This document shows positions 1-64,000 of a DNA stretch of 64,000 nucleotides, piece by piece. The stretch comes from Mobula hypostoma (lineage: Eukaryota): NCBI RefSeq assembly GCF_963921235.1, contig NC_086108.1, positions 39,682,001 to 39,746,000 of the forward strand. The letters run 5' to 3'. The notes below the pieces were generated by a model. That model was given only the letters and a program-made list of their open reading frames with translations. It did not search any database and had not been told where the DNA came from. The stretch's first letter is position 1; every line of letters begins with the position of its first letter. A program made the position numbers and the translations under genes.

Positions 1-1188
1 AGTGCATTAACAAGGAAATTTTAATGTTTTATTCAGTATTTGGATTGGTAATGAAAGGCACATTTATTTAGACATCTGGGAATACCAATAAATTCTGTGT
101 TTATCATGAAGTGATTTAATCCTAATGATAGCATGAAGATGCACAGTTGTCTCAACACTTAAATGTGAATAACGTGAACACTTTCAAGTTGAGACAAATG
201 GTGATATACTGTACATTCAAGCAATAACTTGTTAGTTTTTAATCTTACGAAACTGCAGAAACAAACTATGTCCTATTTTATCTTGTTTATTTAATCAACT
301 GCTTTAATAATTTAACTTAAGTGAAAAGACAGCCTCTATGTATTTACCCATTCACTCATTACTTGACAAGCAGGCAACCCAGCTGACAATTAAGAGGCAA
401 CTCAAAACACATCCAAATGAAATGGATATATACCTGTACACCTGAAGATAAAAATGTGGAAAGCAATTTATGTGGCAACTCTACATAAATGGTATGAACA
501 AGTACTTTTTTTTTGTAAACATTACCTATTCTTCCTTCAAGCTATTATGATCAGAGACATCTTTTTAAAAACAGAATAAAACAAGCTTCATTCGACATTG
601 ATGGAAAGAAATGAGTCAGTACTCTCCTAGAAAGATTTCTTAGCTTTGTATGCCTAGAGTGATGGTGAGGTCAAAAAGCTCACTCATTGCAGAGTTTTTG
701 CTCTATCTTGTTTTTGCTAAGCTATCATGTTTTCTAGTAGAAATGAAAACCCCAGGAACTGCATTATATTGCAAACTTCAAGTGTTACCTATCAAGGAAG
801 ACCCTGAAGTATTTCTTTGATCTGGCCTTAAATCAGTCGTTTCAGAGAAATAAAAGGCTTCCAAGTGTCGAGAATATTTTCTAGTACAGCAGAAAAGATG
901 GAAACTGCAGTGTGTTTTGCTAGATTTATTCACTTTCTGTTTACATATACAACTCTATCCCCACAAAATAGCTAAAACAATTTGAGGTCACTAAATTGCT
1001 TTAAAGGAGAGGATTGTAATCCTCTAAAGTGTAATAAAATGACCAAATATGTCAGTAAGCATTTAACTATTCATTCAAGAAACAGCACACATGCAAACAA
1101 TTCTGCAATAATCCAGGCAGATTCTTAAATTAAAAGCAGAAATTGTCAAAAATATTTCACTATTGCTTTGAAATACTTCAAGCTTTCA

Positions 1189-1500
1189 GGGCATCCCAGT
1201 AGTGTAGCATAATACTATTACAATGCCAGCAATCACTGATCAGGGTTCAATTCCCGCCACTGTCAGTAAGGAGTTTGTATGTTCTGCCTGTGAGAGCATG
1301 CGTTTCCTCTAGGATACTTCAGTTTCCTCCCACGTTCCAAAGATATCCTGTTAGGGTTAGTGAGTTGTGGGTATGCTAGTACCAGAACCATTTCAACACT
1401 TGCAGGCTCAATCCTCATCGATTTGATTTGACTTGACAAAAATGATGCCTTTTACTGTGTATGTTTCAATGTACTTGTGACAAATAAAGTTAATCTTTAC
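1189..1500 (+). mobile_element. tRNA-derived SINE (V-SINE/HE1-like), degraded
   Basis: B-box-like GGTTCAATTCC, then V-SINE-like core (ggagtttgtatgttct...agtttcctcccacgttccaaaga) and an AATAAA tail. Confidence 0.65.
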
Positions 1501-3124
1501 TTGCCTTGACTTAACTTACTCTGATTTTCCTTAAACTGAAAAACATATAGGGGAAAGGTTATCACAATTTAAATGCTGGCGCAGTTAGACTGGAAGCCCA
1601 AATGTCGGGTACGGAGGGAAGGATCAGGCAGATCTTGCTCGCTGTCCCATGAATGTTTATTCCTTTCTCTGCGGCGCCGAGGCTGCTATGCATTTTTGCC
1701 CCACTGGTGTGATGAACTGGGGACTGAGGCTCTGGGCTGACTCCAGCTGCTCCATGAGTGGATCTGGGGCTCAGTGCAGTTTGAAACGCTGTTGGCCTGC
1801 TTCCATTGTTTGCACGATGTGTGTGTGATTTTTTCTCGCTCTCTTTCTCTGTGCAGTAGTTTTTGTGTTTTTTTTAATTGAGTTGTTGGGCTTCTTGCTT
1901 TGTGGCTGCCTGTAAGCAGATAAATTTCAAGGTGTATAATTTATACATTCTTTGATAATAAATGTGCTTTGAATTGAATTGAAAGTTACATTTTCAGTGT
2001 CTGTTAGACAGGCATATGAAATTAAAGATATTCAACCTTTCAATTTAACTCAGCTTTTTATTGATAAGTTTCAGATATTATTGACCTGACCTGACTTTGG
2101 GAGCCAGTAGCTTGAATGTGCTAATCTACAAACAGACTGCTCATAAACATCTTTCATTTATTGTGGTATCAATCTTGGTTGCTGCCAAACGTCAGTGCCA
2201 AGGTATCTTCATCTTTCAGCAACAGTGAAGTTTTCAAGCAGGCTGATTATTCAATCACATTGAATAATTTGCACATCTGGCAAAGCATATGGAATAAACT
2301 GCAATTCTTAATAAATGTTTTAAGCTTTTTACAGAACAGGAAATAAAGATTTAGCTGTTATGAGTTGGAGGTATGAACTGAAATATCATATCTTAAGATT
2401 TTTTTTCGTTATTTACAGAGATAAATTTTGCTTTCATTGGTGAACTAGCCATGTTTGCTACTGATGCATAAGAAACATCAGTGCTTATCTTGTGCTGTAT
2501 AATTAACACTAGTTTCTGCTGGCAAGGCCACTCAATCCTTAGTGTTTAGGCTTATCTCTTCCACTCCTTTAAATCCCTTCATGTCGGACAGGGTGTGATG
2601 GGGTGTAGAATAAGGCTGGTTAAATCAAGAGCTGATAGAGCTTTGACAAATGGCTAAGTAATTTCCCAGCTTCAATCTGCCATCAGAGCTCTAAAAACAC
2701 AGCAAATGTTTTGAACATTTCAAATATTTAAAAATTTGAAAGCTTTATAATTATCTCCTATTTTTCAAAAATATTCAGCATCCAAAGAAAAGCAAAAAAT
2801 TTAAATAACTCTAAAGATTTTCCTCCATCACTGTCTTAAGTGGGTGACTACTTACTTTCAAACAGTGACTTTGAATTCTTGATTCTCCTTCAAGAATAAA
2901 CATCCTCTCCACATCCATCCTGTTAAGACCCCTTAGGGTAATTTATATTTCAGTTAAGTTCCTCTTGCTCTTCTAAACCCTAGCAGCTAAAAGCCAAACC
3001 TTTCCTCATAAGACAACCTATCTGTTCCAGGAATGAGTCCAATAAACTTCTAATCTGCTTCAAATGCATATATAACTTTCCTTATACACCCAGAACGATA
3101 AGGCTGAGGCTTTATAATGCAATG

Positions 3125-3615
3125 GTCAGACCACATTCGGAGTACTGTGAGCAGTTCTGGGCTCCTTATCTGAGAAAGGAAATGTTGGCATTGGAGAGGG
3201 CACAGAGGAGGTTCGTGAGAATGATCCCAGAAATGAAAGGGTTAATGTATAAAAAGCAGTTGATGGCTCTGGGCCATACCAGCTGGGGTTTAGAAGAATG
3301 AAGATCTTATTGAAACCTATTGAATATTGCAAGGCCTAGATAGAGTGGACATAGAAAGGATGTTGCCAATAGTCGTAGTGCCTCAGACCAGAGGGCACAG
3401 ACTCTGTTCTAAAGATGTGTTGGCTGTGGAGGCCAAGTCATTGTGTGTATTTAAAGAGAAGGTTGATAGGTTCTTCATTAGTAAGGGTGTCAAAGGTTAC
3501 GGGGAGAAGGCAGGAGGATGGGGTTGAGAGGGATAATATATCAGGCATGGTGGAATGGCAAAGCAGACACGACAGGCCATCTAGTTTAATTCCATCCCTA
3601 TTTCTTATGTTTTTA
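3125..3615 (+). mobile_element. CR1 LINE 3' fragment, degraded
   Basis: Encodes VRPHSEYCEQFWAPYLRK and GLDRVDIERMLP-type CR1 ORF2 C-terminal motifs; CR1-like 3' UTR. Confidence 0.8.
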
Positions 3616-3654
3616 TGGATATTGTACACAGTTGGAAATAATTCAGAAGATGTG

Positions 3655-4205
3655 TAGCTCAGATGGTCGATGGTTGAGTTCAGTTGTTCTCCTATATTGG
3701 CAATTTACTTACAAATGTTTCATCACCATGTGAGGAGACATCACCAGTGCACTGTTGAATATGGAGCATACTCTGAATGCTTGGTCTTTATATTCTTTTC
3801 TATCAGCTGATTGGGTGTAATTTCGGAATCTCAGTTGTGATGAAGGGAGGAAATCTTGTCGCCGATTGGCTGTGCATCAAACTTCATGCATTGTGGGCTG
3901 GAATTTTGCCCACATTGGCTCATAAATAGGATTGAGGTCTACATATTTGTTTACAGATTTGTTCATGGAAAACCACACTTCTAGAAATTCTTTTGCATTC
4001 TCTGAATTCTAGCAATTCTAGGAATTGCTCACTGGTGCCATGACTTTCACTGATGCTTAGTTGAATTTGTGCCCTTCTCGATCTTCATGGGTAGAGACTA
4101 GGGAGATTTGGTCATGCCACTTTACAGGCAGTTAATATTCCTAGATCCTTGTGGATAGTGTTCCCCCAGTTTGTAATATTTAATACTTGCTGCAGTCCCC
4201 GCATT
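3655..4205 (-). mobile_element. Old Penelope-like element 3' part (GIY-YIG endonuclease C-terminus plus pLTR)
   Basis: Minus-strand translation with stops: HDQISLVSTHEDREGHKFN...KEFLEVWFSMNKSVNKYVDLNPIY; decayed hammerhead-like ctggtgatg...gatgaaacat near 3715-3750. Confidence 0.7.
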
Positions 4206-4307
4206 GGATTTTGACCAAAGTTCGACACACAACTAATCAGCGACAAGATTTCCTCCCCACATCACAAAAGAGTTTCTGAAATTATGTCCAGTCAGTTGTC
4301 TAATAAA

Positions 4308-6015
4308 ACATAGAAACATAGAAACATAGAAAATAGGTGCAGGAGTAGGCCATTCGGCCCTTCGAGCCTTCACCGCCATTTATTATGATCATGGCTGATC
4401 ATCCAACTCAGAACCCAGCCTTCCCTCCATACCCCGTGACCCCTGTAGCCACAAGGGCCATATCTAACTTCCTTTTAAACATAGCTAATGAACTGGCCTC
4501 AACAGTTTGCTGTGGCAGAGAATTCCACAGATTCACCACTCTCTGTGTGAAGAAGTTTTTCCTAACCTCGGTCCTAAAAGGCTTCCCCTCTATCCTCAAA
4601 CTGTGACCCCTCGTTCTAGACCTCCCCAACATCGGGAACAATCTTCCCGCATCTAGCCTGTCCAATCCCTTTAGGATCTTATACGTTTCAATCAGATCCC
4701 CCCTCAATCTTCTAAATTCCAACGAGTACAAGCCCAGTTCATCCAGTCTTTCTTCATATGAAAGACCTGCCATCCCAGGAATCAATCTGGTGAACCTTCT
4801 TTGTACTCCCTCTATGGCAAGGATGTCTTTCCTCAGATTAGGGGACCAAAACTGCACACAATACTCCAGGTGTGGTCTCACCAAGGCCTTGTACAACTGC
4901 AGTAGTACCTCCCTGCTCCTGTACTCGAATCCTCTCGCTATAAATGCCAGCATACCGTTCGCCTTTTTCACCGCCTGCTGTACCTGCATGCCCACTTTCA
5001 ATGACTGGTGTATAATGACACCCAGGTCTCGTTGCACCTCCCCTTTTCCTAATCGGCCACCATTCAGATAATAATCTGTTTTCCTATTTTTGCCACCAAA
5101 GTGGATAACTTCACATTTATCCACATTAAATTGCATCTGCCATGAGTTTGCCCACTCACCCAACCTATCCAAGTCACCCTGCATCCTCTTAGCATCCTCC
5201 TCACTGCTAACACTGCCACCCAGCTTCGTGTCATCCGCAAACTTGGAGATGCTGCATTTAATTCCCTCATCCAAGTCATTAATATATATTGTAAACAACT
5301 GGGGTCCCAGCACTGAGCCTTGCGGTACCCCACTAGTCACCGCCTGCCATTCTGAAAAGGTCCCCTTTATTCCCACTCTTTGCTTCCTGTCTGCTAACCA
5401 ATTCTCCACCCACACCAATACCTTACCCCCAATACCATGTGCTTTAAGTTTGCACACTAATCTCCTGTGTGGGACCTTGTCAAAAGCCTTTTGAAAATCC
5501 AAATATACCACATCCACTGGTTCTCCCCTATCCACTCTACTAGTTACATCCTCAAAAAATTCTATGAGATTCGTCAGACATGATTTTCCTTTCACAAATC
5601 CATGCTGACTTTGTCCGATCATTTCACCGCTTTCCAAATGTGCTGTTATCACATCCTTGATAACTGACTCCAGCAGTTTCCCCACCACCGACGTTAGGCT
5701 AACCGGCCTATAATTCCCCGGTTTCTCTCTCCCTCCTTTTTTAAAAAGTGGGGTTACATTAGCCACCCTCCAATCCTCAGGAACTAGTCCAGAATCTAAC
5801 GAGTTTTGAAAAATTATCACTAATGCATCCACTATTTCTTGGGCCACTTCCTTAAGCACTCTGGGATGCAGACCATCTGGCCCTGGGGATTTATCTGCCT
5901 TCAATCCCTTCAATTTACCTAACACCACTTCCCTACTAACATGTATTTCGCTCAGTTCCTCCATCTCACTGGACCCTCTGTCCCTTACTATTTCTGGAAG
6001 ATTATTTATGTCCTC
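4308..6015 (-). mobile_element. Young 5'-truncated CR1 LINE
   Basis: (TTTCTATG)n 3' tail at 4308-4332, GGCC-gaat-GGCC 3' motif, uninterrupted RT ORF. Confidence 0.95.
4408..6015 (-). CDS. CR1 ORF2 reverse transcriptase domain and C-terminus, open but 5'-truncated (first ~10 aa of the predicted ORF come from flank)
   Basis: Motifs [53 protein letters not shown]; no stops over about 535 codons. Confidence 0.9.
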   Translation of the reverse strand, partial: EDINNLPEIVRDRGSSEMEELSEIHVSREVVLGKLKGLKADKSPGPDGLHPRVLKEVAQEIVDALVIIFQNSLDSGLVPEDWRVANVTPLFKKGGREKPGNYRPVSLTSVVGKLLESVIKDVITAHLESGEMIGQSQHGFVKGKSCLTNLIEFFEDVTSRVDRGEPVDVVYLDFQKAFDKVPHRRLVCKLKAHGIGGKVLVWVENWLADRKQRVGIKGTFSEWQAVTSGVPQGSVLGPQLFTIYINDLDEGIKCSISKFADDTKLGGSVSSEEDAKRMQGDLDRLGEWANSWQMQFNVDKCEVIHFGGKNRKTDYYLNGGRLGKGEVQRDLGVIIHQSLKVGMQVQQAVKKANGMLAFIARGFEYRSREVLLQLYKALVRPHLEYCVQFWSPNLRKDILAIEGVQRRFTRLIPGMAGLSYEERLDELGLYSLEFRRLRGDLIETYKILKGLDRLDAGRLFPMLGRSRTRGHSLRIEGKPFRTEVRKNFFTQRVVNLWNSLPQQTVEASSLAMFKRKLDMALVATGVTGYGGKAGF

Positions 6016-6309
6016 AAACCTAAGCATTTGGAGGACACAACACATTCAACACTGCACTGACAATCTCTCCTTACATGAAAGCGATTGCAAGGAAATTGCC
6101 AAGATCGGAGAACAACTCAACTCAACCCAATCATTGTACACAGTAACACATGCAAAACCCTGGAGGGACTCAGCAAGTCAGGCAGCATCTATGGAAATGA
6201 ACGTTGACGTTTCGTGCTGATTGAGCTATGTAGCATAATTTTGGAGATAGATCTTCCAACCCGAGACTAGAACTATTGCTGGAACTGACCAGCATCTCAT
6301 AAAGTCATA

Positions 6310-7260
6310 AACGGTCATGGAGCCTTACAGCATAGAAGCGGAGCCTTCAGTCCAACATACCCATGCTGGTGGTGACGCCTATCTATGCTAATCCCATTTG
6401 CCCGCATTAAGCTTCTGATCCTCTACTCCTTCCTATTTAAGTATCCATCCAAATTCATTTTAAGCATTGAAATTGTATCTGCCTCTATCACCACCTCTAG
6501 TAGTTTGTTCCACATAATCACTACTCACTGTGTGGAAATACCTATTCCTCTGATCTCCTTTAAATTTCTCTGCTTTCACCTGAAACTTGTGCCCATTAGT
6601 TTTGGATTCTTCTATTCTGAAAAAAGGACTCTGTCTATCTACTCTATGCATTCAATTCATAGTCGCATTAACGTCTATAAGGTCTTCCCTCGGACTCATA
6701 CGCTCTATTGAGAACAAACCCAGCATGTCCAGTCTCTCATTGTAACTGAAACCTTCTATTCCCAGAAACATCTGGGTGAGACTTTCCGCTCTCTTTCCAA
6801 TGCTACCACATCCTTCCTGTGGTGAGGCAACAAGGAGTGTACACGGTGCACTAACCATGACCTGACCAATGTCACGGTGCACTAACCATGACCTGGCCAA
6901 TGTCACGGTGCACTAACCATGACCTGACCAATGTCACGGTGCACTAACCATGACCTGGCCAATGTCACGGTGCACTAACCATGACCTGACCAATGTCACG
7001 GTGCACTAACCATGACCTGGCCAATGTCACGGTGCACTAACCATGACCTGGCCAATGTTTTGTGCAGCTGAAACATGATGTCCCAGCTCTTATGTTCAAT
7101 ACTTTGGTTATGAAGGCAATCATGCCGAATGTCTTTTTTTTCCCCTATTCATTTGTGTCACCATTTTCATGGACCAATGAACTTGGACCCCAATGTCCTG
7201 GTACATTATTTCTGAAGTCCCTGCCATTTACTCCATGGATCTGTATTTCCCCACAGAATT
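6310..7260 (-). mobile_element. Old CR1 fragment containing a minisatellite
   Basis: Minus-strand remnants GFSYNERLDMLGLFSIER and TNGHKFQV. Confidence 0.7.
6842..7058. repeat. 31-bp minisatellite, 7 copies
   Basis: Unit cacggtgcactaaccatgacctg(a/g)ccaatgt, head to tail; the variant base runs A,G,A,G,A,G,G. Confidence 0.97.
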
Positions 7261-7807
7261 TCCAGTTTCTAATACTGCTATGGCCGTAAGCACCGACAGC
7301 ATTTTCTGCCTTGCCATTGCCAGCAGTAACTGCTCCTTCTTTGCGCTGGTGGACTCCAATGGTGTGACACAACTTCTTGTGTTCCAATGAATGCCAGCAG
7401 TTTCCTAGTTTTCAGGGCAGGAAGGCTACCCACTGAACTTGTGCTGGGTTAAACCTGGGAGCCAAGCACAGCAGTCGCCTTTTAAATGAATGGAAGATAT
7501 TGGCTGAAGGGGAAGTACTGTAAACCTCATTCCATTATTTAAGTATTACAGTCTTTTAACTGCATTTGAATGTTTTATCTGTAAACTGAGTTTCATGCGC
7601 TTTAATTTTTTAAAAATGGAACTATTGTTAACACTGCTTGTAGAATTGGAGCAAGAGCAGATAGGAATCAAACAGTGATCAACCTCCAAGAAGTAGCAAT
7701 CCTTTTAAATGTGTGTTGAGGAGGTGGAGGGGGTAGAGAATATCTTTCCAGCTGTTCATATTAAGTTCATTTGAGGTTCAGGAAGGACATATTTCCCACC
7801 CATTTGA

Positions 7808-8100
7808 GGGTAACGTAGTGGCTCAGTTAGTAGAGCAGCTGGCTTACAGCTCCAGTGATCTGGGTTCAATCCTGACTTAGGTACTACCAAAATGGAGTTT
7901 GTTTGCTCTTCCCGTGAGCAATTGGTTTTCCTCCAGGTGCTCCAACTTCTTCCACGTCCCAGGAACTGTGGCTCTATATGTTTATGTATGAATAAGCAGA
8001 TGAATCTGGGAAGTAATAATGGGAATGTTGGGATAATAAATGAGATTAGTGTAGGATTAGTGGAAATAGGAGGTTGATGGTTGGTACAGACTTGAATAAA
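7808..8100 (+). mobile_element. tRNA-derived V-SINE
   Basis: A-box tggctcagttagt, B-box ggttcaatcc, then core ggagtttgtttgctcttcccgtg...ttttcctccaggtgctcc. Confidence 0.7.
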
Positions 8101-8644
8101 AGATACTGCTTCCCCTATAACAGCAGCATTAAGTTTCAATTTGTCAATATTAGCATTCAATAAGTATTGCATACTGGCATCACAATCTGCCTGTGCTGTC
8201 TACTTCCAACGGGCGTTCATGACCCACAAAAATTTCCTTCCCAAAATGGCAGCCAGCATGAATCACTTTTGCAGGAAAATAACAAGATTTTTGAAAAAGA
8301 TGAAAGCTACTCTTCTTAAAATATCAGGTTGCATGACTGCAGAAGTAATATAGCTTTAGTTATCAAAAAAGCTTGTGCAAAATTATATGGTTTCTTTACC
8401 AAACATGTTCAGTAAAAGTGATCATAAATGAAAAGATAAGCTAAAGCAAACAAAATTAGAAGTTGCTGCAAAATATAACATGAATATTATTTTTGAGAGT
8501 TCATTATTATTCATAGTTTTGGAATGAAGAGATAATTAGTAAATGATGTGCATTTACCATGGTGGTATTTGAATGATTCAAAACTTTGAAAGGGGGACGC
8601 ATGATTCACTCTTAAACTATGCATTAGAATAGATCTGAAATACT

Positions 8645-9135
8645 TGTACAGACCAACTGCAGAAGTATTGAGGCCATGATCACCCAGCGTCAGCTGCAGT
8701 GGCTGGGGCACGTGATAAGGATGCACCCATGTCGGCTACCCCGTAGAGTGTTATACGGCCAGCTACATCATGTTCGACGCTCAGCTGGAAGGCCGAAGAA
8801 GCTCTGTAAGGATCAGATGTAGAATGCTTTAAAGAAGTGCAAGATCAGACCCGAGGACCTGGAGGATGTTGATGCTGACTGTACCACTTGGCGACAGCTG
8901 TGTAGGAATGGGGTTCGTATTCTGGAGGTGGAAAGAACAACCGGAAGACAGCAGAAGAGAGCCAAGAGAAATGCAGCCATGGTTGCCACCATTACCACCA
9001 CCACTACTACATATACATGTCCCACCTGCAATAGAGCTTGTGGGTCCAGGATAGGACTGTATAGTCATCAAAGATCTCACCGTTAAAGGAGTGGACGTCG
9101 TCATCAGATTTCGATGGATAACCGAAGAAGAAGAG
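8645..9135 (+). mobile_element. RTE-clade LINE 3' fragment
   Basis: QLQWLGHVIRM..RLPRRVLYGQL, C-terminal C2H2 finger YTCPTCNRACGSRIGLYSHQRSH, (GAA)n tail. Confidence 0.85.
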
Positions 9136-9939
9136 ATCATCTTGATCTTGTCCGCATACACAGAAGCATAACCTTCAGTTTGCACAGGTTCATAGCTAGG
9201 CATGCTGAATTCATAGGAGCTCCCTCGCTAGTCCTCTGCATGATGGTCTGAGCAGTGAATGGGGCTTAGGTGGCATTGCACAGTGATCCTTCGACAGGCT
9301 TTTGGACAGAGGCAAAGTTAGGGGCATATGGCTTTGTCATTTGCAAAATTTCTCATTGGATTAAAATTTCATGCCTTACTATACCATGAGCATGGTATTG
9401 TTGAAGTGTAGCTTTTAAATCACATAATTGCATGATTTATTTGGGGAAACAAATGGTTTCAACTCCCAGGGAATGCAACAAACCAATATTAATAGGCAGA
9501 TGCAACCTAAATTCATTCAGTTTAAAAAAAAAACAAGCATTAACTTATATTGCACAGATACATATGATGACCTAAAAGTTGTTTTCTATACTAATATGAC
9601 CATCCCTGACTTTTTAAACTGAGGTTACAGATTTGGTAACATGGACAAACATCTATCCAAGAACACTGTCCCGTTTTCACAATATAAAAGCAAACCTCAA
9701 GCAAGAGAGTGGACACTAATGCAATAGTTTCCCCTGTTGCCAAACACCCACCTCTGCAGCCACCATGGTATCCCAGCTTTCCATTATTTCACACCTTTGG
9801 ACCTTTAAGGCAAGTTACAATATATAACCATATAACAATTACAGCATGGAAACAGGCCATCTTGGCCCTTCTAGTTCGTGCCGAACTCTTACTCTCACCT
9901 AGTCCCACCGACCTGCACTCAGCCCATAACCCTCTATTC

Positions 9940-12800
9940 CTTTCCTGTCCATATAGCTATCCAATTTTTGTACTTTAAATGACAATATCAAGCCTGCCTC
10001 TACCACTTCTACTGGAAGCTCGTTCCACACAGCTACGACTCTCTGAGTAAAGAAGTTCCCCCTCATGTTACCCCTAAACTTTTTCCCCCAACTCTCAACT
10101 CATGTCCTCTTGTTTGAATCTCCCCTACTCTCAGTGGAAAAAGCCTATCCACGTCAACTCTGTCTATCCCCCTCATAATTTTAAATACCTCTATCAAGTC
10201 CCCCTCAACCTTCTATGCTCCAAGGAATAAAGACCCAACTTGTTCAACCTTTTTCTGTAACTTAGGTGCTGAAACCCAGGTAACATTCTAGTAAATCTTC
10301 TCCATACTCTTTTATTTTGTTGACATCTTTCCTATAATTCAGTGACCAGAACTGTACACAGTACTCCAAATTTGGCCTTACCAATGCCTTGTACAATTTT
10401 AATATTACATTCCAACTCCTTTACTCAATGCTCTGATTTATAAAGGTCAGCATACCAAAAGCTTTCTTCACCACCCTATCCACATGAGATTCCACCTTCA
10501 GGGAACTATGCACCATTATTCCTAGATCCCTCTGTTCTACTGCATTCTTCAATGCCCTACCATTTACCATGTAAGTCCTATTTTGATTTGTCCTACCAAA
10601 ATGTAGCACCTCACACTCATCAGCATTAAACTCCATTTGCCATCTTTCAGCCCACTCTTCTAACTGGCCTAAATCTCTCTGCAAGGTTTGAAAGCCTACT
10701 TCATTATCCACAATTTAGTATCATCTGCATACTTACTAATCCAATTTACCAACCCATCATCCAGATCATTAATGTGTATGACAAACAACATTGGACCCAG
10801 TACAGATCCCTGAGGCACACCACTAGTCACCGACCTCCAACCTGGCAAACAGTTATCCACCACTACTCTCCGGCGTCTCCCATCCAGCCACTGTTGAATC
10901 CATTTTATTACTTCAATATTAATACCTAATGATTGAACCTTCCTAACTAACCTTCCATGTGGAACCTTGTCAAAGGCCTTACTGAAGTCCATATGGACAA
11001 CATCTACCGCTTTACTCTCGTCAACTTTCCTAGTAACTTGTTCAAAAAATTCAATAAGATTTGTCAAATATGACCTTCCATGCACAAATCCATGTTGACT
11101 GTTCCTAATCAGACTCTGTCTATCCAGATAATTATATATACCATCTCTAAGAATACTTCCCATCAATTTACCCACCACTGACGTCAAACTTACAGGCCGA
11201 TAATTGCTAGGTTTACTCTTAGAGCTCTTTTTAAACAATGGAACAACATGAGCAATACGCCAATCCTCCAGCACCATCCCCGTTTCTAATGACATTTCAA
11301 ATATTTCTGTCAGAGCCCCTGCTATTTCTACACTAACTTCCCTCAAGGTCCTAGGGAATATCCTGTCAGGACCCGGAGACTTATCCACTTTTATATTCCT
11401 TAGAAGCGCCAATACTTCCTCTTCTTTAATCATCATAGTTTCCATAACTTCCCTACCTGTTTCCCTTACCTTACACAATTCAATATCCTTCTCCTTAGTG
11501 AATACCGAAGAGAAGAAATTGTTCAAAATCTCCCCCACCTCTTTTGGTTCCACACATAGCTGTCCACTCTGATTCTCTAAGGGACCAATTTTATCCCTCA
11601 CTATCCTTTTGCTATTAATATAACTGCAGAAACCCTTTGGATTTATTTTCACCTTATTTGCTAAAGCAACCTCGTATCTTATTTTAGCTTTTCTAATTTC
11701 TTTCTTTAGATTCTTTTTACATTCTTTGTATTCCTCGAGCACCTCATTTACTCCACGCTGCCTATATTTATTGTAGATATCTCTCCTTTTCCGAATTAAG
11801 TTTCCAATATCCCTTGAAAACCATGGCTCTCTCAAACTTTTAGCCTTTCCTTTCAACCTAACAGGAACATAATGGTCTGTAACCTCAGAATTTCACTTTT
11901 AAAAGACCTCCATTTCTCTATTACATCCTTCCCATAAAACAATTTGTCCCAATTCACTCCTTCTAAATCCTTTCGCATCCCCTCAAAGTTAGCCTTTCTC
12001 CAATCAAAAATCTCAACCTGGGTCCAGACCTATCCTACTCCATAATTATATTGAAACTAATGGCATTGTGATCACTGGACCCAAAGTGCTCCCCAACACA
12101 TACCTCCGTCACCTGACCTATCTCATTCCCTAACAGGAGATCCAACACTGCCCTTTCTCTAGTTGGTACCTCTATGTATTGCTGCAAAAAACTATCCTAC
12201 ACACCTTTTACAAACTCCAAACCATCCACCCTTTTACAGTATGGGCTTCTCAGTCTATGTGTGGAAAATTAAAATCTCCCACAATGACAACCTTGTGCTT
12301 ACTACAAATATCTGCTATGTTCTTACAAATTTGCTCCTCCAATTCTTGCTCCCCATTAGGTGGTCTATAATACACCCCTATAAGTGTTACTACGCCTTTC
12401 CCATTCCTCAGTTCCACCCAAATAGCCTCCCTAGACAAGCCCTCTAATCTATCCTGCCAGAACACCGCTGTAATATTTTCTCTGACAAGCAGTGTGACAC
12501 CTCCCCGTCTTGTCCCTCCAATTCTATCACATCTGAAGCAATTAAATCCAGGAATATTTACTTGCCAATCACACTCCTGTAACAATGTTTCACTAATAGC
12601 TACCACATCATACTTCCAGGTATCAGTCCATGCTCTAAGTTCATCCACCTTTCTTACAATGCTCCTAGCATTAAAATAAATGAATTTAAGAAATTTTCCA
12701 TCTCTTACTCTCTGTTTATCGCTAACGATGCAAACAACTTTACTATCTCCTTTTTCTTCCTTCTCCCCTACATCTGTTCCTACACTCTGGTTTCCCTCCC
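9940..12800 (-). pseudogene. CR1 ORF2 (endonuclease plus RT), frameshifted
   Basis: ORF pieces 12250-12648, 10696-11856 and 10421-10711 are collinear with CR1 ORF2. Confidence 0.9.
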
Positions 12801-12809
12801 TCCTTGTAT

Positions 12810-13751
12810 CTAGTTTAAATCCACTGGAGCCTCTCTAGCAAACCTACCTGCAAGAATATTTGTCCCCCTTCAGTTCAGATGTAAACCGTCCCGCTGGAAC
12901 AGGTCCCACCTTCCCTGGAAAACTGCTCAATTATCTATAAATCTGAAGCCCTCTCTCCTGCACCATGGCTTCAGCCACGTGTTGATCTGCACTATCTTAC
13001 TATTTCTAAACCCGTCTGCACGTGGCACTAGTAGCAATCCTGAGATTGCTATCCTGGAGGTCCTGTCCTTTAACTTGGCGCCTAACTCCCTAAACTCACC
13101 CTTCAGGACCTCCTCACTTTTTCTACCCACGTCATTGGTCCCTACATGGACTACGACATCCGGCTGCTCACCCTCCCTCTTGCGAATACTGAGAACTCAA
13201 TCCGAGATATTGCGGACCTTGGCACCAGGGAGGCAACAGACCATCCGGGGTTCTTGATCTCTTCCACAGAACCTCTTATCTGTCCCCCTAACTATCGAAA
13301 CCCCTATCACTACTGCTCTCCTCTTTTCCCTCCTTCCCTTCTGAGCTGAGGGTCCAGTCTCAGTGCCAGAGATGCAACCACAGCAACTTGTCCCTGGTAG
13401 GTCATCCCCATCAACAGTATCCAAAATGATATACTTATTTTTGGTGGGAACGGTCACAGGGGTGCTCTGCTCATTCTGTCTTTTCCCCTTCCCTCTCCTG
13501 ACAGTCACCCAGCCACCTGACTCCTGACTCTTAGGGGTGACTATCTCTCTGTAACTCCTGTTTACTTCTGCCTCTGCCTCCTGAATGATCCGAAGTTCAT
13601 CCAGCTCCAGCTCCAGTTCCCTAACTTGGTTTGTCAGGAGCTGCAGCTGGATGTACCTTCTGCAGGTGTAGTCATCAGGGATAATTGTGCTCGCCTTGAC
13701 TTCCCACATCCTGCAAACGGAGCACTCAACTGCCCTAACTGCTGCCTCCAT
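12810..13751 (-). pseudogene. CR1 ORF1 (Cys finger, leucine zipper, SGNH/GDSL-type esterase), frameshifted
   Basis: CSVCRMW...CRRY, LLTNQVRELELELDEL, VVIGVSIVRG (GDS motif decayed), CCLPGAKV, INTWLKPWCRREGFRFIDN; stop at 12810-12812. Confidence 0.85.
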
Positions 13752-16178
13752 TACCTACTCGTAAGGTAATTAAATTAATTAAAGGAACTTACCCGGCCTT
13801 ACCTCACTTGGAGTGAAGCTCGTCCTCAGCCTCTGTTCGCTGAAGCCTCTTGAGCCAAAGCCTCCCTACTCTGTCTGCCTCTACTCCGTTGCCTGCTAAA
13901 AAAAATCAAAGGAGTTGTTTTTCCCCCATTGAGATGTAATTATGAATTTAAGGAGTCCTGACATTGAAACAAGCAGATATTCTGGCACTATTTAGAATTA
14001 CCCTTAGATATTGAAACTATCTGTATTTATTTTATAAAGTATATGTGCAGCCACCAGAGAGGGAAGCTTTCATTCTGTTAATGCAAGGCAAATTTGATCC
14101 AAGAATCGGCAATAAAACCATCTACTCCTCTGCAACATCTGAATCTTCAAGATTACCTTCTTTAAATTCTCACTTATCATATCATGTTTCATCCATTCCT
14201 CTTCTGCATGTTATTCCCAAATTTGAGAAGGGTCACATTAGTTTTGCTCCAGAGCCTTTGAATGCCTGCAATAGCATGTATTGATTTGCTATTGTGCCTT
14301 CTGTCGTCCTCTTGCTCTGTGACTGCCTTGGTGGATTGAGCCGATAGCTTAGTTGAGATTTGTAACCTGTTGTGTGGAATTGTGCACATGAATCGAGCTC
14401 CAGCTGTTCTTCATATACCACCTCACGCAGCCAAAAGATAACGCCAAATATTTCCATATTTATGATATTAACAACATTCCCCTGGCTTGCAAGAGACATA
14501 TCGAGTTTCTCTTAACCTAGCTTTCCAACTTCTGTGATGCATGTGTTTCTCTCAGCCGTCTGGAAGTTATTCAGATCATCCCAAAGCAACTTCAGCTTTC
14601 CCACAGACATGTCTTTTAAGGAAACTTAGCTGTCCTCAGCTAGGGTATCCACTTTGGGGCACACAAAGTCTTTGATTTCCTCCGAAACCCCTCATTCCTT
14701 TGTAGGCTGGGAATTCAGCACCTCAATTTGAATAGAGGTTGGCAGTGTCAATAGGAAGGAGTGAGGGAACTGGAAAAAAAATTAGAAAGGGAAAGATATG
14801 AATAAAAGAATTGACATGGAAAATGACAAAGAAAAATAAGGAAAAGAAAGACAATTTGCTCTCAGACTGAATGAAAGCAGAGAGTAAAGGGTAAAAGTGG
14901 AAGTGAGAAAAGAGGTCTTAAAACGAAAAAGTGTGATTGATAAAGGAGAACAACAGCATGAATCTGAAATTAAAAGAGGAAGTCACAATGCTAATAAATT
15001 ACACATTTCAAACAAATCTTAAGGGTACATCCTTCCTGGCTGATTTGTTTTCGTCTAGTTATATTTGGTCAATTGATAATTATACTACAAGAGAATATGT
15101 AATAATACAGAGGATTTATTTCTGCACACATGTTAGTATTTTGTTAATCTCTATGAGAAAATTAATCTTTACTTCAAATAGATAATAAGAGAATGGCAAA
15201 TAAAAATAACAGCCATATGAAGACTTCCTTCTCACTTCAGTCGCTGCCATTGCACTTGTTTGGTTTGCTATTTGGTACAAATCTGACCTCTTTCAAAAGG
15301 CCCCCCTGCTGCTAAAGTAAGCAACATGACTGATGCAGCGAAAGAAAAAGCAAGGAACACATCCCATGAAGGATACTGCTAACATTAATTTGTAATCCTC
15401 TAGAATATGATTAAACTTTGACCTATATTTTATGATATATATACTCGCGAGAAGGCTCATTATAACCAAATTTATGAACTTTGCCTTAAGAACTAACAGT
15501 TAATGCAATGTAACTGTAACTTCAATTAGGTGATTCCATCAAGGAGACTTCAGCACACAAGAGAAGTCACTTAGCTCAATGTGCTGATTCTAGTAAAATC
15601 TCCAGAGCCATCCCACTTTTATTTATCTATATAAAGATATAGTTTTATCTTTAATGTTATGATTCTATTTCCAAAAGGCATGTGATAACGAATTCTACTG
15701 TATACTCTATCTTATTAGGTCCTTTGCTGTACGTAAGCCTTCTGATTCACCTGCACCAACTTACTTGCTGTTGATCTGCTGGTTACTGGTAAGAATTTTT
15801 ACCTCTTTTTAGGTTGTGCAACTTTAATATTCTGATGCATGTCAGCATTGTAAAATACATGAAACCTCTCTCTCATTCATGCAACTACAGATTAATATTA
15901 AGGGCTATCTTCTGATGAGATCCATTCAGACTGGCCAATAGATAAGCCTATAACTGGGCCAATCCCAAGCACAGCTTCCAGCACCAGAACACGTGCAATG
16001 TACTTGTGAGCTCCTCATGGAGTTTGAGGTGATGGAACCAATTTCCCAGTTCTCACTCTCGAGCATACAATATTTCCTCTGAGCCTGTGTCAGTTTAAAT
16101 TGGCACAAATTCAGTGAGTCCATTGAAGCTAATGGGAGAAATTGTTGACCAGCAGGAAAATAAGTAAGGACTTTCATT

Positions 16179-16388
16179 CAAACAACAGGAATTCTGCAGA
16201 TGCTGGAAATTCAAGCAACACACATCAAAGTTGCTGGTGAACGCAGCAGGCCAAGCAGCATCTATAGGAAGAGGCGCAGTCGACGTTTCAGGCCGAGACC
16301 CTTCGTTCGGCCTGAAACGTCGACTGCGCCTCTTCCTATAGATGCTGCTTGGCCTGCTGCGTTCACCAGCAACTTTGATGTGTGTTGC
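16179..16388. mobile_element. Young Penelope-like pLTR fold-back insertion with 13-bp TSD
   Basis: aaggactttcatt at 16166-16178 and 16389-16401; 16215-16296 is the exact reverse complement of 16307-16388; partial hammerhead core. Confidence 0.9.
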
Positions 16389-17509
16389 AAGGACTTTCAT
16401 TTATTTCATTTCAAATAGTTTTAAATGTGTTGAAGTGTGCATATGGGTTTCAACTTTAACAATCTTCAATGTTATTCACACTCCTTTAAGAGGACCCAAA
16501 TATTATTAATGATGTGAATGTCAATATTCAATTCAATACTGTTGATCACCTTGACAGCTATGAGCCTCACAGGCTGTTGGAGCTGCTCTGTGAGAGCAAA
16601 CAGCTGCTTGTGCTGGCTTGGTCCCTGTGCTGCATTCCATTGTGACCGTGTATTGGGAGCTGGGGTCTCTGCGTAAGACTGCAGTGAAAGACACACTAGA
16701 TAACATCAAATGACCCAAGGACAGACCATCATCATACTGAAGCAGTAAAGAAGCTCCTTCAAACATTATGCATTGTTGGTTATTTTATCATTGTTTTCTG
16801 CTTCAGTCTCAGTTTGGGCTCGGTATAGCATCAGACAAGCCCCAGACTTTCTTCTGTTCTTCAAGTTAACAGAAGGATCACCTAAACTCTCAGATCATAC
16901 AGACTGAAAGACGTGATCCAAATGCTAAATAGTGTTTTTGAAGCTGCACAAAGAAAAGTACTAGCAAAAATTACTGAACCTCCAATGGATAGACTCCCTG
17001 ATTTCCATCCCTTGCCAAAACTATCCTAGAACTTCTTTCCCTCTAAAATCCCCTCACCCCAACATTTTCAACACTCTCACTGAATGGCTCCATCCTCCAA
17101 ATATCATCCCACCTTCCCCCCCCCCACCACCCCCACAACCTTCTGTCTAACCTACATGAAAGCAACATGGGAAGCAGAGCCACTGAGGATTAGAACTGCA
17201 CAGTTAGGATTGGGTGGGGTAGAGCTAGCAGCAAGTTTTGAAGAAGACCGGTAGTGATCGGAAGGTGGCATTGGGTGATTGGAGTTGTATGGGTGAAGGC
17301 AAATGGCAGGTCTCTGGGAAATAGAAAAATGAGGGTATGATTGAGGATTGTAGTGGTTTGTCATCCAGCGAAGAAGGCAAGGATTTAAATTTTTAAAAAA
17401 CTAAATGATACATTTCACTTTATGCTTTGATGTACATACGGCAAATAACTTTAACCTTTAAAAAGGAAAAAGGAGTTGGAGGAAGTAGACAGGATTTAAA
17501 TAAAAAGAA

Positions 17510-18065
17510 GTAGTGGAGTGCTGTTAGCAGTTTTGGACCCTTATCTAAGAAGGGATGTGCTGACATTGGAAAGGGTTCGGAGAAGGTTAACGAGAATGAT
17601 TCTGGGAATGAAAGGGTTATCATATGAGGAGCAATTGATAGCTCTGGGCCTGTACTCACTGGAATTTAGAAGATTTGGGGGGGGGGATCTCATTGAAACC
17701 TATCAAAAGGCTTAGATGAAGTGAATGTGGAGAAAATATTTCATATATTGGGTGACTGTAGGGCTAGAGGACACAGCCTCAAAATAGAGGGACATCCATT
17801 TAGAATGGAGATGAGGAGGAATTTCTTCAGCCAGAGCGTGGTGCATTTGTGGATTTTGTTGGCACAGATGACTGTGGAGGCCAGTTCATTGGATGTATTT
17901 AAGCTGGAGGTTGATAGGTTCTTGATTAGTCAGGGCGTGAATGATTGTGGGAAGAAGGCAGGAGAATGAGGTTGAGAGGGAAAATGTATCAGCCATGATG
18001 AAATGGTGGAGCAGACCTGATGGGCCAAATGGCCTAATTCTGTTCCTGTCTCTATGGTCTTATGC
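17510..18065 (+). mobile_element. CR1 3' fragment
   Basis: GLSYEEQLIALGLYSLEFRR and RGHSLKIEGHPFRMEMRRNFFSQ; CR1 3' UTR. Confidence 0.85.
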
Positions 18066-18559
18066 CTTCACACCACACCACTTAGAGGATGATGGACAAT
18101 GGATATGCCAAGCCAGGTCTCAAATTCATTGGTGCCTGGGTATTTGTTGTCTTGAGACAATAAGGCACCCAGGGCCATTATTTTCCCTGGTGAAGGGAAG
18201 GCAAAGTTTGCAGTCAGTGTCAAGGATTTTGGAAATGGCTGCTGAAATCAGCACTAGAAGTTTGGTCCCATGTTCAGTGCTGTCCAGTGCAGGATGTATT
18301 TTGATAATGTTTTCAACTCAGGAAACAGTGCCACCCTCACCTTATTGGTCAGGTGGGTAACTACTCCAACGACACACCTTATATACCGTTTACTCTTAAT
18401 TTGTCACGTCTCATATCTAAGCATACACATCCCTCTCTCTCCAGATAGTTTCATATCAGCAACTCTGCAGCCACTATCAAGACTTAATTTTATACAATCT
18501 TCCTATTCTTCCTATCAACAGATGTTCTGCATTTCTTAATTCTTTACTTTTGAGATCTG

Positions 18560-19210
18560 GACATTACTGACGAGGAACCTCACCAATTTTCCAATATCCT
18601 TCAGGAGTTGGTGGAGAGCCGCTACCTTGAACTGTTGCAGTCCTCTGGCGAAAGTGTTCCCATGATGCTGTTGGGTAAGGAATTCCAGGATTTAGACCCA
18701 GTGATATCAGAGGAAAGACAATGTATTATCAGATTAGGTTGCGACTTGGAATCTGCAGGTGGCAGTTATTCCCATCAGCTTTCTTGGCGACAGAAGTTGT
18801 GCGTTTGTCACGTGCTCTAAAGTAGTCTAGGTGAGTAAATGCAATGCCTTATGCAGATGGTAAACACGAGAGCCACAATGCGTTAATGATGAGGGAATGA
18901 ATTTTAATGTGCCTGATGAGTTTTCAATAAAGTGGCTTGTCCTGTCCTAGATGGTGTTAAGTTTCTTGAAAGTTATTGGAGTGGCATTCGCTAGGCATGT
19001 TGAGAGTATTCCATCAGACTTCTGACTTGTGCCTTTTCAATGGTGGAAAGGAGTGTTAGAGGATAAGTCATTCATCATAGGATACCCAGCCTGTGATCTG
19101 TGCTTGTATCCTTTGTATTTATGTGCCTGATGCAACTTAAGTTTCTTGTCAATTTTGACCCTCAAAGACATTGATCACAGATGACTTGGTGAAGGTAATG
19201 TTAAATAACA
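18560..19210 (-). mobile_element. Ancient CR1/L2-group LINE remnant
   Basis: Minus strand LSTIEKAQVRSLMEYS, resembling YKAQVRSVMEYS in the RT thumb region. Confidence 0.55.
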
Positions 19211-21243
19211 AGGCATCCATGCTGAACATGGCTTTACTCTCACTCATCAGTCTCTTCCTTCCCTTCTTGCAGCAGAAGATTACATAAGGAATGTAGGAGC
19301 GGCAGCCCTCCATCTAGTAGCAAAGTAATTTCTGATCAAGAGGCAGTGCTGGAAATAGCTGGGATAACAGAAGGTGTAGCTGAAGGAGGGGAGTTGGGGA
19401 TTTTACAATCAGCTGGTGATAAAATTCTATGTCACTCACATGTGCAGTGCTGAAATGGTTGCATAGGACTTCAGCCGCAAGTGAGGCTAGCAAACACTGA
19501 ATGTCACCTTGAACAGGATAATAGGTATCCCAACATTGACTATTTAATGTCTCATTGAGCTGCCCTCTCTGATCAATATCTTAATGTGAACAGTGAGGTG
19601 TGTTGTGACCATTTCTCCTACTGTAACCACAGTGGTTGCACTGCAATGGATCATTTATAAGAAAATGTAAAGATATGCAGCAGGAACAAGGCATGTGCAT
19701 GAATGTCTTACATGTGTTCTGCTGCAAAGGTTTTATTGCTGGTACTTGAAACAAAAATATTTAATTGACTTCACTTCCTTCTCTATGGCCATTGTTGCAT
19801 AAATGATAAACAGGCTTTGAGTGTGACTTTGAAATGGAGAATCAGTTAAGGCAATCGTGAATGGCTGTGAGGCAGCTTTGTGTGGGAGGAAGGAAAAGCA
19901 CAGAGGAGGCAACTGCTGCATCTTGAATGAACCCCACAGTTGTCAATGCGCCTCAGATCCTGAGTAGCTCTGCAACCTGGTTTACATCCTTTCTAGGTTA
20001 CTGCTGCTCTTGCAAAATCTTGTACTTTACTGTTCATCTGTAGCTGCACAAAGGTGTGCAATACACAGCAGGCCACAAATAGTCTTGACATCCTGCAGTC
20101 CACCGAACAGAATATCTTATTCTGGACAAATATCAGAGGAAGAAGTAGATCCTAGTTTGTGTCATTAGGCAGACTTACCAACTCATACAAAAGCAATAAG
20201 ACATTGAAAATTTTATGAACCTATTTAACACCAGTTACTGATTAGTTTCAGGTTTTATTGACTTCTTTATGAAATACATAGATGAATCTGCAATTTCTGT
20301 ATGGTTTCCACAGGGTTCTTTCAAACAAAATTGCCATATAATTGGAACAGCCATTTTGTGAATAATTGTGGTGCACTGAATCACACAAAAACCTTTTTGC
20401 TCAGGAAACCTAGACCACACTTCAGCCAGGCTACTGGCAAGAAGAAAATTCCAATGTCTGTCATTTGTAAGGATCCTAAGTGAAGCTAGTTGGAATAGCT
20501 TTGATCTAGAGTCTAATAGTTAACATCAAACAACTTCAAATCATTAGAAATTGGGAATTTTGCTCTTTATATCATAAGAAGTATGTTTCACACATGGTAT
20601 TGAAAATTTGCATGACATGGGTATTAAATAATACTTAGAAAGCTTTATTTTTAGAAGTGACTCATTTATGCTGGGAGTTTTACCTCATTTACATTCAGTC
20701 TTGATGGAAAAGGAAGGGAATGTACAATTTAATTTTTTTTAAAAACTCAGGAGAGTTCCAGCGACCTCTTTAACCTGGAATCTTAAGTGTTCCACTTTCT
20801 GCATATGCTGCCTGACTAGGTGAGTTTTCCTGTGTTTTATAATATTTTTCCCCAAGTTTTTAGCACTTGGAGTTTTGTTTTGATTTTAATGTGCAGTTCT
20901 TTGACTGGAAGATTGATATAAATAAAATGAATGATGTGGGCAGAGAGTCAATAAATAATAGCATAAAGGAATGTGGAATTCAAAGGAAACCAGAACCAGA
21001 GGATGGAAGGGCATGAGTGAGCCTCGTGGTCACAGGAGGTTCAGATGTTAGAAGACCCAAAGGCAATGATGAATTTGAGGTGCAGGTCATGGACCACAAG
21101 GGAAGTAATTTTACCTTCAGGCTTAGTGACCAAAACTAGATAAAATGTGTTCAGTGTAACTTCTTGCATATCTTTCATTCTGTTTCTTATTTTATTTTTG
21201 GAATGACTGAAGAGAACAGTGAGAAATGGACGTTAATCTACAG

Positions 21244-21323
21244 CAGGGGTTCCCAACCCGGCATCCACAGACCCCTCAGTATTGCTACGGGTCCATAGTT
21301 TAAAAAAAGGCTGGGAACCCCTG
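21244..21323. mobile_element. hAT/Charlie-type MITE (80 bp)
   Basis: TIRs caggggttcccaacc / ggctgggaacccctg; 8-bp TSD atctacag / gtctacag. Confidence 0.85.
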
Positions 21324-22542
21324 GTCTACAGAGACTGGAAGTCCAAAACTCAATTTAACACTGTTAAGCTGCTGGCACAGACTTTAATTTCAAGTTACCT
21401 ACCTTACTGATTGCTTCTGTCATCTATATAGAAGGAATGAAAAGGGAAGATTGCAGGGTACATGGAACAACGGGCGGAGTATGAATGACTGCATCATATA
21501 GAGAGGGAACTTCTGCTCCCATTCTAAGAAGTTCTATTAAAAATTCAATTCAAAACACATTTGGCATTAAACACCACTGAAGCACTCTGATTGCTGAACT
21601 GTTCAAATCTATCTGTATGTCTCTCACTTAATAGTGATCAACATATCAAAGCAGCATCATAACACCAAAGTAAGACATTAATCTCTATATCCAAATGGTC
21701 TATTACCTGTCCGGGACATCTGGTTCTAAAACTATAAAATTGGAGCCTATAAATTTGGAATGGGAATAATCTCTGCACAAATCAGATACAACTGCTGTTG
21801 TAGGGATGTGATTTATTCTTTAAAATAAGCCAAAAGCACATTTATTAAGTGCAAATGTGTTATAAATCCTAAGGTGCTTTCAATTCCACTCACTGTTGTT
21901 AACATTATTTAATTTATTCGATTTCTTTACTCAGTTGTGTCAACTAATGTGGGCAGAATTCCTGAATACTTGCTGTTGAACTAATTTTGAAGTAGTGCTA
22001 CTATTATCATCAGCTGTGGTTGACTTTTAATCATGGTATTTGGGCCTGGACTTTCCACTCAGTTGTGGTATTTTACACAAATGGGGTTAGACATGATTCA
22101 AACTGCTGTGATCTTTTGAATTAACCATAAAAATAGGTCTTGTCCATGGTGGGAACAAGGGAATTGATACATTTACTCTTGCAGGAGTTTCTTGAACCAG
22201 AAATCAGTCTCAAGGTCAGTGATCAAAGTTCAAAAGTTCAAAGTAAATTTATTATCAAAGTACATATATGTCACCATACACAGTGCTGAGATTCATTTTC
22301 TTGTGGGCATACGCAATAAATCCAAAAAAACAACAGAATCAATGGAAGACCGCACCAACAGGGCTGACAATCAGTGTGCAAAAGACAACAAACTATTCAA
22401 GTACACAAAGAAAGAAAAAATTAATAATAACATTAAAAATAAATATACAATAAATATTAAGAACATGCAATGAAGAGTTCTTGAAAGTGAATCCATAGGT
22501 TGTGGGAACAGTTCAGTGATGGGGCAAGTGAAGTTGAATGAA

Positions 22543-22652
22543 GAAACATAGAAAATAGGTGCAGGAGTAGGCCATTCGGCCCTTCGAGCCTGCACCGCCA
22601 TTTATTATGATCATGGCTGATCATCCAACTCAGAACCCTGTAACTGCCTTCT
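22543..22652 (-). mobile_element. Short 3' end of the young CR1 family seen at 4308
   Basis: About 95 nt matching 4321-4416 with one mismatch. Confidence 0.9.
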
Positions 22653-22654
22653 CT

Positions 22655-23985
22655 GCACTGGGAACACCTGACACAGCAGATGACCTTGACAGAATTGCAG
22701 ATGAAATGGTGCCTCACCTGGAAATTCTGTTAAGGGGCCTTAATGGTGTTGAAGGAGGAAGTGGATGGGCAGGTGTAGCAATTGTTTTGCCATCAGGGTT
22801 GAATGCCCTGGAGGGAGATCAGTGGGGAGGGACTGAGGTTAGGTGAGACCACACATAGAGGTCATGGGTTAAAGGTGAAATGTGAAATGTTTAAGGGCAA
22901 CATGAGGGGGAACTTCTTCATTCAGAGGGTGGTTAAAGTGTGGAGTGAGCTGCCAGTGCAAGTAGTGGATACGTGGTTGATTTCAATATTTAAGAGAAAT
23001 TTGGTTAAGTACATGGATGGGAGGAGTATGGAGTGCTCAGGTACAGGTGCAGGTTGATGGACTAGGCAGAGTGATTGTTTAGCATAGATAGGTGGGCCAA
23101 AGGTCCTGTTTCTGTGCTGTAGTGTACTGTGACTCTATGATAAGTAGACAACGGAATCATGGAGAAACAATCCCTGTGGAAAGTGAAGAGTGTGAGGGAG
23201 GTAAAGATGTGCTTCATGGGAGGATCCCATTGAAGATGGCAGAAGTTGCAGAGAATAACATACTGGATGCAAAGGCCCATGGGGTGGTGGGTAAGGACAA
23301 GAGGAACTCTGTTTCTGTTGGGGGGGGCAGGAAGATCAGGTGAGGGTGGATATCCAGGAAATGGATGAGATGCAGGTGAGTGCAGCATCAATGTTTGAGG
23401 AAGGGAAATGCTGTTCTTTGAAGAAGGAGGACTTCTCAGATGTTCTCAAAAGGAAAGCCTCATCCTGGGATCAGATGTGGTGAAGACTAAGGAACTGAGA
23501 AAAGTGAAAGGCATTTTTACAAGTGACTCGATGGGAAGAGGTATAGTCAAGATACCTGTGAGAATCAGTGATGGAGACCAACAGATCATGAAAGGATTGA
23601 GTGGTGTCAGAAATGGACCGAGTATATTTAAGAACAGGATTGAAGTTAGAGACAAAGTTGATGAAATTGACAAACTCAGCATAGGAGCATGAAACAGCAC
23701 CAATGTAGTTGTCAATGTAGTGCAGAAAGACTTGGGGAGCATTACTAGTGAAGGCTTGGAACATAGACTGTTCATGTAGCCAATGAAAAGGCAGGCATAG
23801 CTGGGGCCCATGCATGCAGGTGCCCATGGCTACATCTTGGGTTTGGAGAAAGTGGGAGGGGTCAAAAGAGAAATTGTTGAGTGTGAGAACCAGTTTTGCC
23901 AGACGGCGGAGATGGTGGTGGAAGGGAACTGGTTAGGTCTGTTGTGTAGAAAGAAGTGGAGAGCTATAAGTCCTTCCTGATGGGT
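22655..23985 (-). mobile_element. Penelope-like element internal fragment (RT, linker, start of GIY-YIG), interrupted by a + strand CR1 3' end at about 22843-23145
   Basis: MGPSYACLFIGY, FLHYIDNYIG (YIDD-like), RVPLVLTHHP, HFICNSVKVICCVRCSQC. Confidence 0.85.
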
Positions 23986-24029
23986 TTTTAGAACTGTGCA
24001 CACAAACAATATGTGTCACAGTGGGCTGA

Positions 24030-24932
24030 GATTATACCTGTCCCCAATTGTTGTGAAGGAAGGATCATACTATTAATGCATTGAACTATACTGCACTGCG
24101 TATCATTCAAAGAAAACTTTCTTCAGGGAAACATTTTTGATCAAAATTTCATCAAGCCTGAGTCAACACAGAATGCCCTGTGAAAGAAGGACATGACAGA
24201 TCCTGGGATAGTTTCCTGAGCAGATGGTAAAAGTTACTTGGAAGAATCTCTCATTGCCAGAACTCCCAAGCAAGAACCAGGACCTTGCTTGGCTAGCAGT
24301 TAGATAGCCCCATTCTATCAGACCCTCCCCGTGCATTTGGAGTCTCACTGACACTGCACACTGTTCTTGAGATGGCTTTAGTGCATATCAGTCTACCTCC
24401 TGAGGCACTACAAGTTGCTAAGAAGTTCTGGAAAGGTAAGCAGTGGTCTTTGCTGTGGTTTGCCCCAAGCACCAACATAACAAAAGACTCTGTTCTTTGT
24501 GGGCTGTTAAAAGGGACACAAACATGAACTGCTATTGGAAGACGATCAACTGGGTGAAAAATACACTTGGGCATGCCTGATGTGTTAGTCTTGAAGTGTA
24601 AGGAGATATCTATGTGGGTGCTGCCAGCTGGTACATTCCAAGGTGAAGGAGTACGTGCTGGGGGACACACTGAAATTCAGTATAACAACTGCAACGGCTT
24701 ATGGGAAAGGACCACAGTCCACAGTCTTGCTGCCTCTGAACACTGAGGGTCTGGATTCTGTGTAGCAGCTTCTCAAATGCTCATACGTGCATCGCTTAGG
24801 GAGGAAACATGGGTGGCACTGATACCTTTAAAGATAATGTATTGAACTGATGGTACAATGAATCTAGAGAAAGATATGTTCCAAATGTATTTACAATGCA
24901 TATTATGAATAAAGTATACTTTTGAAATAAAA
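24030..24932 (+). mobile_element. Tx1/L1-clade LINE 3' fragment
   Basis: FPEQMVKVTWKNLSLPELPSKNQDLAWLAVR, AKKFWK, NCYWKTINWVK, HSKVKEYVLGDTLK; AATAAA and A-rich end. Confidence 0.75.
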
Positions 24933-25489
24933 AGCTAATTTGTGAAGTTGCCAGATAGGATAATTTTCATAGGATAGATGTTGTATTGCCACTGTTCAAA
25001 AATAAAAGACAATATGATTTATAATGTGCCAAAGCGCAAAGTGATTATGTCAGCAGCCATTTACAGCCCAGTAATTTTCCACAAGCAAAGAATGAATGGC
25101 CTAAATTTTGAAGTATATTATTAGGGGAGAGTTGTTTACATGATTCACTGTTTTGCATTGAATCAGCCCACTGAATCTCTAACGCCAGTCTGACAAAGCT
25201 GGTATTGGAGAGGGTCCAGAGGAGGTTTACAAGAATGAAAGCGTTAACATCTGAGGAGTGCTTGATGGCTCTGGGCTTGTACTCACTGAAGTTTATAAGA
25301 ATGAAGGGGAACTTATTTAAACTTACTGAATATTGAAAGGCCTACATAGAGTAGACATGGAGAGGATATTTCCAATTGTGAGCAAGTCTAAGACCAGAGG
25401 GCACAGCCTCTGAATAAAAGAACATCCCTTTAGAACAGAGATGAGGAGGAACCACTTTTACCAGATATCGTCTTCATTGACAGTTTCAA

Positions 25490-27015
25490 GCATTTTCCCA
25501 CTACAAATGTTAAGCAAACTGGCCTATAGTTACCTGTCTTTTGCCTGCATTCTTTTTAAAACAGTGGTGTGACATTTGCTGCCTTTCAATCTACCAGGGC
25601 CTGCCCCTAGTTCAGAGAATTCTGGCAAATTATGACAAATGTATCCACAAATCTTCCTGCCGAAGGGTTTCAGCCTGAAATGTCAACTGTAGTTTTTTCC
25701 AAAGATGCTGCCTGTCCTGCTGAGTTTTCCCAGCATTTTGCGTGTGTTGCTCGGATTTCCAGCGTCTGCAGATTTTCTTTTGTGTGCTTTAATTTCTGCC
25801 ATTTCTTTCAGTACACTGGGATACTTCACAACAGGATCAGGGAAGTTGTCTGCATTTGGGATACTAGTTTCCTCATCACTACCTCTTCAGTGACAGTGAT
25901 TATATCGAGGTGAACACCTCCCATGGCATCAATAACATCTCTCTTTGCATGTTAGACATGTCTTCCACCATGAAGACCAGTACAAAATAGTTGTCTGTTC
26001 AAGGCCTCATCCATGTACACATTACCCAATATTAATTCCCCTTCTCATCTTCCAAGGGACTCATGTTCACTTTAGCCACTATATAATTATAAAAACTATT
26101 TTTATATGTTTTATATATTTTGAGCTGGATTACTTTCAGAATCTATCTTCCCTTTCCTTATTCTTCCTTTGTGGTTCTTTGTTACATTTTAAGTTTTCCT
26201 TATATTCCAGTTTCCCACCACTCTTGACAACTTTGTATGCATGAGCTTTTAGTTTGGTACCTTCTTTTATTTCTTAAGTTATGCAAATCTGGCTTTCCCC
26301 ACCCTTACTGTCCTTGCTTTTAACTGGAATATACTTTTGTTGTGCACTGTAAAAAATTTATTTGTTACCCTTCCACTGTTCCTCAACTGTCCCACCATGT
26401 AGCTTGTATTCCCAGCCTACACTAGCCTGCTCTCTCATCCCCATTGTAGTTACCTTTGTTTAGGCATAATACACTGTTTTTAGATTGAACTATTGCACCT
26501 TCCATTTGTTTGAGAAATTCAATCATACTATGATCACTCTTTCCAAGAGGATCCCTAACTGCAAGATCATTAATTTCACCTGTCGCATTGAACAGGACAA
26601 AATCTAATTTAACATTTTCCCTTGTAGGTTCACTGACATGCTTTTCAAAAAAAGCTATAGTGGATGTATTCTATAAAGTCCTCCTAAAGACTGCCTCGAC
26701 CAACTTGATTCGCCCATTCTATGTGCAAGTTAAAGTGCTCCATAACAACTGCTGTTCCATTCTTTTATTGTGTGCATCAGATATTTCTTTGCTTTATTGC
26801 CTCTGCCATTGTAATATTATTATTTGGTGCCTTATAGACAACTCCCACCATTGATTTTTTTCCCTTTACTATTCCTAATATCTACTCAGGACTCAATATT
26901 CTTTCACTATAAGCCTGATTTCTTCTTTAATTAAGAGCGCTTCCCTATCTCCCATACCTTCTTGCCTATCCTACCATATTATTTGATATCCTTGGATATT
27001 TAATTCCCAATTTGG
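25490..27015 (-). mobile_element. Old CR1 ORF2 remnant, with a + strand PLE pLTR piece at about 25653-25790
   Basis: Minus-strand NYRPVCLT and endonuclease-like segments; pLTR piece cctgccgaagggtttcagcctgaaatgtcaactg...tctgcagattttc. Confidence 0.65.
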
Positions 27016-27024
27016 TTCCTTAAG

Positions 27025-27550
27025 GTTGTTAGGGCCAGGAGTGGTAATGAGGACAAGCTCTCAGTACCTATTAAATGCTCCCAATCACATGCACCTCAAA
27101 TAACCTCTGTCTACTAAGTCTGGTTCCTTGCCTTCACATGTGGCTTAGCTACTATGCTGGCAGAACCATTTCTACTGACTGGAGAAGGGACAAAGGTGGG
27201 TTATTGACATCTTAAAACCAATTGCTTCAGGCAGATGGGGCTCTTCAGCTATGGCTGGCAGGTCATCTAGGAGAAGGAAAACGCTGATCTCAAACCTCCA
27301 CTGGACACTCATGGGGAAGGCTTGTGGAGTAAACCCCAGTGGAGTCCCTAAGGCAGACCTACATTGAGTTCAATGCTAACTGGCAACACCTGCGACACTG
27401 CTGGTTCCTTTGGGTTTATCAGCTCCATGGAGAGGGGGAGCTTGCTACATGGACAACAGCTTCTCTCCATATTGTACTGCTCAGGCTTGCATATTTAGAC
27501 AGGTAGGTTGCAACATCCATGGTCTGCCCCGACCAATGGAGACCCCACTC
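27025..27550 (+). repeat. Interspersed repeat of unresolved class (possibly RTE 5' region)
   Basis: GC-richer block interrupting the CR1 remnant; recognised only loosely. Confidence 0.35.
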
Positions 27551-29614
27551 ACTCACTAATTCCCATTGGCCACCAAATCATACCCCTTTGTACAGTTTTG
27601 TTCAATGACCGTGCTTCAACTACTGGCATTTAGATAAAGTACCCTTGCACTTATTGTCCTTTTAGAATCTAGTAACTTTATGTCATTTCTGTACTTCACT
27701 CTGACTTTTTTCTTTACTAACTTTTGTTTTGTTTTCCTCTGTCTCTGCTGGATTTGCCAACCCTCTGCCATATTAGTTTAAACCTTCCCGAACGGCACTA
27801 GTGAGAGAGCTTGGTGTAGAATGGAGTGAAAGGTGAAGATTTCTGTTATGAAGGATAATACATGATTGGAGTGAAATGTATTTGTGGTTGAGGAAAAATA
27901 GTATCTGAAGGTATATGTGGTTGTGGTGTAGGTCATTGATATTGGTGGGGTAGAGTAGAGACAGCACTTTAAGTTATTTTGGGGGCTGAAATCATGATCA
28001 GCTGCAGATTCAATCACAGTTGCAAGGCATGCAGGATGCAGTATGATGACAATTTAGTCCATATCTTTTTATGTGTGTTGGAAAATTTCCTGATCTTCCT
28101 GCCACCTCCCACTGTAAAGGAAGTTTCCTGATGGATCTGGTCCTTCTCATCTAATTTTCCATGTTAGATTTTGCAAAGCATGGGAAGTCAAACCAGCTTG
28201 TGTTAAAATTGGTAACAATATTAAAATTAAGAGGCCATGAGATGTGAAGTTTTGCCGCGGCTTATAGTGTGAAGTTGCAAGCCTCTTCTGAGAGTATTAG
28301 TTGCTTGCTCTTTTATCCAATCTCCATTAGATTTCAATTTTGGGTCTTGAAAATGTTTAGGATAATTTAAGAAAACTCTATCCACAATTGCTAATTCCCA
28401 TGCTATTTCAATAATTAGTACAGAATTTCCAATGCAAATACAGATATTGGAATTCGGTGCACAAACATTTATGTTGACTATAAAGAGTAAACACGAAGCA
28501 AATATCTTAGTCACATCGTGGTTTGTTGATGAATTAATCAAATTAACTGAATGCTTTCTAAAAATATTTGTATTTGGTTTGTTTTAACTGTAACTTATAA
28601 CAAATAAAGTACTATATGCAATGTTTATCCAAAAAAATACAATGTCATGAAATGCAATCCTAACATTGCGTGTCAGTTTGCTCTTCCACACTATAAACAG
28701 CAGCGAAACTTCACATCATATGACATTTCCTGCCTGGAATTGTTTGGAAACTTAAGCTCTTTAATTGAATGTATTATTCAAACAGTTATTAGACCTGGAT
28801 TCCTCGTATGTGTATGGGACTGTTTGGCACTCAAATACAATTGTTCCAAGCAAAGTTATTTTAAGAACTTAATTAACAGACAAAATTTCTGACACAACAG
28901 ATATTAACATCACAGTCTCAATTCCCGTTTCTTAAAGATGATCATTAACATAGTACTTCTCATGACTTCAGTAATATCTCAATGCACTTTTGAAGTATAG
29001 CACATGTCACACATAATGAACTCTCATAAAGAGTTCTTACTTACTCTGACTCCTCATCTTTTTTTCCAGTTTGATGAAGGGTCTCAGCCTGAAACATTGA
29101 ATATACTCTTTCATAGATCCTGCCTGGTCTGCTGAGTTCCTCCAGTGTTTTGTGTATGTTTCTCATAAAGAGCACTGGAATTTCTTTTTAAGTGTACTCA
29201 TGGAATGTGGCCTTTCTGAGAAGACTAACACTTACTGTTCGTTCTTAAATTTCCTTGAAACAGTGATCATTGTAGATTATTGAATCCTTGCATACTTGAA
29301 AAATATAGGCATGATGTGGTATGATTTTCAATGCATTGCTGTATCAGCTACTGTTGTCAGTTGCTGGTTGTTTCCCATCAATAGAGAATAATTGATAAGA
29401 GGACCTACCCTTGCTACTCATTTTACTTGGATATAGATGCTATGTCGGTAATGAAAACCATTGCTGGGAAGTAACAAACGAGTAATCAAAGATGAAATGG
29501 AAAGCACAGAATGAAGTGTTCTGATGGCCTAATTCTGCTCCTATATTCTATATCATACGTCTTACACAGAGTGGTGATCATAAAAATAATCATCCAGGGA
29601 TCCTAACAATCATT

Positions 29615-29958
29615 CTAGGTCAAGCAGAAGTTCACTAGCTCTTCTTCCAGTCTAGTGTACTGCATTCAACGTTCAGAATGTGGCTCCTCTGGATTGGGTA
29701 AACCAAATACAGATGGGGTGACCACTTTTCCAGGCATCTGCACTGAGTCCACAGGGCAATCCAGAGTTTCTCATTGCTTGGTACTTTAACTCTTTATCTC
29801 AGCTTAACAAATTTCTTTTGCTTCACTTCCATTTGATAAAGGGTCTTCGACCTGAAACATTAATCTTGTTTATCTTCCCACTGATGCCTCTTTACCTGTT
29901 GAGTATTTCCAGCAATTCCTGTTGTTATTTTAGATTCCAGCATCTACAGTTTTTTTGA
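29615..29958 (+). mobile_element. Old PLE 3' fragment (GIY-YIG plus pLTR); another pLTR piece at about 29065-29160
   Basis: SSSLVYCIQRSECG...WGDHFSRHL; decayed tgataaagggtcttcgacctgaaac hammerhead region. Confidence 0.65.
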
Positions 29959-30654
29959 TACATAGATATAGCAAATATGTTGGTAAGATGGAAATGTACG
30001 AGAGGCTTGATCTGTACACAGGAAAAAATTAAGATCTTCAAGACAGCAAATGATATTGTTGAGACCTTAGAGAAAAACAGAGAACAAAGTAGATGAAAAG
30101 AGGAAGGAAGTAGAAGTACCAGAAGTAAGACCAGATATGCAGGCACTGCTTGTGAGTCTGTTTGTGTGATGGATATTCACACAAACAGATTCTGAGGCCT
30201 TTTTTTGCAAAACACAGCAGCTAACACTTCTAGCGATCAAAGTGTTATTTTGATTAAACGTTCAACCAATATTCTTTGTTTAGTTTCTTGTTGTAATCAT
30301 GAACTAGTCTTTAGTTTTTAATGTAAATGGCAATCAATAAACAGATTGAAATTAAAAGGACAGCTTTGCAAACAGACACACTGCCAATAGAATGCAAGAT
30401 GTTGGTTCATAGCACCTAGACTGACTTCTCAAGAGTTGCAGTGTAAGACATTAGGTTACTTAAGTGAGCTTGTTTCTAAGTACAGACAAGTTGGCTAAGA
30501 TATTTAGTTCAATAAGTTTGCAGACCAGATTGATATCACTTAGCATATCAAATGGCTGATCTGTTAATGGTTGGGAAGTGTGTATGTTCAAGAGTCAACT
30601 GCACAGCATTAACTGTGGGAATCTGGGAACTGTGTCTCCAAGAAGCTTTTAGAC

Positions 30655-30733
30655 CAGGGGTTCCCAACCCTTTTTTTCATGCCTTGGACCAATACCATTA
30701 AGCAAGAGGTCCGTGGACCTCAGGTTGGAAAAT
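30655..30733. mobile_element. hAT MITE related to 21244, right end disrupted by a non-LTR 3' tail
   Basis: Left TIR caggggttcccaacc; internal sequence similar to the reverse complement of the 21244 copy. Confidence 0.65.
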
Positions 30734-31109
30734 CAAAGTCAAAGTACATTTACTATCAAAGTATGCATGCAGTACACAACCCTGAGATTTATTTTCCCAC
30801 AGACAGCCATGAAAGAAAGAAACACCATGGAATCGGTTCAAAGAAAACGTCACACACTCAATGCAAAAAAAAAGAACAAATCATGCAAACAGCAGAAAAA
30901 TGACTGAAAACACAGAGAATATAAAAAAAAAAGAACTACAGAGTCCTTGAAAGAGCCTAAGGATGTTCAGTTTAGTGCTGTGTCATTCACTGACTGCAGG
31001 CCACAGAGACAGTCAGCCCCAATCAAAATTGCACAAAATAGCAATTTTAAAAAAGGAGTAACCCAAGATTCTGGCATCGTCCTCCAGCAGCAGTGAGTGC
31101 AAGGAAGGG

Positions 31110-31156
31110 GACGAGAGAGAGAAAGGGGGGAGGGAGGGAGGGAGAGGGGGAGAGAT

Positions 31157-31201
<45 letters not shown>

Positions 31202-31215
31202 AAGAGAGACTGAGA
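31110..31215. repeat. (GA)n microsatellite / polypurine tract
   Basis: Direct reading. Confidence 0.95.
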
Positions 31216-33091
31216 CTGGTAGGCACTTTAGTCAGCAAAATTGGCAAGAAATGGAATCAATCATGGGCTCACACCCTGTCTCCAGCTTTCTTGGCCTCCA
31301 GGCTGCACACTCCATTCCAAACCTCACTGAAATTCCTTGGAGACAGCAAAGTGCCACATCGTTCAATCAGCCCGAAAACGCATCATCAAACTGTAAATTG
31401 CCTGAAGGATGTTGCCTTTGGTCACATTGTTTGCTCGCGCCATCTTCTTCAAGACACCCTGTTTAGACTGGTTGTGTAAAAAGGGTATCTGAAAAAATCA
31501 TATATGCGTGAAATCACCCAAGAGGCAGAAAAACAGTATAAGTGTAGAGAGCAGTTCAGGCTTATTAGGAATGGTTAAAGACAATCAAGAAGAATGACAG
31601 AAAGACAGGGTGACTAGAATCCATTCCTTTTCCTTTGATTTCCGTGATGGAGGACTCGTTCATAGGCATTGTTAGTATGTCATTTTTACTTACAGAAATT
31701 AAATCTTTGATTTGGAAATCCTTTGCGCTTTAGAAATTGTTTGTAATATGGAAATGCTTTTTAAGATAAAAATCCTCCGTAAGTTTTAAAAGTGTTTTAA
31801 GAATCTTGTCTGGATTTAAATGTGTATCACTAAAAATGAATGAACTGTGTTTAAACTACTATGTTACCTGGAAGCATCTCCTCCTTAGTAGAGAGGGCAG
31901 ACCCACCACTCATATAGTGGTATTGGCAGCTAAACTCAGCGTGGAAGATAAACAGAAAAGTGAACTTGTTTTTGAAGAGTAGGTAGTTGCAGAATAACCT
32001 CCCTTATGGTACCCATAGCTATCTATATTGGATAGGACTTAACGTATTCGTCTGAATTTAGAACTTCGTGGTCAGCAAACCCGGTATCTCCAAATTTTTC
32101 ATGCTTCTTCAAGATGCTTCAATAGTCACGCAATAGGACATGTTGAATGCACGTACAGACCACTCAAGAAAGCAATTGCTGATAAGGGCAATTATCACAA
32201 CCAACAGACCTCAGATAGTCAGTATGCTTAACCCATTAAACCCATTGCTGTATGCTCTACTCACACATGACTGCACGGCCAAACACCCGAGTAATCAAAT
32301 TGTCAAGTTCGCTAATAACACGACAGTGGTGTGCTCATAACCAACACAGAATAGATGGCCTACAGGTAAGAGATGAAAGAGCTCAAGGGCTGGTGCCAGA
32401 CAAATAACCTCTTCCTCAATGTCAACAAGACAAAGGAGATGATTATCGACTTTAGGAGAACTCACACCACTCACACCCCTTTTTACATCAGCAGCACAGT
32501 TGTGGAAACTGTGAGCAGTTTCAAACTCCTGGGAGCGCACTTCTCACACAATCTCTCATGATCTGAGAACACATCCTACACAGTCAGGAAAGCTCACCAG
32601 CTACTTTCTGAAAAGGCTGAAGGGAGCTAGACAATGCATATCTCTACTCACTTCATTCTACAGATGTGCATCCTAACATGCTGTATCACTGCAAGGGACG
32701 GAAATTGTACCATGGCGGACAGGAAGGCTCTACAACACAAAGTCAAAATTGCCCAAAACATCATCGGCACCAGCCTACCCATCCAAGGGCATATATACAG
32801 AAAGGTGCTAGAAAAGGGCCAGTAACGTCATGAAGAATCCCACCCACCCTACTCATGGACTGTCTGTCATCAAGGATGAGGCCACACATCATATATGCCA
32901 GGATCACTAGACTTAAAAAGTTACTTTCCCCAAGCAATAAGGCTGATTTCAACACCTCCACCCATTAACCCACCCCACCACTACTTTATCACTTCCTGTC
33001 AGTCACTGTATATATTGATACTCCTGCGCCTAATGTCACGTTATAGATAGGCAATCAATCTATGTGTATGAACTATCTTATATATTTATTA

Positions 33092-33375
33092 ACGCAAACA
33101 CGAGAAAATTTGCAGATGCTGGAAATTCAAGCAACACACGCAAAATGCTAGTGGAACGCAGCAGGCCAGGCAGCATCTATAGGAAGAAGTACAGTCGACG
33201 TTTCGGGCCGAGACCCTTCGTCAGGACTAACTGGAAGTAGAGACAGTAAGTGAGGGGGGGGAGGGGGAGATCCAAAATGATAGGAGAAGACAGGAGGGGG
33301 AGGGAAGACGCTAAGAGCTGGGAAGTTGATTGGCAAAAGGGATACAGAGTTGGAGGAGGGGAAGGATCATGGGGC
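33092..33375 (-). mobile_element. PLE pLTR insertion with 10-bp TSD inside the Rex1-like 3' UTR
   Basis: atatttatta at 33082-33091 and 33376-33385; sequence related to the 16179 element. Confidence 0.85.
33192..33229 (-). ncRNA. Minimal type I hammerhead ribozyme motif (PLE-associated)
   Basis: uaguc-CUGACGA-a-ggg-ucucgg-ccc-GAAAC-GUC-gacug: stem I, core, stem II, palindromic ACGU stem III, GUC cleavage triplet. Confidence 0.75.
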
Positions 33376-33727
33376 ATATTTATTATGTTTTTTTAATTAT
33401 TGTGTTCTTTATCTTATTATGTTTTTTTGTGCTGCATTGGATCCAGAGTAACAATTATTTCATTCTCCTTTATACTTGTGTACTGGAAATGCCGTTAAAC
33501 AATCTTGAATCCATTTTCCTTGGACAGATGGGGGCAAAGAAAAAGAACATTCCCCAGTGGATTATTTTTGTGTGCTGGAATTGAAGATCAAAAAGCTGGA
33601 AATGTAATTACTAAATACAGGGAGTTACCAACCATAGATTTGGAAGGTTCCTTCAATGATACCATGCCTATTGACACAGAAACAAGCTGGTTGGTTCTAG
33701 AGCATGAATTACTGAATATGAACCATA

Positions 33728-34443
33728 CCTTTAGTACTTTTTGTTAACTAATGTTAAGCAACTATGCAAGGCAAATGTCCAGGTTATTGGAGAGTTAGAT
33801 TGCTACGTTGTCAGTGGAGATGGTTGGATCCTTTTGTCCATCATGGTAATGACCATGTGTGTGATCATGGGCATCGATTGGATTGTGTTGCTTTGGCTGA
33901 CAAAATGTGTTCTTCAAAGAAGTGCTGTGTTGCATAGTAAAGAGGTTCATGAGCTGCACAAGGTGTCAGGAGGCTTAGAGCTCAAAGAAAGTTGTAGCCA
34001 AACCAGGAAGATAATAACAATTTTCTAACAAGGTAATCATGGAGAATGAGAGGTTGGACACCATTGTTCGACCAGCTGATAAGAAAAGAGACAGTAAGCC
34101 TGGAAAAGAGAACATGGTACAGGCAGGGTAATTCTCTCTGTGGAAGTGAGCATGGTGGCAAAAGGGCTGGGATACACCAACACCGGAAAGCTGTAGTGTG
34201 AATTGAGGAAAGAATGAAGAATGTATGTTCTGTGACATTCGAAGACCTCATAAGAGTGTTCATTGAAACCTGGGGAGTATTGACAGTTAGTGTGTCCACT
34301 AGGAAGAGCTGTGCACATATTTACTGCACCACAGTGCAGCAAGTACAACAAATGGTACAGTTCAATAGCAGTGCGAGACTTGGGCAGAAGGTGTACATAC
34401 TGCAAGTCTCTACGGGGACCATTAATGTGGTTGCAATACAAGT
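33728..34443 (-). other. Candidate exon of a minus-strand transcript (3' boundary uncertain)
   Basis: Strong acceptor ctgac...ctgcttgttgtttctctctgcag before 34443; possible donor aag|gtatgg near 33728; non-repetitive sequence. Confidence 0.35.
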
Positions 34444-35214
34444 CTGCAGAGAGAAACAACAAGCAGGGTCAAAAAGCAGGTCAGAGTGAAAAGTCCTGGT
34501 GACTGAAATCTCTACTTTCAGTCCTTAGCAGTTTCAGCATGTTTAGAAAAGGGGATAACTGCACTCAGTTGGATCTGTTCTGAAATGGTAGGAGATGGGG
34601 TGGTGGGTTCTGAAAAGGCTTGACCTTGGATGACATTATGGTTGTTTCACATGCAACCTTTTTTGAACTAAACAGGCTACAGGTAAGCTACTAGGTATAG
34701 ATCTATCAGTGTATAACTCCATGATACAGTACTGCTTGGGAAAGGTTTGTCACTACCTATGTAACATTGGAGTTCAGTTTGTTATAGAGCCGGTTTGTCC
34801 AAGTGTGAACTGCTGGAACAAGTGTAACAATATGGTGTAATATTGGTGCATACAGGTTTGTCATTGTATAACATTAGGGTACAGTACTGGTGGCCATAGT
34901 CTGGATCAATACCTACCAGCATTGCCTGGGTAAAGCAGAGCATGGAGGGAGAAAAAGGAAACAGAGAATAGAAGTGTAAGTGTTTTTTACTCAGTCATGA
35001 GGGAAGTGGTCACCACTAGTCAGTACGAGGACCACTACTACGATTAATATGGATTAATGATTTGGACTTGGGTTTCCCACATTTGGAGATGACACAAGAC
35101 AAAGGGGAAAAGGCAACTGTGAGAAGGATAGTGAAAGACAATCTAGATGGGCTAGTGAAGTGGGTGGCTGATGAAAATTAATGCTGAGAAATACAAGGCA
35201 TTTCATATTGCAAT

Positions 35215-35655
35215 ATAGTCATAGTAGTCATAGTCATACTTTATTGATCCCGGGGGAAATTGGTTTTCGTTACAGTTGCACCATAAATAATAAATAGTAA
35301 TAGTAATACTACTATTAGTAAATAGTAATAGTCATGGAAATAATAAATAGTAATAGAAAAACAGTAATAAATAGTTAAATAGTAATATGTAAATTATGCC
35401 AGTAAATTACGAAATAAGCCCAGGACCAGCCTATCGGCTCAGGGTGTCTGACCCTCCAAGGGAGGAGTTGTAAAGTTTGATGACCACAGGCAGGAATGAC
35501 TTCCTATGACGCTCTGTGCTGCATCTCGGTGGAATGAGTCTCTGGCTGAATGTACTCCTGTGCCCAACCAGTACATTATGTAGTGGATGGGAGACATTGA
35601 CCAAGATGGCACGCAACTTAGACAGCATCCTCTTTTCAGACACCACCGTGAGAGA
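35215..35655 (-). mobile_element. Rex1/Babar 3' fragment of the 50716 family, inserted in an old CR1
   Basis: VVSEKRMLSKLRAILVNVSHPLH...; (ACTATG)n tail. Confidence 0.9.
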
Positions 35656-37142
35656 GGTGGAAAATAAAATATAAAATGGAAGGCACAAATAGTAAAAGTG
35701 TAGAGAAACAGAGAGTTCTGGAAGTCTATGTGCTCATTTCATTGAAAGTGGCAGACTAGGTTAAGACCAAAGTTATAAGAAGTCTACATGATCCTGGCAT
35801 TTATAGACAGAAGTAAAGATTCCAAAAGGAAATTGCAGGGAGAATGGATAATGGTATTTAGAACCAAGATGGATTTTCACAGGGAACTGAAGAGAGGGCT
35901 ATAGTGAAAGAGAAGCCAAGAATATGAAAACCATTCAGAAAAAAAAGTTAGAAATTGTTATTACTGTGCTTGTCTCAGATAATGCTTTAGAAATTATGTT
36001 TAATTTCAATTACTGTAATTGTAATGGGGTTCTTGATTGCCATTAAGCTTTGGCTTCACAGTTGAAAACATGTGATATAGTATATTCATGGTTATTTATC
36101 AGTAAAGCAACTGGAGTACAGGATGTGAAATTAGTCATTCACTAGCTTTATCAGTGTCTGTGTCATATTAATTTATCTATGTTGAGAGGATAAGATGTGC
36201 TGATTTATATTCAGCTAACTTTACAGTTGTTGACTAAATGTATCCTGTAATTAATTACCTGCATATTGTATGTAAATAATATGTAGTTACTATTGTTATG
36301 GGTTTGCTCTTTTTTGTTTGGGAAGTGATCAATATGCAATGTATTATAATGGACGTGTATATACTATATAAGAACAATACTTACAATTAGGTTTATTGTA
36401 TCAAACACTTGTTTGTTGGGTGTGGTTGCAATCAATAAAGGATTTTAGTTACTTGCCTAAATATTTTTAAACTTATTTTTTTTGGGATAGCACATTGCTG
36501 TCAAGTATTTATTTCCATATGTCACTCACAAGTTTCACACCCTTTGACCTGTTCTTATAGTTATGGCATTTATATTGCTGGTTAATTGAACTTCCTATTA
36601 ATTTGATGGCCATTTAAAGTGGAAGTTGATAGGTTCTTGATTATTAAGGGTGTCAAGTGTTATGGAGAGAAAGCAGAATAGAGTTGAGCGGGAAAATATT
36701 GAAAGGCAGAGCAGACTCAATGGGCCGAATGACCTAATTCTGCACCTATAGCTTTTGGTCTTAATTTGATTCTAGGAGACTTGGCAAAGTTAATATCATT
36801 GAATGCCAACAGTAGGTGGTAGTCAAGGGCCAACTGCCACTGGTGTTACATTCATGCCCCTATGTCCTTGAAGAAGGAGCAAGTGGTATCTATGGGTACA
36901 ATGTGGGATTTTCAAGATGACTGGGCACCTCAGGAGCTTGAGTGCATTCTGAATGGCGAAGACAATGTTATAAATTTAAAACTGTAAATACTGTGCACTG
37001 TAATATCATGTTGTTGTCAACAACAACAACAATATCATGTTACTGTGATCCTGAATAAACCACCTTTGGGTAAATGTGATCCTGAATAAACCAGCCCTTT
37101 GATGCCCATTGTTTTCAGATTGTATCCCGGTGATCAGGTCTA

Positions 37143-37890
37143 AGAAACATAGAAAACCTACAGCACAATGCAGGCCCTTCGGCCCACAAAGTTGTGCCGA
37201 ACATGACCCTACCCTAGAAATTACTAGGGTTACCCAGAGCCCTCTATTTTTCTAAGCTCCATGTACCTATCCGAAAGTCTCTTAAAAGACCCTATCGTAT
37301 CTGCCTCCACCACCGTTGCCAGCAGCCCACTCCACATACTCACCACTCTGCGTAAAAAACTTACCCCTGACATCTCCTCTGTACTTACTCCCCAGCACCT
37401 TAAACCTATGCTCTCTTGTGGCAGCCATTTCAGCCTTGGGGAAAAAGCCTCTGACTATCCACATGATCAATGCCTCTCATCATCTTATACACCTCTATCA
37501 GGTCACCTCTCATCCTCTGTCGCTCCAAGGAGAAAAGGCCGAGTTCACTCAACCTGTCTTCATAAGGCATGCTACCCAATCCAGGTAACATCCTTGTAAA
37601 TCTCCTCTGCACCTTTTTTACGGTTTCCACATCCTTCCTGTAGTGAGGCGACCAGAACTGAGCACAGTACTCCAAGTGGGGTCTGACCAGGGTCCTATAT
37701 TGCTGCAACATTACCTTTCGGCTCCTAAATTCAATTCCACGATTGACAAAGGCCAATACACCGTACGCCTTCTTAACCACAGAGTCAACCTGTGTAGCTG
37801 CTTTGAGCATCCTATGGCCTGGGACCCCAAGATCCCTCTGATCCTCCACACTGCCAAGAGTCTTACCATTAATTCTATATTCTGCCATAC
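37143..37890 (-). mobile_element. CR1 3' fragment
   Basis: RTLVRPHLEYCAQFWSPHYRKD; TTTCTATG tail; same family as 49296. Confidence 0.9.
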
Positions 37891-38665
37891 TTTAATCAAA
37901 CAATACAAGATTAACAGCCCTTCACTTATTTAAAACCGGATCATTAAATACTTTTTACACTCCTATTAGGACATATGGAAACCTGATTTAACACGTCATA
38001 TAAAAGTACAAAATTTTTGTACGATATAGTATTACCTGTATTTTATACTGGAGCGGGACCAAATTGCAACATTAAGAACGCTACATGTTGAGTTCAGGCT
38101 GAAATTGTGCAGTTAAAAAAACAATGCATCCAAAATAAGCAAAATCTATTTCAAGATAACAAAACACTGTGAAAAGACTTTGTACTGCAACGAAGAACCT
38201 AAGTTTGGTGATCCATGACACATCCAGGCAGCACAAGAAATAATTAAATAATATTTAACATTGAAGACCTTTGTGACCTAACGAAAACTTACGAGCCGGA
38301 TGTATGGCAGTTGTAATAAGTTGTAATATCCTAATAGCTTACACGTAAAAAGTCACCACAAACAGTATGCCCTGTTTTTGTTTTCGTCTTGAAGAGATTT
38401 ATGATCTCACTTAAATTAGGTGGTCAGTAAGGGTACAAGCAGTTTTGATTGTTTCAATTACTTCATGGATGTTTCTCTGACAAAACACTAAATAATGTGG
38501 TCTGCAAAGTCTCCCACTTGGAAGTTTATTTTTGTTGTCATTTCTCCTTGCAGCAAATTTCAACTAGATTCATAAAGCGAATTGGCATAAATCTTCTAAT
38601 TTAATCGCTTTGATGTTGTCGTGGCTGTTTATCTTTTTCCACTGTGTCACTTTGGGAGACTTTAC

Positions 38666-38900
38666 CTGCGCACCAAAGGGCAGAGAAATTTGTAACACAG
38701 CTGGGGAAATTGGAAAAGCTCTATTGAAGAGGAGGTACAACAGCACAGACGAAAACCCTGCATCGTACAGCACAATAACAATTGACTCAGCGATACTATC
38801 TCCAAGAACTGAACAAATAGTGACTACGTCGGACAGTGGCGGTGAAAAGCACTGCGGTAACATGACGGCTTGAGATACAGGGCAATTCTAGATCCAATGA
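38666..38900 (-). other. Candidate first exon of a divergent minus-strand transcript (5' end unknown)
   Basis: Donor CAG|GTAAAG at the left edge of the CpG island; gccgtcATG at 38863. Confidence 0.45.
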
Positions 38901-39600
38901 AAACCCGAAGGGTGACAGCCGCCGGGAAAGCTGCGCGCACACAAACACACCCCCGTGGCAGCAGCCCCGCCCCGCCTGCGAGCGCCGAGCCGGGGAATGC
39001 TGGGATGTGCAGACCTATGGCGGCGCGGATACTGCTGGAGTGCGGCGCGTGATTGCTGCACTGACATCAGCGCGCGAGCATCCGGTCGCCAGCCCGAGTC
39101 CCGGCTTCGCGCGCGCATTTTTTGCCAGAGAACGGGTGCCGCAGGGTGGCCCGAGGCCAGAGTCGCCAAACGGGTAACCGCAGCGCCGTCGGCCGCCTAA
39201 GCTCAGCTTGGTACTTCCTGGTAAGGACATTGTGCGGGCGACCTGCGCAGAGAACTGTCATTCGCTTTCTCTGTGCTCATCTGGCGGCCTTCCTTTTCTA
39301 GTTTATTTCATCACTGCTCTGGCCTTGTTGGTTTGACCGACGAACCGCGTCGTTCCCCTGTATTGAAAGCAGGTGTACCACTTGCCGGCCTAGAGTCTGA
39401 GCTGCTGTTGGTTTATGGCCGGTGCTCCAGCCTTCAGTTGTCACGGTCTCTAAGTACCGTCAACGGAGAGGCAGTGCCAGCCGAGCTGCAACCAAACCGC
39501 TTGTACCGATGTTCTGCCCCTTTTATCCGCCTATTGGCTTTTCAGCGGGCCTGCTCAACCAATTGGTGTTCTGATTGGCTGCCGGGCACGTCAGTTAATC
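38820..39600. promoter_or_regulatory. CpG island, probable bidirectional promoter
   Basis: Only CpG-dense non-repeat block in the window; GC box gccccgccccgcc at about 38964, tgcgcgca at about 38932, CCAAT boxes at 39533-39578. Confidence 0.85.
38990..39220 (+). other. Candidate non-coding first exon of a + strand gene (start approximate)
   Basis: Donor CTG|GTAAGG at 39220/39221 inside the CpG island. Confidence 0.55.
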
Positions 39601-39639
39601 ATTTGGCCTTTGCTTTCAATTAATGAAGTTGCTGTGATT

Positions 39640-40220
39640 CAAAGGACAAAGTTGTCACAGGAACACTTTGGAAACACAAAGGCAGGCATGGCAGGTGATT
39701 TAGGAAGGCCAATACAATGTTGGCATTTACTGTAAGGGATGAAGATATAAAAGTAGAGAATTTTTGATGCAGCCTCTCAAGTTGCTGGCCCGATTGCATC
39801 GGTATACTGTATGGTGTTTTGGTTTCCACAATTAAAGGATACACTGTACTTTGGAGACGGTGCAGAGAATGTTTACTAGCTTGATTACTGAATGAAGGTT
39901 TGAGGATTAAAAAAATATTAGGTAGTTTGTGGTTATAGTCATTGAAGTTTGGAAGAATCAGAGACACTCTTACTAAAACATGTTGGGGGTGGGGTGAGTT
40001 GAAGAGGTTGGCATTGAGAGTGTATTTCCACTGTTGGTGGTGAAGAGTTGAGGGGAGATTTAGAACCAGAGCATAGTTGCCGAATAAGGGATTAACCAGA
40101 TTGGTTACCGATGAGGAATTTCTTTGGTGGGCTGTGACTCCTGGGAATTTTCTAGTCTTGTAGAGGTTTGGTATCAATGAATGTGTTGATGGGTTCACAG
40201 ATTCTGCTTCTGTTTCTTAT
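39640..40220 (+). mobile_element. Old CR1 fragment
   Basis: RKANTMLAFT, YCMVFWFP and GRFRTRA-type remnants. Confidence 0.6.
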
Positions 40221-41161
40221 AATTGAAACTTGGTTGTTAGGATGAGTAAAGTTTTACTTTGTGAAACATTATCTTGCAGTACTGGAAGAAGGTTGGATGA
40301 CAGTCTTCTGAAAAGAACAATGGAGGGTGGGGGAAAAACTTATCTTAACTGGGTAGGTGATTCAGATTCTTTTAACACTTTTAGTCCTTGACACATTTCA
40401 TTTACTTTTGCACTTTTTTTAACATTACCTGAAAATGTGCGAGCATAATACATTCATCAGTTCAAGAGGAATATACTTGGAAATCCTCAATATTAAAACA
40501 AGCATTTCATGGGCAGATTGCTTCTTGGTACATTGGAACAGTGAATAATTTTTGATTCCTCTAGGATTTGTGTTATAGTAGTTGCTTAGTATCATTTTAA
40601 GAATTTCTTCCAAGCAAAATGTATAGTTTTCTCTTCCGTTATTGTGAAACTTAAGATCTTAATGCATTTTAATATTTTGAAAACAAGGTAATGAGGCTTT
40701 TACATTTTGTCTACAAATTTGTCCTTGGTTTTCTGTGAAATTTAAACATATTCTTAAGCTGCACCATTAATCACACAACTATCCCCAACCATCCCTCCAT
40801 TTTGTTCTGAGAATTGTTAAGGCATGGAGGACTGCATTCAGTTTAAGCCTATGACAGCTTGTAATAGAGGAACTTCTTGGTCTCTTGCTGTTCCTTTTTC
40901 CACATAGGCACAAGGCCCAATCCTTTTCTTACTACTCTTTCAAAATTTAATGTTTCCTTGTATCTAGAGATACGAATGAAGGAACTTAAGCACTTGTAAT
41001 AAGCCATTCAGCCCATGTCTCTGCTTGCCATCTTTTATCTTTGGTTCACTTTCCTGGTTGTGTCCCTTAAATTTGGTTCCTTGATAGGCCCATCAAATCA
41101 TATCTGCTGACCTCTCACTTTGAGACTAATTCATGTCAGGACACCCAATAAGGGAAGGTGT

Positions 41162-41292
41162 CAAACAAGAGAAAATCTGCAGATGCCAGAAATCCGAGCA
41201 ACACACACATAATGCTGGAGGAACTTAACAGACCAGGCAGCATCTATGGAAAAGTGTACTTCCGATGTTTCGGGCCGAAACCTGTCAGCAGG
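41162..41292 (-). mobile_element. PLE pLTR 3' fragment
   Basis: Homologous to 33092-33230 (tctgcagatgc...gcagcatctatg...gtttcgggccga). Confidence 0.75.
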
Positions 41293-44200
41293 GAAAGTGT
41301 CATCTTTGTTTCCACCCTGTCAAGTTTTCGTATGTTTCAATAAGTTCGTCTTGCTTAAACTTTTTTCGTAGGACAACTCCTTTGCCCAACCCCCATGAAC
41401 CCTAGGAATCAATTTGGTGAAGCTATTTGTATTCTACTGGAAATCTATCCTTCCTAGGTAGAAAGTGTAGACCGGTTTCATGTTCTGTCCCAATGGAGCC
41501 TCTGTAATTGGAACATAAAGTTTAATTTGCTAATTCCTTGCTGATATTTCATGGTAATTTGCACATATTTGTATTTAAAGACAACCAGCTCACACTGAAC
41601 ACCAATACCTTTCAATCTCTCCCCATTTAAAAATTCATTTTTATTTTCTTTTCTACTGTAAAGTGGTTCATCTGGCATTTTCCACATTGTATTCATCCAT
41701 TTACTTAATCTGTGTCTGAAGGCACATAATCCATGCTAGTAGCTCGGCAGCAATATACATTGATGTTCAGTTTTCTTATCCTGATTATTGATGTTGGTTA
41801 TGAACATTTGATATCACAGCATTAAACCCAGTGCCACCCCACCAGTTACCGCCACCAACATGTTATTTCTGCTGTTTCCTTTCCGTTAACTAATCCTCAA
41901 TCCATGCTGGTATATTCCTAGTCTTGTGTTCTCTAATTTTAATTAATACTTTTTCTTTTGTCTTGTGTGCATGTGTGTAAATATATTTTGCTTGTCTGCC
42001 CCTCCTGCTACTTATTTATTATCTTCCTAGCTGCCTCATTTGAACATACTTCCAAATTTAGTATTATCTATAAATTTTATCAAGTCCACCGCAGCCATTT
42101 CATGCTAATATCACTGTGAGTGGGAGGGGGTTGTCGGTGCCTATTGTACTCCATTCTGGAAAACATGCATATAACAACTCTATTTTTGTCTGTTTACCAA
42201 CTTTCCATCTGGGCTAGTCTTCCTGAAAATCATATGAACAAGATCTGATGCATTCATTTTATCTTCCTTCCTTTCTTAAGCCCATCACCCCTGCTGGGGC
42301 ATAGGTCACCAACAAGCAGTTCGGCAGAGTGTTCTGTCGTGGGGCAGTCCTCTTCTTTGAAGATTCTTCCTCTTCAGGGGTGAGGCCTCTGGAGCCTCTG
42401 TTGGAGTTTCTGTAGCTCTGGGGTTTTAAAAGGGATGGTGTTGCTCACCCCATCCTGAACCCTCCTCCTTTAGCATCTGAGCTTGGGACTGTCCATGGCA
42501 GAGTTTTATCCACCTTATGACTGAACAAAAAAAAATCAAGTAGATCAATCAAATACTGTTTGCTGCTTTCAGATCTCTGCTGGCTTTCATTTAATTCCAC
42601 CTCCTGCCTAGTTATTTTGCTCAATTTTGTTGGTTAACTTTACATGAAGTGAACAAGCAAGACATTGTTAGCATTTTCCATTACAGAAATTTATATTTGT
42701 TTGCTCTGTTATTTGAAGTAGTTCTGACAGAGATGAGTTGACTAAACTTTGTTTCATTCTGGTTTTTTTATAGATGTGTTGACATGCATGTGAAATGAAA
42801 ACTATGCTTTTTGAAAATATTGTTCTTAATATTGATTAATCTTTATGTATAAAGAAATGCCTCCAATCAACCATTTTTGATATTTGCCTTGCAGTATTTC
42901 ATCCTGTTTCCCCCCAGTCTTGAACAGCGCACAGGATGATTTTAACTTCATCTCTGAAGGCTCAAATCTTTTTTGGTCTTTTATGGTTGAATAGTTTAGT
43001 TTAGCCATATAACTCTCTTCTCCGATAATGTTTTTTCTCTTCTTAAGCACAGTTTCCAAGGCTAGATCAGTGAACTGATTGTGTGTATTGGGCGGTGGAA
43101 GGGAATCGGTGGAGAGAGTTGCATGTCATTTTTATAGATTCAATTTGCGTTCCTATCGTTTATAGCCATTCCTGTTGTTTTAATTCAAATACTGTGGCTT
43201 CTTGATAGCTCAAATAAAAAAAAATGCTGACTTTCTCTGGAAGGATGTTACATAAGGGTGTAGGAGCAGACATAGATTCTTTGTGCTTATTCTACCATCA
43301 ATAAGATAATGACTGATCAGATCTTGCCATTGATTCTGTTTTTCTACTCTTACTTGAATTCAGTTCGTTTCAAGTCCAGTGGCATCATGCACTTTTTAAG
43401 TGTTATTTTTGATAAGTTGGTGTCTGGGTATTTAATGTCTTTTTCGAAGGAATTAATTCATTCTGAACCCACTGAGTCTAGTGAAACCAAAAATTCTCAG
43501 GTTCAGTTGGTTGGTGATTAGTGGAGTGACTCTGATAATTATTTTTTTTTCTCTCTGTAACAATACTCAAATAATTTCTGGAGCAAAAAACAAACCACTG
43601 GAGGAACTCAATAAGTTGAGCAGTATCAGTTTAGGAGGCAGAGGACGACTGTATCAGGGTCTGAGTGGAGAGGAAGATAGCATAAAGAGGAAGAGCAGAA
43701 GGATGAGACAGGCTGGTATGTGATAGGACTAAGGAGGGATAAACTATGATTGGAGAAGGAGCTAGGTGGGGGCTTCCACCTATCAGCACTTGCCTGTGTC
43801 TCAATAACTCAACCCCTTCCCCAACCCCACTTGCATGATTTTATGTCATATCTGTGGCCTAATTCCATATATCTGTTGTTGGTACTTGGATATTGCAAGG
43901 TTACTAATCTATCATACAGAGACTGGGGCCATTGTTCTGGAAATGAGTTCTAGTACCACCGAGGGAGTTGGATGAAGTTGTATTCAAATAACTAAATAAA
44001 TCTGGAATAAAGAAAATCCATCATTAATAGCAGTCACAAACCATTGAATTGCTACAAGAAGTTATTTGGTTAATTAATTCCTTTAAAAAATGTTGCCCTT
44101 ATCCAACCTATTTTGTAGCTGACTGGAGATCCATCAATGTCATTAACTCTAATTCTCTTCTCACTTCAGTAAGGGATGATAAAATATTTCTGACTTGTCA

Positions 44201-44364
44201 GCAGCACCCACAACTCAGAATTGAACTTAAATCAGTTCAGATTTAAAATCAACAATTGATTGACATTGATTGCTTTCTTCCAAAGATAGCTCAGCTTCCA
44301 CCTCCGTTTCCATTGAAAGTATTATTTTACCGAATTGTTGAAGGCATGGTTGCAAATTTTTGAT

Positions 44365-44635
44365 AAACACAAGAGATTATGTGGACGGTGGAAATCTAGA
44401 GCAGCGCGCACAAAATGCTAAAGTAACTTAGGCAACATGTATGGAGGATAATGTGAGAGTAACCTCATCATGACAGTAGAGGAGGCTACGGACTGACATG
44501 TCGTTATGGGAATGGGAAGTAGAATTAAAATGGTTGGCCGCTGGGAAATCCCGCCTTCTGTGGCGGATGTAGTGAAGCTGTTTGACGAACTTTTTCCACA
44601 GTCTACGTCAGTTCTCACTGATGTAGTGGAGACTG
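44365..44635 (-). mobile_element. PLE GIY-YIG fragment plus pLTR end
   Basis: LHYISEN*RRL...DFPAANHFNSTSHSHNDMSVRSLLYCHDE. Confidence 0.7.
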
Positions 44636-47600
44636 TACTAGGGGTTGCAAATTTTTGCTTGTGTACCCTAATCCCAGGCAGCAGAAATACATTTCCTTTA
44701 CCTATTTCCTTTATCTATTTACCTAAAGGAAATACATTTCCTTTACCTAGTTCTCCTCTGATGTGAAATTGAATTGAATTGACTTTACTTCTTACATCCT
44801 TCACATACATGAGTAAAAGTCTTTACGTTACATCTCCATCTAAATGTGCAATGTGCAATCATAGTAATTTATAATAAATAGAACAGTCAATGTAATATAG
44901 AGTACACTCAAATCAGCACGGGTTCATCGGTCTGATGGCCTGGTGGTATTTCCTTAAATAAATCTTAGAGATAACAAGCCCATTTTTATTCAGCATTCCA
45001 ATACTGAAATACTTTTAATCGAAAGTAACAAATGTCATCCTTTCCAATTGTAATAAAGATAATTTAATACTCTTTTGACTTCATTATAAAACCATTGACA
45101 TGATCGGCCACAACGTCTTCATGTACCTTTCTACTATTGTTTAGTAGGAATGGAAGCAGTCATATTTTTATGTTAATCATAGTCAGAGAATCACTTGGTC
45201 TAGTTTCTCCTTTAGCTTCTACACTGTGACTTGTAATATTCCTGAAGGATCTCTCTTTTGGGGAGCTGCCCCATTGCTGAGTTCCATGGTGTCCTTTAGT
45301 AATAGCATTCAACAATACACTGAAGTTCAGCTCTACATTAGTACAGTTGCTTTTAATTTTTTTTAGTCTCAGAGTTGTCAGACTACATGTTCAACATCCT
45401 TCAGTGGATGAACAGACATTTTTACTATCTACGTATATGACAGTTGAAACCATTGCCTAGGCAACCATTCAAAATTGAACCAGTTTGTTTGCATTCTTTT
45501 GCAGTATTCTTGACCTTGCTTTAGGTATTACAGATCCTTTCTATTATTTACTCAGCTATTTTTCTCCAACTATAGCTGTCCAACATTATTTTTTACCCTC
45601 CTTCTCCTCTTCATGTTCTGCTAAAACACCAAACTGCCACTCTTTACCTCAACTATTCAAAAGCATTCTTATCATACATTTTCACTCTACCGTCTATAAT
45701 CTTGTCATCCAAACTTGTCCTAGTCCTGTTTAGGCATCCCTTCAGTATATATATTTTTAATCATTATGGATTTTAAAACTCTCTTTAACCTTGCCCATCC
45801 TGTTTCTTTGTAATATCTCTATTCCCACCATGGGCCTGACTTTTGTTAATTGCAGTTTAACAGTTATCTGGTTGTATTCTAATTAGCTTTTGTATGTATA
45901 ACAGTTTAATATGCCTCTAGTGGTGTTAAAAAGTATAATTCTAAAGCTTCTGTTCTTTCATTAAGTGGCTAATATTTTCTCATTGGTTAACTTTTTACTG
46001 CAGTAATGAATAAGTATTTTCTAATTGAATTATTGTTATCTATAGATTAGAATGGAATTTTCCTTCTCTCTAAGGTATAAAAGCAGCTGTTTTGTGCTAG
46101 ACATTTTCTTTCTCTTGAGAGTAGTGAGGCCAACTGTCACTGTTTTGTTCCTGTTCTATCAACCCTTAATAAAATAATCGTGAAGCAAGTTTTAGGCCTT
46201 GTTCCTGACTTCTAAAAGAATCTTGGATTTAAAGACCAGAGTCCAACACTATCAAAGCCCCAAACTCTGTAATATCTTCTCTAAATCTCTTTGCCTTTCT
46301 GTCCACCAGATATTCTGTAAAGTTTACCGTAGTCTCCTTGATTTGTGTTTTTGCTCTTCTAATTCAGTGTCACCTTAAGTGGCTGTGTCATATTTGGTTT
46401 TTAATACATCAAAAGGGAACTGGGTAAGTAAATGAAAAAAAGAGAATTTACAAAACCACGGGAAAATAGGACTAACTGAATGGTCTTTACCTTGAGATTT
46501 GATGGCTTGAATAGCCCCTTTTCATACTGTAAGTATTGTGTGTGACCTGTCTAGGGTTTAATTCAGTTGCTCTAAAGATTATTCCACCTTGATTTTAGGT
46601 ATCAAAACTAACATTATTTTATCATTATGATTATTGTCTGTTATATCAGACTCCATAATGATGCCAGTTTAAGTACTTATTTCTAATGTTTCAAACTTTG
46701 TACATTTTAGTAACTTCTTGTTATTCCTTTTCTTGCGTTCAAAGTGTGTGACTTCCTTGTCTGCATTAAAAATCAATTTAGCATATGCTTACCCATTGCT
46801 TGATTGATTTTTTTTTGTACATTTGTGATTCCATCTGCGTTGTCTCTTTTCTCCCTTCTTCAACCAGTCACTCGGTGTCAAGGATGACTGTCTTCCTTTT
46901 GAGCTTTGTGGGATCTGAGATGGTTGGAATCCTCTACTGATCTGTAAGCTCTGCCAAAGATGCGGCAGGTGGAGTTTGACAGGGTTGTGTGGGCTGTTGT
47001 ATGCTCTTGCTATTGTTTGCAAATGGCTTCCAAGTGCTTCTGTCATAGAGATTCAAAGTACTCAGTGCCTTCCTAAATGTTCCAGATCCACCAATCTTTG
47101 TTACTGGCAAACTGTCCTTTTATCTCATCTGAGCTATTAATAAATATGATGAATTGTTGAAACCTTGACCAAGGAATAAAGTGCTTGTTTAAAAAGAAGC
47201 TTAAAATGTGCATTTACGGGATGGGTGCTGTCAAATAATGTATTCTTCAGGGTTGATTCCTTTTCAGACTAAATTCATGTACTCTTATATCTTGGGTTAG
47301 GGTTGTATGCACAAAGGGTCATGTTTTGATTGTTGGTCGCCTTCTTTTACGATATTGTGTACAGCAGGCGCACAATAGTGGTTTCCACACCTGTATTGCA
47401 GCAAATACTCTGATGTATAACATAACTAATACAAACTAAAGCTTTAGTACACAGTGATTTGTATCTTTAAGTGACAGAGGTGTTTTTAATTATACTCATC
47501 TCTAGCTTAACAAAACTTGCTTTAGATACAAGCTATTTTCCCAAACTGTGACTTATGACTTAAAGTGTACTTCCTTTCTATCTTCCATTCCTTTTTATTA

Positions 47601-49295
47601 ATTAGTTCAGATTTAAACCAGGAGCAAAATAATATGGATGATATATATTCAAAATAAAGGCAGAAAAAAATGTCAATGCTCAGCAAATCATGCAGCATTT
47701 GCAGATAGAGTAATGTTTTAGATTGGTGGCCCTTCATCAGAACAATTCTGTGGAGGCATTATCAGCATATTCTATTAACCCTGTTTCAGTACAGCTGCTG
47801 CCTAACTTCAAAAATATCATAAAATTTCCATTTTCATTAGCTTCTGCATTTTATCAGAAGTCTTTCTGTACTTCCCACACAAGGTTTATGGGTATTGTAA
47901 AGATGTCACTTTGTTGCAGTTGGTAACATTCCTGCTTATTGAGTTTATGTTTTAGAAACCCCAATTAAATATTTAAGAATGTAGTCTTGGTTGCTGTTGG
48001 AATGTGTTACTCTATTGTTGGATATGCCATCTTTTGGAAGAGATGCTGAATCAAGGCTATGAAATAGTTGAATATGCCTGTGTTGTACTGTTTGAAGAAG
48101 AGGGAGAATTTTTATTTAGTATTCTCATGTTATTCCCCCTTCAGCCCTAACAGATTTTCTGTATGTATATTTATGATGAACATCCACAAACTACAAGTTA
48201 CCATTTTTGGTTACATTCTTTTTCCCACCTCTCTTTGAACTCATTCTTTGTTTCTATTTGTCACTGTTATTGGAGTAACCTAAGAAAGGTCTTTGCTATT
48301 GAGCCTGCTTGCTAGCAATTAAATTGGTAGTTAATTTGTCAACAAGAGCTGGCATTTTCTATCTCCCAAAACCCAGAGAAAAAAGTTGATAATTCTGAGA
48401 TGGAAGCAGAATGTCAGTAATGGCGGCTTGTGTAGATCATTTGTAGAGCTACAATAAATTTAACTCAGAAGAAAGCTTTGTGATACTTGTTTGAACTACT
48501 GCATTAAGGTTTACTTCAACATGTGAAAATGAAACAGATCAGAGCGAAGAATATTTTTAAATAACTTATGTACCCCTTTGAAATGTTTTCCAATGTAATG
48601 TCAAAAGGAAGTTATTTTGTGGGGGGGGGGGGAGAAAGAAATGGCATTAATTCCATGCTTTTATCAAATTTAGGATATCCCCAAATGCTTTACTGACACT
48701 AAGATAGTTATTTTACAAGTATAATGGTCAAAACACAGCAGCCGGTTTCCCTTAAATTCAATGGATTTTTAATTTTCTGGCTAGTCTGATCTTGCCAAAC
48801 CATTGATTAAGTCCATATACAAATGAAATGTATGATTTCCATCAATTTGTCGCGGCATCATAATTCAGTCAGGTTAGTCCATGCTGATTTCTCTTGATTA
48901 ACACCTTCTTTTGTAAGTGTTAAAGTGTTAAAATTGTAATTTTTAGCTGACTGACTTGTAATACTTTGGTCTGTTCACTTCAACACTTTCAGCAGTCTTC
49001 CAATCCTTGGGCACCAATTATGTAGCCAGATAGAAAAATGAATGTGCTAGAGCTGCTTGGCTCTTGTTGGAAAGGAAACGTGGTTAGTGCTTCAGATCTG
49101 ACCTTTCATCAGAGGTATTGAAAAGTAATGGTTAGAACTTTTACCATTTATTCATTCTTTGCAACGTGGGTGTTAATTCTATGTGAATCTTGGTATTATA
49201 TTTTTAAAGTTACTAAATGCTTTAATGTTTAATCTCCCCCAACATTTATTCCTCCACTATTTCACATTTATTTAATGTGTTTCTGGAATCCCCTG

Positions 49296-50530
49296 TAGAA
49301 ACATAGAAAACCTACAGCACAATACAGGCCCTTTGGCCCATAATGCTGTGCCAAACATATCCTTACTTTAAAAATTACCTTGGGTTACCCATAGCCCTCT
49401 ATTTTTCAAAGCTCCATGTACTTATCCAGGAGTCCCTTAAAAGACCCTATCGTATCCGCTTCCGCCACTGTCACTGACAGACAGCCTATTCCACGCACTC
49501 ACCACTCTCTGCAGTTTAAGAAAAAAACACTTACCTCTGACATCTCCTCTGTACCTATTTCCAAGCACCTTAAAACTGTGCCCTCTCGTGTTAGCCACTT
49601 CAGCCCTGGGGAAAAAACTTCTGACTATCCGCACGATCAGTGACTCTCATCATCTTATACACCTCTATCAGGTTACCTCTCATCCTCCACCGCTCCAAGG
49701 AAAAAAGGCCGAGTTCACTCAACCTATTCTCATAAGGCATGCTCCCCAATCCAGGCAACATCCTTGTAAATCTCCTCTGCGCCCTTTCTATGGTTTCCAC
49801 ATCCTTCCTGTAGTGAGGTGACCAGAACTGAGCACAGTACTCCAAGTGGGGTCTGACCAGGGTCCTAAATTAGATTATGAGAACACTGAGTCCTCGTTTA
49901 TTGTCATTTAGAAATGCATGCATTAAGAAATGATACAATGTTCCCCCAGAGTGATATCACAGAAAAACAGGACAAACCAAAGACTAACACTGACAGAACC
50001 ACATAATTATAACATATAGTTACAGTTGTGCAAAGCAATACCATAATTTGATGAAGAGCAGACCATGGGCACAGTAAAAAAAAAGCCTCAAAGTCCCAAT
50101 GGACTCCCGAGTCCCCAATAGCAGGCGGCAAAAGGGAGAAACTCCCTGCCATAAACCTCCAGGCACCAACAACTGCTGATGCATTGGAACCACCAATAGT
50201 TGTAACATTACCTCTCGGCTCTTAAACTCAACCCCACGGTTGATGAAGCCCGATGCACTGTATGCCTTCTTAACCACAGAGTCAACCTGTGCGGCAGCTT
50301 TGAGTGTCCAATGGACTCAGACCCCAAGATCCCTCTGATCCTTCACACTGCCAAGAGTCTTGCCATTAATGCTATATTCTGCCATCATGTTTGACCTACC
50401 AAAATGAGCCACCTCACCACTTATCTGGGTTGAACTCCATCTGCCACTTCTCAGCCCAGTTTTGCATCCTATCGATGCCCCACTGTGACCTCTGACAACC
50501 CTCCACACTATCCATAATACCCCCAACCTG
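49296..50530 (-). mobile_element. CR1 3' part interrupted by another non-LTR 3' fragment (about 49870-50195)
   Basis: Collinear with 37143-37890 on both sides of the insert. Confidence 0.85.
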
Positions 50531-50715
50531 TCCTTTTCCAATTCTTTCCACTTGCACTCCTCCAGAATTTGTTCACTTATCATTGCTTTGTGATGTGCTA
50601 ATAGAAGCATATAAATCTTGTTCGAAGTTCGGCTCTGAACTTTGAAATTTCCTCAGTCCTTCCTCTAATTCAAATTATTCCCTAAAACTTGTACTTCATT
50701 TCCTAATACTTCCTA

Positions 50716-53700
50716 TGGTAGCTATGTACGCATGTGCGCATGTGCCGGTCGTGCATGCAGCCTGTTACAGTTGCTCCGTAATTTCTTACTTTTAAACTTT
50801 TTAACTTAGTTATTTGTTTTTTTTTCACACGGTAACACGTTGAAGCTGCCTCCTCTCTAACATGCTGGTGGAGAGAGTTTTACTTGTTTTTTTAGCGCTG
50901 GAATTAGTTACATTTGGATGTGTCTCGTTAGTGTGGCAGCAGGATGGCCGCATTGTTTATTCCAGGGAACAATTGATGGCGCTCATGCCCGCTGGTTTAG
51001 CGAACAGAGCAGCAGACATCCCAGCTGAAATCTGGAGGAAAACACACAGAGGATGCAGAGGGGGATCAAAAAGGTGAGGGAAGAGGACCGGGTTGAGACA
51101 ACAGAGGCTTATGGAGAAGGGAAGTTATAAGCCGTGTCTCCCCTCTCTCATCATGGGAAATGTGAGATCGCTGGGGAATAGAATCGACGAACTGACGGCG
51201 CTTGTCAGGAGTCAGAGAACATTTCGGGAGAGCAGTGTCATGTGCTTTACTGCGACGTGGCTGCATGAGGACATACCTGATCAAAGCGTTTTCATAGATG
51301 GCTTCCAGACCGTTCGAGCTGACCGGAATTGCACTGAGAGCGGTAAGCGTAAAGGAGGGGGGCTGGCGGTTCTGGTAAATAACAGATGGTGCAATCCTGG
51401 GCATATTACGATCAAGGAACGGGTCTGTAGCCCGGATATTGAACTTTTTGCTGTTGGACTCCGGCCATAGTCTCGGCCTGAAACGTCGACTGCGCCTCTT
51501 CCTATAGATGCTGCTTGGCCTGCTGCGTTCACCAGCAACTTTGATGTGTGTTGCTTGAATTTCCAGCATCTGCAGAATTCCTGTTGTTTGCGGCCATATT
51601 ATTTGGCAGGGGAAATCTCGCATGCAATTGTGGTTGTTGTGTACATCCCTCCCTCTGCCAACCCGACGTCGGCGTGTAACATCATTTACACCGTCATAGC
51701 CAGATTACAAACCCAGCACCTGACTGCCCTCATTACCATCTCGGGTGACTTCAACCAGGTTACCATGGCTAGAACACTGCCCAACTTCACGCAGTATGTG
51801 AGCTGTACAACCAGAGGGGAGAGGACTCTGGATTTGATGTACGCTAACGTTAAGGATGCATACAGCTCCTCCCCCCTCCCCTCACTGGGACAGTTAGATC
51901 ACAACCTGGTGCATCTAAAACCCTGCTACGTGCCTCTGGTGAAGAGTAAACCTGCAACCTTGAGGACAGTGAGGAAATAGTCGGAGGAGGCTTATGAGGT
52001 GCTCCAGGGTTGTTTTGAGGTGACAGACTGGCAGGCACTCTGTAAGCCACATGGAGAGGATATTGATGGGCTCACAGAGGGCATCACTGATTACATCAAC
52101 TTCTGTGTGGACTGCAATGTTCCGACAAGAACTGTCCTTTGTTATTCAAATAACAAGCCATGGGTGACAAAGGACATTAAGGACATCCTGAACGCTAAAA
52201 AGAGGGCGTTTAGAGATGGAAACAGGGAGGAGCTGAGGGCAATACAGAGGGACCTGAAAGCCAGGATCAGGGAGGCTAAAGACAGGTATAGGAGGAAGCT
52301 TGAGTGGAAACTCCAGCAGAACAACATGAGAGAGGTCTGGAGGGGGATGAGGACCATCACTGGGTTCCAGCAAACTAGCAACAGAGGAGCTGAGGGCAGT
52401 GTGGCAGGGCCAACGAACTTAACCTGTTCTTTAACAGATTTGACATTGTGACCTCTGCCCATCCCCCATATGAGCCATCTGTTGTCGGCCCCCAATCAAC
52501 ACATGTTCCACTCTCCCCTCCTACCCCTCCTCACGGTGGGCTTCATGGCTGAACAGGTGAGAAGACAGCTGAAACGTCTCAACCCAAGGAAGGCTGCAGG
52601 ACCGGATGGTGTCAGTACCAGGGTGCTCAAAGCCTGTGACCCTCAGCTATGTGGAGTACTTCGCCATGTATTCAGCTTGAGCCTGAGGCTCCGGAGGGTT
52701 CCTGTACTGTGGAAAATGTCCTGTCTTGTCCCTGTGCCGAAGACGCCGTGCCCCAGTGGCCTCAATGACTACAGACCGGTGGCATTGACCTCCCATATCA
52801 TGAAGACCGTGGAGAGACTTGTTCTGGAGCTGCTCTGGCCTATGGTCAGGCCACACTTAGATCCCCTCCAGTTCGCCTACCAGCCCCGACTAGGAGTTGA
52901 GGATGCCATCATCTACCTGCTGAACCGTGTCTGCGCCCACCTGGACAAGCCAGCTAGCACTGTGAGGGTCATGTTTTTTGACTTCTCCAGTGCGTTCAAC
53001 ACCATCCGCCCTGCTCTGCTGGGGGAGAAGCTGACAGCGATGCAGGTGGATGCTCCCCTGGTGTCATGGATTCTTGATTACCTGACTGGCAGACCACAGT
53101 GTGTGTGCTTGCAACACTGTGTGTCAGACAGAGTGATCAGCAACACTGGGGCTCCACAGGGGACTGTCTTGTCTCCCTTTCTCTTCACCATTTACACCTC
53201 GGACTTCAACTACTGCACAGAGTCTTGTCATCTTCAGAAGTTTTCGGATGACTCTGCCATAGTTGGATGCATCAGCAAGGGAGATGAGGTTGAGTATAGG
53301 GCTACTGTAGGAAACTTTGTCACATGGTGTGAGCAGAATTATCTGCAGCTTAATGTGAAAAAGACTAAGGAGCTGGTGGTAGACCTGAGGAGAGCTAAGG
53401 TACTGGTGACCCCTATTTCCATCCAGGGGGTCAGTGTGGACATGGTGGAGGATTACAAATACCTGGGATACGAATTGACAACAAACTGGACTGGTCAAAG
53501 AGCACTGAGGCTGTCTACAGGAAGGGTCAGAGCCGTCTCTACTTCCTGAGGAGACTGAGGTCCTTTAACATCTGCCGATGATGCTGAGGATGTTCTACGT
53601 GTCTGTGGTGGCCAGTGCTATCATGTTTGCTGTTGTGTGCTGGGGCAGCAGGCTGAGGGTAGCAGACACCAACAGAATCAACAAACTTATTCGTAAGGCC

Positions 53701-54100
53701 AGTGATGTTGTGGGGATGGAACTGAACTATCTCATGGTGGTGTCTGAAAAGAGGATGCTGTCTAAGTTGCATGCCATCTTGGTCAATGTCTCCCATCCAC
53801 TACATAATGTACTGGGTGGGCACAGGAGTACGTTCAGCCAGAGACTCTTTCCTCCAAGATGCAACACAGAGCGTCATAGGATGTCATTCCTGCCTGTGGC
53901 CATCAAACTTTACAACTCCTCCCTTGGAGGGTTAGACACCCTGTGCCGATAGGCTGGTCCTGGACTTATTTCATAATTTACTGGCATAATTTACATTTTA
54001 CTATTTAACTATTTATGGTTCTATTATTATTTATGGTGCAACTGTAATGAAAACCAATTTCCCCCTAGGATCAATAAAGTATGACTATGACTGTGACTAA
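50716..54100 (+). mobile_element. Near-full-length Rex1/Babar LINE, disrupted single ORF (APE plus RT)
   Basis: GNVRSL, CFTATWL, VYIPP, SGDFN, TLDL, DHNLV, DYRPVALTS, DFSSAFNT, GAPQGTVLSP, KFSDD; AATAAA plus (ACTATG)n tail; 5' boundary approximate. Confidence 0.92.
51470..51590 (+). mobile_element. Young PLE pLTR 3' end inserted in Rex1 with 8-bp TSD
   Basis: cggccata at 51462-51469 and 51591-51598; identical to the reverse complement of 16179-16299. Confidence 0.92.
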
Positions 54101-55388
54101 ACGTCCAATTACATTCAGTTATTCTCCTGTGAAGTGTACACTGATGTGTTGAATCCTTAAGTCCTTTGGTAAAGGAATTGCAAATTTTTTGCTTCATGCT
54201 GTTGGGCTTCAGATGGCTGGTTTCTCTCACTTTGACAACTGCAGCTCATACTTTTATCAAGTTGCCAAGAGAGGGAAAAAAAACAAAAACAAACCTTGAG
54301 TGTGTAAAGGCAAGCACCATTACATACTCTGTCATAGCAAATTATTACTCAATGGTTCTGGTGGTATGAAATTGTTTAGTTAATTCTGATTGTAATGTGG
54401 TGATGCTTTTTGATTTTTTTGAAAGAAGGAATTAGGTAAGCTTTTTAAAAATATGCTTGAAATTTAAGGTAAAAGTTTAAACAATCATGCATGTATTCTT
54501 CCAATCAAACAAGATTTATGTGGTTCTAGTAGCACATATAGCAGCAATAAGCTGATGTCTTAATATGGACTTGCAGTAAAATGGCACCTTCAGTCACACC
54601 TATAATTTCCCTAAATTTACCTTTACTTTGCCTTTATAAAGAATCATATACTCTTGCACTAATTCAAAGTTGTATTTACTCAAACCTATGAATTCTATTT
54701 ACTCACATACCTCATTCTTGTGCGAATCAGCATCTATTCATTGCTATTTTGCAGCAGAGACTGCACTTGAGTAATTGATATTATATAGTAAATGAGCTCT
54801 ATAGATAGAAATATTTCCAAAATGAATTACTTCATGTTCATCCATATTGAATTATAGGACTTCTTAATCTGTTTGAACTCCCTCAATAGTGACCTTTGAC
54901 AAAACACCTTTATGCTGTCTGCAAATTCTGAAATTCTGCCATTTCGATCTGAGTACATATTATATTTGTTTCTCATTCGACTGAATTTTAAACCTATGGG
55001 CGCTACTTTGTACCAGTACACATTGAGAAAAATGTTAGGTTTCTCTATGCCAATTTTACTTTTTAGCTTGTTTTTACATTTTTTCCAAAACGTTTGACTT
55101 TTTCTAACAGATTTTAACTGTAACTGCTGAAAAGTACTCATTGGTGTTTAGCAACGTCATGCCATTGGTTTTCACCATGACTGCTTTGGATGAATATTGG
55201 ACATGTACTGCTGATCCTAACCCATTTTCATCCCATTTAAATGCAAGGAAAGACAATTTGGCATTCCATTGACATCTCATCATTGGCAAACCTTACTGCT
55301 TATTTTGTAAGCAGGTTGGGATCTTCATTTCCTGGCCCAAGTCCTGTTTGCATGCATTGACATAGTTTTGCCCTCTTTTGTTTTGCAG

Positions 55389-55456
55389 CTACCAGTTGCT
55401 ATTCCAATAATTTAGGAGTGAACATAGTAAAAGAAAATATACAGTGCAAGATGAAG
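55389..55456 (+). other. Candidate exon with start codon (ATG AAG, Met-Lys, phase-0 intron)
   Basis: Acceptor ccctcttttgttttgcag|, donor AAG|GTAATT, aagATG at 55451. Confidence 0.55.
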
Positions 55457-56240
55457 GTAATTTCTTTTAACATTGTATGACAAAATGCTTACTAGCCAGC
55501 CCATTGAGCCCGTGGAAAGTACTTATAATACCACACTAACCCCTCAGTAACTTGAAATTAAAATGAACTTCTAGCAATATTTGACTTTTATTGGGTTTTA
55601 GAAATGTTGCTGAAATCAACGTCACATTTTTCCCTTTATAACGTCTTTTTGTTGCATTTGTCAATTAAATAAGAAAATTGAATGTGAAAAGCCCGTTAAA
55701 TTTTTAGTTAGCGATCATGCTGTGCCCTTTTTCAAAAGAGAATGCAATTTGTATTCTGGAAGCCCAAATAATGAAAACTGAATACATGAGGAGAAAAGCA
55801 CAAAGGAATAAAGGAATTTGGAAGTAGCGTTTATCTTAGTTTGAATGTACTTTTAAAGCATTGGTGCTACAGTTTGAGCTGTTTTATTAGTTTTAGATAG
55901 TGGATATTGATGTAATGTAAACTTTATGATATTTTGATGGATAGCCATGAGGTTTGTTGCAGTAGGAAGGACTTTACTAAGCAGTTTAAAATAGTTCAAA
56001 CTGTGCAATTCTCTGTGTACCTTGTGCTCCAAAAGTAATGGAATTGTTTGAGTGTTACATGTTTCAATTAAATATTAACAGAAAGCTCCAGCAAATAAAG
56101 CTTAAGCTTTATTCAGTGATTTGCATATTTTTTGCAGGTTTATCTTAAATGAAAACAGAGTTAACATTCAATGTGCTAGTTTCTGTAGAAGCCCAAATAT
56201 ATGAAGCCTTGTTGATTTGTGAAAGCTTGTAACTGAGGTA

Positions 56241-56392
56241 CAGTCGACCTTCACTAATCCGACTACTGTAATCCGGTTCTTTTGGAAATCCGGCACTGAT
56301 TATGCTTAATGTGATCCTTCTGTAATTCGGCATTTCCACTAATCCAGCGCTTTTTAGGTCCCAACGGTGCCGGATTCGTGAAGGTCAACCTG
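56241..56392. mobile_element. Tc1/mariner-pogo (Tigger-like) MITE
   Basis: TA TSD; imperfect TIRs cagtcgaccttcactaatccg / cggattcgtgaaggtcaacctg. Confidence 0.85.
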
Positions 56393-56679
56393 TATTACTC
56401 CTTAGTTGAAAGAATTTCATATAGTATCTGATAACTCAAAAGGCAGCAGATCCTGTTGAGGCAATGTATACGTATTTTAATCCATTCCCTCGTATAGCAT
56501 GGATTTGCTGTATTCCTACATTTTCACACCTTTGCAATTTCTGTTTCATTTGAATGCAGTTCATGTCAAAATATGGGTGGCAAAAAAAGCTGCAGATATT
56601 TGTGACTTTTGAACCATCTTAAAGAGCATCAAGAAGTGGATAGAAAATTAATTTTCAAGCTGGCTGGTATTTTTGCTGA

Positions 56680-58232
56680 TGGTCATAGAGTACAACAGCG
56701 TAGAAACAGACCCTTCATCCATCTAGTTAATGCTGCAACATAATTCTGGGGAGTCCCATCAATCTGCACCTGGACTACAGCTTTCCACACCCTTCCCATC
56801 CATGTACTCATCCAAACTTCTCTTGAGTCTTGAAATTGAACCTACATCTAGCACTTGCGCTGGCAGCTCATTCCACACTCACACCATCCTTTGAGTGAGG
56901 AAGATCCCCCTTGGGTTCCTGTTAAACATTTCACCTTTCACTCTTAACTTATGACCTCTAGTTCTAGTCTCAACTGACCTCATTGGAAAAAGCCTGCTTT
57001 ACCCTATCCATAGCCTTCATAATTTTGTACACTTCCATCAAATCTCCCCTCAGTGTCAAGCTCCAAGGAATAAAAGTCTAACCTAGTCAACCTTTCCCTA
57101 TAACTCAGGTTCTCATTTCCCAGCAATATTGGTGTAAATTTTCGCTCTGCACTCTTTCAATCTTATTTGCATCTTTCCTGTAGGTAGGTGACCAAAATTG
57201 CTCAGAATACTCCAAATAAGGCTTCACTAACATCTTATACAATTTCAACAAAACATCCTAACTCCTGTATTCAATACTTTGAATTATGAAGGTCAATGCG
57301 CCCGTTGCGGTTACTTTATAAAATACCACAAAAGGGCTGAGAGGCTACACTAAAGGTAATCAACACTGTATGATGCAATTCCAAATAATGAATTTCCAAA
57401 TTGACAAAGGTGCGTTTGATCCTTTGTTAGGCAACTAGCAAAGATGAACGATCTTGTATCGATAATAAAACTAATGAAGCTAAATTAGCGATATAGTGAT
57501 CTTGGCGTTCAAATCAGTGTAATAAGTGTTCTGATTAGCATTATCAAAATTAGAATTCTATACGTATTTAAGAGATCAACAAAAAAAAATCACTCAGTGG
57601 CTTACACCCTCACAACAAGACTAAACTAAACAACCAACTAAAACAAAGTTAGATTTCATAACTATACTCATTTGCTTCTACCATGCTGCAACCTACGTGA
57701 CAGGTTACCATAATAATCACGCCACAAAATACAATATTTACAGAAAATAGATGCATGACTCCTTCAGTGCCAAAGGCTTTCTTTATGCCCCTATCTACCT
57801 GTGATGCCACTTTCAAGGAATGATGGATTGGTATTCCCAGATTCCTCTGTTCTACTGCACTCCTCAGTGCCCTAACTTTTTCTGTGCAAGTCCTGCCCAG
57901 GTTTGTCTTCTCAAAATGCAACACTCTTACACTTGTCTGCATAAATTTCTGTTTTTGCTATTTTTCAGTCCATTTTTCCAGCTGGTCCAGATCCTGCTGC
58001 AAGCTATGAGTAATCTTCCTCACAGTCCAATACACCCCCAATCTTGGTGTCATCCGCACATTTGTTGATCCACTTAACCACTTTATCATCCAAAAAGTTG
58101 ATACAGATTGCAAATGCAATGGACCCAGCACCGATCCCTGTGGCACACCACTAGTCACAGATCTCTAGTCAGAGAGGCAACTACCTACTAGTGCTCTCTG
58201 GCTTCTCCTGTGAAAGCAATGTTGAATCCAGT
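56680..58232 (-). mobile_element. CR1 3' part interrupted at 57303-57766
   Basis: [35 protein letters not shown]. Confidence 0.85.
57303..57766. mobile_element. Probable solo LTR (464 bp)
   Basis: Ends (c)gttgcgg...ccttca (TG...CA with one change), 5-bp TSD gcgcc/gtgcc, cleanly interrupts CR1. Confidence 0.55.
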
Positions 58233-58409
58233 GATGAGCAGTTAAAGATTATATCCAAAATACTAAAATTTCACAAATGTAGGGTTTTAGTTCTGACTTT
58301 TGAAGATATTCAAGTTTTATGTTAATACCCTCTTAGTTAATATGGAACATGTATTTATTTTATGATATATGGCTCATCCTTTTGCTAAGTTGAATGATAT
58401 GTTATGGAT

Positions 58410-59497
58410 TACGGATTCCACAACCCTCCTGGGTCGTAAGGGCGCTGTACAGATGAGCATTGCACCAATTTCTCCATTTCTCATGGTTGTAAGCCTGTGT
58501 TGTGGCAAAGTTCTCTCCAGTCCACTCTGCAATATTGCCTGCCCATTTCTTCCTCTGTCTGCCCCTTTTTCTTTTCCCCTGCACTGAAGAATGGTCTTTG
58601 CAAGTCCACTTGATCTTGTTATGTGGCTATACCAGCTCAGTTTCCTCTTCTTTACTGTGGACAGTAGATCTTCGTAGTGTCTCATGTGATGGGTGATGAT
58701 TTTTCATACTTCATCGTTTGAGACAATGTCTGTTTGGGAGATGTCAAGGAGACTTTTGAAGCATCTCACTTCTACCGCCTGGATAATCTTTTGCAGTTCT
58801 GCTGTCAAAGTTCATGATTCGCATGCATACAAGAAGATGGCACAAGTGCATGCAGGAGTTACAACTTGGATATGAGAGTGATGTCATCGGCTCTCTAGAT
58901 TGATTTTACTTTAGCCAGCATTGCTGTTGTTTGGGCTGTCCTTGCAAGAACTTCAGGCTTTGATCCATTTTGGTTGATGATGGTGCCAAGGTACTTGAAT
59001 CGTTTGACAGTCTCTTGTTCTTGTCCACTGACTGTGATTTTTGTTGTGATTGGCTCCTCACTGTTTCTCATCAGCTTGGTTTTCTCTGCGCTGATCTCCA
59101 TGCCATATCTGGTAAATGTATTGTCCAGACGGTTCACAAGGCAGGCCAATTCATCCTCACATCCTGCCAGCCCATCAATGTCATCTGTGAAACTGAGGTT
59201 AATTATGATATGTCCTCTGATGCTGACTGTGCCAATATGGTCTTCCAGGTATCTGTCATTATTTGCTCCAGGAAAATAGCGAATAGCGTGGGTGAAAGGA
59301 AGCAGCCTTGTTGGACTCCAGCTGATGTGTGGAACAACTCTTCAACTGTGCCTTGAGCAAGTACCGCAATGCTAGCTTTGGTGTAGAGCTGCTTGATGGT
59401 TTGGATCAGCTTCTAGCCCAGGTTATAGCTCTTCATTGTGGCCAGAGTGCATCATGCCGCCACCCTCTCGAATGCCTTCTTGAAGTCAATGAACATG
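58410..59497 (-). mobile_element. RTE-clade LINE RT fragment
   Basis: FIDFKKAF, GVQQGCFLSP, LSFTDDIDGLAG, YGMEISAEKTKLM, KRKLSWYSHITR. Confidence 0.85.
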
Positions 59498-60385
59498 TGG
59501 AAGATGTGGAAATTGGTGTGTTACTAATTTAGCTGAGTGGTGTAATAACAACAACCTCTCACTCAATATCAACAACACCAAGGAAGCGATTGTAGGCTTC
59601 AGGAGAAGGAAACCAGAGGTTCATGAGCCAATACTCTTCGGAGGGTCAGAGGTGGAGAGGGCCAGTAACTTTAAATTCCTGAGTGTTGCTATCTCAGAAG
59701 ACTAGTCCTGAACACATCATATAAATATAGTTGCAAAGAAAGCATGGCAGCGCCTCTACTTCCTCAGGAGTGTGCGGAGCTTCGGCATGTCATCAAAAAC
59801 CTTGACAAACTTATATGGATGTGTTGTGGGAAGTGTATAGACAGATGGCATAATGGCCTGATACGGGAACACCAATGCCTTTGGGCGGAAAATCCTACAA
59901 AATATAGTGGATTTAGCCGAGTACATCATATGTAACGCCCTCCTATCCATTAAGCATATTTACATGAAATGTTGCCAAAGAAGAGCAGCATCCATCATCA
60001 AAGGTCCTCACCACCAGGCTACGCTCTTTCCTTGCTGCTGCCATCAGGTGGAAGGGACAAGTGTCTCAGGACTTGCATCGCCAGGTTCAAGAACAGTTAC
60101 TACCCCTCAACCACCAGGCTCTTGAACAAAAGGGAGTTATTACACTCATTCTATTTCTGGTGTTCCCACAACCGCTGGTCTCACTTTAAGGACTCTTTAC
60201 CTTGTTATTTCATGTTCTTGTTATCTATTACTATTTATTTTGTATCTGCATTTACACAGTTAATCATTGATCCTGTTTACAGTTACTGTTCTATAGATTT
60301 GTTAAGTATGCCCGCATGAAAAAGAATCTTGGGGTTGTATGTGGTGACGTGTATGTACTCTGATAATAAATTTTACTTTGAACTT
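59497..60385 (+). mobile_element. Old Rex1/Babar-type 3' part
   Basis: WCNNNNLSLNINNTKE, KAWQRLYFLR, LLPSGGR...RFKNSYYP; tttgaac-type tail. Confidence 0.75.
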
Positions 60386-60799
60386 TGATCTTTTATGTTT
60401 GAGAGAAAACTGTCCGGGGAATCTTCATTGATAACTTTAGCAATTTTTTTTGGAATTTGAAGTGGCTGGTGAGGCCAGTAGAGGAACTGTAGACTTTTCC
60501 ACAGAAAAGGCAGGAGATGCCCAGCAATATGGACAGGTGGATAGTTTGCAAGGTGATGGATAAACAATTTTTATACTTAGTTTAACTATCAATCTGAGTG
60601 CTTTTTCTCCACAAAGTGAAGTCATGGGCCAGAGATTCCTAGGAGTTTGTGGGAATGTTGCATTTGTTTATGGAGTCTTGGAGGACATTTTTGGATGTTT
60701 TCTTTTGCCTAATTGGTATCTTTTCCCATGACAGAACGTGGAATACTGTTTCTACAATTGCAATAGTAAGTTAGGTCGTGTAATTCAAACAGTTTAGCC

Positions 60800-61255
60800 C
60801 AGAACAATGCAAAAAAATGTACTGGCCCTTTGACACATGATAACTGTGTTAAGCATGATACCAAATTAATCCTATCCTGTATGTGATTGATACCCACCCA
60901 TTTTCTGTATGTTGATGTACCTGTCTAAATGTTTCTTAAAAATTGCTATTTTATCTACTTCTACCATCCCTTCTGGCATGCATGCCAGGCACCTACTATT
61001 CTGTATACAAAAAAAAACTTTCCTTACACTTAAACTTTTCTTTTTCAGGTTTAGACTGTTCTGTCTAATATTTAACATTTCCACTTTGGGAGGGGCATGT
61101 GTGGATGGGGAAGACTTGACTATCCACTGAACTAGGCCTACGATTTTTTTATACTTTCAGGTTGTCCCTCAGTCTCTGGCACTCCAGAGAAAGCACTCCT
61201 AGTTTGTTCAACTTCTGTTTGTAGCTAATGTTCCTTAATTTTAGCAACATCCAGT
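60800..61255 (-). mobile_element. Old CR1 3' fragment
   Basis: MPEGMVEVDKIAIFKKHLDRY. Confidence 0.6.
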
Positions 61256-61282
61256 TAAATGTTTTTAATGCCTTTTTTTATA

Positions 61283-64000
61283 CTGCCTGTGCCACGCGGC
61301 AATGAGTATAGGAATAGAGTGAGGTGGAGGATAAATGCATGGCTTAGGGATTGGAGCAGGGAGCAGGGATTCAGATTTCTGAATCATTGGGACCTCTTTT
61401 GGGGCAGACGTGACCTGTACAAAAAGAACAGGTTGCACTTGAATCCGAGGGGGACCAATATCCTGGCAGAGAGGTTTGCTAAGGCTACTGGGGAGAGTTT
61501 AAACTAGAATTGCTGAGGGGTGAGAACCAAACTGAAGAGATGGAGGAAGGGGTGGTTGGCTCACAAATAAAGAAAGCTTGGAGACAGTGCGAGAGGGTGG
61601 ATAGGCAGGTGATAGAGAAGGGATACGCTCAGACCGATGGTTTGAGATGTGTCTATTTTAATGCAAGAAGCATCATGAATGTTCCGACAAGAACTGTCCT
61701 TTGTTATTCAAATAACAAGGCATGGGTGACAAAGGACATTAAGGACATCCTGAACGCTAAAAAGAGGGTGTTTAGAGATGGAAATAGGAAGGAACTGAGG
61801 GCAATACAGAGGAACCTGAAAGCCAGGATCAGGGAGGCTAAAGACAGGTACAGGAGGAAGCTTGAGTGGAAATTCCAGCAGAACAACATGAGAGAGGTCT
61901 GGAGGGGGACGAGGACCATCACTGGGTTCCGGCAAACTAGCAACAGAGGAGCTGAAGGCAGTGTGGACAGGGCCAACGAACTTAACCTGTTCTTTAACAG
62001 ATTTGACATTGTGGCCCCTGCCCATCCCCCACATGAGCCATCTGTTGTCGGCCCCCAACCAACACATATTCCACTCTCCCCTCCTACCCCTTCTCACAGT
62101 CCCCCACCCTGCTCTCATAACTATACCCCTTCCTCACATGAAACCTCCACGGTGGGCTTCACAGCTGAACAGGTGAGAAGACAGCTGAAACGTCTCAACC
62201 CAAGCAAGGCTGCAGGACCGGATGGTGTCAGTACCAGGGTGCTCAAAGCCTGTGCCCCTCAGCTATGTGGAGTACTTCGCCATGTATTCAACCTGAGCCT
62301 GAGGCTCCGGAGGGTTCCTGTGCTGTGGAAGATGTCCTGCCTCGTCCCTGTGCCGAAGATGCCGCGCCCCAGCGGCCTCAATGACTACAGACCGGTGGCA
62401 TTGACCTCCCACATCATGAAGACCGTGGAGAGACTTGTTCTGGAGCTGCTCGGGCCTATGGTCAGGCCACACTTAGATCCCCTCCGTTTGCCTACCAGCC
62501 CCGACTAGGAGTTGAGGATGCCATCGTCTACCTGCTGAACCGTGTCTACGCCCATCTGGACAAGCCAGCGAGCACAGTGAGGGTCATGTTTTTTGACTTC
62601 TCCAGTGTGTTCAACACCATCTGCCCTGCTCTGCTGGGGGAGAAGCTAACAGCAATGCGGGTGGATGTTTCCCTGGTGTCATGGATTCTTGATTACCTGA
62701 CTGGCAGACCACAGTGTGTGTGCTTGCAACACTGTGTGTCCGACAGAGTGATCAGCAGCACTGGGGCTCCACAGGGGACTGTCTTGTCTCCCTTTCTCTT
62801 CACCATTTACACCTTGGACTTCAACTACGACACAGAGTCTTGTCATCTTCAGAAGTTTTCTGATGACTCTGCCATAGTTGGATGCATCAGCAAGGGAGAT
62901 GAGGCTGAGTACAGGGCTACGGTAGGAAACTTTGTCACATGGTGTGAGCAGAATTATCTGCAGCTTAATGTGAATAAGACTAAGGAGCTGGTGGTAGACC
63001 TGAGGAGAGCTAAGGTACCGGTGACCCCTATTTCCATCCGGGGGTCAATGTGGACATGGTGGAGGATTACAAATACCTGGGGATATGAATTGACAATAAA
63101 CTGGACTGGTCAAAGAACACTGAGGCTGTCTACAAGAAGGGACAGAGCCATCTCTATTTCCTGTGGAGACTGAGGTCCTTTAACATCTGCTGGACGATGC
63201 TGAGGATGTTCTGCGAGTCTGTGGTGGCCAGTGCTATCATGTTTGCTGTTGTGTGCTGGGGCAGCAGGCTAAGGGTAGCAGACACCACCAGAATCAACAA
63301 GCTCATTCGTAAGGCCAGTGATGTTGTGGGGATGGAACTGAACTCTTTCACTGTGGTGTCTGAAAAGAGGATGCTGTCCAAGTTGCATGCCGTCTTGGTC
63401 AATGTCTCCCATCCACTACATAATGTACTGGTTGGGCACAGGAGTACATTCAGCCAGAGACTCATTCCACCGAGATGCAACACAGAGCGTCATAGGAAGT
63501 CATTCCTGCCTGTGGCCATCAAACTTTACAACTCCTCCCTTGGAGGGTCAGACACCCTGAGCCAATAGGCTGGTCCTGGACTTATTTCCTGGCATAATTT
63601 ACATATTACTATTTAACTATTTATGGTTCTATTCTTATTTATGGTGCAACTGTAATGAAAACCAATTTCCCCCGGGATCAATAAAGTATGACAATGAGAA
63701 TGACTATGAACAAAGTGGATGAGCTTAGAGGGTGGATCAGTACTTGGAGCTATTATGTTGTGGCCATTACAGAGACTTGGAGGGCTCAGGGGCAGGAATA
63801 GCTACTTAGTGTGTCAGGCTTTAGATGATGTTTCAGAAAGGACAGGGAGGGAGACAAAAGAGGCGGGGGCATGGCTCTACTGATCAAAGATGGTGTCACA
63901 GCTGCAGAAAAGGAGGAAGTCATGGAGGGATTGTCTACTGGGTGTCTGTGGGTGGAAGTTAGAAACAGGAAGGGGTCAATAACTCTACTGGGTGTTTTTA
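61283..64000 (+). mobile_element. CR1 (end of ORF1, start of ORF2) split by a Rex1 insertion; continues past the window end
   Basis: INAWLRDWSREQGFRFL...LHLN; YFNARSIMN resumes after 63710 as KVDELRGWISTWSYYVVAITETW. Confidence 0.88.
61680..63705 (+). mobile_element. 5'-truncated Rex1/Babar copy
   Basis: Highly similar to 52117-54100; flanked by atgaa at 61675-61679 and 63706-63710. Confidence 0.92.

Follow-up and report, generated by a model that had tools for sequence, protein, structure and literature searches.

Anatomy of the insertion and its relatives in the window

The 64-kb stretch of DNA analysed here (the window) contains a single perfect inverted repeat with arms of at least 16 bp and a spacer of at most 200 bp, a 210-bp insertion that we call copy A. 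By sequence comparison, the 13-mer at 16166-16178 recurs at 16389-16401, forming a 13-bp target-site duplication (TSD) around the insert, a match whose chance at a fixed position is ~3e-8. Between the two TSD copies, segments 16215-16296 and 16307-16388 are reverse complements at all 82 of 82 positions, separated by a 10 nt spacer (16297-16306), and a 36 nt tail (16179-16214) is present on one side only. Folded as RNA, the insert reaches -184.5 kcal/mol (z -24.9), and none of 200 shuffles was equally stable. An initial annotation of this DNA had given the 82-bp stem, the 36 nt tail, the 13-bp TSD and the 210-bp insert length exactly to the base. It had also placed a 10 nt loop at the centre, and those letters do lie between the arms, but they are ordinary family sequence extending the left arm, and so there is no separate loop. 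On its sequence the insert is better read as a 128 nt tailed arm and an 82 nt tail-less arm placed head to head.

Beginning from the left, the first TSD copy (16166-16178) ends in the letters ATT, which adjoin the tip of the tail; the tail itself (16179-16214, minus strand) spans the interval between two family ends, putative start sites of reverse transcription (RT), at which loose contig ends pile up (16179/16180 and 16213/16214); the tailed arm (16179-16306, element sense on the minus strand) is 5'-truncated at core position A6 of a hammerhead ribozyme motif, the spacer (16297-16306, minus strand) being its extra length over the other arm; the junction at 16306/16307 is blunt, with 0 nt of microhomology; the tail-less inverted arm (16307-16388, element sense on the plus strand) is truncated in helix II of the same motif, with a predicted ribozyme cut at 16321/16322; and the second 13-bp TSD copy (16389-16401) follows.

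Seven single-armed relatives of copy A were found in the window, making one of eight insertions two-armed. Copy B (51470-51590, plus strand) is a single tailed arm identical to copy A at 121 of 121 positions, tail included, within an 8-bp TSD (51462-51469 / 51591-51598), and its tail-side primer ends in CG, not ATT. Copies C (33092-33375, minus strand; 87% identical over 129 columns; 10-bp TSD, 33082-33091 / 33376-33385), D (25655-25790, plus strand; no TSD found) and E (41162-41289, minus strand; TSD of ~11 bp with one mismatch, 41151-41161 / 41290-41300) are older tailed single arms, the first of which carries a complete minimal hammerhead near 33190-33229. Copy F (29034-29160, plus strand) is an older, tail-less single arm, ~75-79% identical, bounded by a 12-bp TSD (29022-29033 / 29161-29172); copy G (29830-29955, plus strand) is a distant tailed relative with no TSD found, and copy H (6142-6220, minus strand) an older tail-less relative with no convincing TSD. 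TSDs are thus present in five of the eight window insertions, of 13, 8, 10, ~11 (one mismatch) and 12 bp for copies A, B, C, E and F, and four of these five TSD-bounded insertions have a single arm. Of the nine arms aligned, six include the tail and three stop at its base. Because copy F is tail-less, one-armed and bounded by its own TSD, the tail base can form an end without an inverted partner. The presence of an identical copy B 35 kb from copy A means either that the young subfamily is very dense or that insertion is local. Copy B splits a LINE endonuclease frame, which reads without a break when the inferred empty site is restored (the Pfam match of the frame's downstream half is weak, E 0.022); the copy B junction creates a stop codon in that frame.

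Other repeats also lie in the window. A 97-bp pair (4320-4416 / 22542-22638) is 99% identical, and its first member adjoins the end of a 545-aa RT frame (4408-6045), which suggests a young LINE 3' end; two LINE RT copies 9.5 kb apart (52116-54099 / 61678-63706) are 92% identical; and self-BLAST detects a near-perfect tandem array with a 62-bp period at 6842-7058. A search for a host gene gave Pfam matches for none of the 147 unmasked frames of at least 48 aa between 1 and 32 kb (296 frames in the window), a threshold that short exons would escape.

Hammerhead motif and probable affiliation with Penelope-like elements

The minus strand of 16277-16306 is the hammerhead motif quoted in the initial annotation, which had both arms of copy A ending within it; they do, the left at core position A6 and the right in helix II. 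From the alignment to copy C and a descriptor match on that copy, the motif is the 3' portion of a type-I minimal hammerhead: it retains helix II, GAAA, the helix III stub and the 3' strand of helix I, with a predicted cut at 16282/16281, whereas C3-U4-G5 is missing, as is the 5' strand of helix I. The descriptor, which we composed from PMC4209133 plus recall, gave two matches on both strands of the window, one of them copy C. Rfam returned 0 matches at gathering score across the 64-kb window, a local Rfam search gave no hammerhead among its nine matches at E up to 10, and copy C does not fold more stably than its shuffles (z -0.96), so the hammerhead call rests on the descriptor. Local Rfam hits to mir-2131 and mir-3926 were rejected as generic hairpin matches, at 45 bits against cut-offs of 92 and 82.

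With the left arm starting at A6 and the right inside helix II, neither arm can fold the ribozyme. The arms overrun the predicted cut by 25 and 15 nt in copy A and by 18 nt in copy B; the templates were therefore uncut there. Among the minimal type-I hammerheads of metazoan Penelope-like elements (PLEs) described in PMC4209133, copy C finds its counterparts in the core, the bulged base before helix II, the G10.1-C11.1 pair and the palindromic helix III stub; the two motifs of copy A differ in being cut short and in having a G-U pair at 10.1-11.1, and self-cleavage is not expected of them. The same source also reports dual hammerhead motifs 100-700 bp apart on opposite strands. Scored by eye, 6 of the 9 arms in the window, belonging to copies A, B, D, E and H, end in a stretch of ~20 nt inside hammerhead helix II or the core (equivalent to 16292-16311). 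Such clustering may reflect stalling of RT at this structure, with a count biased by the detection of these arms through their similarity to copy A.

We consider it very probable that copy A is a single insertion made by a PLE, the affiliation that the initial annotation had proposed. It is borne out by the hammerhead in copy C (type-I minimal and placed in the terminal repeat or pLTR, complete there and partial at copy A), two fixed ends ~35 nt apart, variable 5' truncation, TSDs of variable length (8-13 bp in five of eight window insertions), a tail of 30-40 nt on some ends only (36 nt at copy A), and an inverted, 5'-truncated, tail-less copy placed head to head at copy A, an arrangement repeated in 15 of 15 fold-back joints (the best-supported 15 of 171). 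The claim that inverted, truncated pLTRs lacking the short 3' tail are a known habit of PLEs also agrees with published copies: the available text of PMC8557442 gives an inverted 5'-truncated copy with a one-sided 30-40-bp tail as typical of PLE insertions, and that of PMC3846280 describes inverted-repeat PLE insertions with 8-10-bp TSDs in rotifers. Pen2a_Av and Pen2_Av of Adineta vaga (PMC3846280; scheme in PMC8557442) resemble copy A in that an inverted, 5'-truncated copy stands head to head with the main copy, a tail of 30-40 bp is present at a single end, and one short TSD encloses the unit. They differ in that both arms of copy A stop within 128 nt of a start site, leaving no ORF and no full pLTR, and in that copy A has a 13-bp TSD, a junction without palindrome or overlap, and a ray-like vertebrate host. 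Copy A is, in this respect, an ordinary example of a pattern already described for PLEs.

No copy of the terminus linked to an RT/GIY-YIG ORF was found in the window, in scans of sequence collections or in peptide searches, and exact-pattern scans of metagenome, viral and prokaryotic genome collections returned 0 loci. The window does contain a degenerate Penelope-type fragment with RT, thumb and Cys-linker (22712-23984, minus strand), whose best named matches are in Hypanus and Amblyraja (7 hits among 135 candidates). It is split by a LINE fragment at ~22860-23140 and ends near the start of the endonuclease. No pLTR copy is attached to it, so it establishes that PLEs occur in this genome, but is not proof that the terminus belongs to one, and we treat it as context only.

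Behind the hammerhead of copies C, D and E, an ATG frame is open through the tail (33093-33176, minus strand; 25705-25794, plus; 41154-41243, minus), and 16 of its 30 residues do not vary among the three; the corresponding frame of copies A and B is displaced by a single base. This frame could be the start of a PLE ORF, or merely reflect the low odds of a stop codon in so short a stretch. A search of 1.84 billion proteins with the 30-aa frame (E up to 0.001) gave a single hit, a Mobula prediction in which inspection by eye revealed nothing RT-like, and the frame was set aside as a PLE ORF start. For a 42-aa frame of the insert, 3 candidates yielded 2 hits, each of them a Mobula prediction with a pLTR piece. 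Together with the Hypanus and Amblyraja matches of the RT fragment, these hits make a ray the most likely host. Three Mobula protein predictions in all (P0008, P0009, P0010) carry pieces of the terminus, one of them in a STARD3 N-terminal-like isoform, and exonisation or mis-prediction is possible for these.

Family ends, fold-back joints and age

Contigs of 4 of 24 sequencing runs were compared: 58,966 of run X1, which may be the source of this DNA, 37,248 of X5, 8,464 of X13 and 4,079 of X16. The copy A family is plainly abundant in them, although these figures do not count copies. Among the rows listed, family ends in X1 and X5 accumulate at two places ~35 nt from each other, the tip of the tail and its base. 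For X1 these piles hold 326 and 191 loose ends at 16179/16180, and 155 and 147 at 16213/16214; the piles listed for X5 hold 295, 207 and 164. The tail-tip pile lies at 16179/16180 in X1, X5 and X16 and at 16179 in X13, and the tail-base pile at 16213/16214 in X1 and 16213 in X5, with 5 contigs at 16214 in X16 and no tail-base pile among the rows listed for X13. The tail-less end of copy A (16215) is 1-2 nt off the pile of contig ends, a gap that A-rich flanks could produce.

A total of 171 joints were recovered, and the best-supported 15 of these all run from left arm to right arm, as in fold-back copies with break points other than those of copy A. Their spacers range from 6 to 64 nt, which makes the 10 nt of copy A unremarkable, and 7 of the 15 are common to X1 and X5. 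Microhomology of at least 2 nt occurs in 10 of these best 15 of 171 joints. It averages 1.87 nt over the 15 (null 0.63, P = 2e-4) and 2.15 nt over the 13 joints that lie inside the reference (null 0.63, P = 3e-5), in a sample of joints selected by the tool as the best 15 of 171, with 137 joints containing inserted letters left out. Such microhomology is as expected for end-joining and is also expected under self-priming. The ribozyme cut was considered as a turning point and rejected, given that 0 of 30 arm ends in the best 15 of 171 joints lie within 1 nt of it.

The two arms of copy A differ at 0 positions from each other, as do copies A and B. The insert has a CpG observed/expected ratio of 0.76, compared with 0.28 for the window. 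Absence of differences upholds the earlier description of the insertion as very recent in part; its age is only bounded, the 95% upper limit on divergence being ~0.9% per lineage. Elasmobranch substitution rates are slow, so that this bound leaves room for millions of years. The sources of the sequencing runs include organisms A and B (not to be confused with copies A and B), which differ by ~1.8% here. At 16275, where the window has C, letters other than T make up 34% of the summed depth in X1, 29% in X16, 2% in X5 and ~76% in the more distant X13. These figures lend weak support to a lineage-specific expansion in organism A after the A/B split, a conclusion that must be tempered by the marker being common in X13 and by contig depth not being copy number. 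Run X16, which we guess to be RNA, covers the repeat and almost none of its flanks, and is uninformative for the copy A locus. The right flank at 16458-16753 has zero contig cover in all four runs, probably a filter effect, and the joints listed include no empty site with one copy of the TSD.

Proposed priming and joining of the two arms

We interpret copy A as the product of dual priming, a reading that we regard as probable, if by no wide measure: both strands of a 13 nt staggered cut would have primed RT, one at each internal start site, and the aborted cDNAs would have been joined head to head. A PLE endonuclease, probably acting as a dimer, would nick both strands of the AT-rich site 13 nt apart; here the TSD is observed and the nicks are what we infer from it. 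The 3' end of the top strand (after ...ATT at 16178) would then prime a cDNA at the outer start site, the tail tip, which stops after 128 nt, and the 3' end of the bottom strand would prime a second cDNA at the inner start site, the tail base, which stops after 82 nt. Both cDNAs pass the hammerhead cut, by the overruns given above, as the sequence of the arms shows, on a template still intact at that point. Repair would finally join the cDNA ends head to head, bluntly at copy A, and with gap filling yield the order TSD, tail, arm, inverted arm, TSD. In favour of dual priming, the tailed single arms B, C and E and the tail-less arm F are each bounded by a TSD, so either end can adjoin a TSD alone, although the evidence from copy F is one old case (~75-79% identical). 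Against it, the junction of copy A itself is without microhomology, and the CG at the tail-side primer end of copy B departs from ATT.

Much of this reaction has a parallel in vitro. The Anolis PLE protein of PMC11167929, for which a dimer model is given, cleaves both strands and extends them, initiating at two internal positions that delimit the tail. It has a preference for ATT, works without primer homology and accepts uncut RNA as its template. Its element PAc (Poseidon of Anolis carolinensis) thus shares with copy A the two internal start sites bounding the tail, the cutting and extension of both strands, ATT at one primer end, the lack of homology and the uncut ribozyme. It differs in that the PAc ORF starts at hammerhead stem II, where the frame of copy A closes at a stop, and the available text of PMC11167929 draws no link to inverted copies or TSDs. 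A model combining two start sites with two primed strands was not found stated in the literature searched or in that text; Evgen'ev & Arkhipova 2005 and Arkhipova 2006 may hold it.

In L1 twin priming, the second target strand primes a second cDNA, giving an inverted segment, a TSD and a microhomology join. The likeness to copy A lies in each of these: second-strand-primed cDNA, inverted segment, TSD, and microhomology join. The difference is that the second L1 primer anneals inside the RNA and produces non-overlapping segments, whereas the cDNAs of copy A start at fixed neighbouring sites and overlap, which results in a palindrome.

The main rival to dual priming keeps the same PLE origin but invokes self-priming: a tailed cDNA would fold back near its 3' end, copy itself and be resolved at the tail base by the endonuclease. 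In its favour, the arms of copy A match completely and differ little in length (spacer 10 nt); because they are identical, two primed cDNAs and one self-copying cDNA are inseparable at this locus. Junction palindromes are read in this way in PMC3846280, the tail is attributed to endonuclease resolution in PMC8557442, and the microhomology at the junctions of other copies fits too. We nevertheless rate self-priming as unlikely, weakened as it is by a cDNA end with no usable hairpin (the DNA fold of 16270-16306 is -1.7 kcal/mol, and 192 of 200 shuffles are at least as stable), by the blunt junction of copy A, and by the tail-less copy F, which has its own TSD and no inverted arm. Spacers of up to 64 nt at other junctions (best 15 of 171) also count against it, as does the match between the tail ends and the two in vitro RT start sites of PMC11167929.

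Other explanations fare worse. Non-autonomous PLE derivatives exist (bioRxiv 10.64898/2026.07.22.740005), and the frame that is open in three older copies and shifted by one base in the young subfamily could mean a non-autonomous source; that the 210-bp hairpin is itself a propagating, SINE- or retrozyme-like unit copied whole is still improbable, given that its identical sister copy B is single-armed with a different 5' end, that the 15 joints all differ (best 15 of 171, among which copies with exactly the junction of copy A would show no joint), and that a tandem array and a complete ribozyme are both lacking. The animal non-LTR retrozymes of that preprint resemble copy A in being ORF-less, PLE-derived and hammerhead-related, but consist of tandem units each with a complete hammerhead; copy A is one head-to-head pair in which both motifs are truncated, and membership in that group was rejected. 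Less credible again is a fold-back chimera introduced by library preparation or assembly. Perfect palindromes are a known artefact of long-read sequencing and amplification, and neither the centre nor the right junction of copy A is represented among the contig pieces listed. A chimera would not, however, create a direct repeat of 13 bp whose two copies each adjoin a unique flank, nor would it end as close as 1-2 nt to the second end of the family, and the left junction is matched at 0 differences by an X1 contig (equal to 15200-16201, reaching 23 letters into the insert against a bridging threshold of 31), with the same kind of junction in two organisms. Least credible of all is a DNA transposon of the MITE or fold-back type, whose terminal inverted repeats would be the 82-bp arms. 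The insert is short, ORF-less, hairpin-shaped and TSD-flanked as such an element would be, but its left repeat is not terminal, being 36 nt from the TSD, TSD length varies from 8 to 13 bp, and family members share a fixed end on one side but have ragged ends opposite; the reading is already contradicted by the single-armed, TSD-bounded siblings.

Copy A is, then, a real, young, dead-on-arrival piece of a Penelope-like element. Its product is without an ORF or a complete ribozyme and is most likely inert; it would yield an 82-bp dsRNA, the possible endo-siRNA or ADAR substrate of the initial annotation, only via a host read-through transcript. Production of siRNAs from Penelope inverted repeats is already published, PMC3681739 reporting siRNAs that match the inverted regions of rearranged Drosophila Penelope copies, and a genome rich in perfect hairpins might carry a read-through dsRNA load.

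As one inert copy among many, copy A serves as a clear textbook example and as a single entry in a data set. Its broader interest is that the origin of tandem and inverted PLE structures is named an open mechanistic question in PMC8557442, and that in short young copies of this kind the two primer ends, the two start sites and the junction are all preserved in ~240 bp. Tabulated across the genome, such copies would put dual priming to a direct test. We suggest, as a tentative proposition that we hold at somewhat less than even confidence, that ray genomes contain many young, miniature PLE insertions with two arms, a set recording in vivo dual-strand, dual-start priming by a dimeric PLE protein followed by end-joining, a step not yet demonstrated for the class. 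If this is true, one reaction explains the tail, the inversion and the TSD together, and the tabulated set could decide between dual priming and self-priming.
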